From NCBI GenBank assembly GCA_022605425.2, contig CM061256.1:434001-498000 (forward strand): a DNA stretch of 64,000 nucleotides, in the 5' to 3' direction. The notes under the pieces are model-generated. The model ran no database searches and had not been told where the DNA came from. It worked only from the letters and a program-made list of their open reading frames with translations. A program made the translations under genes and the position numbers. Numbering within the stretch: the first letter of the stretch is position 1; each line of letters opens with the position of its first letter. The stretch is from Hamiltosporidium tvaerminnensis FI-OER-3-3 (taxonomy: Eukaryota > Fungi > Microsporidia). This document shows positions 1-64,000 of the stretch, one piece after another.

Positions 1-2518
1 ATCGAAACAACTTATTTTCGAATGAAGAAATTTCAAAAATCCGAACTTAACCCTATTTCATATAAAATATAGTATTTGCCTTTTAAATAGCGCAAAATTC
101 TTTTTATATATAAACCTTAGTCATTTTGATTCATATTCATACTTTAAGATGTATTTTGAGGATGCTTTGAACATAGGAATGTGATGTTCACATATGATTG
201 TTTTTTATTTGAAGCTTCTTTTGTAAAGTTCTTAGCATAATTTATCTTTCATAGTAAAATAAGAGTAATAGTGTTTATAGATCTTCAAATAGTATCTCAA
301 TAGTTAAAAACAAAGATTGGCTTGCTTTATAGCCCGTATACACATAAAATTCTATAAAAAGTCACGCCGGCGGATAACCTAGTAGTCTTTATACCACCCT
401 ATAGAAAAGTATTCCTACATCGTTGCAGTTTTACACAGACGTGCAAAAAATATAAGCTGAACGAAGAAAAATTTTGAATATATATCTTTGGAAAAGTATA
501 TCAATAAGTTTATAAAAAATCCAAATTTATATTTTGATGAGTAAAGTTTCAAAAAAAGCCAAATTCAGAAAAAATAGATTCATAAATCGTATCAATCTAT
601 CTGTTTAATTACAATACACATAAGTAGAGAATTTTTTTTGATTTATACTTTTACTTTTTTCACGCTTGACTCCCTGACTATACCCTTGTATAAATTTATT
701 TTACGCTTATAGAATTACTGAAAAAGGTAATAGGAGCCCATAATAATAGAATAGTAAAGCTGAACGTGCAAATTTTACTAAGAAGACACATTAAATCTAC
801 ATTGGAGAGCGGTTTTAATATGAACAAAGCTCTTGTCCAGCAAACACATGTAATCGTAAAAATGAGCAAAATCATTTTTCGGAGCAGCTCCGAACGTATG
901 CATCTGAGTACAAGAGTCAAATATGTTATACAATTATATCTATTTGTTTGTTTAAGCTACTAAAAAACATATAAATATATTTTTGTGGATTTTTAACATG
1001 ATCTTCATCTATATTTTATTCCGATATTGCTATTTTAAGCCAAAATAATCAAAACAAAATACTCTTCTCATTTTCCAATAAAAAAAGAACCTACACTTAC
1101 AGTTGTAGTTTTTTCTTAATTATTTGAATAGCCGCAATATACCAATCAAAACATTTGCTTTAATTGAAAATTTAGTAGTTAACCATACAGTATTGATATT
1201 ATAATTTTTATTGAATATATATGAATTCTAAGAATAAAGAGAGATAAATAGTAAATATACAGCAAATAAAGAGCAATGGATGGATCTGTACTTTGATGTT
1301 GAGCAAGGGGATATAGTAATATGTGCTGTTTACAATGGGTCTATATCAGCTAAAAAAATTCAATAAAAACTTCATTGCCAAAAAAAGATCTCATAACATA
1401 GCTCGAAGTAAATTGGGCTTCAACGTGTATAAAATTATGAAATTCAAATACGTGTTCATGTCTGAACAATCATTGCCTACAAAAGTAAATCCCGGACGAG
1501 AAGTAGCTACCCGAACGAGCTCACTAGGCTTTTTTGTTGGTAAAACGTGCTAAACCGTTTACAGACGACAAATTATTATAGCCTGTCGGGATTGAAGCAG
1601 CATTACAAAATCGACAAAAAAAGTTCCTACATTGAAAAATTTCTGCTTTCCTGGAAATATAATAACTATAAAAGCAGAAGACAATGCAGACAATATAAAT
1701 CACGGTTCGTTAAAAAAATACTTGGAATGGTTTATTTTGATCCTGTATAAGTCAAATTACTTTCTGAAATACCACCTGTTGCTTTTTATTTGAAGGATTA
1801 ATTCAAGATGAAATATATTAAGAGCTTTAAGCGTTGTTGGAATTAAGAGCAAATGAATGGAGAAGATATTATCACAAAACTCGAAAAACCAATAAGAAGA
1901 ATAAAGCTTGTTGAAGATACATGAATTGGAAAAAAATCAAGGCTAAAAGAACGTGAGTAGACCCAATAAAGGTATCGGTTATTGTAATGCAGGCTGCGGA
2001 AAATAAAATAGGCTCAAAACCATTATAATAAATTATATTATCACTTAACCTTATTGTGTAGAAAAGCTTGATTTTCTCAAAGTTTTGTTACCAATCATAT
2101 TATTTTCGACTTATGCACCGAATCTCTTCAACTATCGATAATTAAGAAAGCTAATTGAAGAAAATAGCACAATAGCTATATTTATGGCATTTAAATAGCT
2201 TAGCTAAAGACAAATTTAACGCAGTCTTTCCGAAAAATACGAGTCATCGAAATTTTTTTAATGCAATAAATTAGCGTCTTGCTAAGTTAAAAGTAAAGAA
2301 TGGCATCATAAATTCTTTTTATGTAGATCTGACAGAAAATATTTCATTTCACAAAATCTTACATACATATTCTAGTTCTCATCATTCTTGGTGTCACACT
2401 TTATTAAATTGAAGCAACCTTTTCTGTCGCCTCTCAAGTTATAGTTTTTCCGAACCTAATACCGTTTCCCAAGAAGTCGTTTTTTTCAAGTACACCATTT
2501 TAAGATCAACATGTTATT

Positions 2519-2772
2519 CTTACTTCCTTAAAACACAGTATCGTAATATTCCTCTGATCTTGGCCTATTCACCTACGCGGTCTTTGATTTTCAAGAAAGA
2601 TAGGCATTTTTGCATTTGTTTCTTTTAATCGGTTGTAATTGAATATTCACAGGGAATGGGCCTATAGATAAAGCGTGGTTTCTATCCCACTAAATCTACA
2701 TCAATTATACACACCATTCTCACACATCCCTTGCTTAGAAGATAGATTTATTGTGACTATCCTCTGTCTACC
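2519..2772 (-). mobile_element. Short non-coding retroposon, family C copy 1 (diverged; shares 5' head with family A)
   Basis: The reverse complement begins GGTAGACAGAGGATAGTCACAATAAATCTATCTTC...GTGTGAGAATGGTGTG...GTGGGATAGAAACCAC, which aligns to the heads of family A and of 61752-61961. The body (ATTCCCTGTGA, GAAACAAAT, GAGGAAT, TAAGGAAGTAA) matches 61752-61961. No clear TSD. Confidence 0.6.
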
Positions 2773-3198
2773 CAAGTCAAAAACCGCTCAAATAATTTTA
2801 AACTAGTATAGAGGTTTAAACAGAAATTATTAAGGTTTTTATGTTGATTGCAACAATAAACAAACGCGGTTCTGTTTTGTTTAAAAAATAAAAGTCAAAT
2901 TTACTTTATTAATTATTCTAAAAAATTTTAATGTTTTCTTTATTGTTTTCAACCTTACCATTCGACACATCAAAATGGTTTTCTTCATAAAAATCGAATT
3001 AATGTGAAAAAATTTAGACTTAGGCGTTTGATTTGTATTTGTATCGAGTTTTTCTATATCAAGACTCTATTTTTAGATGACAAATAAATTGAGATTTTGT
3101 TCATATTTCGTTTAATATGATTTTAACATCATAATTTTTGAAATGAGTGCTATCACAGAAATATTTATATAGTGTTCTATTTTATATACGAATGGGTA

Positions 3199-5622
3199 CA
3201 GCGGTTCTTAACCGGGGGTGTGGAAAGGTATTATTTTTCAAAAAGGGGGTGCATCAGAAGCCCCTGTCAAAAGCTTAAGCTCATACAGAAATTTTGATTA
3301 TGGTTTTTTGAAACGAAATACAAATATGCTAAAACTAAGAATAAAGTAAAAAAAGTGAATTGAATGTTTCGACGTCATGTCTAAGATTACCACACAAGTA
3401 GACAGTCATGCTCATTGAGACTCAGGTGTGTATCAGCTAAATATGCACTATTACAAACACAAGCGCACCTCTCTCCTTCTCTTTATCCGAGTCCACTATT
3501 GTAAGTCTTCGGCAGTTAGTCGAAAGACCTCTTTGTTTCGTATGCGTGCAACGCATTTAAAATTACGTTTGTAAACCATTTAACAATTTATACATTTTTA
3601 ATTGATCAGTGAGTTAAGCCAAAAAAATATTAGCTTGATAGTAAAACGTAAGTAATTTTCAAATAATTTGTAAAAATATAACTTATGTTATATTTAAATA
3701 ATTTATTGATTATTGAACCCATATATGTCAAAAAAATGCCAATGGAACGATAAATATGTAAGTTGTGGATTCACTTTACAAAAGAAAAATATGGTACCAA
3801 CAACCTCAATGTATTATATGTTCCATAATATTTTCAAACAGCAATCTCAAACCAACAAAGTTATTAGAGCATTTTAGCAATCCGCAAGGGGGTCAAAGGA
3901 CTATAACATGGACAGGTTGATTTCAAAAATAGATTGATTTGATTCCGGAGGGGGGGAAATCCTAAAACAATGCGCCTCAGCAATCCAAAAGCTTTTATTA
4001 GGCGCGTTCTATCAAGTGGCATATTTGTGGGCAAAGAAAAAAAATTCCACACGATCGCTGAAGAATAGATAAAACCCTGCGCATTAATAATAGCCAAAAC
4101 AGCATTAAATTTCTGAGTGCATAATATGATCTAGCAATTTCCGTCATTATATGATATGATCCGAATGTGAATTCAAGCTCTTAGTAAAGATATTTTACTG
4201 CAGATAATAAATGGTATTAAACCAAGTCCATTAAAAAAAGTTTATAATTGGATGAGTTAACTAATGTTGTTAATTGCATCCAGCTTCTTATATTTGTGCG
4301 ATAATTTAAATAGAACGAAATGATAGAGGAATTTTTATGTTGCGAACCTTTGGAGTTGACTTCGAAAGGAATCGATGTTCTTAATCATTAAATATATTTT
4401 TTCTAAGTTTAAACTGCCATTAGATGTTATAGGTTCAATATGCACTGATGAGGCTCTGGCAATGTTATGCAAAAATTCTGGATTTGTTTCTCAAATGAAA
4501 AAGGAATCCCCGCAAGCTACGATAACACATTGCATGTTACTTTGCCACGCACTTGCTCTAAAAACTCTACCAGAAGCTTTAAAATATCATCTAATTACTG
4601 CAATAAACGTAGTAAAATATATATGTAGACGAGCTTATATCCTGTAATTTTTCGTTTCCTTTGTGAAGAAATTGATGCTGCTAATACCCTACTTCTATAT
4701 CACACCGATATGCAATGACTCTCTAAATGGTCGCGTCCTTAGGTGAGTTTTTGAATGCCGGGCAAAAAATTATTCAGTTACGGACTGGTCGAAAGTGTGA
4801 TTTAGTAAATGATTTTGAGAGTAAGGGCGCTACTCTTAGAAAAGCCCACCTAGCAGATATATTCAGACAAGTAAATGAATTGAACATATCAATCCAAGGA
4901 TTTTGTACAAATATAATTATAGGAGTGAAAAACCATCTTTATTTATTGGAAAACTAGAAATTTGGGTAATTTGTAAACTTTTCTTTGCTTGATTCAATTG
5001 TTTTGGAAAATGAAAAATGTACAATAATATCTGACAGTACAAGGCATTTTGAATTATTTAGCAATCCTGTATGGATGTTTTTCTATTGGAATCATTACCA
5101 AAACTCAGAAATGGATACTGAACCCATTTCTTTACCACCCATCTTGGATGGATGATAGTGATGCAAAAAAAAGACTAGTATATTGAAATGCGTGACAGTA
5201 GCGAAATTTAAATGGAATTCGAAAAATTAGAATTTACATGAATTTCTGGTACACAGTTAGAACGTTATAATATTTAGATAAAAGTAGCATTGAAGTTACT
5301 TCTACATTTCGGTACTCTTTATTTGGGTGAAATAGAGTTTTCCTCACTTTTGAGCATAAAAACCAAAGCGAGTAATCGCTTCAATGAAAGTGATTACCCA
5401 CGTGTGTCTCTTTCAAAAAAGAGCCTCGCATTCAAATATTATAATCGGAAGTAACAATAGCCTATTCTTTAAATAAAACAATATTTTAGAGTATTTGATA
5501 TATATTTCGATTTTTAAATGGACAACAAATTCGTTTAAAATCGAAACACTTTTTAATCAGGGGTGCAGCGATCATTTTTCATTTAAAGGGGTGTGGCTCA
5601 CTTAAAAAGCTAAGAACCACCG
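3199..5622 (+). mobile_element. Decayed hAT DNA transposon, Buster/Charlie group
   Basis: Imperfect TIRs: CAGCGGTTCTTAACC (3199-3213) and GCTAAGAACCACCG (5609-5622, rc CGGTGGTTCTTAGC), of the Buster CAGTGGTTCTYAAC type. Subterminal GGGGTG motifs occur at both ends, with a transposase relic inside. The expected 8-bp TSD is not recognisable (AATGGGTA vs ATCCATAT). Confidence 0.9.
3725..5472 (+). pseudogene. hAT transposase pseudogene, ZBED8/Buster3-like (BED finger + DDE core + dimerisation domain)
   Basis: Frameshifted pieces read MSKKCQWNDKYVSCGFT, PQCIICSIIFSNSNLKPTKLLEHF (BED finger), HTIAEE*IKPCAL, SICTDEALAML..SGF..THCMLLCHALALKTLPEAL (degenerate TDG and CxxH motifs), and a C-terminal EIEFSSLLSIKTKASNRF..RVSLSK. 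Many stops and frameshifts. Confidence 0.88.
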
Positions 5623-8600
5623 ATCCATATAATGGATTTTTTAATTCGAATGAAAGGTGAAATCATATTACGAATTTTGTTAACAACTGACAAGATAAAT
5701 ATAAATAATCAATCGTTTACAAATGTTTGTATTATTTCATTTGCATATACTTGTTTATTGGCACTCTTGAAAACATATTTTTCAACCAATATATTTGAGC
5801 TCATTCGTTTTAAAACACAAGAAGCATAAAATTTGGATATCATTTGATCATATTTTTGCTTTGCGCCTTTAAATTGATAATCCTCTAGCACATTAGATTG
5901 TCGAAGCAAAGACAAAAAAATCCTGTAATATTTTAATTCAATAAGAATTCCTCATCAATTGTTCAACAATCTTCACGAATCTTCCCCAGTAAGTATCAAA
6001 ATTTTATATATCAACATCAGTATTTAAATTACAAGCATTGAAAACAAGATATTATATTTTCTTTGCACAAATTCAAAAAAAGCTGCGTTAATCGTATTTT
6101 GCCATTTAAAATCTTTAAATGCAATCTCAAACAAGAAAATAGCAGTTTTTGCAACAATTATATCAGAAAATAAACTCAGATTAAAAATTATGCGGCTTGG
6201 CTAAAGAAATTTTCGCAGAAATTTCTTGCTATTGGTTCATCACTCCACATTATGAATTTCAAATAACCAGATTCATCAAATAGTTTATTGTTTTGTTAGA
6301 TTTTAGTCGGTTTAAAGTTTACAAAAATTAGTCAATAAGCATGCCTTTTACGAAATAAATTTAACTTTTTTGAGCTTCATTTTTGTTTGTATTAAATGAA
6401 TAGAAATTTGCAAAATTACATATGAGATCATTTAACCAAATTAATTCTTTCTCAAAACAAATCGTAATCAAACTTTAGTGGAACTAGTTTCTTGCTATTT
6501 TGGTATTCTTAGAGAATGTAAATAAAACAAAATAGTCGCAGAAATGAACAACTGATGCAGCTAGAATATATAGACGTATTCAGATTAATTTGAATTATAA
6601 ATGTATAAAAGAAAGCTATTCGCTGGCATTTATGTCTAGGGTATTAAACATAAAGTTTTCGGAACATGGTATTCAATTTTTATTATACTTCGTCAATTTA
6701 AATATTTCAAATTTAGATGAATCACAATAAATATCAATGTAATACGCTATTATTAAAATTTTTGAATAATAAATAGAGATTTCAGGTACTTTTCACACAA
6801 TTATAATCTTATTTACCAGAAGTGAATTTCTAAATGATACTTTAGGAATATTTAAAGAAAACATAACAAAGTTACAGAGAAAAATATTCTACTTTTACTT
6901 TAACTAGAAAGAATAACATTTGAAAGAATAATTTTCTTACATTAAACCCCCAAATAGAATAGCTTAAAGACAAAAAAAGCATAACATTAGAAAACACAAG
7001 AATAATTATGTTTTATGCCAAAGCTTAAAAATTTCCTCAAACAATAACCAAATTTTGCGAACTAAAAAAAGACGTGTTAACTCCAGCCAAATATTTTTTG
7101 TCTATAATCTCCATCCGTAATATAAATTAAAAGAATTTTCTTTTCAATATTTAGTAAACAATAAATTCAACTTAGAAGTTGAATTATTTAAGTATTTAAT
7201 TTACAAAAAAACATATTAATACCTCGTAGGTCCTGCGAATGATCATTTTCGATTTAACTAGTTCCCAATCTATTAGTTTGACATTTTTTGTCTTTTCTAT
7301 TAGAAGAAGTATAGGTAAACTACACTATTCATTAATCTTTATACGCAAGAAACTTATTTAATCTACGACATAAATCAAAAAAAAGCCATAAAAAACAGTT
7401 AAGATTCGATCATTTTTTTGATAAGAATTGATACTATCAATAAAAAACAATTTAAAATAAATTATTTTCCATTAGAACCATTTTAATTGTATATCAGATG
7501 CATAAATGAGACTTATATGTTTCAGCATCTCTCAACCTTTTGCTATAAACAATTCTTTGGTGCAAGCATAATAACCTTCATAAAATGAAAAAAAATTGAA
7601 TGCAACCATAGATTAGATTGAAATATTTTATCACCAAAACTATGTATTTGATATTTATATTTTGTATTAGTTCTCATAAGTATAAGAAATTTGACTACAT
7701 TTAGAAATTAAATTGCTGTATGGAGTGGCTGAGAAACGTTATATAAAAAGCACGAAATTAATAATTCTAATATGAACAACAGTAACTTCGCATTACAAAT
7801 ACCAAGTTTTAAATAGGGAGTAGGTATACATTTCAAAGATTTATCAATGATTTAGTTAAACCAAGAGTTCTAAACTAGAGGAATTTTTAAAGTTAACTGA
7901 TGTTATGAAAATTGGAATTTTCTACACATCAGTACTCAACAAAAGACACGAGTATTGATTTTTTATATAAGTTAGGGTGTCTATGTTATTTGTAAAACAC
8001 TACGAATAAAATTATTGCACAAAAAGATAAAAGGATTAGAAAAAAAACCCAGGTTGGCTATAATTAAGCCAGTGTAATTAAATCAAGCACTATGTTACAA
8101 GTATTCTTATTTGAATACTTTTTATTATGATATAAACTGTCATTATTCTATAAATTTTAATTTTAGTATCAAATTTTTTTATTCAACAAGAATAGCGAAA
8201 GCTGAGAAACTTTCCAGACTTGTTTATTTCATAGCAACGAAAGACAATGATTACAATACCTTAACCTTTATTTATATTTTACATAGAACTTTCCAGAAAT
8301 ATTACATGATATTTTTATCTAACATCTTTATGTTTTCTTAATTCGAAAAAAATTCGATTTTAATATAAATAATATTTGCATTATTCAACAACAGAAAACA
8401 TAAACCAAAAATTTGGCATGGCCTATTAAAGTGAAATCTTATATTCAACATTAAAAAGGAATTAATTTAAGTAAAATGACTAATAGAAATTATAATTTAT
8501 AGAAACAATGCTCGGATTTTTATTTTTTTATATTGATAAAGGAAACGCCACAGTACTATTCCGAAGCTCAATTTTAATAGGAAAATTATATTAGAAAAAT

Positions 8601-11600
8601 AAAATCTTATAAAAAATTTATTTTAAAGTTGACTTTATATATCCCAAAAATTTTTAATAAAACATCTGAACTAAGATTTTTGAAACATTTTTTTAATGCT
8701 TTTAGTATAATAAATAGATATCCTAGCCATACAATTTTGAATTACTATAATAAAAGCTAAATATATTTGTATTAACTGGTGCAACTATATTTCTTTGTAT
8801 ATACTATCACAATCTTTTCTCTGAAGCGAATTTAAATCTATTATTACGGGTAAAACATTCCAAGTTGCAAATTTATCAAACATTCTGTTTTCTTACTTTA
8901 AATATCAAGGTAAGAAACTTTAAAATTAATTTACATCTACATCCTATATAATATTCATAAAAGAAATAAATTCTAAACTTATTCTTAAATTCTATTCAAA
9001 CTATAATGCTGAAAATTTCGAAAATCGTTAGATTTTATTCTTATAAAGTGACGGTAGTTTCTAAATAACAATTTACAGCATATTAAAAATTATAACATCA
9101 CATTATTCTTAATAGGATGAATACTTTTAATTCCGGTGGAAGCTTACTTTATTTAGTGTGTAAGGTTGCAACAACATTATTTTAAAAAATAAATTGCCCA
9201 ATATCTGCTTTAAAATGTAGGGTTTCATTTTGGTTTTTATAAAGATATTCTTTAATCGATATACTAGTTACAATACGATGTAATTTACATCGTATAATGG
9301 AATAAATGCCAATTTAAAAAAGAAAAATTAATAGTCTATGCATTTCATGTCTTTACAAAAAAATCTATTTTAACATTTTATCTGCAATATAAATAATCAA
9401 AATTTATTTTGAAAAATCGATTTAAAGCTTTTGTAAATATTAAAGTCTGCTATATGTTAATAGAATTCCACTATAATTATAGTATAATTTAGATTCCATT
9501 ATATTAAAGCCTTTAACAGATGGAATAGAACCAGCCTATCCTAGTTAATATACAACACACAAAATCTCTCCGAATATAAGTATAATATTGAATCCTACGT
9601 TATAATTATAAAATCCGCATGAAGCATTAAGTACGATAATAGTCTTTAAAATTATTTTATTAATAGTAAATTCCATATCTAAAATTCACAGAATGTATTA
9701 GCCATAGACTTTTAAGACAAATTGAATTTCGAATATATATCTAGTCGCTAAACCGATGCAAAATTATGATAAAAAACAAGAACAACAAATGCCTGACCAT
9801 ATTATATTTTATTCATTAATTGGATTAGTAAATAAACATTTTAAAAGTCTTAACCCAAAAATTTTTGAATTTATAAAATACCATATTTCCGTTTTGATAT
9901 TGTTTATGCCATCATACACCAAACATAGATTTATAGAATATAAGGTGTTTATAATAGTTGCGCATAAAATCACGCTATTTGCTCAAGCAAGATTTCTGAA
10001 AAATTTTATGATTGGAATAAAATAACAAGGTTTTTAATAACGTAGTTTTTAAGGCGATGTTGTATGAAAACCCAAAATTTGAAATTTTATCCAAATAAAT
10101 GTCATAACATAAAATATAATTTAAAAAAAATCCGGTTTATTTTCTTAAGATCAGCCAAATCCACACACAAAACTCCGTATAAACTACTGGGCGATATATA
10201 GCGAACATTTCTGGAATCAGACTTTGGTTACGAACAGCTTAAATAAATAAAATGTATTTTGAATTTTTTGTAGTACAATAAGTAATATTTTAAATTACTA
10301 TTTAAGATAAGTATCTCCTAATTTGTTAAATTAGAGTCTTAAGAAACACATTTATTTGAGTAAGCAAAACTACATAAACTTAATTCAGTAAATGATGCAA
10401 ATAAATTTAATTATTTGTTAAAAGACATTCCTTAACTCTCAAAATTTTTACAACTCTGTTTCTATTCAAATGATTAAAATTTCCATACTAATCTTAGTGT
10501 GTAAATATAATACACACGCTGTTATCAATTTTGTCATCGTAATTTATATTTTAAAAATATTTCTTTAATAAATCCAACACATAGTTTAGCAGTTACATAT
10601 AGTCTTTTTTAATGAATATAAGCCAACCTTTGTATCAGAATATATTTAGTTTTTTGATAATTTTTTTATTTTACATGATTTTTCAATACATTCTAAATAC
10701 TTTGCTTAAATACATTTGATAGACTTGTAATTTTAACTTTTATATTAAGCTTTTAATTGTAATATTTTATATAAATGTAAAAAAGTGAATTTTTGGTATA
10801 GCGTTCAAACTCTAAACAGCCGTAAAATCCAGACAAAATTTAAATAGATACAGAATCTCTTGTAATATAAATTATAATAAATACTTTCAAATTTATGTTT
10901 GAAATAAATTTTTAATTCTAAACAACATGAGTTTTGTGTATGTATTATACGTTTCGAACAAAGAATACTCATATTCTACAGTCTATGTACACATACATTG
11001 GAAAATATTCTTTATTTTTTAAAAAAGGGCAAATATATAGCGATGTCTTTTAGATATTAATCCGAAGTGTTACTCCGTAAGAATGGTTTTTCAAATTAAA
11101 ATAAGCAGATTGTGACATCTTAGTGTAAACCCTAAAAAATTTAAATGCATAGAGAAATGAAAAAATATTTAGTATCACATCTAAATTGTTTACTACCTAC
11201 AAAACAAAATGCAAGAAACAGTTTACTTCTCAAGTAGGAAAAAGACAGAAGTAGCAATATTTAAGGGCGTATTTTAAATTTAAACGCTATATTATAGCTT
11301 TAAATTCGACCTAATTTCGTGCTGAAGTCAAGATTTGAATTTCGAATTTCCCAACACTTATTTAAGTATACCAAAAGTAACAATTAAATGTTGAAACTAT
11401 AATATTAAAACACAAACACTCTATTCGTGAGATATGGGATATATAAACATGATCTATACAAGAATATCTCACTTTCTACGCAACCATAGAGAAGGCCGAA
11501 AGGAAAAAAATAAAAATTGGTTCATATTATCTAGGAAATATTAGCATATATTAGCTGTTATAGTATGAAGGCAGTCTAGAATAACATCGCATGTTTAATA

Positions 11601-11729
11601 TACGTGCTATAAATATCAGTAAATATAGAAATAGGTATTAAGAATCCACGCAAGTAGTTTTGTCATCTTTGACGAAACCTATATTTAAAGTTTTCCCACT
11701 CTATTCATTTACATAGAAATAAAAATAGC

Positions 11730-12451
11730 TTTATTAAAGCATCACATCTTTTGCCAACAGTTGTCATGTTATATTTGTTTTAATGACATTAACACCGTTC
11801 TAGGTTTAAACATAAATCACTGCTTTCTCAACACTTCATCAGTAACTCCTACGATACCTAAGACCAAGAGCCTTTCATCGCACAGGTGTGTATAACCTAA
11901 TCAACAGGCGAGGCAGTTGACGGATTTTCTTAATATCTGTTGCATGGAGTGTGATCGAAGACCGAACTTCCCTGGGATCCCCAAGACTCTGCAGCATTCC
12001 CACTTACTCTAAAATTTCTAACCCAATAAGCTTTTAGCTAACATATATTCCAGAGACTTATATGGGCACCACCTAGAAGGTGCAATGTCATACCAACAGG
12101 TATAACCTGCTACTCAGCTTTCCTGGCTTTAAATGATTTTTTGTTTTATATCTCCCAGGCGCCAAGTTTTCAAACCCGAGTGAGCAATGCTAGGTTTCTA
12201 GCCTTTTACATTGCAATTGCCTATACGGTCAGCTGCGGCCACAATCTTGGTACATAAAAAATTACAAATAAATTTGTAGAAAAAGTTTCGCCCTTTCGTA
12301 GACCTCTCCTCCTCATACAAATTTCCTTGGAACAACAAAAGATGTAGTATGGTTTTATTTCCACCAAAAATCTAAACAATGATGTTCACACCAGTTTCAC
12401 ATACACTATTGCCAAGCAGAAAGTTGTTTAAGTGGTTATTCTTCCTCCTCT
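11730..12451 (-). mobile_element. ~720-bp non-coding retroposon, family A copy 1
   Basis: Colinear over its full length with 38943-39671 (same strand) and with the reverse complements of 16527-17239 and 53030-53759. An example shared block is GTGCAATGTCATACCAACAGGTATAACCTGCTAC. No conserved ORF; TSD not clear. Confidence 0.88.
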
Positions 12452-12968
12452 TAGATGTTATATAAATATTTATATTTCAATATATATAATATTGTTTAAG
12501 GAAGTGGTTAAATCTGAAATACAAATTTATGACAAATAAATATTTTATTCTTTACTAATATAGCTTTGGTTTCTTAAGATCTAACAGTCAACAATAGTTC
12601 ATAACTATTTTATATTTCAATATTGGTGTTAAATGTTATATTTTTATTATTTCAATATACTAAAAATACATATATTATGCCATCGGATATAAAATAAAAT
12701 ACAATTTGCAACTATATCTTTTTAAAATATTCTTAGAGAATTAAAAAGTCCAATGTCTCGGGATACGTCAATGCTTTCTGAAAAGATATTATTTTCGAGT
12801 ATATAATATGAAGAAATTCAAATGCCGAGTCCGCCACTATTGCTATCTTTTGCCGCGAAAAGCGCTCATACATGTAATTCTAAAAATAAAATTAATTTCA
12901 TGGCTGTAAAAACTTATTTTTTGCGGAATAACGATTGCGAAGTGTTTTTGTATTTAAGAATAAATAGA

Positions 12969-13016
12969 TTAACACTCCGAGTAAGGATCAGATGTCTAAA
13001 ATAGTCGGAGTGTTAA
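12969..13016. repeat. TTAA-flanked 12-bp inverted repeat (possible minimal piggyBac-type MITE)
   Basis: TTAACACTCCGA (12969-12980), a 24-bp spacer, then TCGGAGTGTTAA (13005-13016). The IR is seen directly. The piggyBac reading rests only on TTAA + CAC termini. Confidence 0.4.
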
Positions 13017-13259
13017 GCAGTTTAATATGTAGTAAGAAATTTTTGATATGAAATTTTGTTATCTATTCTTTTTATTTGATTAAAAACTTTTGATAAAATC
13101 CAAAACTTCATTATTGACTATTATAATGCATATATTTAAAATTTTATTGTTAGAAACAATAATATTGGATTAAAGTTGTGTAATATATGTGTCCCCAGTA
13201 GATATTATATACAACTCATAAATAGACAATATTATTATATTATCTATAGGATATTATAT

Positions 13260-13499
13260 TCTCCACCATGCCGGGAGCAGAATTGGTTTGAGTATTCTCT
13301 GCTTGTCGTAAGAGGCGCCAAAAGAGACTGATCCTCCATGTTGGGGTTAAGCGTAGGACCAACAACCCACCCTTCAAAACCTTCGTGTTACGAAACCCGA
13401 TAAGTAAAACCATTCACAGGAAAAAGACCGGTGGGCGATTTACTAAGGGAGGCCAAGGCTCGCACAGAGTTGTACTGATAAAGTATAATGAATGAATAT
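13260..13499 (+). mobile_element. Bipartite RTE-derived SINE-like element, family B copy 1
   Basis: RTE-like 5'UTR motifs (CTCTGCTTGTCGTAAGAGGCG..AAAAGAG; GGGGTTAAGCGTAGGACCAACAACCCACCC..TGTTACGAAAC) are joined to an RTE-like 3' end (GGAGGCCAAGGCTCGCACAGAGTTGTA) and an AATG tail. TSD GATATTATAT at 13250-13259 and 13500-13509. Confidence 0.8.
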
Positions 13500-16400
13500 G
13501 ATATTATATGTTAAACTTATATTTTATATTCAATTAACACCTAATAAATGTAGTATTTAATCATGTAACGTTTTTATACTCGATGAAAATGTGCCTTATG
13601 ATCTTTAATTATAAAACTTTATGTTATATAAGATTTAGTTTGTATACTTTCGATGATGTGTTGACGTCAAATTTTAAAAATTTATCGTTAAAGCCATTTT
13701 TCCATACCTATGTTGGATTGTTATTTTTCTTCAGACCCATCTCCAAAGTAAAAAAAAGTATCCGAATTATTCTTGTGATAAAATAAGCTAGAAGTAGAAT
13801 TTCAATCTCATATCTATTTTATATTGGCATATTTTTGTAATACAAAGTAGGACGATGATAACGTAAAATAAAAAAGCAACCCTTTACTTATTTATAAAAG
13901 AATATATTTTAATTTGTGTAAGCATAATATGTCGATAGATACATGTCGTGGATCTTAGCTTGGTTGTAACAATGTATTAACACAAAAATCAAAATAAAAT
14001 ATTGTACCTTTTTACTTTGGATCAGAAGTCTATATTTAAAGCAAAATGTGACTATTTCAAACATGTTTACATAAAGCTTAAATTTATTTTACGCCTAATT
14101 TTTTTTCAATTATAGGTATTGCGATGTAAATTTGCTTGCGGTAAAAAAAAACTTTAAGTCGCATGTGAAATTAAGTGTCCTAAGACTATGCCTTATTCTA
14201 TTTAAGATCTTAATTTCTAAATTATACAGCAATTATAAACTACAGCAAAAGTTTTTCAATTTCGAGTAGCTTCAATTATATTTCTATTATTCTTCATAGT
14301 AATAAAAGTTGGATTTGCGTTCCCTATCCCTAATTTCTTTCAAAGTAGATTTACATTATTATAAAAAGATATTCTTGTTTTAAACTCGCGTGTACAAGTA
14401 GTTATACGTGACCAATAATCTATGTTATCATTAGTTATCTTATCTTAGTAATTTTAGATGGTTCGATGTAGATAACTTCATGGAGTGTTAAGGTTATTTA
14501 TAATTGAATTAATTGTATAGATTCATGATGCTAATTTACAACAATAAGAATCCTGTTTTTAAAATAACAACTCGTAAAAGTTGCATTACACAATCAAATA
14601 CACGGGAGATGAAATGTAAGTGAAAAAAACAAAAATTATACGAATTTTTAACATATCTTTTAAACAGATGGTATTTGAAACTAACGAATTTTAAATAACC
14701 TATATAATTATGCGAAAAAAATCATCGTGCCTTCAATTTTTTTAACTACCCTTAGACCCAAAATAATATACAATTATTCACTAACAACTATATTTTTATT
14801 CTATGATAAGTGCTTATATAATTATAGATATACATTTCAAGAATATTTAGGTTCTAAATTGAAGTTAAAATGACAAAAAAATTCTAATGTGTCATTCGAT
14901 CAATTATTTTTTAATAATGTATAGTTTTTAAAACGTAATTGTGTCATTGTACAGAATATTTATCAATATGCGTATAATATGTTAGAAAAATAGATATATT
15001 TCTACTCAGAATTTATGTTTATTTGCCTCAATATATCCACATATTGCTAGCATAAAAATTCCATTCAACAAAGATCTATCATTTTTCGAAAGGAACCGGC
15101 TTTTTTTGTAAAATTTTTCAAAGAAATCTTTATAGGAAGTAACTATAACATGTATAACACTTTTTCTATTTCCTAAATAAGGATTTTATATTTTTTAAAA
15201 TTTCTTTTATCATTTATTTAATAATATGATCTAACTTTTTAAAAAACTAATTCTATAATGAATTTATATTGTTTCAAAAAAATTTAGAATACTAGTACAG
15301 GGTATTGTAAATAGATATGCTGTTGTTAGAAATAATATAGAGCTTCAAATAAAAAATGTTATGCGTCGATTTTGTTTTATAAATATTGATCTGCACTGTC
15401 TGAAATACTTACTTGAAAGATGCAATTGTTTGTACATAGTGACTCAATGTGAGTCGTTATTATTATTTTTAAAGCTGAAAATATTAATAATAAAAAAAGA
15501 ATTGTATATATTTTAGAATACGATAATATTGTACTAAATTAATAACTTCTAAATAAAAGTGGATTTTGTTCGTAATGTCGGGTTTTTATATTCTTTCGAC
15601 TTTAAACAAAGTTGAATGCAATATTTGTTAACCTTTTGTCAGGATAGATGAAGAAATATATTTTTAGCGTAAGTTGAACTATATACGCTTTTGCGGTAAA
15701 CATATCTTTTCAAGTTTATTTTTCTTTGTGTTACAGCATTTTATGGCAGAATAGTGATAATATATAGCTGTTTGCGAAGTTACTATATCTTGTATATCAT
15801 CAGTAGAAGTATTTCTGTATTATTAGAAACATCACCGTTCAATACACCATGTTAGATGTAAACATATGAATCAAAAAGTCATATTTGAATCAGGAAAGAA
15901 TACATAAATAGTTTGAAATTTTTTTAATAAACTTAAATCGATTATAAGTATAATTTACAAATCATTGCTATTGATGTAGAAAATTTTCGTAGTTTACTCT
16001 TAAGTGAAATATTGTTTCGGTATATTAAAATCCAGAAAACGTTTTCAGGTATATGTCTTTTATTAACGTAGTATACTTTTTATTAATGATGATAATGATT
16101 AGAAACTAAGCTCACACAATCATATCTAAAATACATATTCGAGGTATAGATATTGTTAAAATCAAATGTTTGAAATGTCCTGTTCTGGTTTTACTATTTA
16201 TATTTTCAAACGAATAAATATTTATATTTTAAGCCTAAAATAAATCTTATCCGTTGTGGTAAGTTTTTGGCAAAGCCGTTCGCAAGCGTCTGGTTCTTAA
16301 ATTTTCTCTGATATTGAACTGTTGTTTTTTTTGTAAAGTACTTGAATAAATATGGGAATAAAATCCAAAACACAAATTATAGAGCATAGATTTCCTTAGA

Positions 16401-16526
16401 AATAATTCCACTTTACCTTCGTTATTTTTTGCAACTCAAAATATCATAATTACAACATTTAAGGTGAGACGAAGCATTCTATCTAAAAAAATAATCATTT
16501 AGATACATTTTTATTTCTATGTAAAT

Positions 16527-17239
16527 GGTGGTGGAAAGATAACCCCTTAAAAAGCTTTTGCTTGGCAATGAGTATGTGAAACTGATATGAAACCATTGTT
16601 TGAATTTTAGGTAAAAATTAAACTATTATTTATTTGGTTGCTCCATATGATTTGTATTAGAAAGAAGGTCTATGAAATCGCGAAACGTTTTCTATAGTTT
16701 TATTTATAGTTTTTTATGTAACTATATTGTAGACCACAGTTGAACATATGGGTAAAAGCCATGTAAAAGCATTAAAACCCAACTTTGCGCACTTGAGTTA
16801 GAAGAGCGGCGCTTGGAAAATGCAAAAAACAAAACCATTTCAAACCGGAAATACCAAGTAGTAAGTTATACTAGTTGATATGACCTGGCACTGTCTAGGT
16901 GGATCCCATGTAAGTCTCTAAAACATATATTTGGTAGAAGTTAATAAGGTTCAGAAAGTGTAGAGTATGTGAGCATGCAGCATAGTCTTAGGAGATCAAG
17001 GGGGTTTGGCCTTCGATCGCACTCCATTCCACGACATTTACAAACTCTTGGCTCCTGCTTCGCCTAGGAAAGATTCTACACACTTGGTAGATGAAAGGCT
17101 TTGGAACGTAGGTATCGCAGGGTGAAGAGAACTGGTATTGGGGCAGTAGTTATTTATGCTAAACCTATAACTACGTACACGCTACGTAAACAAATATAAC
17201 ACTTGACACTGTTTTAAAGAGATTTATACTTTTAAAAAA
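16527..17239 (+). mobile_element. ~720-bp non-coding retroposon, family A copy 2 (most diverged)
   Basis: Starts GGTGGTGGAAAGATAACCCC..GCTTGGCAATGAGTATGTGAAACTG. Shares GCACTGTCTAGGTGGA, GGCCTTCGATC, GGTAGATGAAAGGCTTT and CAAATATAACACTTG in order with the other copies. Confidence 0.85.
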
Positions 17240-20200
17240 TGTTATTTTAGTATTAGCATCTTATTAATTATGAATACAAATCTTGTATTATATTTAATTT
17301 CGAATTGCCTGAAAAATTGCTGCTCTTGATATATAGCATTTCGTAAGCTTTAGTGCGAGACTATTAATATTAAACCATTATATAATTTTTAATATATACC
17401 GTAACTTTAAGTATCGTTTCATTTTGAAGTATTTGGCAATTTCATTATTTTTTAGCGCTTATTCTGCAACATTTTTTTATAAATAACGTTTTATCAAGAG
17501 CTATCTTTTTTCCCAATAAGTCAGTTTAGTGATTTCATAGTATGATATATTGCGAAAGAAACGATTTCGAATCGAGTTTTGATAATATTTAAATACACAC
17601 AAAGGCTTTAAACCCGAAAATTCTCGCATATATTCTAATTATAAAATTTATAAACTTAAAATCAAGATGAATGCAATTTGTAAACAAGTTCTAGTTCTCA
17701 GAGAGCAACTTTATGAACTTTGGAAGAACGAAAGCAAAGAAAAAATCTATAAACTATTCTTAGAAAATTAAATATTTGAATCATATATTAACACAATTTC
17801 AAGGGTTTTAACAGTAATTCTTAATAAATGTGCAATCTTCCATATTTTACGCGTTTTACGATGAATTTTTTTTTATGATATTAGTCGAAAAAATATTACA
17901 ATTAAAATTTTCAATATGTTTTACTTAAAGGCTATATTATAAATAATTTATTAAAAGATCTTAACAGATATAACAATTTAGACTGTAAACCATGCGCTTT
18001 AATATACAGAAACCATAAGGTTATGGATCGACATAATGATACAGATTAATGTTAATTAGAAGATTTAAAATATTTCAAAATATGGTGAAAAAACAAACAT
18101 ATAAATAAATATAATAGTCAAAGATTTAATCTTTGAAATCTCCCTACATTTCTACAGTAATATAATTCGTTAAGAGATTTTTTTTGAAATTTAAATCATT
18201 GGAATTATTTTAACATAATGAAATTAAACAATTAATATTCCAGGCAAACGAGGAAATAAATAAAATCTTAGATAGACATTCTTTAATATCTTTTAATGCC
18301 GGATATATTGCCACCTATTGATAATTTCTTAGTAAACTTGTACATTTTCAGTCTAAGGTTAAATCTTCTTGATTACAATCTATTTTATTTAAAAAAATCT
18401 TAGAGCGTTACACTTTCATCATACAATGTTATATTTGCATTGATAAACTAGAAACCAAGTTATTTATCTGCTTTATATTTAAAATACACCAAATGCTCTT
18501 TGGTAAGTTGAATTTGCAAAATATTATTGATTTTAAATTCTATGATATAAGCAAAGCCAAGGTAGCATATGATGATTTAGTTGATCGATGTACAATAGTA
18601 TATTTCTTTCTACTATGTTTTCTGCAGTTTTATTTTTCATTTTTTAAGTAATGATCAATAACTGGAGTATTTATTCAATTTTAGCAAAGTACAACTTTTA
18701 AATAAATAATTTTAAATCAAATTTTAGAATTGTCATATTTACAAGTAAATGTTAAACCCGGCGGTTTTTACTCACTTAAAAACGAATATACATAGATATT
18801 AGGCTTCTTTAGAAACTTGATTGATAATATAGTTAGGAACAAAATTATAACTAATCGCTTTCTCGCGGTCAAAGGTTGCATCACCTTTGCTAACAATCTA
18901 CACAGTAAAGAATAAGAAGAGATTACTATACTTGACTAAGAAACGCTATGGTTTGTCAATTCCAAATCCGTATAACAGACAAAAAAAGATTTTTAATTTT
19001 CTGGATCCAAAGTGAAAATACTGGACATTTACTATATTTTGATATTAATTTTACGTGCTTGTGTCTATTTGATTATTTGATTTTGCTAAGTTACTTATTA
19101 TATTTCACTATTTATATATTTTTCCTAACACATAACAAAGTTAAATTACTAAAATAAACCGTGGAAGGCTAACATATTTTGTGCAGTAACTTAAATAATA
19201 GCTACAAATATCTACATGATGTAAATCATAAAAAGCTATGCTTTTAAATTTATGCAGCTTTTCAATTTTATAAATTTTTTGTACTTTATTAAATAAATTA
19301 AACCTAAGTATATTCATATTAGATGTTTGGTAAGTTGTAGTAAATACGTTCCAAAATTTGATCATAACTATGTTTTTATTTATAAAAGAGACTTAATAGC
19401 TCAAATAAAACAATTCGAATTAGAAATGATTCAAAATATTCTTTATCTAAACATATTTTCTAATTTCTAAGGCGAAAGATGCCAAAGTAAAAACTTTCTT
19501 TTATTCGAGCTAAAAAGTTACTTGTTTTATAATAACATTTTACATTATATTTTAATCTCTAAATTGAGCTATAGAATTTACTCTTTTTTTTTCATATCTC
19601 TATTTTTATAACCAGCGTGAATCCTTTTCAGAAAACAATCAATTATTTTTAACAAAATCCCAATATTACGATTGGAGCACAAAATTATAATAGTTTCGAA
19701 TGCTTAAAAAACATAATCGAAATTTTGAAGATAAAAATTTCAAATTTTACTGTGCATATATTTGAAATAGAATTAAAATAAGAATTTGGTTGAAACCTAT
19801 TATAAAAAAATAAAAATTTATCTAAAAAATTTCTTATTGCGAACAAATTAGATTTTGTCATTTTTCTAGCAAGACAGTAATTTACGTTTAGGTTGAAATT
19901 TTCCTAACTTAAAAAAATAGTAGGCCAATAAAGGAATAAAAATTATATAATCTTATGCGTGATAATGGTACTTTAAATAAAAATCAAAATCCTTGACTAC
20001 ATTTAAGGTCATTTATAATATACATCGATTGGTAAAGTACGCCAAAAGTGGTGAAATTGATTCCAATTGTGCGAGGGTATGAATCTATCAAAACAGTATT
20101 CAAAAAAAAATATAAGTGAATAAAGCCAAAAGAAATTACTCAAAAATAATATTTATTGAGATACATAGTAAGCTATTGTATCGACCGAAAACATTATTAA

Positions 20201-23200
20201 ACTTACAGAGCCTTTATATAAAACATTTTAGCTAAAAAATATATAATTCAAAGAGAAATATATATGCTAAAAGAGTAAAAAATCATAATAACGAAGTGGT
20301 GTACATGCGTTATCCGAAAACTAAGTATTTCTAAGTACAAATTTTTGCAGTCAAGAATACAATTTTAATTTATCAAATCATGCTGTTTCCGGGTCTGGTA
20401 CGCTTGAAACTAATTATAAACAAGGTTTGCGTAAAAGAAAAAACAATTTATCTTTACATTGCAAGAAGACTTCAAAAGGCCTGAACTATATGTTTTTAGG
20501 GCCCAGAAAATTATTCGCAAATTAACTAGCTAAATGAAATACATAATTCTGTGATATTATTCATACCGAAAAATAATAATTTTCTAGAAATTTATAAACT
20601 ATAAATATATTTTAAAATTGCAGAGAGGGTTGTCAAAAACGAATAATACTGATTCTTTTAGTTCTAAAAAGCAGTATAAATCAAATGATAGAGGAATGAA
20701 GGCCGGAAGACGATCTAGTTTTAGAGACGTACTCAAAGTTAGCTGCCTTTCAGAGAATTACAGCAGCTTCTTGCAAATAAAAAAATCTAAATATTATTTT
20801 GGATTTCCTAAAGATAGTTTTCTATGCTATAATTTTGATAAAGCGAAACACTTACTGTATTATAGAGGTCAATTATTTAGCTATTGTACAGCGTAGATAA
20901 AATGCGCTACATCTTTCCCTTCCAAAGTCAGTATGGCTTTTAATGGAGAAAGCCTTTGCGTCTAATGAACTTTATGTTTCTAAGAAAGTTGAATTTAATG
21001 CAAAATTATATTTTCTTCGCAATTATTATTTTAGTGAAGAATTTATATGTCGTAAATGTACATACTTTTTCTAAATTTCAACAAGAATTAAATCTTCTAT
21101 CTTGAATCACGATATTACACTAGCATAATTAAACAAATCCTCAGAATGTAAGTGTTAAAACTGTTTATCCGAAACGAATACGTAGCCAATTTAAACCTAT
21201 TCTTAAAATATGCGTTACAAAAAATTAAGTATTTATCGAAAGCTTCTCGCATACATTTTTAAGTATTCTAAATTACTTTTTGAAAGGTCGAAGATTTTGA
21301 ATTACACAACAGAGACAAGCATCCTAATTTTTTAAGTTTTGATAATATTTTCTATACACTTTACGAAATATTGTAAATAGAATTGGGTGTATTTCTTAAA
21401 AAATTTATTCAGAATAGTCACCTAATCCAAAATCTAGTATATAAATGGATAATATTTATTCATGCTATCGTATTCTTCCTTGCATTTCTTCATTTGCATG
21501 TGTTTTTTTCACATTTGTATATTCGTCGCGTCTCTCATATTTTCTATAGCAGGATCTAATAATGAGAAATAAGCTATTTAAAGTACATTTTAATGTGAAC
21601 GCCCTTCCATTGATTAATACATTGAAATTGATTGTTTTTGAATTATATTCTACATATAATTGTCCTTCACTGGAACTCTTCTGATTAAAAATACAATTCA
21701 TTTTGGCAGACATATTAAGCATTTAACCAAAAGCTAAATCAGAAATGTTTTATATACTTAGCCTTATAGATACTTAATATATAAGTTTATGCAAACTTTT
21801 CTAAAGTACATTATTTAAGGTGGTAGATTACCATATTTTTATTCCATGCAGTATAATATCAGTTTAACTAAAAACTATAATTTTATCTCATACAAAAACA
21901 AGGTGTTGTTGATATATATTTTTTTTGCGATATATCATTGAAATTTCATTATATATATTATTTTTTTAATTTCGAACAAAAAAAATCTTTTAGATTCAGT
22001 ATTTTGGAAATTAGAATGAGAAAATTTAAATTATATCCTAACAATACATTTATTACATGAATATTTTTTATTTTAAATTACAATGGTGCAATTATATAGA
22101 CTACTTGCAGATATATATTTATATTTCAGAGAAAATGTGTTATAGATATTTAGAAATAGCGTCGACAAACCTAATCTTTTTTTCCAATATTGTGAACGTT
22201 GGTTTAAAAACAACATGTATTTTAAAATAGAAAAATATCTTTTACGTTTGTAGATTTAATATGCTATATTGTTTAAATGATTCATTAAAAGCGAAATATC
22301 ACTATTATCGAGGCATAAAATACTATTAAAGTTTGTTAGCAAGTCACAAGTCTAAAATAGAAAAGAAGCTAAAAATACGTTATTAACCAAAAGTAAAACT
22401 CTTTTATAAATTGCCGATACTTAAATAAGTGTTAAATGTTTTTTCTTATCAGCATTATACGAAAGGTAATAGTAAATCCGAATTTGTGTCACTCAATAGG
22501 TTTATGTTGTCAAATAGAATACATTATTATAAGGATTTTATTTTTTAAATATAGTATCAAGTTAAGCTAGAAATGTGTTATTGTGTAAGTCAAAAAACTT
22601 CTCGCTGTTTATTAAAATAAAGTAAGTGTACAGTTGAATTCATATTAAGTTATAAGGTTTAACTTCTTATTTTTAGTAATCTTTGTTGGAATTTTTATTG
22701 AATAATGCAGTAGTTTGAATCTATTATGAAAATACACATCCATATTAAAATAAACATTAAATATTTAGTAAGGTAATATATAAAATTAGAAAAGTAAATT
22801 CTACAATAAAATATATTCAATGCGTTCCATTTCTGAATAATGTAGTATTGAAGATTTTAAGAAAGAATTAATTAGAAACATATGCTTTGATAAAAAAACA
22901 TGTAAATAGTTAGATATATGCACAACACTTGTAGAGAGACTTCGAATTACTTCTGGGACAATTTAAAGAACATAATAAATCTCAGCACAAAATCTTAAAA
23001 CTTATATGAATACGAAGATATATTATTGAAAGCTAGAAAATCGAGGAAATGCTAAAAAAGACTTTGGTCACCTGCAGCAAAAAGCCTCAAAAAGCCCAAT
23101 TCCTATTAACGCAATTTTCTTGATAACAGCAATTGTATACCATTAAAATTCTAATTTGAATAAAAGTTTCCAATTATAATAAAGCTGACATAGTACAAAT

Positions 23201-26200
23201 AAAAAATAAGTTTTCGAGGTGGTGCAAAAGAAGACCAGGCTGCTGGCCAAGTTTCTTGAAATATTTGAACATTTCGTATTATATATTTTCAAGACATATC
23301 TGTCAAAAAATTTATCATTCTTTGAATAATTATTATCATGTATTACATAGACTTATAAGCATATGAATTTTAAAACTATATTTTCTATAACAAACATTTA
23401 TCAAAACATTATTTATAGCTTATAATAAAATTATGAATTGAGATAAAATCTTTAATATTTAAATAAATATAGCTCTCACGTGTTTATATTTAATTTGTTA
23501 CAAAAAGTAGCTCTAACTATTAGCCCGTACAAAAACTTAATTAAAAGTGTCTTTGAAGAAAATTTAAATGGTCTGCAAAAAATTACATGAATTGCAAATA
23601 AATTTTATAATCACGAATCTTTTATATATTTTTTAAGATTTTAGACTAGTTTAAGATGATATATACAAAAAATTCACTGTATATTTTTGTCTATTAAAAC
23701 TTTAGATGTCGATAAGAAATATTTTTAAAGTCTAAATATAAAAAAAACCCAACTAAAATATTTAGTGTTTAAGGTATACATTATATAACCCGAAATAGCA
23801 AATATATTTACCATCGTTTAAATGTTAAATTTGTATATATTAAACACATATCGACATTTTTATCTATATAGTACGGCTTAGTATTTAATAATATATTAGT
23901 TTTACACTTTAGTTTCTCATATGGCGTATTTGAAGATATTATCTTTGAATTTCAAATATGAACATATGTGTAAAATATATTCTTTCCACAGGTAAAGTTA
24001 AATAAATAAGATTATCTTCTTCTATTGGATTGAGAATTTAGAAATATCGGGGTAAAATATGCCTCCTATAATTGTTCGAAATAAAAACATAACATTTTAA
24101 ATTTAAAGTTTAAATAAAATTATTATGAGTCTATGGATCTATAAACATATTTTTTTTTGTAGATCTCTTTATTAATACTATAGTAATATTTTTATTAGGA
24201 AAGACTTAATCTTTTATCTGTTTAGTTAACAAACAATTCACCATTTTACATTCAATATTTTTCCAAGCAAGTTAAACCGATTCAGAATCCCGATAAAACG
24301 AGATTTGACATTTTTATTAAGAATCATTATTTTTAATTAATCCTAAGATAAGAGAACTTTTTTGCAAAAAAAATCCACAAGTTGGTTTGCTCTGTTAGCT
24401 TTGGTCTTATTTCTTATCATAGTAAAGCTTTTTTAATAAAAAATATAAACGGTTATAAAAAACTAGAGTATTTCTTTTGCGAAAAATATCTTTAGTATGG
24501 CATACCTTTTAATTATACCATTTAATTTATAAGAAATATCTACTTTTATACAATAATGGAACATTTTTTATATTTTTACGCCGAGCTTTTAAAGCGTAAA
24601 AAACAATATTTTTTATTAGATAGTAATTTAATGCTGCAATGTATGCTTTAATTTACAAATATTTGTATGTTTGAATATTATTTTGAGATGTTGTGATATA
24701 GTGTTTATGTAAATCCAGCGTTCTAATACGTAAAATACGTTTCTGATTTTATGTTTACCTTTTGTTGATTTTTCATCCCCAGTGATGATTCCCATAAACG
24801 AAAAGTTATACTGTACTTTCATTTCGTTATTTTTAGAAGATGAAACTTATGGTCACTTTTATTTAAATAAATCAAGTTAGAGCCTGATTTATCTGAAAAA
24901 TACAATTTTATTTCTACTTTCTATTTTTTTTGTTGTTTTAAAGTTTTAGGATTTATATTATAAAAGCAAAAACATATATTTACGGTTATTATACAATGAA
25001 GCAAATTCTGCACATAAACTCGCCCATAAAAATACGCTGTTGCAGTCATTATACATTCAAATGGGATAGAGCAAAACAAAAATAATAATAAAGTTCTTTG
25101 GTGAATAATAAATAGAATTCGAGGGCCCACAATGCTTTCTAACAACGAATTTCTATAAAATACAGACAAAAAATCCTTAAATGGTTAGTATAACTAGATA
25201 TATTCAATTTGTATATTTTTGCACGAAAATTTTCTACATTTAAATAATACCATAAAGATGGCTATTATGTTTAATTGTAAAGTACAGATGCTCGACTTAA
25301 CATTGTACCAAATCGAATTTTAGAATCATAATATCATCTAATCGAACTTAAAATATAAGTTCTGGTGCTTTTTATTTTGTATATTTACCGTGTAAAAGTA
25401 TATATCCGGCATAAATGAGGTTTTGATTCTATAAAGCATATTGAACAGAATCTATACAACAATTTTCGCAAAATAGTTAAAGAGTAAAAGTGTTATGATA
25501 TAAATTTTTTATAATATTGATAGATTTCTCAGAAACACAGACATAGAAGCATTATTATAAACTTTGGGATTTGCCAGAATGAAAGATACAAAAATCTAAT
25601 ATAGGATATTTATAAAAATGTATAATTAAAGTTTTAAGTTTATAGACACTTTCATCTTTTCGACACCTCTTTTACCATAGGGTATTTTACAAAGCATTGT
25701 TCTTTTAATACAATTAACAGTACATATTAAACAATTCTGTACGTTTATTAAAAAACACAGATTAGGTTATACTAGGACAAAATGATGTTATTTCAAAAAG
25801 TATTAAATCTAAATTACAGTTTTCATTGAAATTCTAAAATTACCAATTATTATCAAGAAAATAAAAATTAATCATGATAATATATATAAAAATGATGATT
25901 TAAGGATTTTTCTGAATATTTTTTTAGCTTGATGCAAAGTTTTTTTAAATGTTATCAAAACAACAGAAATAGCTTATTTGTTTGCAGATTATTAAAAATT
26001 TAAATATATATTTGTGATAGACATTTATAAAAGGTTAATTCAAGCTCTATATATTTACTATCTATGAAGACTAATAACAATCTTTTACAATCCAGTAATC
26101 TTTTACAATATATATGATATATCTAACTAAATGTTTAAGAAATAAGTCTATGAGAAATGAAGTTCCAAAACAATAGTTTTAATTAACAATTAGGCTAAAA

Positions 26201-29159
26201 GCTGCGTATTTTGCGAAAGTAGAATCTTTATATTATAGATATGCATTCGCAAGAAATAAAAAACGTTTTCATCCCTCATATAAGGCTACCTAATTTGAAA
26301 AATACCTAGAATAAAAACATATAATATCTTACTGTTATATTGTCCTTAATATATCTTATTTGATCGATACAAACAAGATGCATATATAATTCTGTTAAGG
26401 AATTTTATCGTTTTTTAATCAGTGGAAGGCTTCTTTATTTAGTCTTACTATATGTGATTGTTTATTATATAATATTTTGACAGATACTTTTACGAGTCTG
26501 CTCAATATGTTAACAGTGATCTAAAAAATATGAACATGTAACACATACGAAATATTTTCGAATTCTGTGATATAATATTATATAAATTAGTTAATTAAAA
26601 AATAGAATTTTCATATTTTAGAATTTAGCTATGTGAATACTTTGGCATTCCGAGTGCTTAAAAAAGATAAGCGCAAAACCTTATCATCTTGCTTTTGCCT
26701 GCTAGACATTTTAATTTCGAGTTTGATATTCCGTTTTTTGTTACGATGTTTTTGGTTTCATAACCATATCGAATTGTTATAATTAGTTTTATAATAGTAG
26801 TAACATTTTTCATTCAAATTTATACCTAAATAGTGCTTTGCAATTGAAATTTAAAGACTTATTTAAATAACGTAATAAAACACGAACTAATACAAGTTCC
26901 CACCGCTTTTAATGCTCGTGTTTTTCCGAGAGAATACGATCTTAAGTATCCATGTACATTTGCTTCTAAAATAAACTATCATGTACACTCATATACTCTG
27001 TAAATGATATATTATAAAATATTTCACTTTATATGCTAAAATGAATAATTTAAAACAACGGGCAGTGATATTATGTTAATAGTAATATATAATATAGATA
27101 AAGTATCATTTTAACATATCCGAACCTTTTCTCAAGATGTTTGCATACAAAATTATGTCATAAAAATTATAGGTTCGTATGGAAAAAAGTAGGTTATAAT
27201 GCTACAATCATTATATTTTATACGGTTTGCGTAGTATAGCCTCATAAAAACAAGCTCGAGTTATACTTTACAGATAAATATATTTTTTAAAACAAGATTT
27301 ATATACCACTGAAGATTAACTTTACAACAAGTGGATCTGGATGTATAAGAGAAATACTATTCTAGAAACAAATCTTCTCAGATTATCAAATATACATTAA
27401 ATATTTAAGCTTGTTCATATATAAATATTTTCGCTTTAGAATTGCAATGCAAAAAAATCTTCTTTTTTGATTAATATCTCTAGGCTTAAGAAGTAAAATA
27501 TATTCTATTAATATTCAAATTTATAGTAGAAATTCCTGTTACAATAATGTATAATAATAAATTGACGTTCATCCGTGATATTTTTTCATCGCTATTGTGA
27601 TACCAGCGAACAAATTTATTTTATATAATTTTATTCAAAAAAATCTAACCAAACCTCTCTCTACTTGCTGAAATGGTATTTAGCTTTATAAATTCTTTCT
27701 TAGTGCAAATTTTTGAGCTTAAAATTCCAAATCTAATTAAATCAATTGTAATGATTCAACAGATCTATTGATATGCTACACTTTTTGAAGTGACTGTTGC
27801 TTATCTATAAAAGGATAAATACGATTTCACGGTTTGGAAAATGTACATACTTTCAAAAATATTAAAAGATTACTTAAAAAAATATGTGCGGTAAAAGTGT
27901 GGCAAAACCTGCTTGTAATCTACAATAAGCCCTTTCGATTGGTTTTAGTTTATACGAAAATAATTTTTAAAACGACAATAATTTACATATCAAAGGCATG
28001 TTTTTTTTATGACAAAATCTATTAAATGCAAAGAAAAGTTTTCGGTTCAGAAAAATTTACGGCTAATTCGCAAAAATTTTAAATAAATTATAGATGCAAG
28101 AATAAACCAAAAGAATGATAAATATTTTATATAGCGCCTCAAATTTTTGACTTATATTTTGGATCGTGTATATTTATAATTTTTGAAAGTATTTGTCGGT
28201 TTTTCTATCAGATCTATCTATCACAGCATAAAATAAATTAAAATAAGGTTTTAGTTATGTAATTGTCATTTTTGATTTGAGTTAGATAAAAAAAATCATG
28301 TATTATTTAATGCAAATTACGTTTATAATTCGAAAAGATTGAATCTTTATGGAAACTTAAATGTCGGTTTCATTGAAATCAGAATATTTTATTTGATTAC
28401 ACAAAACTGGATAAAAAAGCGAACAATGCTATAAATATGATGCAAAATATATCTTGAAGCCAGTCTTATTGTATAGGCTTATAAAAATGCGAAGTCTTGG
28501 ATTAAATTTTCGGCTCAGTTGTATCATTCCGACAGAACAACATTTAGTAATTCTCTTCTAAGATTTCCTAAAGATTTTCTAATTCTGTTTGCTTTTTATA
28601 TTAAGATAAGAAAAATATACGTCATATACCAGATACAAATATAATATCACATTGTACAATCTATTATCTACGCAAATTCTTAACTATCACAAAAGGTGAA
28701 AATAAGCTTTTAATTGCCTATTCACGTCACGGATTAGTTCGTATCAAAATAAGGTATTTATCAAAATATTTTATATTTTTAAGTGTCTCGAATATATTAA
28801 TATATTCGAAACGTATTGATAAAATCCAAAAAATGTATAAAAAAGGTATTTAGAGCTTTAACCATGGATTTTATACAAGATTCGATAGTACAAGGAAATG
28901 TTTTTATATATATTTTGCAAGAATATGCCTGTGAAGCTAGATAATTCTTTTACTGAATCTCGGATTATTACATTAAAAAGGATTTTTTCATTTGTAACAC
29001 TTAAGGCAAAGAATAAAAGTTTATGTTCTAAAGTATCATTTCATGTCAGTAATCTCAATAAATAAGTTTTTTTACTAGATTCTGTAAGAAATTTTATACC
29101 TCTCATAAAAATTTGCTTGTAAATCTTTGAATACCAAAATTTTAAGGTATGTTGTAATT

Positions 29160-30420
29160 TTAACTTTGAAGAGTATAGCATAGTGCTGAATGGCAAAGCG
29201 AACATATTCTTTTGCAACTCTTGAATTGTTTATTAAAAAATAATAAATATCAACTAGACGAGCCGCAATCCTACAGTTGGATATATTTGAAAACTCATTT
29301 TGCATCAATAAAAAGCTTCTTAAACGTAAATTGTTGGTTAGAAGAAGAAGTCACTAACAGGGGTGTAACAGAAGCTCAACTTGCAAAATCATATAACGAA
29401 ATAAAAAAACGAAAATAACATTTAAAAATATATAATGCAAGAAAAAATGAGCTTTGAAATGTATGTGGCTCTTCAAGATGGCTAAAAAAAGAATATTAGG
29501 TCACGTGATGAAGCAGCGCTCTACTATATCCAAGATAGAAATGTATTCAGAGCACACAAGAAGTATGTGGCAACATTGTAATAAACCTGGCAAGCTTGTA
29601 GATCATCTAACAACTCGATGTGAAAAAATGTTAAGTATTGCCTACACCAGACGGCATAATGCTGTGGTTAGAAGTCTGCACATGCTAAATAAATATAAGT
29701 GTGAGTCTTCGACACAAATTAGAAGCCACTGAGTGCAAGAAATTCTTGAAAACGAGCATGCGGAGATATGAGTGAACACCCGGATAAAAACTGATTTCAA
29801 GATTCGGAATAATAGCCTTGATATATTTATTTTATAAAAAAAATAATGAGATAATACTCATTAAAGTATGAGTTACTTCTCAAAATAAACTTAACCAATG
29901 TTGAAACAAAAAAACTTAGGAAGTATGGCTTGCTAGCAAATGAGTTGGGTCTTATTTATAGGTTTGGTGTCGAGATAATTACTTATATGATGACCTAGGA
30001 TGATATTGTGACAAATACCATAAATCACATAAAAAGACTTTAAATATACTATAATAAAAGAAATACATTCAGTCTATTTTACTTATGAAGACAGTCGAAA
30101 CAATTTCATTTGATCGACGAAGAGGACTGGAGTCAGGACTAAATGCCGAAGAGAGCTGGGAGAGAGCGCCGACAGGTATTATTAAAAAATCTGAAAAGCA
30201 TGAAGAACCAAATACTTCGTTTATAACAAGCCAGCAATGACGTAGAATGTAGTAAACATTTAAAAACAAAAAATATAACATCGTTATTTTCAAAAAGAGG
30301 AACCCCGTGTGAGGAATTCGGCCATAAACATAAGAAAAAAGTATGGAATAGAAGAAGAAACAGTAAAGTAAAGGAGTTAAAATAAAATGCATGCAAATTG
30401 TACAAAACATTTTAACCAAA
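29160..30420 (+). mobile_element. Degenerate 3' fragment of an RLE-type non-LTR retrotransposon (copy 1)
   Basis: Pieces EAQLAKSYNEIKKRK, QHCNKPGKLVDHLTTRCEKML..YTRRHN and KTVETISFDRRRGLESGLNAEESWERA align with the ORF at 62299-63234. Many stops and frameshifts. Confidence 0.9.
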
Positions 30421-30638
30421 AATTTTTGGTAAGTTGATTTTAATTTTTATAACTCATAAAATATATTTAAATACGATTTTCTCGTGTACAGAGCGTATTT
30501 TTTTTAGTTAAAATTTTTATATGTTCACAAATATTATCTACATTAAACAATATTTCTTTGCTCGTTTTAACTATCATTAGAAAATTCAGAATGAATGTTC
30601 ATATCTTAAAAACTACCATTTTTATGTAATTATATCAT

Positions 30639-30667
30639 ACTAGCTGTGTATCTTGTTAAAACGAGAT
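30639..30667 (-). mobile_element. Possible Helitron 3' terminus
   Basis: The minus strand reads ATCTCGTT-TT-AACAAGAT (hairpin, 1 mismatch), then ACACAG, then CTAG|T, which is the Helitron 3'-end layout. No 5' end or second copy was identified. Confidence 0.3.
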
Positions 30668-32274
30668 GTAATTTTCACATTAAAAATAAATAAAAATCTT
30701 GATTCTACCCCAAAGAATTATTTGAATAGCTTTTAACCTTTATAGATTTAAGTTTATACCATTCCATAGTATGTTTACTGTCCATTCTTTTGATTTTTTC
30801 TATTTATATTTTTAGCCGTCGATTAGCAATTTCAAAAAAATATCTGAATATATTTTACTGTGATATTTTCTATTCTATTTGACTTCGATATATGTTTATA
30901 ATAGTTTTAGTGATTTTTTAATACATGCTCAACTAGAACGCCATCTATTTTCATTTGACTCGCTTAGTTCGATTTAAAATTTTTAATATACGGCGACATT
31001 TTATCTTTAAAACTGTTCTGTTACACTCTGCATATTGATTAAATTATTTATTTTATAATTTTCGGACATTTTATTGCAAATCTTCAATGCTAATTAGGTA
31101 CAAGATTTCATAAACTATCATACACAATGTTTAATGCATTTATATAGTCGTGAAATTGAGTTTATCCTTAAATTTTTTATTAATTTTGAAAATTCTTACA
31201 TATAAATTCGCAGAAGTTATTCTAATTATTATCCCAAAAAGAGACAATTACAAAAAAAATGTATTTATAATATTATTCTTGTCAACGACTAAAAGCATAC
31301 AAAGATTTTTAGAATTTCTTATCACATATATCAATTAAACCAAATTAAACATTTGGAGCCACTTGAGCTACTCTACTGATGTTTATTTGTGATCAGGATT
31401 CATATTTTTAGTTGAAAACTCATAACTAGTTGATTTGATTTTTAGAACATTTTACGGAGAGTCGTCGTGTCATACCTTTTTATTTTAAGGATTTGTTTTT
31501 TTTTTGTATTTTTTAATACATTGTTAATTGGCCACTTTAAAATTTAATAGGCATATAAAAACAATTTGTAATGCCTCAATATACCAAGCAATAAAATCTA
31601 AACATTTTGAAAAGAAAAACATTTGCGCACTTAGAGGAAATGAGACTTTATTTGCGAAAACGATTGTGTTAAGCTATTCTAAAAAAATAGTTTATAGTTT
31701 TTTGTAATACTTTTGGTTTTGCTTTTCTAGTCATTTTAAATAGCTTTTATAAATCTCCATATTAGAAGTCATGCGGAAATCTCTATTTTTTGTTTTCTAT
31801 TATATTATCTGGTCAATGAATCTCAAAAAAAATGCAAGTATACATTTATTGCTTTTGTTGAGTAATTTTCTGACATAACGGAATAAATTTAATATAATCT
31901 CTTTGTATATTTCAGATTGTTTCTTACTATAATCTAATTTTATGCTACTCTGTCAAAACCTAATGTATTGCAAGATCACCACTTGTGTTCCCTATAAGCT
32001 TGGATATTCATTTAAACTACCTCAATTAGGCCCGACCTAAAAGCAAAATGTTTGCGCATTAAACTTAAAGATAATCAATCCGGCAAATTATTTAATTACA
32101 TTATTCATAACGTAATTGAGCAATTTTTGATGTCATATAAAAACCGGGCTTTTCTGATTCTCTAATTTTAATTTGGCAAAAGTAATTTGTTACTTTTAAG
32201 AAATTCAAAACACGAACACAGTCTGTACAACAATAAAACGTTAGGGTCTGAATTATCGTTTATTGCAACTCATT

Positions 32275-32498
32275 TTATACCATGCTACGAATGGTACGGG
32301 CTTCGATTATTTGTTTCTTGTCGTGGTAGCGACTAAAAGAGACCGTTCCGCGTGGTTGGGGGTTGATAAACTCGACAGTTCATTGTTCTCCCCCTATTTA
32401 CCAGGTCCGTTAAAGTAAACATACCCACTAGAAATAGACCGGAAAGCGGTATTACTAAAAGCGGCTAAGGCTCCTATAGGGCTGTAGGCCCGATGATG
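32275..32498 (+). mobile_element. Bipartite RTE-derived SINE-like element, family B copy 2
   Basis: CTTGTCGTGGTAGCGACTAAAAGAGAC, GTTGGGGGTTGA, and a 3' GGCTAAGGCTCCTATAGGGCTGTAGGCCCGATGATGAT (RTE-type end with GAT tail). Probable degenerate TSD ATTGCAA..ATTT (32262 / 32499). Confidence 0.8.
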
Positions 32499-35400
32499 AT
32501 TGCAATATTTAACTTTACTAATAACATTAGTTTGACGAATGCTTTAATTTCTCGCGATATATGTTTACAATCGCTTTTTACGAGTTGAAAAATAATTTTC
32601 TAATGTAGTATATTCAATAGGGATTGCTGATAGAAATCCGAGTATATTTTGGATTTGATTCTAAGATTTTTTTTCTTTACTTTAGATATTACAGGCCACG
32701 AGGTCTTGTTTTTTTTCTTTTTTTGGCTCGGTCACGACTATATTCAAGCTTTTGTTCTGAACTCGCTGTATATATTGAGAAAAATCCTAAATATTTAATT
32801 GAATATTAAAAATTTTTGTTTTTTTTCAAATGTCTTTAAAGAAACAGATTTAAGACTTTTGTTTTCAAATAAATGCAAATATATCTATTTATTAAAAATT
32901 TCTATTTAGATAAATTGAGAAACAAAATCTCTTTGGTCTAAAATATCTAAGCTACACGGCGGCTGCATACTAAAATCTAAGAATATATATTTTTTCTCAA
33001 ATATATCGTACTGTAAATTTTCAAAATAAGATTTTCAAGTATAGAAACTCTTTTAAAAAAGGTATATTAAATATTCAATATCAGCAAGCGTAAATTTTAT
33101 TATAATATACAGCTTGCGAAATGTTCAATAGCTTTCCATGTTTTTATGGTAAATTAACAGCTTATGTAAAATTTTACGTTATCACTTTTTTTTGAAAATT
33201 AATTATAATTAAATCTTAGCAGCACAAATAAATTCTCTCAATAAAAGATTTAGACCGGTTTTATGGGGCTTAAGCCGTGTAATGCATGAACATATCATTT
33301 GTGATGGAATCCGCATCCAAAAAATTAATAGAATTATTTTTTCTAAGGTGCATTAATATTACAAAAACACCTTTTTTTAGTAGACAATTTTGGCAAAGCA
33401 TACCTATTTTATAAACTGGTTCGTAGTTTTAGGCTTGGGTAGACGCAAAAGGATATAATTACAATTTTTTTTTGCTTGAGAAGTACGAACTGCTGAAATA
33501 TTGTAGAAATATAAATTAAGTTAAAAATAAATTCTTTAATATTTATGTAAAAAAAACATATGTTTATTTCGACTAATGCAGTTTAATTAAATCATTTGAA
33601 ATACTTTGAAAAGTAACTGCTATAGTGTCAGAATTGTAATATTATAAATCAATATTTAAACAAAGATTTTCCCAAATCAAAATATTTGTAAAAGATTCGG
33701 CTAGGTAATTTAAAATAAGTCAATTAGTAGGCTAAAATACTTTTTTTAATATCCGATATAAATAATCAACTTAAATTAGAACAATAAATCAAAGTGAATA
33801 CGATTTTGATGTTGTATGTTTATGAAATATTTTTTCATACAATCAGATTACACGTAATGTTGTTACGAAGGTGCGACTCATACAAAGGCCTAGGTATGAA
33901 ATGGCAAATGACTGTTTTATGTGTATTTTCAATTTTAATATGTCGAATAACATTAACACAGTGTTATATTTGAGGGAAATTTATTGCTTTTTTTCAGTAA
34001 ACTAATACAATTTCATTATATAAATTTGCAACTTTGCAATATTAAGAACTATATGTTAATGTAAAAAACCATTTTTAACTTTGTTAAATTTTTAATTATT
34101 TGCTTCATAACTTATACATTATTTTAATTATTTTTGATTCGGGTTCTGTTCGAGATATTTATGAAGAATGCTAATATTGTAAAATCTTTAATAAAGTTGA
34201 CTTATTTAAAACCTAAAATTTTGCAAGAAATGCTTAATATAGAAAAAACGTTTCGTTTTCTACAAGAGGAATATATAATCTAAGTAAATAGATTGACAAA
34301 CAAAATTTGTACATTACAAAAGGTTTGAATCCTTTGATGGCATTTTTTGAAAAAAAATCAAATAGAAAACACTCTAAGCAACAAGTATTCGGAAAGCGTA
34401 ATACCAACTTAGTTATATTTTTTCTCTCTTATCTCTCGATGTCAAGGATGAAAAACTTGAAATTTTCTAATTGTTTTTTAAATCAGCTGTTACCGGGAAT
34501 TATGCGTATTTGGCTAAAGACCCGATGTGGTTTATATCCTACAAATGTCAAAAATGATTTTCTTAAAATTTTAGACGAACTTTGACAATCAAATGGGTTT
34601 TAATTTGGTTATTCTTCTCTCTACTCATAATACGAATATCAAACAGAATATAATAAGCAATTTTTGTTTTTATTTGAGTTGGCCAGTTAATCAGGTATCA
34701 ATAATGTTTTTCTCGACATTTCTGTGAAATGAAATTCTTTCGGTTAAATGCAATTCTAGTCCTCTTGATGTTAATGTTTGGATACAATATTCTTCTGATA
34801 TATGTTGGATATTTATAGAGGAAAGACATTTTTATTTTACGTAAAGAATTTAATCTTAAATATAATATTGAATATGTATTTCAATATGTTATGAACAAAT
34901 ATTTAAATAAAATATTTAGTTTAAAAAACATACAAAAAAATTAATATTTTTACGAAATGAGGACAAGAGTAATGTTTCTTAAAATTTAACTTTTATACAA
35001 ATATTTTAGTATTTTCTTAAGCAATTTTCAAAAATTTATTATTACGAAGCAAACATTTTGAAAAAATACATAGGAAACTAATTAACTTGACTCATTTGCA
35101 TAAACTAGCCGTTTTCTTTTAAGTAAACAAGATAACAGTTAGTAGTAAATATTTAAGCAGAAATAAGATATAATTTATTTTTGAACTAATTAAAATATTT
35201 TTTTGTTAGCAAAAGACTAATCAATTATTAAAATGATCGAAGTTTTAATTGCTAGAGCATTTCAAACCAGCGCCATACCAAAGTACCCAAAATATGTCTA
35301 TAATCAAAAAAGACATATTTCATCTCAGTTTTACATACATCTGTATATAAATACAAACACTTTTTTGATTACTTTTCAGATTATTTTTTCGCAATCATGC

Positions 35401-38400
35401 CACGAAAAATATTCGCTAATTAGTATTTCTACAGATAATATACAAAATCTTATCAATTTATAGTTATAATTAAAATTTTAAACGTATGAGGCATTATGAA
35501 ATTTAGTAGTCCTAAAAAATTTATCAATATTTATGAAAAAGAGATCATAATCAAATATGATATAGGTGTTTAGATAACACAAAGCGAGATTTTCGGCTTT
35601 ATTTCCAAATTGTCATGATTATTATAGATTGTAGTCGACTGATAGCTTAGATATGTTTTGAAAAGATATAAACCATTAAAAATAAAGTTGAATAGCCCGT
35701 CTATTTAAACTTATACATTTTTTAATTCATCGATATATAAAAAATTCATTACATATTATTATACATTAAATTTGTTTAATGTCAAAATAAAGCCTGTTTT
35801 ATTATAGCAAATTTTTAGCAACAATTATTTATTTCGTTTTTGCTTTTATAATTCAGTTCGTTTCGGCATTTATTTGTAAAACACCTAAAATTTTTTATTT
35901 ATTTTGAAAAAAAGCACCGAGCACTAAATCTACGAGGAAATATCTTCTTCTTCGGTCGCGAAAAAATCTAAAAATTTAAAAAGCGCATTCAAATGGCAAT
36001 TTGAAATTGTAAGATAATACTCAAAAAACGGAATATCAAATTAGGGCTGTGTTTTGTTAAAATTGGCTTGGGAATAATAATTCAAACTAACTTTTTGCAA
36101 ATTTATGATTCTGAAAGAGTATTAAATTAAATTTCTTATGGAATTAAGTTAATAACAAGTTTCTGGTTAAGTTGTATAATTGTACAAATGAATATGTATA
36201 CTATTTTAGAATAAAATAAAAAATTTTAGGCAAAAATATTCTAGTAATTAAAAACATAATTTATCTACGTATATTTTTGAAAACCAAGTAAAATTTGCTA
36301 TTATTCTTTCTAATACACATTTTTGTCTCAACTTGCTTATAAAACAAATTTGAACTAACTTTTCTAATTTCAATATAGAAAGTTACAGTTAAACTAAATT
36401 ATTGACTTTTATCAATAATACGAAAACTCCCATAAGAATTTATATGCTGAATTATCTTTCATAACGAAACCCCTTTAATTTAATCATAGATACTGTTTAT
36501 ATAGCAAACGAATAATCCTTATGTATACTGGTTCTTTTTATAATCGCTTTTCTTCATTCGTCTTTAGAACAAGCAGGATTTTTAACGCAATCATTATCTT
36601 ACTGGGAATATTACATAAAAAACTGCATCTAATTTTGAAGAAAAATCTAGATATATAATGTTATTTTTAAAATACTCGTGATATTAATTACTAAACCTCA
36701 TTGTGTTTGAGAAACTAAATTCGCTATTTGGCTTCGTATTAAGATCAGAATACGCTTCATATTTTTTTATTACATAAGTTACGGTAAATATTATCGGTTT
36801 TATACACTTTAAAAATTCTTATACCTCGTAATGATATAGATCAAAAACTATAAGTTATCACTAAATGTTTTTGTGTAATAAATAATATTAACAGGTGATT
36901 AGTGTATCTCGTAAGACACCAGATTGAACAAAATTTTATCACTTAAAAGACGTACAGATACCTAACCTTACCGAGATATTATGTCATTATATGCTTATCA
37001 AAAATATTTCGTTTTTTAATTATATCGGCAAATCAATTGGGTTGCATTTTAGTTTTAAAGCTTAAAGCCGAGACTTCGGAAAACCGAATGTCGAGGTTAA
37101 AAATTATTTAGCATTCTGACTTTTAAACTTGGATAGAATCTTATAATCTTTAGCAATTATTTCTAAAATATTTTAACTAACAAACAAAATCTTGTAACGT
37201 AAAATAATTTGGTTTATTATGATGTGACTTTCATCTTTTTTCTCATAATCTTTGTGCATTTATGTAGACGAATTTATTAAAGGCTCTAAGTAAAAGACAA
37301 ATGTATTGTAATATCTTATTATAATCACCAAATATGATTTTAACGAGTTCGGATACTAGAGTTCATTTATATCGTTGTTTTTTACTCAAATAATAAGATT
37401 GCCAGCTTTTTTGCATTATTATTTTAGCCACTTCATACCTTGAAATTTAAATATTGCTTTTTAGTCTTTTTTTGCAGTTCGAAATGTATACTCGTTGAAA
37501 TTTGTAAGGGGGTGTATCCTTTGGAACTTTTTTATTGACTTATAGTATATTTTGCAAAGTCTTTACAATTAAGAAATAATAAAATCAATATAACGTAATA
37601 TAAAAGTCAAATCGAGATTTTTAAAAAGTTAAATTTTTCTATAACTGATGATGTATTATATAGTTTTTTGTCCTTTCCCTGGGCTTTAAAAAGTTTTTTA
37701 AAAATTGTCTGTCCGCCAAATTATCTATTCATAAAGTTGTTTTTTTATTAGATAATATAAAATTTTTTTTCCTTGCCAAATCCAAAAATAGGTGTAGAAT
37801 ATTCTTTTTCTAAGCTAAGACAAACTACAGAATTTTCATTATATAGATTTTTATTCTTCCTTTCTGTATAAAATAGTTTCATACGCTTTTTGTTTATTAG
37901 ATTTATTTCATTTTCTAGATTTACATTTTTTTAGTATTTATAAAATAATTATCTGCATATATATTCGGTACATATTATTAAGCTATAAAATATATGGGTG
38001 ATAAATTTTACTAAAAAGATCTTTTTATAAACATTTTAAAAACTTTGAAATATAAATAAAAATGAACTCATTTATGAAATTTGATGAAAAATCTTTACTC
38101 CGTAAAATTTTTCTATTATATAATTATCGGCAATATTTATGCCTTAAATTAAAGCGCCTTGGTTTTTTCTAATCTTTATATGTATTAAGTTGAAAATTAT
38201 ATTTCAAATATAGTAAGCCATTTATTTTATTCCAAAAATTGATAGCTTAGAGATTAGATATTATAATAAATTTCTATTTTATAGATACAATTATTACATT
38301 ATGGGTTTACTTTTTCATCTACAATAATTGAGTGTTTATATCATTTCGAATACCGTAACTGTACAATATTTAAAAAAAAGTCTGAAATTAAATTTAAGTA

Positions 38401-38942
38401 GTTTTGGGCAGGTCATAACTTTCATTTGATTATGCTTCTTGGTCTCATGGAATCCCAGATTACCATTATTAGACAATTAGAAAATGATTTATTTTAAAAA
38501 ATTATTTAGTAATAATTAATCAATTTTGCGTCATAAATTATCTATTTTATTCTCTATTTCTTAATCGGCAGTTTTAATTTTAATAAGAAATAAAATTTAT
38601 GTGTAATACTTTTGCTTTTGTATTATTCGTTAGTTCTAGAAGCTTCGATACTTACTTAATCAAACTAATCCATAGCGCTCGTTATCGATAGTCAACAAAT
38701 ATTTTTTTTATTTATTTAAATCTGATAAAGCTCGCTGATTATGACGGGTTTTGCAGCGATTTTTGTAGTTTATGACCTACATAAAGGGCAAAAAAGCTTT
38801 TCAAACAATTCTAAAAACACGACAAGATATATGTTTTAAACGTGTCTATCTTCCTTCCACTATTTACTAGAAGACTTTGAATTTAAAATATCCTAAAGAT
38901 TAAAACTTAAATATATTATTTTTAATTAATATTTCTATCTAT

Positions 38943-39671
38943 TTTATTAAAAAGTATCACATCTTTTTTAAAATAGTGGCAAGTGTTATATTTGTTTTCA
39001 TGACATTAACGCAGTTCTAGGTTTAACATAAATAACTGCTACCCCAACACTCCATCGGTAACCCCTGCGATACCTACGTCCCAAAGCCTTTCATCTACCA
39101 GGTGTGTAGAACCTAATTAATAGGCGAGGCAGTTGCTTGGAGTTCGTTAATGTCCGTTGCATGGAGTGTGATCGAAGGCCGAAGCCCCCCCTGGGATCCC
39201 CCAAGACTAAACAGCATTCCCACTTACTCTACACTTTCTGAACCCAATAAACTTCTAGCTAAGATATATTTCAGAGATTTACATGGGGTCCACCTAGACA
39301 GTGCAATGTCATACCAACAGGTATAACCTGCTACTTAGCTCTCCCGGCTTTATTGGTTTTTTGTTTTATATCTCACAGGCGCTAAGTCTTCTAACCCGAG
39401 TGAGCAAGGCTAGGTTTCCATGCTTTTACATGGCAATTACCTACATATTCAACTGCGGTCTGCAATCTGGTTACATAAAAAACTACAAATAAATTTGTAG
39501 AAAAAGTTTCTCCATTTCTTAGACCTCTCCTCCTCATAACAACTCCCATGGAACAACCGAAGATGTAGTGTGGTTTTATTCCCACCAAAAATCCAAACAA
39601 TGATCTCACACCAGTTTCACACACTCATTGCCAAGCAGAAAGTTTTTTATGTGGTTATCCTCCCTCCACTT
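38943..39671 (-). mobile_element. ~720-bp non-coding retroposon, family A copy 3
   Basis: Full-length copy flanked by an 11-bp direct repeat TTTCTATCTAT (38932-38942 and 39672-39682). In element orientation it starts GTGGAGGGAGGATAACCAC and ends GATGTGATACTTTTTAATAAA. Confidence 0.92.
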
Positions 39672-42600
39672 TTTCTATCTATAAAGATATATTTGATATT
39701 AATTCTCTCCTAATTATGAATAATATCGTCAAAATGTGAATTATGCCAATTTAAATTTGGAAGTTCGACATCTTTGAAATTTAAGCAATTTAATTAAAAT
39801 AACAAGAAGTTACACCTATTCTAAAAACTTTCAATTTCCTATAATACTTAGACATATGTATTAAAATTATAAAAAAAATAACCACTTTGGTTCAAATATA
39901 AATTTTTCAAAAGAAACACTTTAAGGTAGATCTATGTTCATTCCCTATTATATTTTTTAAAAGTAATACTTATTTCATTTTGAAATATTCAGATACAAAT
40001 TCTTGAAATTATAATTTTATGAAATAAAAGAATTTTCAAAAACAACTATCTAAAATAGCAAACTTGATTCGCTTTTCACAGTATGATCTGAATTAGTCAA
40101 ATTGAGAAACTTTAGAAATATACAATGAGACCAAAATTATAGAAATTTGGGTTTCGGTAAACCTATTTCTTCTTAAGCTATCTTATTTATTTAGTGTAAC
40201 TTCTACATAAATGTAAGATATGTGTATATAAGAAGGAAATTATTATATGAGTTAATTAAAAAATAGTAAGCAAAAAATATACTGGCGGTGTAGAAGACTT
40301 GTTTTTACACGTACTATATTATTTACAATATATAATGTAAAATATGTCGAAAATATTTTTTGAAAAAATAAAAAATTAAAGCTTGAAAGAAAAAGAATTT
40401 CCTCGCCTAATTGTATGTTGGCGTTTTGCTATATTTGCCCTTTGGTTTGTTCATTCTAATAATTGTGTTTCGTTTAAGTTAATATCATAGAAAAAATGTG
40501 AAAAAAATACTCTATTTAGCTTTTTTTAATAGAAATCTATATATGTACAATTTGAAATTCTTTTAATAAAGTCAATAAAAAAACTTGAAAGGGAAATGAA
40601 TCGAGAGGCTTTTCTAAAAATTTTACATTAAGCATACCGTTTGATATACTTTGATTTTGTGTGTATAATTCTAACTAAATGAGCCGAATCCTGTTGAATC
40701 TGATTTAAGAAGCTTTTATATTTTTTTCATTTCATCTATCTATTTTTTTATAAGACTCCGATTCAATTTAAGCAAGTATGACGATTAAGGCTGACAGAAA
40801 TGATTTTTTTACTTATCATGCGTTATTTTTAAATATTATAAATTGCTGTCTCCAAAGTGATACCTAAGATTTTCTGTAAAAGAAGAATTATTTTACCTTG
40901 AAAATTCAGTAATGCAATTTTACCAGGCACACATAAAAATATAACATTTTAAATATATTTTTATCGAACTAGATTTCCTGTTTTATGATTTTGGTAAAAA
41001 AAAAGTCCCCAAACTGTTTAGAACCGTATAAACTTCTTATTTTAAGTATTTTTTATAAAGCGGGGGTATATATCGGATATCTGCATGTATTTTGTAACTA
41101 ATGTTGGATTTCAAGACGATGTAATATTTGCGAATAAACTATCCGTTGAATCATTCTTAGAAAAGGGTTAAATTAGGCGGAAGTGGATATATTTTTCTGG
41201 AATAATTTCAATTAAATACCTAAAAACAAAATCAGTCATAGCAAAATATGAATATGTAATATCTTATATTATAACCTATCAAATTACTTAATAGAGATTG
41301 GCACAGATGTTACATTCTCTTAATTTTAAAATATATTTGGCGAATAGCAAAACTATTTAAAAAAAACTTATAAAATCTGGCGATATAAATGAACGTGGAT
41401 AAACAATGCTTATGTTTTTAACTTACATAAATATATTTTGTACATTTATGTTTTTCGAATATAATTTTGTTTAATAAAATCCCAGCTATTGACGGCTTTA
41501 GTCTTTATTGGTATGCATATCGCTGCTATAAATAAATAGCTATTAAGTTAAGTTTATGGTTTAAATATAAACAGTTTAAGAAATCTTATGTTCAAATTTT
41601 AATTCTTACGATAGGTAAAATTTAAAAAAACTGAACATAAAAATTGTTTATAAAATGAATAATACGAAATTTATATATATTTCTACTATTCTGTTCCTTT
41701 TTATTATTTGTATGCTAGAATACTTGTATAGTTTTGATTTATTAAATGTATTTCGACCAATAGTCTAATCAAGACATTTCATAGTATATTTAGATATCTT
41801 AAATATATAGAATATTTTTGATTTAGCATAAGAATAAAAATTTTAAAGATTTTGATGTACCTGGGTGTGCTTATTTGACTTTTACATATAAAAAGGTAGT
41901 ATTCTGCATTTTTTGGGGCATGTTGTTCTTAGATAAAGATGTATTCTTTATATTTACATATACAAAAAAATATAAAAATACTTACGAAGATTTTTTTTCA
42001 TTATGATGAATTATTTTCTCCATAAAGAAACACTCCTATAGAAACGATTAAAGTCAAATTTGAAAGCTCTAAAAAGTATTTTTAAAGTTTTGATTTGAGA
42101 ATATAAGGCAAACGTGTCAGAGAAACTCTTAATTTATTGAATTTACTCAATGGGTGTATAAAATTAGTTAAGCTTATAGTAGGTTAAGAAAAAAAATATT
42201 CTTAGTATTCATAAAATTGATTCACAGTAAATAATTATCTACTTTCATGTATGAATAGGGAACAGCGAAAACATGCTTGGTGAAATATTTGCTAAATTCT
42301 AGTAATTGTCTAAATTATGTTGTTTGTATAAATGAGTTAAATATTTGTGCCAAAAAAGCTACAAATAAAAAATATTAAATTTTAGAAATTATCCAGACAA
42401 GAAATTAAAAAAATAAATTGATTCATATAATTTTTGTAACTTAACATATATAAACCAATAAACAAATAACTAATATTTTAAAATAATTTGATAAAAAATT
42501 TATGGCTTATAAATATGATATAGATATTTTGTTAATAATTATCTTTAAGATTCATACAAATTTGCCAATATTTAAATTTAACATACTTATCGATTCTTAA

Positions 42601-44386
42601 TTATACTGTAAATTAGACATCATTTTTTAATTTAATCTAAGAAGAACTATTTTGAATGCGAATGCTAATTTATTTTGACTTACAAAGATAAACTACTCAG
42701 AACTAACAAAATTTTCATACTATACAAATATAATATTAATAAAGTATCAATATTATTTGAAAATGTTTTATACAAGAAATTGAACAATCTAAATTTTGCG
42801 TTATATATACAAAAAATCTAATTAATTAATAACAATTCGGAGTTCATAATTTTAAATGCATAGAAATAGATTCTGAATCCTGTCTTTTATCAAAGAAAAG
42901 TAACATCCAAATGTTCTATTTTCAAATCGGTCCTTTGGAAGATAAAGAAATAATGTCATTTTCACTATTTTTAGAACTTTTTTTCTTTTTGACTATAATA
43001 GATCTTTTATTATTACACTAAAACATATATAGCAGATTTATGTAACATTTTCATGAATAAAATATATGCAACAAGTTTCTTTTGGCATTACTATGCTAAC
43101 CAACCAATATTTTAAATGTAAGGGAATTTATAGTTCGAAAAAAAAAACTTTTATTGTTAAAAAAATTTGTTTCTTGTGCCTAGACTGAGAAAAAACGGGA
43201 ATTTTTAGAAAGCTAATTCTTTTTTATTACAAAATTCGTTTATAAACACAAAAAATAATATATAATACAGATAAAATATTCAGAACGAAACTTTTTTTCG
43301 TTAACAAACAAAAAGAAAGAATAAATGGCGTTTAGGTTTGAATTTTTCATTTCGAAAAGTGGCTATAATATAGGTAACGATTTCGAGTTGAAAAAGATTT
43401 TACTATGTACCTATTTAGGAAACAAAGTTTTATGTTATATACTAAGAAAAAATTTCAAAGAATCATATATTTCGATATGTAAAATCAAGATTTTTATAAT
43501 TGTTAAAAAAGGAAATATATGGTTTTTTGTTTATAATTTCTCATATCTCCAAATTTTTATTGTAAAATTTGGTAGAGAATTCTAAAAAAATACACTTATT
43601 ATATTGAGCTTGTCTTTTTATTTTTAGGTTTTAGAAAAATATAATATAAAATTAAAACGTGTTTACTTTTTTAGGGTTTTTGCAGAATAATTCTAAGGTT
43701 TTAAATATCTATGACCAAAAGAAAGAACTCGAGTAATATATTCCCATTTTTCGTATAAATGATGTTGTTTAACTGTAAAAGAATCTTTAAAAGTAACTTT
43801 CTATACTTTTTTAAGATATCTATTATCCAAAAATATTGGAATATAATAAGCATTAAAACATAAGGTTTTGTGTTTTAAATTTTATGGTTACACTTGTTTT
43901 CCAAGGTTTTTAAATCTGTATTTCTAGGTTATAGCATAAATATGATAGTAAGTTGGTCAAATACTTATCTGTTCTTGTTTTTCCGTTTTTTTTTTTTAAT
44001 TTTTTGTAATTTAATAGTTAACATTATATGTAAAAATAAGAAATGGGTTGGATAATACTATATTATATGTTTCCAACATAAAATATTTAACATACCAATT
44101 GATTTTAATATAGACTCAAATAAACATTATATAAGAAAGATAAGCAAAACATAAATTAAAATATAATATATATTTATGGGTTTTTCAGCGTTTTATCGTA
44201 AATGGATTTTATATGCGTCTTTTTAACAACATCCTAAAAACGTATCTTTTTTTTACTGTGTTAAAACGTTGTCGTTTTGTTGTTCATTAAACCATAATAA
44301 AAATACTGCACGTTTTTAGTTTTTTTAGCAAAAAATGAAAATTGAATAAAACCAAACATTTGATCGAAATTCTACAATGTTTAAAT

Positions 44387-44752
44387 TTATATGGTAGTTG
44401 AATTTTCGATATTGATTTTATATATTAACGATTGTAGGCTAACATTCATTTTTTTCGGACTTTTTACAGTGATAATAGTTTCGATAAGAGTTTGGCACCT
44501 ATGGTTTGTAAATATTGGGATGTATATAGAAATATTTTCATTGAATAATTTGCATGATGGCAAATATGGGGAATATATTTTTTGAATCGGCTCTTTGAAT
44601 AACAAAATGGGCTTTGTTTTTAATACACTATTGCACTCTTTTATTTCTGATACAAAATTTATAAGCTCTATACAATGTTTAGACGCTAGGAACGAAAAAT
44701 TACCAAAGATTATATATAACTCCTCAAATAATATGTCTAAATATTTATTCAT
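44387..44752 (-). CDS. Hypothetical 121-aa ORF or fragment of a decayed gene
   Basis: ATG-initiated 121-codon ORF, long for this AT content. No recognisable domain and no CCC motif directly before the ATG. Confidence 0.25.
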   Translation of the reverse strand: MNKYLDILFEELYIIFGNFSFLASKHCIELINFVSEIKECNSVLKTKPILLFKEPIQKIYSPYLPSCKLFNENISIYIPIFTNHRCQTLIETIITVKSPKKMNVSLQSLIYKINIENSTTI

Positions 44753-45755
44753 TTCTGGTCTATAATTAAGATTTGATTTATAGGTTATTTTTAGGGCAAA
44801 GACTATTTAATTGAACCTAATAATTAATTAGTTGTTGGTTAGGTAATAACAAAATGATCTTGTATAGATTCAGTAAACCAAAATGATAAATTCTATTTCT
44901 AACGAGATGAGCATTCAAATTGAGACTCTTTTTAGAAATTTGATATTCTTATTAAAAAAAATTGCAAATTTTAAAAGACGGTGAGTAGCCTTTTATAGTT
45001 TTTCTATTAAATTTTGTAGTTTAAAAATAAAAAATACAATGATTTGGATGACTAAGTATTAGAACAGTAACGTAAATATTGCCTAGGCTTTAAGAAGAAT
45101 GTAAAATGTATAAAAATATCAAATAGACAGATATAATGAAAGTATATTTACCATAGAATATTATTTTTTACATTTAAACACAAAACTTTTATAGATTTTA
45201 ACAAATATTACTAATCATTTGATTTCGCGAAAATTCTGAAATTAACACTTAGATGCTTGATTATTTACATGTGCTTTATTTTTTTATATTTTCAAATATA
45301 TTTTAGTTTCTCCATCAATCATTGCATTATTTCTTCGATAGGGGGTAAATGACATGGCACTCGAATAGCTGTGTTTGAAAGTGGAATTTTAAGAAATTGT
45401 ATATTTTTACTTGATAAATTGATTTACAACTCTTAAGAAAACATATTCTTCAGATTGAAGCAAAGTATATGCCTGCAAAATTTCGCCTGGCTATTCAGAA
45501 TCGTGTTTCATATGGCAAATAAATCATTATTATTTATAAATTGATCTGTGAAAGCTTTATAATATGATTATTTGTCTAGGTATCTGAATAGTACCGTCAA
45601 ATTTTAAAATCTAAGTACGAATTCTTTTTTTTATTTGTCGCATATAAATAAAATCTTTTTAGGTACATTATAAAACCCATCGTTAGTTTTATTTCTTTGT
45701 TTCTCGTGTAGATCATGGAATTTTCCTTTAATGTTAACCAGTGTTATATATGCTA

Positions 45756-45982
45756 ACCACCGTGCCGGGTGCAAAATGACATAGAGTATTCTCTGTTTGT
45801 CGGAAGAAGCGACAAAAAGAGACTAGTAATCCTTCTGTGGTTGACCGTAAGACTTAAAACCTACCCTTTAAACCCACATTGTTACAAAACCCGAAAAAGT
45901 AAACATTTTCTAAAAAACTGATGGATGGTATTACTGAGGACGCCAAGGCTCATACAGCCATATAGGGCCGATAATAAGGATA
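45756..45982 (+). mobile_element. Bipartite RTE-derived SINE-like element, family B copy 3
   Basis: CCACCGTGCCGGGTGCA..GAGTATTCTCTGTTTGTCGGAAGAAGCGACAAAAAGAGAC..TGTTACAAAACCCGA..AGTAAAC..TTACTGAGGACGCCAAGGCTCATACAG..GGGCCGATAATAA is colinear with 13260-13499. Confidence 0.8.
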
Positions 45983-48172
45983 TGTTATGATCTAAAAAAA
46001 TTCTGTTATGATATTTTTACTATAATAAATAAATATATGGTAAATTCCTACCCAATAAGTATTTTTAACTCTTTCAATCATATATCATACTATAAATTTG
46101 CATTGAATAGCTAAATGGCTCAATCAGCTTATTTAAGTACAAATAATATTTATTTCATTTTTTTTATTTGTTATTTAAAGTGGTCATGTTTGAATAAATC
46201 ATTAATGCATGTTTATTTTATGTGCAATTAATAAAATATAATTTAAAAATACATTCCGATAATCAAACAGCTTGTATAAAAAAAAATCTTGCCTTTATAC
46301 TATTTATGAAATATTTGATCGATTTTTTATATAATACTTATATAATTTGATTTTAAATCACCTAGAATTTTAAATGACTTAAAATATATTGATAAAATAT
46401 TTTAGCATCGATGCTAACTTGTAGATATATGGAAATTTAAATGAAAAAACATGCTCTAATAAATACTATTTTTAACAAATGTTTTTTGATTTCTTTTACA
46501 GAAAATTTTGTATTTGAAATTTGAATGGAAAAATTTATAATTAAAAATCCAAATAGAAATTTTATTTGTAATCAATTAAATTGTCATTAAAAAAATTATG
46601 AATTAACACTCTATTACAAAAAAATCCAGTTAACCGGGTATATATTTTTTTAAATAGATACCTTGTTTTTCTAAATTACGCTTTACTTTCTCATGCTTTT
46701 TGCTTTTGATCTTTTAATAGTTCTTTTCTTGTTTATCTAATCCTTTATGTGGCAATAAATCAAAAACTTATTCTTTTAATTTTTTAGTATAGATAAGTAC
46801 AACCGCGTTTAATTATTCATTTAACTTTATTATAAATACTTCAGTGTATTTTAAAATGAATTTAAGAAGCGCGACCTCAAATATATATTTTTTTAACTAT
46901 AAAAGTGGGTATATATCTATTTTATGATCGCATTTAGAAGAGGATTAATTATATTTGATGTAATATGTCTACAATTATTTTGAACATGTGGTTTTCGCTT
47001 TAGATCTGTTAATCGATATTGAACATGGGCTTAATATGATATAAAGGAGATACAATAGGATTTCATTCTGGTTTTCAATAGCATAATATTGGATATTAAG
47101 TAGAGTTAACTATGAAAATCAAGAAAGAACGTACGAATGAATTGGTTTCGATGTATTTAAGCATGATGCTCATGCATTTTTTTCATGAACTTTTAAAATT
47201 ATAATATGCCACTGAAAATAGAAAAGATTAATTTTAATGAGTTTATTTCTTAGATCCATAGATTTGCTTTACCCTCAAAATTTATAAAAAAAATTCTTTG
47301 AAGAATATTTCTGGTACATTTAATTTATTTTTAACTTCATTTCTTATCTGTCATTAGTAATAGTAGATAGGTTTCGGTCTCGAAATAAATCTAAAATAAA
47401 TTCGCATTATAAATTTTTCGTTAATGCGAGGGGATTTATAGAAGTATTACTTTATCAAAAAACATTTTTGAGATATTAAAGAAAATATATTGTTTTTAAA
47501 ATTTTATTTATTGAATCCAGACTGCTAAAATTTAATCATATTTTTTTTGGATTGCTTTATATCCTATATACATTTACAAGTTGAAATTTTTCTTTATGAA
47601 TCCATAAATTAAAGATCAGAGTATTCTATTACCATATATTTTTAAAATTAGATGCTATAAGATTTTTAAAGAAACCCGCAATTTATTCTAATACTGTTGT
47701 AGAAATATATAGAAAAAATATAGATTTGGATTAAAACATTTCTAGCTTATCTAAAATATGCTCCGATAGCCAAACGAAAGAAAGCAAACATCTTTGATTG
47801 ATAATCATATTTGCTATTCATATTATTGTTGCTTTCTTCCCGAGTTAAGGGGTCTCCTCCCTATCCTAGATTCCGACAGATACAACTAAATTTTGTAACT
47901 AAAAAAAATAGATTCCTAATATATGCTTTTTTTGGTATATTGCCATGTTACTCGTGTGTAAAGGCCTATATAGTTTGCGCTTTGTGACAATTTAGAGCCG
48001 GAAGGTAAAAACTGGGTATTACTATGGCAAAATCTTTAAGAATTATTTAAGACCTAACTATAAGAGAAAAAAACTTTTAATTTAAATGTTTAATTGGAGC
48101 AATCAAATCAATGAATATATTAATTTTTGTAAAATATCAACTAAAGTATACTTTAATATGAACTTCAGAAAT

Positions 48173-50147
48173 TTATATTTCTATAATCCTTAATAAGGCT
48201 TCGATTTTTCCCTTACAATAGTTAACGGAATATTCAATATATCTTTTAGTATATAATTCATAATTTAATCCGACTTTTATAAAATGATTGAATATGACAC
48301 AAAGAGCTTCTGATATCTCCATCAGGGTCTCGATGCGATAGCGCGATAGAAGAATTGCTTTGCTTTTGAGAATTTGCACAATAAGATCTATATAATTCAG
48401 TTGGTTTTTAACAATGCTATTACCTCGAAAAACGTAGAGCGAAAGAAGTTCGATTTCAAAGAAATCAATATATGACTCAATCAAATTTTGATAGAATAAT
48501 CTAAAATTTGAGAAAACATCAATGTCTAAATGACATGAACCTTCAAAAATCCTCAAAAGGAAACAGTTAATATCTAACAACGAGTCATGATCTTTAATAT
48601 TTGCTATTTTTTGAGCTTCTAATCCTAAAATAAACAATGATATCATTTTAGGATCAATTCTGAACATACAATCGGCCACAAGCCCTACTAAAATTTAGGT
48701 GACAACCGCGGGATATATGAATGTCTTTGCTTCTATACATAGCGTTATTAAACATGTAATCCAGCATGGAAATATATTCTCGCGAAATGTTTGATATTCT
48801 AAAAATCTTTCTTGCTATTCTGTAAAAAACCACGTATAGTCTTTTTAGAACACAAAATGAAGCTTTGTCTCCGTTATAAACATCAAAATCTTTGTATTTT
48901 TCGACTGTCACCTCGCCTACGTTAATTCTATCATTCGGTACTCTATTCGGTTGTACATTACAAAGAGAGTTGGCGGCTTTAAGAAGTAGAATCCATAAAC
49001 ATGAAGACTTAACCAAATTTATGTCCTCAAAAATAATATTCTTTAAAAAATATTTTACATTAATTAAACAAGGAAAGTAGGACAATAATGGAGAGTTAAT
49101 ATTGCAAAAATCGTATTTCAGTAAAGATTCATGCATTTTTTCAGACAAATATTTTAACATCGTTAATGAATCAAATTGTGACCAAAACGTTTTCTCCATT
49201 ATGAATATATGATCTATTAAATCAAAAAACGAGTGATATTCGTTTTCTAAAAAATATCCGTCAATAGAAAAATCATTTTCAACAAAAAAAGTAATATCAG
49301 AAAATCCTATAAATTCCGTCTGCAAACGAACGAGTATTCCATAATTCTTACCCCGTGTATCTATCATTCTACTGAAAGATTGTAAACGGGGATGATATAC
49401 CTCCGTATTACGATGGTTTTTCAACTCCAGTTGTGGGATATAAGCTTCGGGTGATTTCATGAAGACAAATGGGCTTTCGAAATTTAAATATCTTCTTGGG
49501 AAGCGGGTATATCTCGATGAAACATCTTCCATAATGTGTAACTTGTTGACCGATTTATTATTCTTGTGAGATTTATATCTCATATCTCTATCATATCGCC
49601 TCGGTCTACTGTATAAATCACAAACATGTCCTTCGGTTCTTCTACAGTCTTCATAACCCTCAAGCGTATACTTTCTTACACTAGAAAAATGAGTGTTGTG
49701 AGAATAGTAATCACGGTTTTTTTGATCTATTTCTTTTCTATTATACGGAAAATATCGATTATTTGTTTCCTTTATCATCTCATCTCGGTCTGAAATAGGT
49801 TTCATAGCACTTAAGCAGTTTCTTGATATTAAATAACTTTCTTCGTCGTGAATAGAAAACTGGTTTTCACTTGGAAGCATTCGCGTAGTTTCATGAATGG
49901 ATCCAATACTCAAACTACTGGCTTCCTGATATGAAAATATATCTGGGTCTCGTGATTCGCTTTTTACCAGGTGCTTAAGAGGGATCACATTCGGGCTGTT
50001 TAATACTTCAGTGTTGTATTCGATCATTGGCCTATAATCATCATTTTCATTAATACGTTTGAAAAAATGCGAGTTCATATCATCGTGGTACCTAGAAGAA
50101 AACACAAAATATAATAGAAAAAACAAATAGTATGTATTTCTTAGCAT
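48173..50147 (-). CDS. Putative secreted lineage-specific protein, paralogue 1 (~657 aa if the 1-nt frameshift near 48683 is corrected)
   Basis: ORFs 48654-50147 and 48173-48679 together align end to end with the conserved domain of 57922-59916 (FSIDGYFL, NSPLLSYFP, SCLWILLLKAA, FNNAMYRS, EISEALCVIFNHFIKVGLN). The N-terminus MLRNTYYLFFLLYFVFSS is signal-peptide-like, and a CCC motif lies upstream of the ATG. Confidence 0.85.
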
Positions 50148-50160
50148 TGAGGGCTTGTAA
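50148..50160 (-). promoter_or_regulatory. CCC motif upstream of the start codon (microsporidian-type initiation signal)
   Basis: The minus strand reads ..AAG-CCC-TCA-ATG after an AT-rich tract. CCC/GGG motifs just before the ATG are an established feature of microsporidian genes. Confidence 0.6.
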
Positions 50161-51282
50161 ATATTTTTTTATGATTATATACATATTATCGATTTAATTA
50201 TATTTTATATAAATAAATATTCTAAATTAAGAATCACATTTTCGATTAAAATATTTCAGAAGTAATATATATTTTAATATACCAAAATATTTTTTGCTAA
50301 AATTCTTTTGAATATTTAATATTATTTCTTGATACAAATCTGGTGTTTCAATTTAATTTCTGCATTTTATTGGGCATTTAAAAAAATATTAATCTATTTT
50401 GTTTTTAGAACGTAGGTTAATGATAAATTTTGGCAAGCTACTCATAAAATAGTAATTTAATAAATTATCTACAATTTTGATACCTTTTATTTTGCTTTCT
50501 CTGCATTTAGGATGCCTTTTATATATTTTATAAATATTTGATGTGAAGCTGGATTTGAATGATTTAAATCGCATTAGAACATTATTTTTATGCGCAAATT
50601 TATGTGATCCCACACCAATCCGAGACATTATATTTGTTTACAGTGGCATAAATTTAAACGAATTAAAAAAAAAAATAGCCTATTCTATTAGAATACACAG
50701 ATGTAAAGAAAAATAATTGTAAATTATTTTCTAATAATATTTATAATTTAATTACTAGAAAAGCACAGTAAAAAAATTTAAAGAATATTATAAAAAATAT
50801 ATAAAAATATTGGATTGCACGATAGTTCTATATACACTTGGTTCCTGGCATAATATATTAAAATCAGTAGAATAGGTATTTGTTCTAGAATTGTTCATGT
50901 AATCAATTGTTTTTTTTTTCGATATTCTGATTAAATTTAGATAAAATGAATGTTCAAAAAAATAGATGGGAAATATGGCATATATAATCTCTTAGACCAT
51001 GTGCATATGTCAAGAATTTCTATAATATCTTTTGGGAAAAATGACTTTTGTTCAAATTGTACACTTTTTTTCTCACTCTCGATATACAGTAGATTCTTGG
51101 CTCGAGACCTTTGATTTTCGCGGCTTTAATCTATCGCGATATTTCGCAACATCAAACGCTCTATTATGACTTCATTCGATTTTCTTCACCTTCTTTAAAT
51201 TTTTTCCTAATATACTTATGTTCTGCATCTAAAATTAATGGTTCTATTTTGTATTTGTAGCTACAACGGCGTTTGAGAAATT

Positions 51283-51900
51283 TTATCCAAAACCTATAAT
51301 GACCGCAAAGGAGCTGTCTTTGCTAATTCTTTTGACAATAAAAATGCCTGTCGCCGCATGTGGTTTGCCATCGAAGGAAATTCGAATTCTTTTTATTGAT
51401 TCTCTATGACAAGAAAGGGTTGAGATATCCCCCGTTTTCACTTTAAGAATTCTTGTGTCCGAATCATATATTAGGAGTAAAAGAAGCTTGTATAAATGCT
51501 AACGTTAGTATCAGTTATGAGCAAATCCATCGAAATATGTGGTAATAGTTCGGATAAGAATGTAAGTCTGTTGTAACATTTTACTGCAATGTTCTTTGAA
51601 ATATAAACAAGCCCATTTGGTAACAAATCTGGATAGATTGAGGCAGCTATATCAGAATTTTTTACGAGCGAAAGATAGTTCAAGAAATTTTAAAGAAACA
51701 AAGACTGCATTTGTGTTTAACACATAGAGCAGTTATCCTGACTGGTTTAGGTAAAGAACCGCGTTAACAGTCCGTCCAGAAGATCCTTGCAGTAGGTGAG
51801 TATTATACTGACTATGTGTTAAATTGGTCGAAAACAAAAAGTCTGGCAGCAAACACATCGGAATATGTATTTTTGATGTAGAAAACAATAGAATTTGGCT
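51283..51900 (-). pseudogene. Possible decayed WD40-repeat gene
   Basis: A start-less open frame at ~51283-51500 reads DSDTRILKVKTGDISTLSCHRESIKRIRISFDGKPHAATG..ISKDSSFAVIIG, which is WD40-blade-like. An upstream piece LLQGSSGRTV resembles the xTGSSDRTV motif. The frames are broken. Confidence 0.35.
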
Positions 51901-53029
51901 CTGATTATTTTGGATGGTATCATTCAGATTATTTGTGGAAATACAGAGAAAGTTTTTCTACATTCAAAGTTTTATTTGCAAGACCAAGAATCTTTGAGCT
52001 AAGGAATTCAAAAACAAAAACTTGCCTAACGCTGCTTTGAATGCAAAACAGCAATGGCTATAACGAAACGGCTTGCTTTGGAATGTTCCACGTGTACTAG
52101 TTTCTATGTCAAAATATCACGAGGATAAAGAGCGAAATTCATTTTATTTTTTCAATGAATGCTGCTGTAAGTCTTGCGTAAACTCTAGCTCGTCTAGTTG
52201 TAATAATAGAAGTCTTTTCTTGAAATACAACTTCTTTCAATCAAACAATTTTTTCAATTGTTATTAGCTCGTTAGAGGTTTTCTGGATGCGAACGATTTA
52301 TAAATAATTTTTCCGAGGTATAAAGAAAAAAAAATACTTTTCAATGATGATGTATGAGCGGAGCTATAAAATCTGGTCGATCATACAAACATCTATTTGG
52401 CTTAAAAGACAATAAGAAGAAGCGGTGAAGGTAAGATCATTTAGAGGAAATCTACAACAAATATCCTCTGCTATTGGAATTTACCTCAGAAGACTTCGGA
52501 AATTAAGCGTCTAAAAATAGGAGACTACAGCAATGCTCGAAAGAAAAAATTTCTTTAATCACGATTAAATATTCAGAAGCGTACAACATCAGGTGCTTAA
52601 AATACATAAGATAACATTAACAGGTTATTCACCAAAGTTATGGGGAAGTTATTTCGTTATAAAGCGCCTCTCTCATGTTCTAAAAACAATCAAAGGAATT
52701 GAAAACTCAATATAAAATAATAAGAAAAACGAATTGTGTATTAATTAATGTTCGAAACTGCACTAGATGAAATAAATAAACCCCAACAAAACCTCTTTAC
52801 TGAAAAAAAGACGGCGCTGAAACCCGCTATAGCAAAGTTTTTCACTTACTGATAAGGTTTGCTCATGAGTTGCTTCATCAGAGAAAAAAGTCGGCGGTTT
52901 ATATTTGCATAACACGTCTTATGTCATTTCATAAATTATGAAATACTTGTAAAAACTATGCATTATAAAATGTTACACCACCATAGAGTAGGTTTTATTA
53001 ATTATAAATAACAATGTAGTGTACAAGCG

Positions 53030-53759
53030 GTGTGGAGGGAGGATAACCACATAAAAAACTTATGCTTGGTAATGAGTTTGTGAAACTGGTGTGAGGATCA
53101 TTGTTTGGATTTTCAGTCGAACTAAAATCACACTACATCTTCGGTTGTTCCATGGGAGTTGTTATGAAGAAGATATATCTAAGAAATGGCTAAACCTTTT
53201 AACGAATTTATTTGTAATTTTTTATGTGCCCAGATTGCGACCGCATCTGATCCTGTAGGTAATTTCCATGTAAAAGTATGGAAACCTAGCCTTGCTCACT
53301 CGGGTTTGAAGACTTAGCGCCTGTGAGATATGAAAATAGAAACCATTAAAAGCCCGGAAAGCTAAGTAGCAGGTTATACCTGTTGGTATGACATTGCACT
53401 GTCTAGGTGAACCCCATGTAAGTCTCTGATATATATCTTAGCTAATCGTTTATCGGGTTCAGAAAGTGTACAGTTAGTAGAGATTCTGCATAGTATTGGG
53501 TAAGCTCAGAAAGGGTTTCGGCCTTCAATCACACTCAATGCAACGGATATCAACGAACTCCGGGCAACTGCCTCGCTTATTAATTAAGTGTTACACACCT
53601 GTTAGATGAAAGCCTTTAGGATATAGGTATCTCAAGGTTTACCCATTAGTGATGGGCTAGCAGTTTTTTATGTTAAACCTAGAACTGCGTTAATGTAATG
53701 AAAAAAATATAACACTTGCTACTGTTTTAAAAATATGTGATACTTTTAAATAAAGTATA
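53030..53759 (+). mobile_element. ~720-bp non-coding retroposon, family A copy 4
   Basis: Full-length copy flanked by a 10-bp direct repeat TGTACAAGCG (53020-53029 and 53760-53769). Confidence 0.92.
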
Positions 53760-53769
53760 TGTACAAGCG

Positions 53770-55400
53770 TATTGCGAAGATACTGCTACTCTCTTAGAAG
53801 TTGTTGAGCTTACTAAAATTTAGGAACTCTAAAAGATAGAAAAAGTAATCAAACACTTAGCTCATTTGAAGAAGTATAAAACAAACTTAAATCACGTGTT
53901 AGAAGACTTTGCCACATTAAATGAAACGCAAAAAAAAATATTTTCTTCAATTAATCAACATGCGGTATCTTTAATCCGCTACCACATAGGTGTACTTCGT
54001 TTTGAACCAGCGAACTTCTTTAAGTTATATGATGCAATACGTGCGTTGTTGGTAAAGAATAATTTGAATCTTCATCCAGGGTGTAAAGAGCATTTTTATC
54101 TTCCTAGAACAGAACTTGGAAGAGATCTTATTATTGTTGAGTTGCAAGCGAACATAGGCTTCTACAACTCTTAGATCGTCCGGAAAAGGTAAAGAAATAT
54201 CTACTAGATGTGCATCAATCCTAAAAGTGGAGAATAATGATAAAACTCACCTTTGACTAATTAAAATCTTTTTAAAAGTAAAGTACAGGTTGGTAGAAGA
54301 AGTTCCTAAAAAGAATTTAGAAGAAGCTCAAGTTAAAAAATTATATAACAAAATAGAAAAACAAAAACAAAGACAAAAACTTGATTCAAAGTTATATAAT
54401 GCAAAAAAAAATGAGCATGTGAGTATTGGTGACTCTTCGAGATGGCCAAAGAAAAAAAATATTAGGCCACGCAATGAAGCAGTATTCTGCTTTATCCGGG
54501 ATAGAAATATATTCTAGGGAGCAGATGGTATGTGCCAACACTGTTATAAATTTTGCTAGACTGTAGATCATCTAGCAACTCGATGTGAAAAAATGCTAAG
54601 TCATGAGTACACCAGACCGCATAATGAAATTGTTGGATGCCTACATTTACTTCTCCTAAATAGATATAAGTTTAAGTCTTAAAAACGGATTAGAAGCCAT
54701 TCAGTTCAAGAATTTCTGCATAACGAGTATGCAGAGATAAGAGTGGACATCAGAATAAAAACTGATGTTAAAATTCGGGGTAATAGACCCGATATTTTTT
54801 TTAGATAAAAAGAAGAATAAGATAACACACATTGAATGAGGAATTACTTCCCAAGATTCTCTTCAAATAGTTGAAACTGAAAAACTTAGGAAGTATGGCC
54901 TGCTGGCCAATGAGTTTGGTCTTATTTATAAGTGTAGTGTTGAGATAATCCCTTATGTGATGACCTGGGACGGTATTGTGACAAATACTATAAGTCATAC
55001 CTTAAAAGACTAGAAATACCCATGAATGTAGAGGCATACATTCGGTCTATAGTACTTAAGAAGACAGTCGAAACAATTTCTTTTGATCGACGAAGAGGAC
55101 TTGATTCAGGATTAAATGCCGAAGGGAGCTGGTATAGAACGTCAATGGGTGTTATTAAGAGAGCCGAGATGCATGAGGAGCCAACACTCATTTTAAAACA
55201 AGCGAGTAGAGGGGAAGATTTTGTTAAAGAATTAAAAACAAAAAATATTAAATCTATATTTCAAAAGGAGGATCTAAGTTAGAGGAACCGACCATAAACA
55301 TATGTGAAGAATCGGAAATAGAAGAAGAGACGGTAGTGGCAAAAGAAGTCGAAGAAAATATATAAAAATGATAAAAAAAAAGTTTTAACCCATAACCTTA
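53770..55400 (+). mobile_element. 5'-truncated degenerate RLE-type non-LTR retrotransposon (copy 2)
   Basis: Starts at CEDTATLLE (end of RT). It continues with INQHAVSLIRYHIG and FYLPRTELGR (post-RT thumb region, LYxPRxxGGRG-like), a CCHC knuckle (CQHC..DHLATRC), NRPDIF, EKLRKY and KKTVETISFDRRRG. Interrupted by stops and frameshifts. Confidence 0.92.
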
Positions 55401-57921
55401 TTATATAAACGTAACGGATAACATGTTTTATTTTCCTTATTATTTATAATTGTTTTTTATACATGTATGGCGAGACGTTTGGGTGTTTTTAAAAGCTGGT
55501 GTAGCTCTAAACGACTTATAAAATTCATTTAAGAGGCTATAAACAGGTTTGATAGGCTCTGACGACCAAAATTTTAAATTTAAGATAAAGAATTCTATTT
55601 CGCAATTTCCTATTTTTTTGGGATTTTTTATTAATTGCGATATAATAATCGTTTACAGTATGAGTTTCTTGGTTATATTGGCCGAATTGTTTTCAAGAAA
55701 CAATGTTAAAAAAATCAATTAAACGAGGACATACCAACCCGTAATTAAACCGAAAAGGCACTGTTTCGCTAATATAAAAGTCTAATTTTATAGAGTTTCT
55801 AGGCGACGGTCATTTGCGGCAAATATGTGTCAAATGGGCTTATTTTGCGGAGTATTGGGCGGATAAAGCATATTTAGGTGTATTTTGTTCATTCCATATG
55901 TACATGTATAGACAGAGTCTTCATTTGATGTGCATTTCAAGCAAATTATACATCCGGTTTTAAAATCTGTTGAAGTTATATTTTCGAATAATGCACTTAT
56001 AAATCAGAAAATGAACAAAATAAACAAATATTTGTCGATTACGACATTGGCTTCGTCGACAGAAAGATATGATATTTTGCAAAATCAAAGAAAAATTTAA
56101 TTATATATACAATTTTTCAAGCAAAAAATTTATGGATAAATTAATAAAAGCAAATTTTACTCGGGTCAATAAATACAACAAGACAATAAATAAATTCCGA
56201 AAGAAGATTTAGGAAATCGATAAGTAAAAATGCTTTCATATACGAATAAGAGGCAATCTACCAAAATGATTTTGATAGCTCAAGATAAAATAATATGTAA
56301 AAAACACAGATTGAGCTTTAAAAATGTATTCAATGAAGATAGGTGAAATAAAATGCTATAAAATCTTAGGTCTACATAAGTTGTTCTCTTTTCATGCTAA
56401 GATATCAAACAATTAATTATATAACTTTAATTAAAAAAATGCACTTCCTTTGTTTAAAATTTAATCAAAGAGATGAAGAATTTAGGAGGATTTTGATGTC
56501 AATTAAAGATGGAAATAAAAGTATAAATGATTTATTTTTCACATGAAAAGCCTAAGAAAGTATTTGCAAGAAGCGAATGCGAAAGCTTTTCAATAGAATA
56601 CGACAGAGAGCAGTAATTTTGAGCTGATTTCATTCGAAACTCATTCTATAGATCATCCTCTGTATAAAACAATTTAATCATCAAGGAGTGTTAATTTAAC
56701 TTCTGCGGTTTCTATGCCGGTGATGTTTTTTTGCGTATTTAATTTTTTATCATCGTTTTAGGGGTTTATTTTTTATATTTTAATTTACCAGTTGATTTGA
56801 AATTCTTAGAACGAAGAAAAATATAATCGACCGTTGGTCAAACGAATGTTACTGAAAAAAAATAAAAATAATCAGGTCTAATATTTTTAAAACTGTATTT
56901 ATATTTTTTATGGTGTATATGTAAGCGATTTTCTATATACAGAAATATACAGCAGCTTTAAATGAGTTCGATAATGATTGATTGACAAAATTAAAGAAAA
57001 ATGGAGCTACCTTTGTTTAATTTAAGAGGAATTTTTGTGATTAGATTTGAATATCTGTCTATTGAATTATAAGTACAGAACTAAAATTTATCTATTTTTA
57101 CTCTCTTATTTAAAAATATCAGAATTTAGTTCTATATGGTATTAAAATATAAAAATCAAATATTTTACAAGTGTTGAATATCATTTTCATCTCAAAGAAT
57201 TGACATATGTTATTTTGGTGTAAAAATATTTTTAGAATCCCTTGGTGATTGTCTCTTGTCAATCCTGTTTTTCTTGATTTTCTTGTTAGAAGCTGAAGTA
57301 GAAAATAAACACATAGATTGAGAAACTTCCAGTACATATCTAAAAAAATTGGATATCGAATTAAATTTACACTACTCTAATGAATTATCGAGCAACGTGA
57401 ACATTTTTATTACAAAATATTTCACATTATATTTTATTAATAATCGTCTGGTAACATGATAGGAACAATGTATTTGATTTATATCATTAAAAAACTACAC
57501 TTAAATTTTTTCCTTCATGAATTTAAATTATTTTTCTATATCTATGAGTAATCCTATATAAACCATATAATTTAAAAAAATATGAACAAATATTATTTTT
57601 TAACGATTTTCACCAAAAAAATCTAGAATGACAGAATTTAGCAGTTTTAAAAAAAACTTAATTAGTAAATGAATCGAAATTGACTGAATCGATTTTGAAA
57701 CACTTATATGAATCGAATAATATTTTAGAATGATAATACAATCAGAAATTTTGGTCAAAAGAAAAAACTTAGTTAATGATTTTGAAAAAAATAATATAAA
57801 TAAATTGGAATAGGAAATATTTGTAAACGTATAAACTCAGAATTAACGGATTAAAAGGGTAAGTTATATTTTTTTAAAAAAATGTCATAAAAACTTAAAA
57901 TGCTATTTTAAAATATTAATT

Positions 57922-59916
57922 TTAATTTTCGCTGAGACATGTTAATCTTCCAAAAATTATCAATATCTTTTTTATATTCTTATTGCAATAAAAAAAAGAC
58001 TTTGCAATATATTTATCTGGATATAACATATTATTTAATCCAACTTTTATAAAATGATTAAATATGACACAAAGAGCTTCCGAAATTTCCATTAAGATCT
58101 TTAGATCCAATTTCCGTATTAACAAATTATTAATTTTATATTGATGTACGATATCTTCGATGCAAAGTAGATCCTTTCTAACATAGCTACTATCTTCATC
58201 TCGAAAATTATTTAAATAAAGTAACTCGGTTTTAAAAAAATCGATGTACGATTCTATAAGATTTACATAAATACATTCAATATCTAATTGATTATTAAAC
58301 TTTAATACAGATGAATTTACGTAAAGTCTCTTAAATAAACGATTGATCCTATTTCCTGACTTAGAATCTGTAATATTTGAAATGCCTTGCCTTTTTAATT
58401 CTGAAATCAATGATATTATCATTTCGGGGTTCATTCTGAAAATAGAATCTGCTATAACTCTACTGAAATTTACATGACAACCAAATGTTATATGTAGATC
58501 TATGCTTTTGTACATCGCATTGTTGAATACAAATTCGAGCATAGAAAAATATTTCCTCGAGATTTTCGCACATCTATAAATTTTTTTTGCGATTCCATAA
58601 AAAATTACAAATAATGTTTTAAGAACACGAAATGCATCATTATCTCCGTTATAAACATTAAAATTCTTGTATTTATTGAATATCACTGTATCTTTTTTTC
58701 TTATATTGAGCAGTATCGAATCAGGCTGCACATTACAGAGTGATTCGGCTGCTTTAATAAGTAGAATCCACAAGCATGAATTTCGAACGAAATCCATGTC
58801 ATCGAGAATAATATTTCTTATAAAATACTTTATATTAACTATACCGGGGAAATATGATAGTAATGGAGAATTTGATTTGCAGAGATTGTAATTCATCAGA
58901 AGAATATTCATTTCGTGAGCCAAATATTCTATTCTTTTTTTGGCGTAAAATTTTGACCAAAATCTCTCTTCTATAGCAAATATTTGATCTATTAAATTAT
59001 AAAAGGGACGATAATCTGTGTACAAAAAATATCCGTTGATAGAAAAATCACCTTGAATAAAATCTTCTATAACAGAAAACTCTATATATTCCCTGTCCAA
59101 ATACTGAAATATATCGTAAAATCTACCGCGTGTATATATCATTTCATCAAAGGAATTTACATCCGGGTTAAAGGATTTATTATTGGGGCATCTATTGATT
59201 GAGTTGTAGGACGATCTATTTTTCTTCGCAGATCTGAAGGAATTGGATGGCTCTAATTGAGTTTTTTCAAAGCAAGCGGCCTTTGAATCTGATAAGGAAT
59301 TATCAGATTGTAGATAGGCACCTGTTGATACAGCATTCGAATCTGATTCATACCTGCAATAATGATAACATTTTTCACGGTTACTATCAAAATTTTTATC
59401 ATGTCGTTTATTATGCCTTTCTTCTGTATCAAAATTTAATGATTCTCTTCTTGACTCGCAAAAACATTTATTTTCAAAAACAGAATCGGTATTTTTATCT
59501 CCAACTGAGCTTTTTTTATAAGGAAAATCTCGGGATCTTTGACTTTTTTTTATCCTTTGTTCATATTCGAAAGGTTCGTTATCCCTCATATGTTTTCTTT
59601 TTCTACAAAAAGGGTCACTATTGTGTGAATAACAGAATAACTTGTCCTTTTGACCTTCTTGTCCAATTTCTTCTATACTTCCACCCCTAGATGTTATATT
59701 TCTTGGATATGAAACTATATGAAAGTCATTATGTTCAATTCTAGAGATATTTTTAGAAAAATAAATTCTTTGATTGTGCAATGGTTCACTTGTATTCCTG
59801 TTTTCTACCAAGAAATCATTATCGCCTTCATCGTAATTCTTCCTTTTTTGTATCTTATATTGCGATAAAAATGCAAAATTTAGTAAAAGAATTAAAATCG
59901 ATATTCGTATTTTCAT
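57922..59916 (-). CDS. Putative secreted lineage-specific protein, paralogue 2 (664 aa)
   Basis: Intact ORF. The track's TTG start at 59937 is less likely than the ATG at 59916, which is preceded by GTCCCT and gives MKIRISILILLLNFAFLS (signal-peptide-like). A polar or basic N-terminal region of ~250 aa precedes a conserved ~400-aa C-terminal domain shared with 48173-50147. Confidence 0.92.
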   Translation of the reverse strand: MKIRISILILLLNFAFLSQYKIQKRKNYDEGDNDFLVENRNTSEPLHNQRIYFSKNISRIEHNDFHIVSYPRNITSRGGSIEEIGQEGQKDKLFCYSHNSDPFCRKRKHMRDNEPFEYEQRIKKSQRSRDFPYKKSSVGDKNTDSVFENKCFCESRRESLNFDTEERHNKRHDKNFDSNREKCYHYCRYESDSNAVSTGAYLQSDNSLSDSKAACFEKTQLEPSNSFRSAKKNRSSYNSINRCPNNKSFNPDVNSFDEMIYTRGRFYDIFQYLDREYIEFSVIEDFIQGDFSINGYFLYTDYRPFYNLIDQIFAIEERFWSKFYAKKRIEYLAHEMNILLMNYNLCKSNSPLLSYFPGIVNIKYFIRNIILDDMDFVRNSCLWILLIKAAESLCNVQPDSILLNIRKKDTVIFNKYKNFNVYNGDNDAFRVLKTLFVIFYGIAKKIYRCAKISRKYFSMLEFVFNNAMYKSIDLHITFGCHVNFSRVIADSIFRMNPEMIISLISELKRQGISNITDSKSGNRINRLFKRLYVNSSVLKFNNQLDIECIYVNLIESYIDFFKTELLYLNNFRDEDSSYVRKDLLCIEDIVHQYKINNLLIRKLDLKILMEISEALCVIFNHFIKVGLNNMLYPDKYIAKSFFYCNKNIKKILIIFGRLTCLSEN

Positions 59917-59930
59917 AGGGACTAAATATT
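59917..59930 (-). promoter_or_regulatory. CCC motif upstream of the start codon
   Basis: The minus strand reads AATATTTAGT-CCC-T-ATG. Confidence 0.6.
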
Positions 59931-61751
59931 TTTTCAATTTATAGGCACAATAATAATTTGCTACATTTAGAAGTCAAAATATTAGTATTTTCCAAATTTT
60001 ATCATATTATAATTCATCTCAAAAAGGTAACTCTTTTCTTTTTTGATTTTTTCAAGTAGGTAAAAAAAAATTCAAAGTTTTTTTCATGTATTGCTTTCTT
60101 TTTTAAAAATGGAAATTTTTTTCGAAGCTGTGGTCGAAAAAGAAGCATTTAATCTTTCAATGTGAAAATATTTTTGACGTTTCTTCGGAATCCGCTCATT
60201 TAATCATGTACTTAATAATTTATCTTCTTTATCTCTAAAACTGTTCAATATATTTGCTTTTGGATTTATGGTTTATTTTCTAGGTTTATTAGAATCATGT
60301 GTTATAGATATTTTGAATAATATTCTATATTACTATTAGAGAGCACTTTTCTTATTTCCTTCTGCTTCTTAAACCATTTTGTAGATTATACCTTGAAGCA
60401 AAAATGGTGGTATTTCATTAGAGGCTACGAGATCAAATTCAACCTAATCTTATTTTCGTTTTTTAGATATCTGATTTACGGAATGTTGAGTTACAATAAA
60501 GAAAACTTTTAAAAACACGACGAACAAGAGATTATTTCATGGTATCTCATGCAATAATTTCTTTCACTGGTTTTACTTGCTCTTTAATTACATCTGGTCT
60601 AATATGATTTTCTTAATAATTCTTTAAACCTTTTTTCATCAAATCGAATGTTTTAACCATTTCAGAATTACTTTTGCAGCTGCTTTTCATCAAAATTTAT
60701 TCTTGAAAATAAGTTACATGCGCATAGCCTTTTTTTTTCTCGAAAAGGTTCTTTCTGTTGTTTTGCGAAAATTCTATTCATTATATTTAGTTTCTATATT
60801 TGTAGCAAATTAAAAAAATCACATATTGAGTATCATATATCCCAGTATTAAGAATTTCTCGTGTCTATATAAATATTTTATGCTTTCTCGTTAATATCAA
60901 CGAACGAAATATAAAAATTCTTGGCTAGTTTATCATATTAATAGAATAATATATAGCTATTAAACCTTTTTTAAACCTATAATTCATTAGTAAAGAATTT
61001 CAAAGTTAAATTATTCCGAGATTCATTAACCTAAAATAAATCAGTTTAAAAAATTGTTTATTTCAACACAAACATTCCTATTATTCTTCAATACTTTGTA
61101 ATAGCAAATATTCAAATCTTATTTTGTTCTTTAAACAATAGAATCAAAAGTCTAATATTCTTTCGAATAGCATAAAATGTATAATAGAATACAAAACACA
61201 CTATAGGTTAGTTTAAATTTTTAAAAATACAACTTTATTTAATTGTAAGATTTTATAATATCTATATACCTCTTCTAATAAAATATAATTCTGGCAAAAT
61301 AAAAAAATTTTCAGATATTTTAGCATGCTAGTCATATGGTTTTCAAAAAAAATATTCTTATTTGAGAAAATTCACTATGAAAATAAAAAGATGCAGAAAA
61401 TAAAAAGCTACAGTAAAATAACTGTATCGTGGTGGAAAAATATAATTAGAAAATTTAAAAAAATGCGAAAAATTACTTTAATCTAGGAATTTTTCTTTAA
61501 ATTTCTTGCATTATTTTACATATATTTTCTGACCATCTATTGGTATTTGGCTTTATTTCCATATTTTGAGCAAAGAATATAAAAAAAAACAAACCAGTTC
61601 AAAGAAAATGCACTTTTGAAGAAATGAAAAAAATCAGACTACTTTTTAATGTTATATCTTCATAAAAATCATTGCGTTTTTGGTTGATTGGATGTATTTT
61701 AACATCGTGCCTAAATGAAATATCAAATTTTTTTTCGTAATTTTCAAATAA

Positions 61752-61961
61752 GGTGGAGGGAGAATACCCACATTAAAAACTATCTGCTTGGGAATGAGCG
61801 TGTACAATTCGTGTGAAAATCATTGCTGCCATTGTGTTAGGATATAAACCACATCGGATATATAGACTGATTCCTTATGATACGAGTCGAAACAAATAAA
61901 AGTTTTTCATTTTTTGATACTCGACACTGAGAGATAAAGGAGGAATGAAATAAGGGAGCAA
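61752..61961 (+). mobile_element. 210-bp non-coding retroposon, family C copy 2
   Basis: Perfect 15-bp TSD GTAATTTTCAAATAA (61737-61751 and 61962-61976). The head GGTGGAGGGAGAATACCCACATTAAAAACTATCTGCTTGGGAATGAG..GTGTGAAAATCATTG..AAACCAC matches family A, but the body is different. Confidence 0.85.
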
Positions 61962-62269
61962 GTAATTTTCAAATAAAAAATTGTACTAAAAAGAAATATT
62001 AAAGCTCGGGTAAAGGCGACATTACAAACATTTATATTTATATGCTATATTTTTATGCAATTATAAGTAATGGCATTTTTCTACGGTTTACAAGCAATAT
62101 AGACGAATAAAATCGATAATATTATTTGATCTTGTTTTTCTCAACCAAATGGATTCGTAGACAAACAAACTAGAACTTTAAATTAATTTCAATAAAATTG
62201 AAATTAAAATTTGTTAATCATAGTTTATAATTTCAGAGAAATAGAAGTCCGGTCCAGTTTAAATTTTTT

Positions 62270-64000
62270 ATTCAATAAAATTCTGGGTTAAAATATTTTT
62301 ACCATTTTTTTATGTTTTCTTCTACCTCCTTAACCACTTCTGTCTCTTCTTCCAAATCCGACTCTTTATTTATGTTATTGGTCATTTCCTCTAAAGTGGT
62401 TCCTCCTTGTGAAATAAGGGGTGCTTTATTTTTCGGTTTAAAATTTTTTGCACCATCTTCCTCTTTCTTCTCTTCTTTTAAAGGGGGTGTTGGTTCCTTG
62501 TGCATCTCTGCTCTCATAATAACACCCATTGACGCTCTCTCCCAGCTCTCTTCGGCATTTAGTCCTGACTCAAGTCCTCTTAGTCGATCAAAGGAAATTG
62601 TTTCGACTGTCTTCTTAAGTACTAAAGACTGAATGTATGCCTCTACATTCATGGGTATTTCTAGTCTTTTAAGATGAGATTTATGGTATTTTGTCACAAT
62701 ACCGTCCCAGATCATTACGTAAGGGATTATCTCAACACTACACTTATAAATAAGACTCAACTCATTGGTTAGCAGGTCATACTTCCTAAGTTTTTCAGTT
62801 TCAACTATTTGAAGTGAATCTTGGGAAGTGATTCCTACTTCAATGTGTGTTATTTTATTCTTCTTCTTATCTAAAATAAATATGTCGGATCTGTTATTCC
62901 GAATTTTAACATCAGTTTTTATTCTGGTGTCCACTCTTATCTCTGCATACTCATTATCAAGAATCTCTTGAACTGAGTGACTCCTAATTCGTTTTGAAGA
63001 CTTAAACTTATATATATTTAAGAGAAGTAAGTGTAGGCATCTAACCACTTCATTATGCCGTCTTGTGTAGTCATGGCCTAGCATTTTTTCACATCGAGTT
63101 GCTAGATGATCTACAGTCTTACCAGACTTCCCGCAGTGTTGACACATACCATCTGCTCCCCAGAGTATTTTTCTATCCTGGATATAGCAGAACACTGCTT
63201 CATTTCGTGGCCTAATATTCCATCTCTTAACCATCTTGAAGAGTCAATAACACTCACAAGCTCATTTTTCCTTGCATTATATAACTTTGAATGGAGTTTT
63301 CGTTTTTTTATTTCGTTATATAGTTTTGCAAGTTGAGCTTCTTCTAAACTTTTCTTAGTGACTTCTTCTACCAACCTGTACTTTACTTTTAAGAAGCCTT
63401 TTATTAGTGCAAGATGTATTTTCTTATTATTCTGAACCTTGAGGATTGCTGCTCGTCAGTTGATATTTCTTTTCTTTTTTTAGACAATCAAAGAGTTGGA
63501 AAAGCATATGTTAGCCTGCAACTCAACAATAATAAGATCTCTTCCGAATTCTATTCTACGGAGGTACAAACGCTCTTGGCACCCTAAATGAAGATTCGTA
63601 GTATTCTTTACCAACACTGCACGCATTGCATCATATAACTTAGAGCGCTTCCGCTTCGTCTATGTAAACTTATAAGGTAGTTTAGCAAAGAGATTACCTA
63701 ATGGTTGATGGTTTGCAATAAAATTTTGCCTATAATCGTGTGCAAAAATGTCTCTTAGTCCTGATATCACTTTGCTAAGAACTTCTTAGGACGAATTACT
63801 TGTTCGAATTCCTCTAATATCTTCTATTGTACCAATGTATTTTAAAACACCTTTTCCTTAAGAAAAGTGACAGTATCTTCGCAACAGGTCGTTTATTGCA
63901 GACTTCTCTTTGTTTATCTTAAGCCAATCACTTTTAAAAATTCTTTTGCCTCATCTGTAATTGCACTCAATATTGAGATGTCTTTTGCAAGGAGGTTAAG
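62270..64000 (-). mobile_element. RLE-type (R4/Dong-like) non-LTR retrotransposon, copy 3, running off the window end
   Basis: RT C-terminal remnants (frameshifted, 63400-64000), followed by the CCHC + endonuclease ORF and a short 3' UTR (TTTTAACCCAGAATTTTATTGAATAAA). The TTTTAACC motif is shared with copies 1 and 2. Confidence 0.93.
62299..63234 (-). pseudogene. C-terminal CCHC zinc knuckle + restriction-like endonuclease segment of the retrotransposon ORF
   Basis: CQHCGKSGKTVDHLATRC (CX2CX8HX4C), RRHN, NRSDIFILD..IEVGIT and EKLRKYDLL form the PD-(D/E)xK RLE motif set. The segment is open for 311 codons but separated from upstream coding sequence by a frameshift near 63240. Confidence 0.9.

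Follow-up and report, generated by a model that had tools for sequence, protein, structure and literature searches.

Our data imply that the repeat at positions 38943-39671 of the DNA studied here belongs to a new, recently active family with a modular head, which we call family A. We consider it rather probable that family A is a non-coding, non-autonomous retroposon of Hamiltosporidium which is moved by a reverse transcriptase and endonuclease supplied in trans, and that the likeliest source of these activities is a LINE of the same genome, LINE B. The window, i.e. the whole stretch of 64 kb that was analysed, covers positions 434001-498000 of contig CM061256.1 in the assembly GCA_022605425.2 of Hamiltosporidium tvaerminnensis FI-OER-3-3, a microsporidian parasite of Daphnia magna (PMC12376958). 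The genome of this species comprises 21.6 Mb with 26.6% GC; interspersed repeats make up 39.6% of it, and unclassified repeats 25.5% (PMC10542269). Two surveys of transposable elements in microsporidia list LINEs, LTR elements and DNA transposons, SINE-like elements being absent from them (PMC4202319, PMC7313128), and our full-text literature search returned no relevant report of microsporidian SINEs or non-autonomous retrotransposons.

The window harbors four copies of family A:

11730-12451, minus strand: copy c1, about 86% identical to the family majority, without a target-site duplication (TSD) of its own
16527-17239, plus strand: copy c2, about 80% identical to the family majority, without a TSD of its own
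38943-39671, minus strand: copy c3, a member of the young subfamily, 97-99% identical to the family majority
53030-53759, plus strand: copy c4, about 88% identical to the family majority, present also in Hamiltosporidium magnivora with the same TSD

These are the four copies of about 720 nt that the first-pass annotation of the window had listed, and each of them was recovered full-length at those positions and on those strands. By multiple alignment and self-BLAST they align pairwise over 713-739 nt at 72-87% identity, with self-BLAST E-values from 1e-92 to 0, and within the 64-kb window the homology between them ends at the element boundaries. Therefore, the copies are neither chance matches nor pieces of larger duplications. 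Family A elements are 713-730 nt long and, in line with the earlier description, GC-richer than their surroundings (36-41% vs 23-33% in 3 kb of flanks). They are non-coding, with 9-22 stops in every frame of both strands and no open stretch common to c1-c4. Only 9-17 of 40 positions match when the first 40 nt are set against the reverse complement of the final 40, and TG..CA termini are absent, the ends being RGTGGA... and ...AATAAA; the claimed lack of an ORF, of TIRs and of LTR ends is thus borne out. At the 5' end nearly all copies read R followed by GTGGAGG, and no more than 1-2 bases are extra. The 3' end, originally described as TTT(T/A)AATAAA-like, proved to be CTTTT(T/A)AATAAA-like and is followed by 0-5 variable bases without poly(A). 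The termini are asymmetric, with an AATAAA end and variable extra bases. On the strand given above, family A is A+G-rich, like the sense strand of LINE B.

The sequences flanking the four copies contain the following features:

38932-38942, minus strand: 3' TSD of c3, ATAGATAGAAA, 11 bp, exact
39672-39682, minus strand: 5' TSD of c3, ATAGATAGAAA, 11 bp, exact
53020-53029, plus strand: 5' TSD of c4, TGTACAAGCG, 10 bp, exact
53760-53769, plus strand: 3' TSD of c4, TGTACAAGCG; a LINE B copy (B2) starts 2-3 nt further
11707-11726, minus strand: 20-nt sequence ATTTTTATTTCTATGTAAAT, 3 nt past the 3' end of c1 and identical to the 5' flank of c2
16507-16526, plus strand: the same 20 nt, ATTTTTATTTCTATGTAAAT, directly abutting the 5' end of c2

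Both of the clean TSDs that had been noticed at the outset, 11 bp at c3 and 10 bp at c4, are indeed exact. Over the whole family the TSD lengths are 11, 10, 12, 13-14, 8 and 8 bp, and possibly also 20 bp. As a control, mismatched pairs of flanks have a mean longest common string of 6.4 nt, and a single pair in 72 shares more than 10 nt, namely the 3' flank of c1 and the 5' flank of c2. Three older copies of family A, c1 and c2 included, lack a TSD of their own. The split 20-nt match is compatible with an inversion between c1 and c2, copies of opposite orientation, which would have swapped their inner flanks; the windowed identity of c1 and c2 is uniform and weighs neither way on a chimerism of the inversion type.

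The structure of the copies and their flanks bears directly on several rival explanations. A length of about 0.7 kb would suit an LTR, and LTR retrotransposons are present in this genome (PMC4202319), so that one could regard the copies as solo LTRs, or alternatively as pieces of segmental duplications. However, the ends are not TG..CA, the TSDs vary between 8 and 14 bp whereas those of LTR elements have a fixed length of 4-6 bp, no direct pair of copies in the window encloses an internal region, and homology between copies stops exactly at the element ends; both readings are hardly credible. It is very improbable, too, that family A is a non-autonomous DNA transposon with atypical ends, for instance a TIR-less MULE-like element, moved by a cut-and-paste or copy-in route. 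TSDs of 8-11 bp are known in some superfamilies of such transposons, and elements of this kind occupy about 7% of the H. tvaerminnensis genome (PMC10542269). Against this speak the missing TIRs, the variable TSD length (8-14 bp, possibly 20), the asymmetric termini with an AATAAA end and variable extra bases, and the same hallmarks in a LINE of the same genome. We also considered and rejected a Helitron. Helitrons are characterized by the absence of a TSD, A/T insertion, a 5' TC, a 3' CTRR and a subterminal hairpin, whereas the TSDs of family A are proven by empty sites and its termini differ from 5' TC and 3' CTRR. A solo LTR, a DNA transposon and larger duplications had been named by the first-pass annotation itself as the outcomes that would speak against its proposal, and the features listed here argue against each of them.

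The empty sites come from a comparison with the sister species. Further Hamiltosporidium loci were fetched through LINE B proteins and neighbouring genes, and a family A profile was then run against them. Across roughly 165 kb of H. tvaerminnensis DNA, a sample biased by the choice of loci for containing a LINE, this yielded 10 full-length copies that are independent of each other (the window and locus L005 have four each, L009 and L011 one each), as well as three old diverged matches and one copy cut by a contig end; no 5'-truncated copy was seen in this DNA. Identity to the family majority, which is even over the length of the element, lies between 97-99% (c3 and the copies d1 and d2) and 80% (c2). 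Such a spread of 80-99% over ten copies points to a family that has persisted for long and includes a young subfamily. One member of this subfamily outside the window is informative together with c3:

L005 8765-9493, on CM061248.1: family A copy d1, young subfamily

Copy c3 is missing from the H. magnivora contig PITI01000001.1, which is collinear with positions 60216-37408 of the window and passes from the base before c3 straight to the base after it; ATAGATAGAAA, duplicated around c3, is single in this orthologous DNA (L010 20436-20446). Similarly, d1 is missing from the H. magnivora contig PIXR01001630.1, collinear with L005, where the 12-bp target TTTTGTAGTAAT is single. Both empty sites are clean. 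Therefore, family A inserts with a target duplication of 11-12 bp, and it has moved since H. tvaerminnensis and H. magnivora split. The older copies c4 and d4 are common to both species, and the presence of c4 in both with the same TSD places its insertion before the split. As a side observation on the comparison of assemblies, the 664-aa protein encoded at 57925-59916 of the window has an identical sequence in GCA_004325045.1; Pfam searches with the host ORFs of the window gave no match.

The candidate partner, LINE B, is represented in the window by three copies:

29162-30426, plus strand: LINE B1, 5'-truncated
53770-55409, plus strand: LINE B2, 5'-truncated, directly after the 3' TSD of c4 and in the same orientation
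62267-64000, minus strand: LINE B3, running past the window end, with a 311-aa ORF containing a CCHC motif and a nuclease-like region

With a cut-off of E 0.001 the 311-aa ORF finds 463 related proteins, and among the matches listed nearly all are from Hamiltosporidium and many carry the name reverse transcriptase in their source. A complete copy (L004 1137-4926) measures 3.79 kb, is flanked by a 14-bp TSD and has a single ORF: it starts 1 nt before the ATG and encodes about 500 uncharacterised residues followed by a reverse transcriptase (RVT_1) and a C-terminal region. Another copy has a 15-bp TSD. The 3' end of LINE B, ...TTTTATTNAATAAA(A), lacks poly(A) and is of the same style as that of family A. 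Thus the genome contains a LINE with hallmarks matching those of family A. The first-pass annotation had proposed a non-coding retroposon with variable TSDs that is mobilised in trans, and this proposal is strengthened by the two empty sites, by the ten copies and by the like TSD and terminus of LINE B, from which we infer the RNA intermediate and the partner.

LINEs of the R2 superfamily, which use a restriction-like endonuclease, have a single ORF in which the reverse transcriptase precedes a CCHC zinc finger and a PD-(D/E)XK nuclease, and they lack an N-terminal APE domain. As regards the nature of LINE B, no APE domain was detected, since Exo_endo_phos gave no match even at E up to 10, and the Pfam matches that did appear, to zf-RVT and to restriction nucleases, are weak (E 0.05-0.09). 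Sequence searches of the PDB with pieces of the ORF and with a 14-sequence profile gave no match. The AlphaFold model of LINE B is of low confidence (mean pLDDT 39, with only residues 300-450 usable); in a Foldseek search with it the best matches were the R2 proteins 9dou_A (8e-4), 8iby_C and 8gh6_A, and the next-best were cap-snatching PD-(D/E)XK nucleases. Taken from these matches, LINE B would be an R2-like LINE, in which the reverse transcriptase is followed by a putative zinc-finger/nuclease region at the C-terminus and an APE domain is undetected. Site specificity is the classical trait of R2-type LINEs; contrastingly, family A and LINE B are dispersed. The copies of LINE B have unrelated flanks and TSDs of 14-15 bp, so this LINE is not site-specific.

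LINE B also offers a simpler view of the length of family A. The full length of all copies had been taken as a sign of a special mechanism. However, 10 of the 11 measurable copies of LINE B are 5'-truncated and the shortest is still about 0.63 kb long, which implies that a template of 0.72 kb would usually be copied whole; a special mechanism is unneeded. An apparent common 5' boundary of 1.39-kb units of LINE B was rejected as a variable-region artefact, for the copies reach beyond it and each truncation falls elsewhere.

The head of family A, i.e. its first ~110-125 nt, is found as a module in other elements of the window as well:

39547-39671, minus strand: head of c3, from AGTGGAGGGAGGATAACCAC to TAAAACCACA, a module that also starts family C
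61752-61961, plus strand: family C element of 210 nt, with the family A head and an unrelated body
61737-61751 and 61962-61976: 15-bp TSD GTAATTTTCAAATAA of the 210-nt family C element
34405-34625, minus strand: another family C element, roughly 220 nt long, lying between GTATTATG and GTATTACG, with an 8-bp TSD
2664-2771, minus strand: diverged head-only match
38763-38861, minus strand: diverged head match about 70 nt downstream of the 3' TSD of c3, present also in H. magnivora

The start of the head is uniform, R then GTGGAGG in most of 12 elements, and is precise to one nucleotide. Every head match in about 200 kb of Hamiltosporidium DNA is an A or C element. Accordingly, the earlier view of family A as a stand-alone element has to be amended: its body is unrelated to that of the second family of about 210 nt, but its first ~110 nt are common to both. 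Since families A and C share the head and each has TSDs of its own, they are built from modules in the manner of SINEs. Metagenome contigs of JGI, scanned for exact patterns, gave no match to one A-body pattern or to one head pattern, and A and C elements are absent from 21 kb of the ENA contig L007, which carries a related LINE.

A precise and shared head invites the idea that family A is an internally deleted derivative of an unseen autonomous LINE, of the type of R2 SIDEs, RIME/ingi or NARTc/L1Tc, with the head as the 5' end of that LINE and the tail as its 3' end. The non-autonomous partners of R2 and L1Tc are built in this manner (PMC3414825, PMC3185411), a 5' module used by several families recalls the 77-nt 5' module of L1Tc (PMC3185411), and the head begins precisely at one nucleotide. 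However, the abundant LINE B, the sole LINE seen, begins 1 nt ahead of its ATG without a head, and in the Hamiltosporidium loci searched no head match adjoins sequence coding for a reverse transcriptase. Thus the head is not the 5' UTR of LINE B, a candidate which we rejected on account of the complete copy in L004, and family A is not a simple deletion derivative of LINE B. A derivation from another LINE seems to us improbable, and we retain the reading of family A as a retroposon with a head of its own.

What this head might do was approached by looking for known signals. ARAGORN found no tRNA; Rfam returned nothing at the gathering score for the whole window and only noise on c3 at E up to 10, and no Rfam match indicated a likeness of the head to 5S or 7SL RNA. 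The lack of a tRNA or 7SL head, claimed from the first inspection of the letters, therefore stands. No A or B box was found in the head within 2 mismatches, and family A has conserved T5-T6 runs at about positions 80, 167 and 190, which would terminate Pol III and so argue against transcription by this polymerase; a Pol III promoter in the head was rejected as a supported reading on these two grounds. The same applies to a ribozyme. Retroelements with a self-cleaving ribozyme at the 5' end comprise R2 and L1Tc, where it is HDV-like, and Penelope-like elements and retrozymes, where it is a hammerhead. On c3 Rfam showed no ribozyme family even at E up to 10, RNAalifold found only a 4-bp hairpin in the 12 heads on either strand, and for the four full copies its covariation term was +3.9, so that a structure is unsupported. 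The minimum free energy z-scores of -0.94 and -0.69 mean that the whole family A RNA folds no better than shuffled sequence. A check by hand for an HDV-like P1 helix gave no consistent pairing, with the reservation that a pseudoknotted fold may escape the tools used. Self-cleavage, which had been suggested as one source of a precise RNA 5' end, thus found no backing in a ribozyme family, a conserved fold or a notable folding energy.

Family A and LINE B are tied to each other by position. Two of the ten A copies lie directly upstream of a 5'-truncated LINE B in the same orientation, namely c4 beside B2 and d1 beside a LINE in L005, and in both cases the TSD ends 2-3 nt before the first base of the adjoining LINE. 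The chance of an adjacency within a few bases is very low, by a rough estimate about 6e-4 per copy. At d1 a diverged third copy of the target (11 of 13 bases) follows the 3' end of the LINE, which indicates that d1 sits inside the upstream TSD copy of the LINE; at c4 the corresponding target match after B2 is weak. In H. magnivora the d1 locus contains the LINE with a single target copy and no family A element, and therefore the LINE was inserted first. These two cases suggest that family A re-used a target site preferred by the same endonuclease as that of LINE B. The tails do not add to this tie: the last 60 nt of family A and LINE B match with p 0.05-0.8 against random windows, and 81 of 674 windows ending in AATAAA score as well, so that the apparent collinear match of 60 nt is no better than AT-rich background and a homology of the two tails was rejected. 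The only terminal motif common to both is TTTT(N)AATAAA without poly(A).

One would argue that family A has been read here in the wrong direction. If the opposite strand were transcribed, the ~110-nt module would be a 3' tail taken from the 3' UTR of an unseen LINE of the 'stringent' type, whose reverse transcriptase would recognise it, and the AT-rich end, then reading TTTATT..., would be a variable 5' end. Such a reading would account for the uniform end of the module and for the 0-5 extra bases at the other end, which are often found at 5' junctions, and a single terminal module across families is the classic pattern of SINE tails derived from LINEs. It would also sit well with the lack of significant similarity between the tails of family A and LINE B, and 12 LINE families have been reported from H. 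tvaerminnensis by Parisot et al. (PMC4202319), one of which is examined here. However, no LINE with the module at its 3' end was found in about 200 kb of Hamiltosporidium DNA, the AATAAA terminus without poly(A) matches the terminus of LINE B, and the purine-rich strand of family A matches the sense strand of the LINE. Additionally, at both shared sites family A and the adjoining LINE B point in the same direction only on the strand used in this work, which favours this strand. Thus it is unlikely, though less so than the other alternatives, that the opposite strand is the transcribed one and the module a tail, and family A is further treated as a retroposon with the module at its head.

Compared with known systems, family A stands closest to SINEs without being one in the formal sense. 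The families of SINEBase span 75-662 nt (PMC3531059), so the 713-730 nt of family A justify the initial description as unusually long. Family A is interspersed, non-coding, non-autonomous and target-duplicating, as SINEBase demands of a retroposon, but it exceeds the length limit of <700 bp and has neither the tRNA, 5S or 7SL head (>=60% identity over 60 nt) nor the Pol III features required there (PMC3531059). It works like a SINE outside strict SINEBase membership. With SINEs it has in common the short length, the interspersed copies, the variable TSDs, the head/body/tail organisation and a head shared between families, as well as a dependence on a LINE, which in the case of family A is presumed; it differs in its greater length and in a head without likeness to tRNA, 5S or 7SL RNA and without A and B boxes. 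Retroposons which depend on LINEs, are of Pol II type and lack a Pol III head do exist, such as the primate SVA and the SINE-like Eg-R1 of powdery mildew with about 700 nt. Family A resembles them in being non-coding, several hundred nt or more in length and terminated by a polyadenylation-signal-like end, with presumable mobilisation in trans. SVA, however, carries poly(A) and is a composite of known repeats, whereas family A has no A-tail and the source of its body is unrecognisable.

R2 SIDEs are internal deletions of R2 that keep the 5' ribozyme and the 3' UTR and insert only into 28S rDNA (PMC3414825). Like them, family A has a candidate partner that may be R2-like, is non-coding and a few hundred nt long, and has a precise 5' end and no poly(A). 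In contrast to them, it shares neither end with LINE B beyond AATAAA, gives no ribozyme signal and occurs at dispersed sites with long TSDs. In L1Tc the 77-nt 5' module acts as an internal promoter and, being an HDV-like ribozyme, also sets where the RNA starts (PMC3185411, PMC5814959). NARTc/L1Tc and RIME/ingi of trypanosomatids are similar to the present case in that a conserved 5' module of about 80-110 nt is spread over several retroposon families, non-coding ones among them; the difference is that their module also heads the autonomous LINE, whereas LINE B has no head, and that neither an HDV-like fold nor covariation was found in family A. Such pairs are recognised by ends which the autonomous LINE and its derivative have in common, and these were not seen in family A when it was compared with LINE B alone.

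That family A passes through an RNA, which strand is transcribed, which LINE is the partner and what the head does are all inferred from these sequence comparisons, and may be combined as follows. The template would be an RNA of about 720 nt, which starts at a defined point (RGTGGAGG...) and ends at AAUAAA or a little beyond it. A reverse transcriptase/endonuclease acting in trans, most likely that of the abundant 3.8-kb LINE B with its single ORF, would copy this RNA into DNA where the chromosome has a staggered break. The insertion would leave TSDs of 8-14 bp (possibly 20) and no poly(A). The ~110-nt head could carry the signal for making the RNA or for recruiting it, and would do so as an internal promoter of Pol II type or as a binding site for an RNP, not as a Pol III promoter or a ribozyme.

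It could even be, and we put this forward tentatively, that the head is a new portable 5' module for Microsporidia, comparable in function to the module of L1Tc, which would fix the 5' end of Pol II-type non-coding RNAs and open to them the machinery of an R2-like LINE without site specificity. Families A and C would then be the first SINE-like parasites of microsporidia, would form a sizeable part of the 25% of unclassified repeats and would tend to re-enter the target sites of the LINE. LINE B deserves attention in itself as a putatively R2-like yet dispersed element with TSDs of 14-15 bp. Ten copies in about 165 kb, a LINE-biased sample, would scale to hundreds or more in the whole genome, and on the same biased basis family A alone could amount to a few per cent of it. 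In this manner a part of the unclassified repeat fraction, namely families A and C, is now named and delimited, and a likely mechanism can be assigned to it. The two insertions absent in the sister species make presence/absence markers possible for the Daphnia-parasite system, and family A bears on the debate over the bloated genomes of vertically transmitted microsporidia.

LINE B, the candidate partner of family A (the ~720-nt non-coding retroposon), is an abundant element of 3.8 kb with a single ORF, which contains RT and a predicted R2-like C-terminal nuclease region and in which no APE domain was detected. Yet its copies are dispersed, they carry target-site duplications (TSDs) of 14-15 bp, they lack poly(A), and the element starts 1 nt upstream of its own ATG, which is an unusual mixture of features for an R2-type element. 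The copies considered here are:

Window 29162-30426, plus strand, LINE B copy
Window 53770-55409, plus strand, LINE B copy
Window 62267-64000, minus strand, LINE B copy
L004 (a further Hamiltosporidium locus) 1137-4926, LINE B copy

A relative of LINE B (DNA identity 66%) and a Ty3-like LTR element were observed in ENA contig ctg15108 (ERZ26167841), which is AT-rich (24% GC) and bears MCM and Sybindin genes of eukaryotic type. Neither family A nor family C is represented in its 21 kb.

Family C is a second non-coding family of about 210-220 nt, and the ~110-nt head is the only part that it has in common with family A. Its elements possess TSDs of their own (15 bp and 8 bp), and diverged matches to the head also occur in the window:

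61752-61961, plus strand, family C element
34405-34625, minus strand, family C element
2664-2771, minus strand, diverged head match
38763-38861, minus strand, diverged head match

A third occurrence of the 15-mer duplicated around the element at 61752 lies at 3652-3666, together with ~35 nt of similar context. By our estimate ~0.002 such occurrences are expected by chance, and the 15-mer may represent either a short repetitive motif or a favoured insertion target. A separate pair of ~210-nt repeats (13255-13467 and 45747-45957, 72% identical) lies outside families A, B and C.

Two family A copies, c1 and c2, are inverted and 4 kb apart, and a perfect 20-mer is common to the 3' flank of c1 (11707-11726) and the 5' flank of c2 (16507-16526). 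This fits the trace expected from recombination between both copies causing an inversion. The reciprocal pair of flanks gave no match, and neither copy looks chimeric.

The window also holds a pair of paralogous genes with about 68% DNA identity, the products of which both open with a hydrophobic stretch:

48173-50147, minus strand, paralogous gene 1 (UniRef name of product, 'Spindle pole body component')
57922-59937, minus strand, paralogous gene 2

The first gene is intact (657 aa) in H. magnivora, the sister species, and in short-read H. tvaerminnensis assemblies; in the window a frameshift near 48660 splits it into ORFs of 497 and 168 aa, and this is either a real pseudogene or an indel error of long reads.

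For the block formed by family A copy c4 and the adjoining LINE B copy (53030-55409), the divergence of H. tvaerminnensis from H. magnivora (loci L006/L010) amounts to 4.7-5.4%. In the same alignment it is 0-0.8% for the flanking sequence, for the family C element and for the LINE B copy at 62267-64000. Derived changes are present in both lineages, G>A being the commonest. This excess divergence may reflect gene conversion from a paralogous block or old polymorphism, and an artefact of short-read assembly is likewise possible.

In two cases a 5'-truncated LINE copy, older than family A at that site, is preceded directly upstream by a family A copy in the same orientation, 2-3 nt from the LINE 5' end:

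Window 53020-55420, family A and LINE pair
L005 (a further H. tvaerminnensis locus) 8753-10670, pair of family A copy d1 and LINE

Copy d1 sits inside the upstream TSD copy of the adjoining LINE, and at this site H. magnivora has the LINE without family A. Taken together, this repeated placement and the LINE standing alone in H. magnivora suggest that endonuclease target sites were used again.
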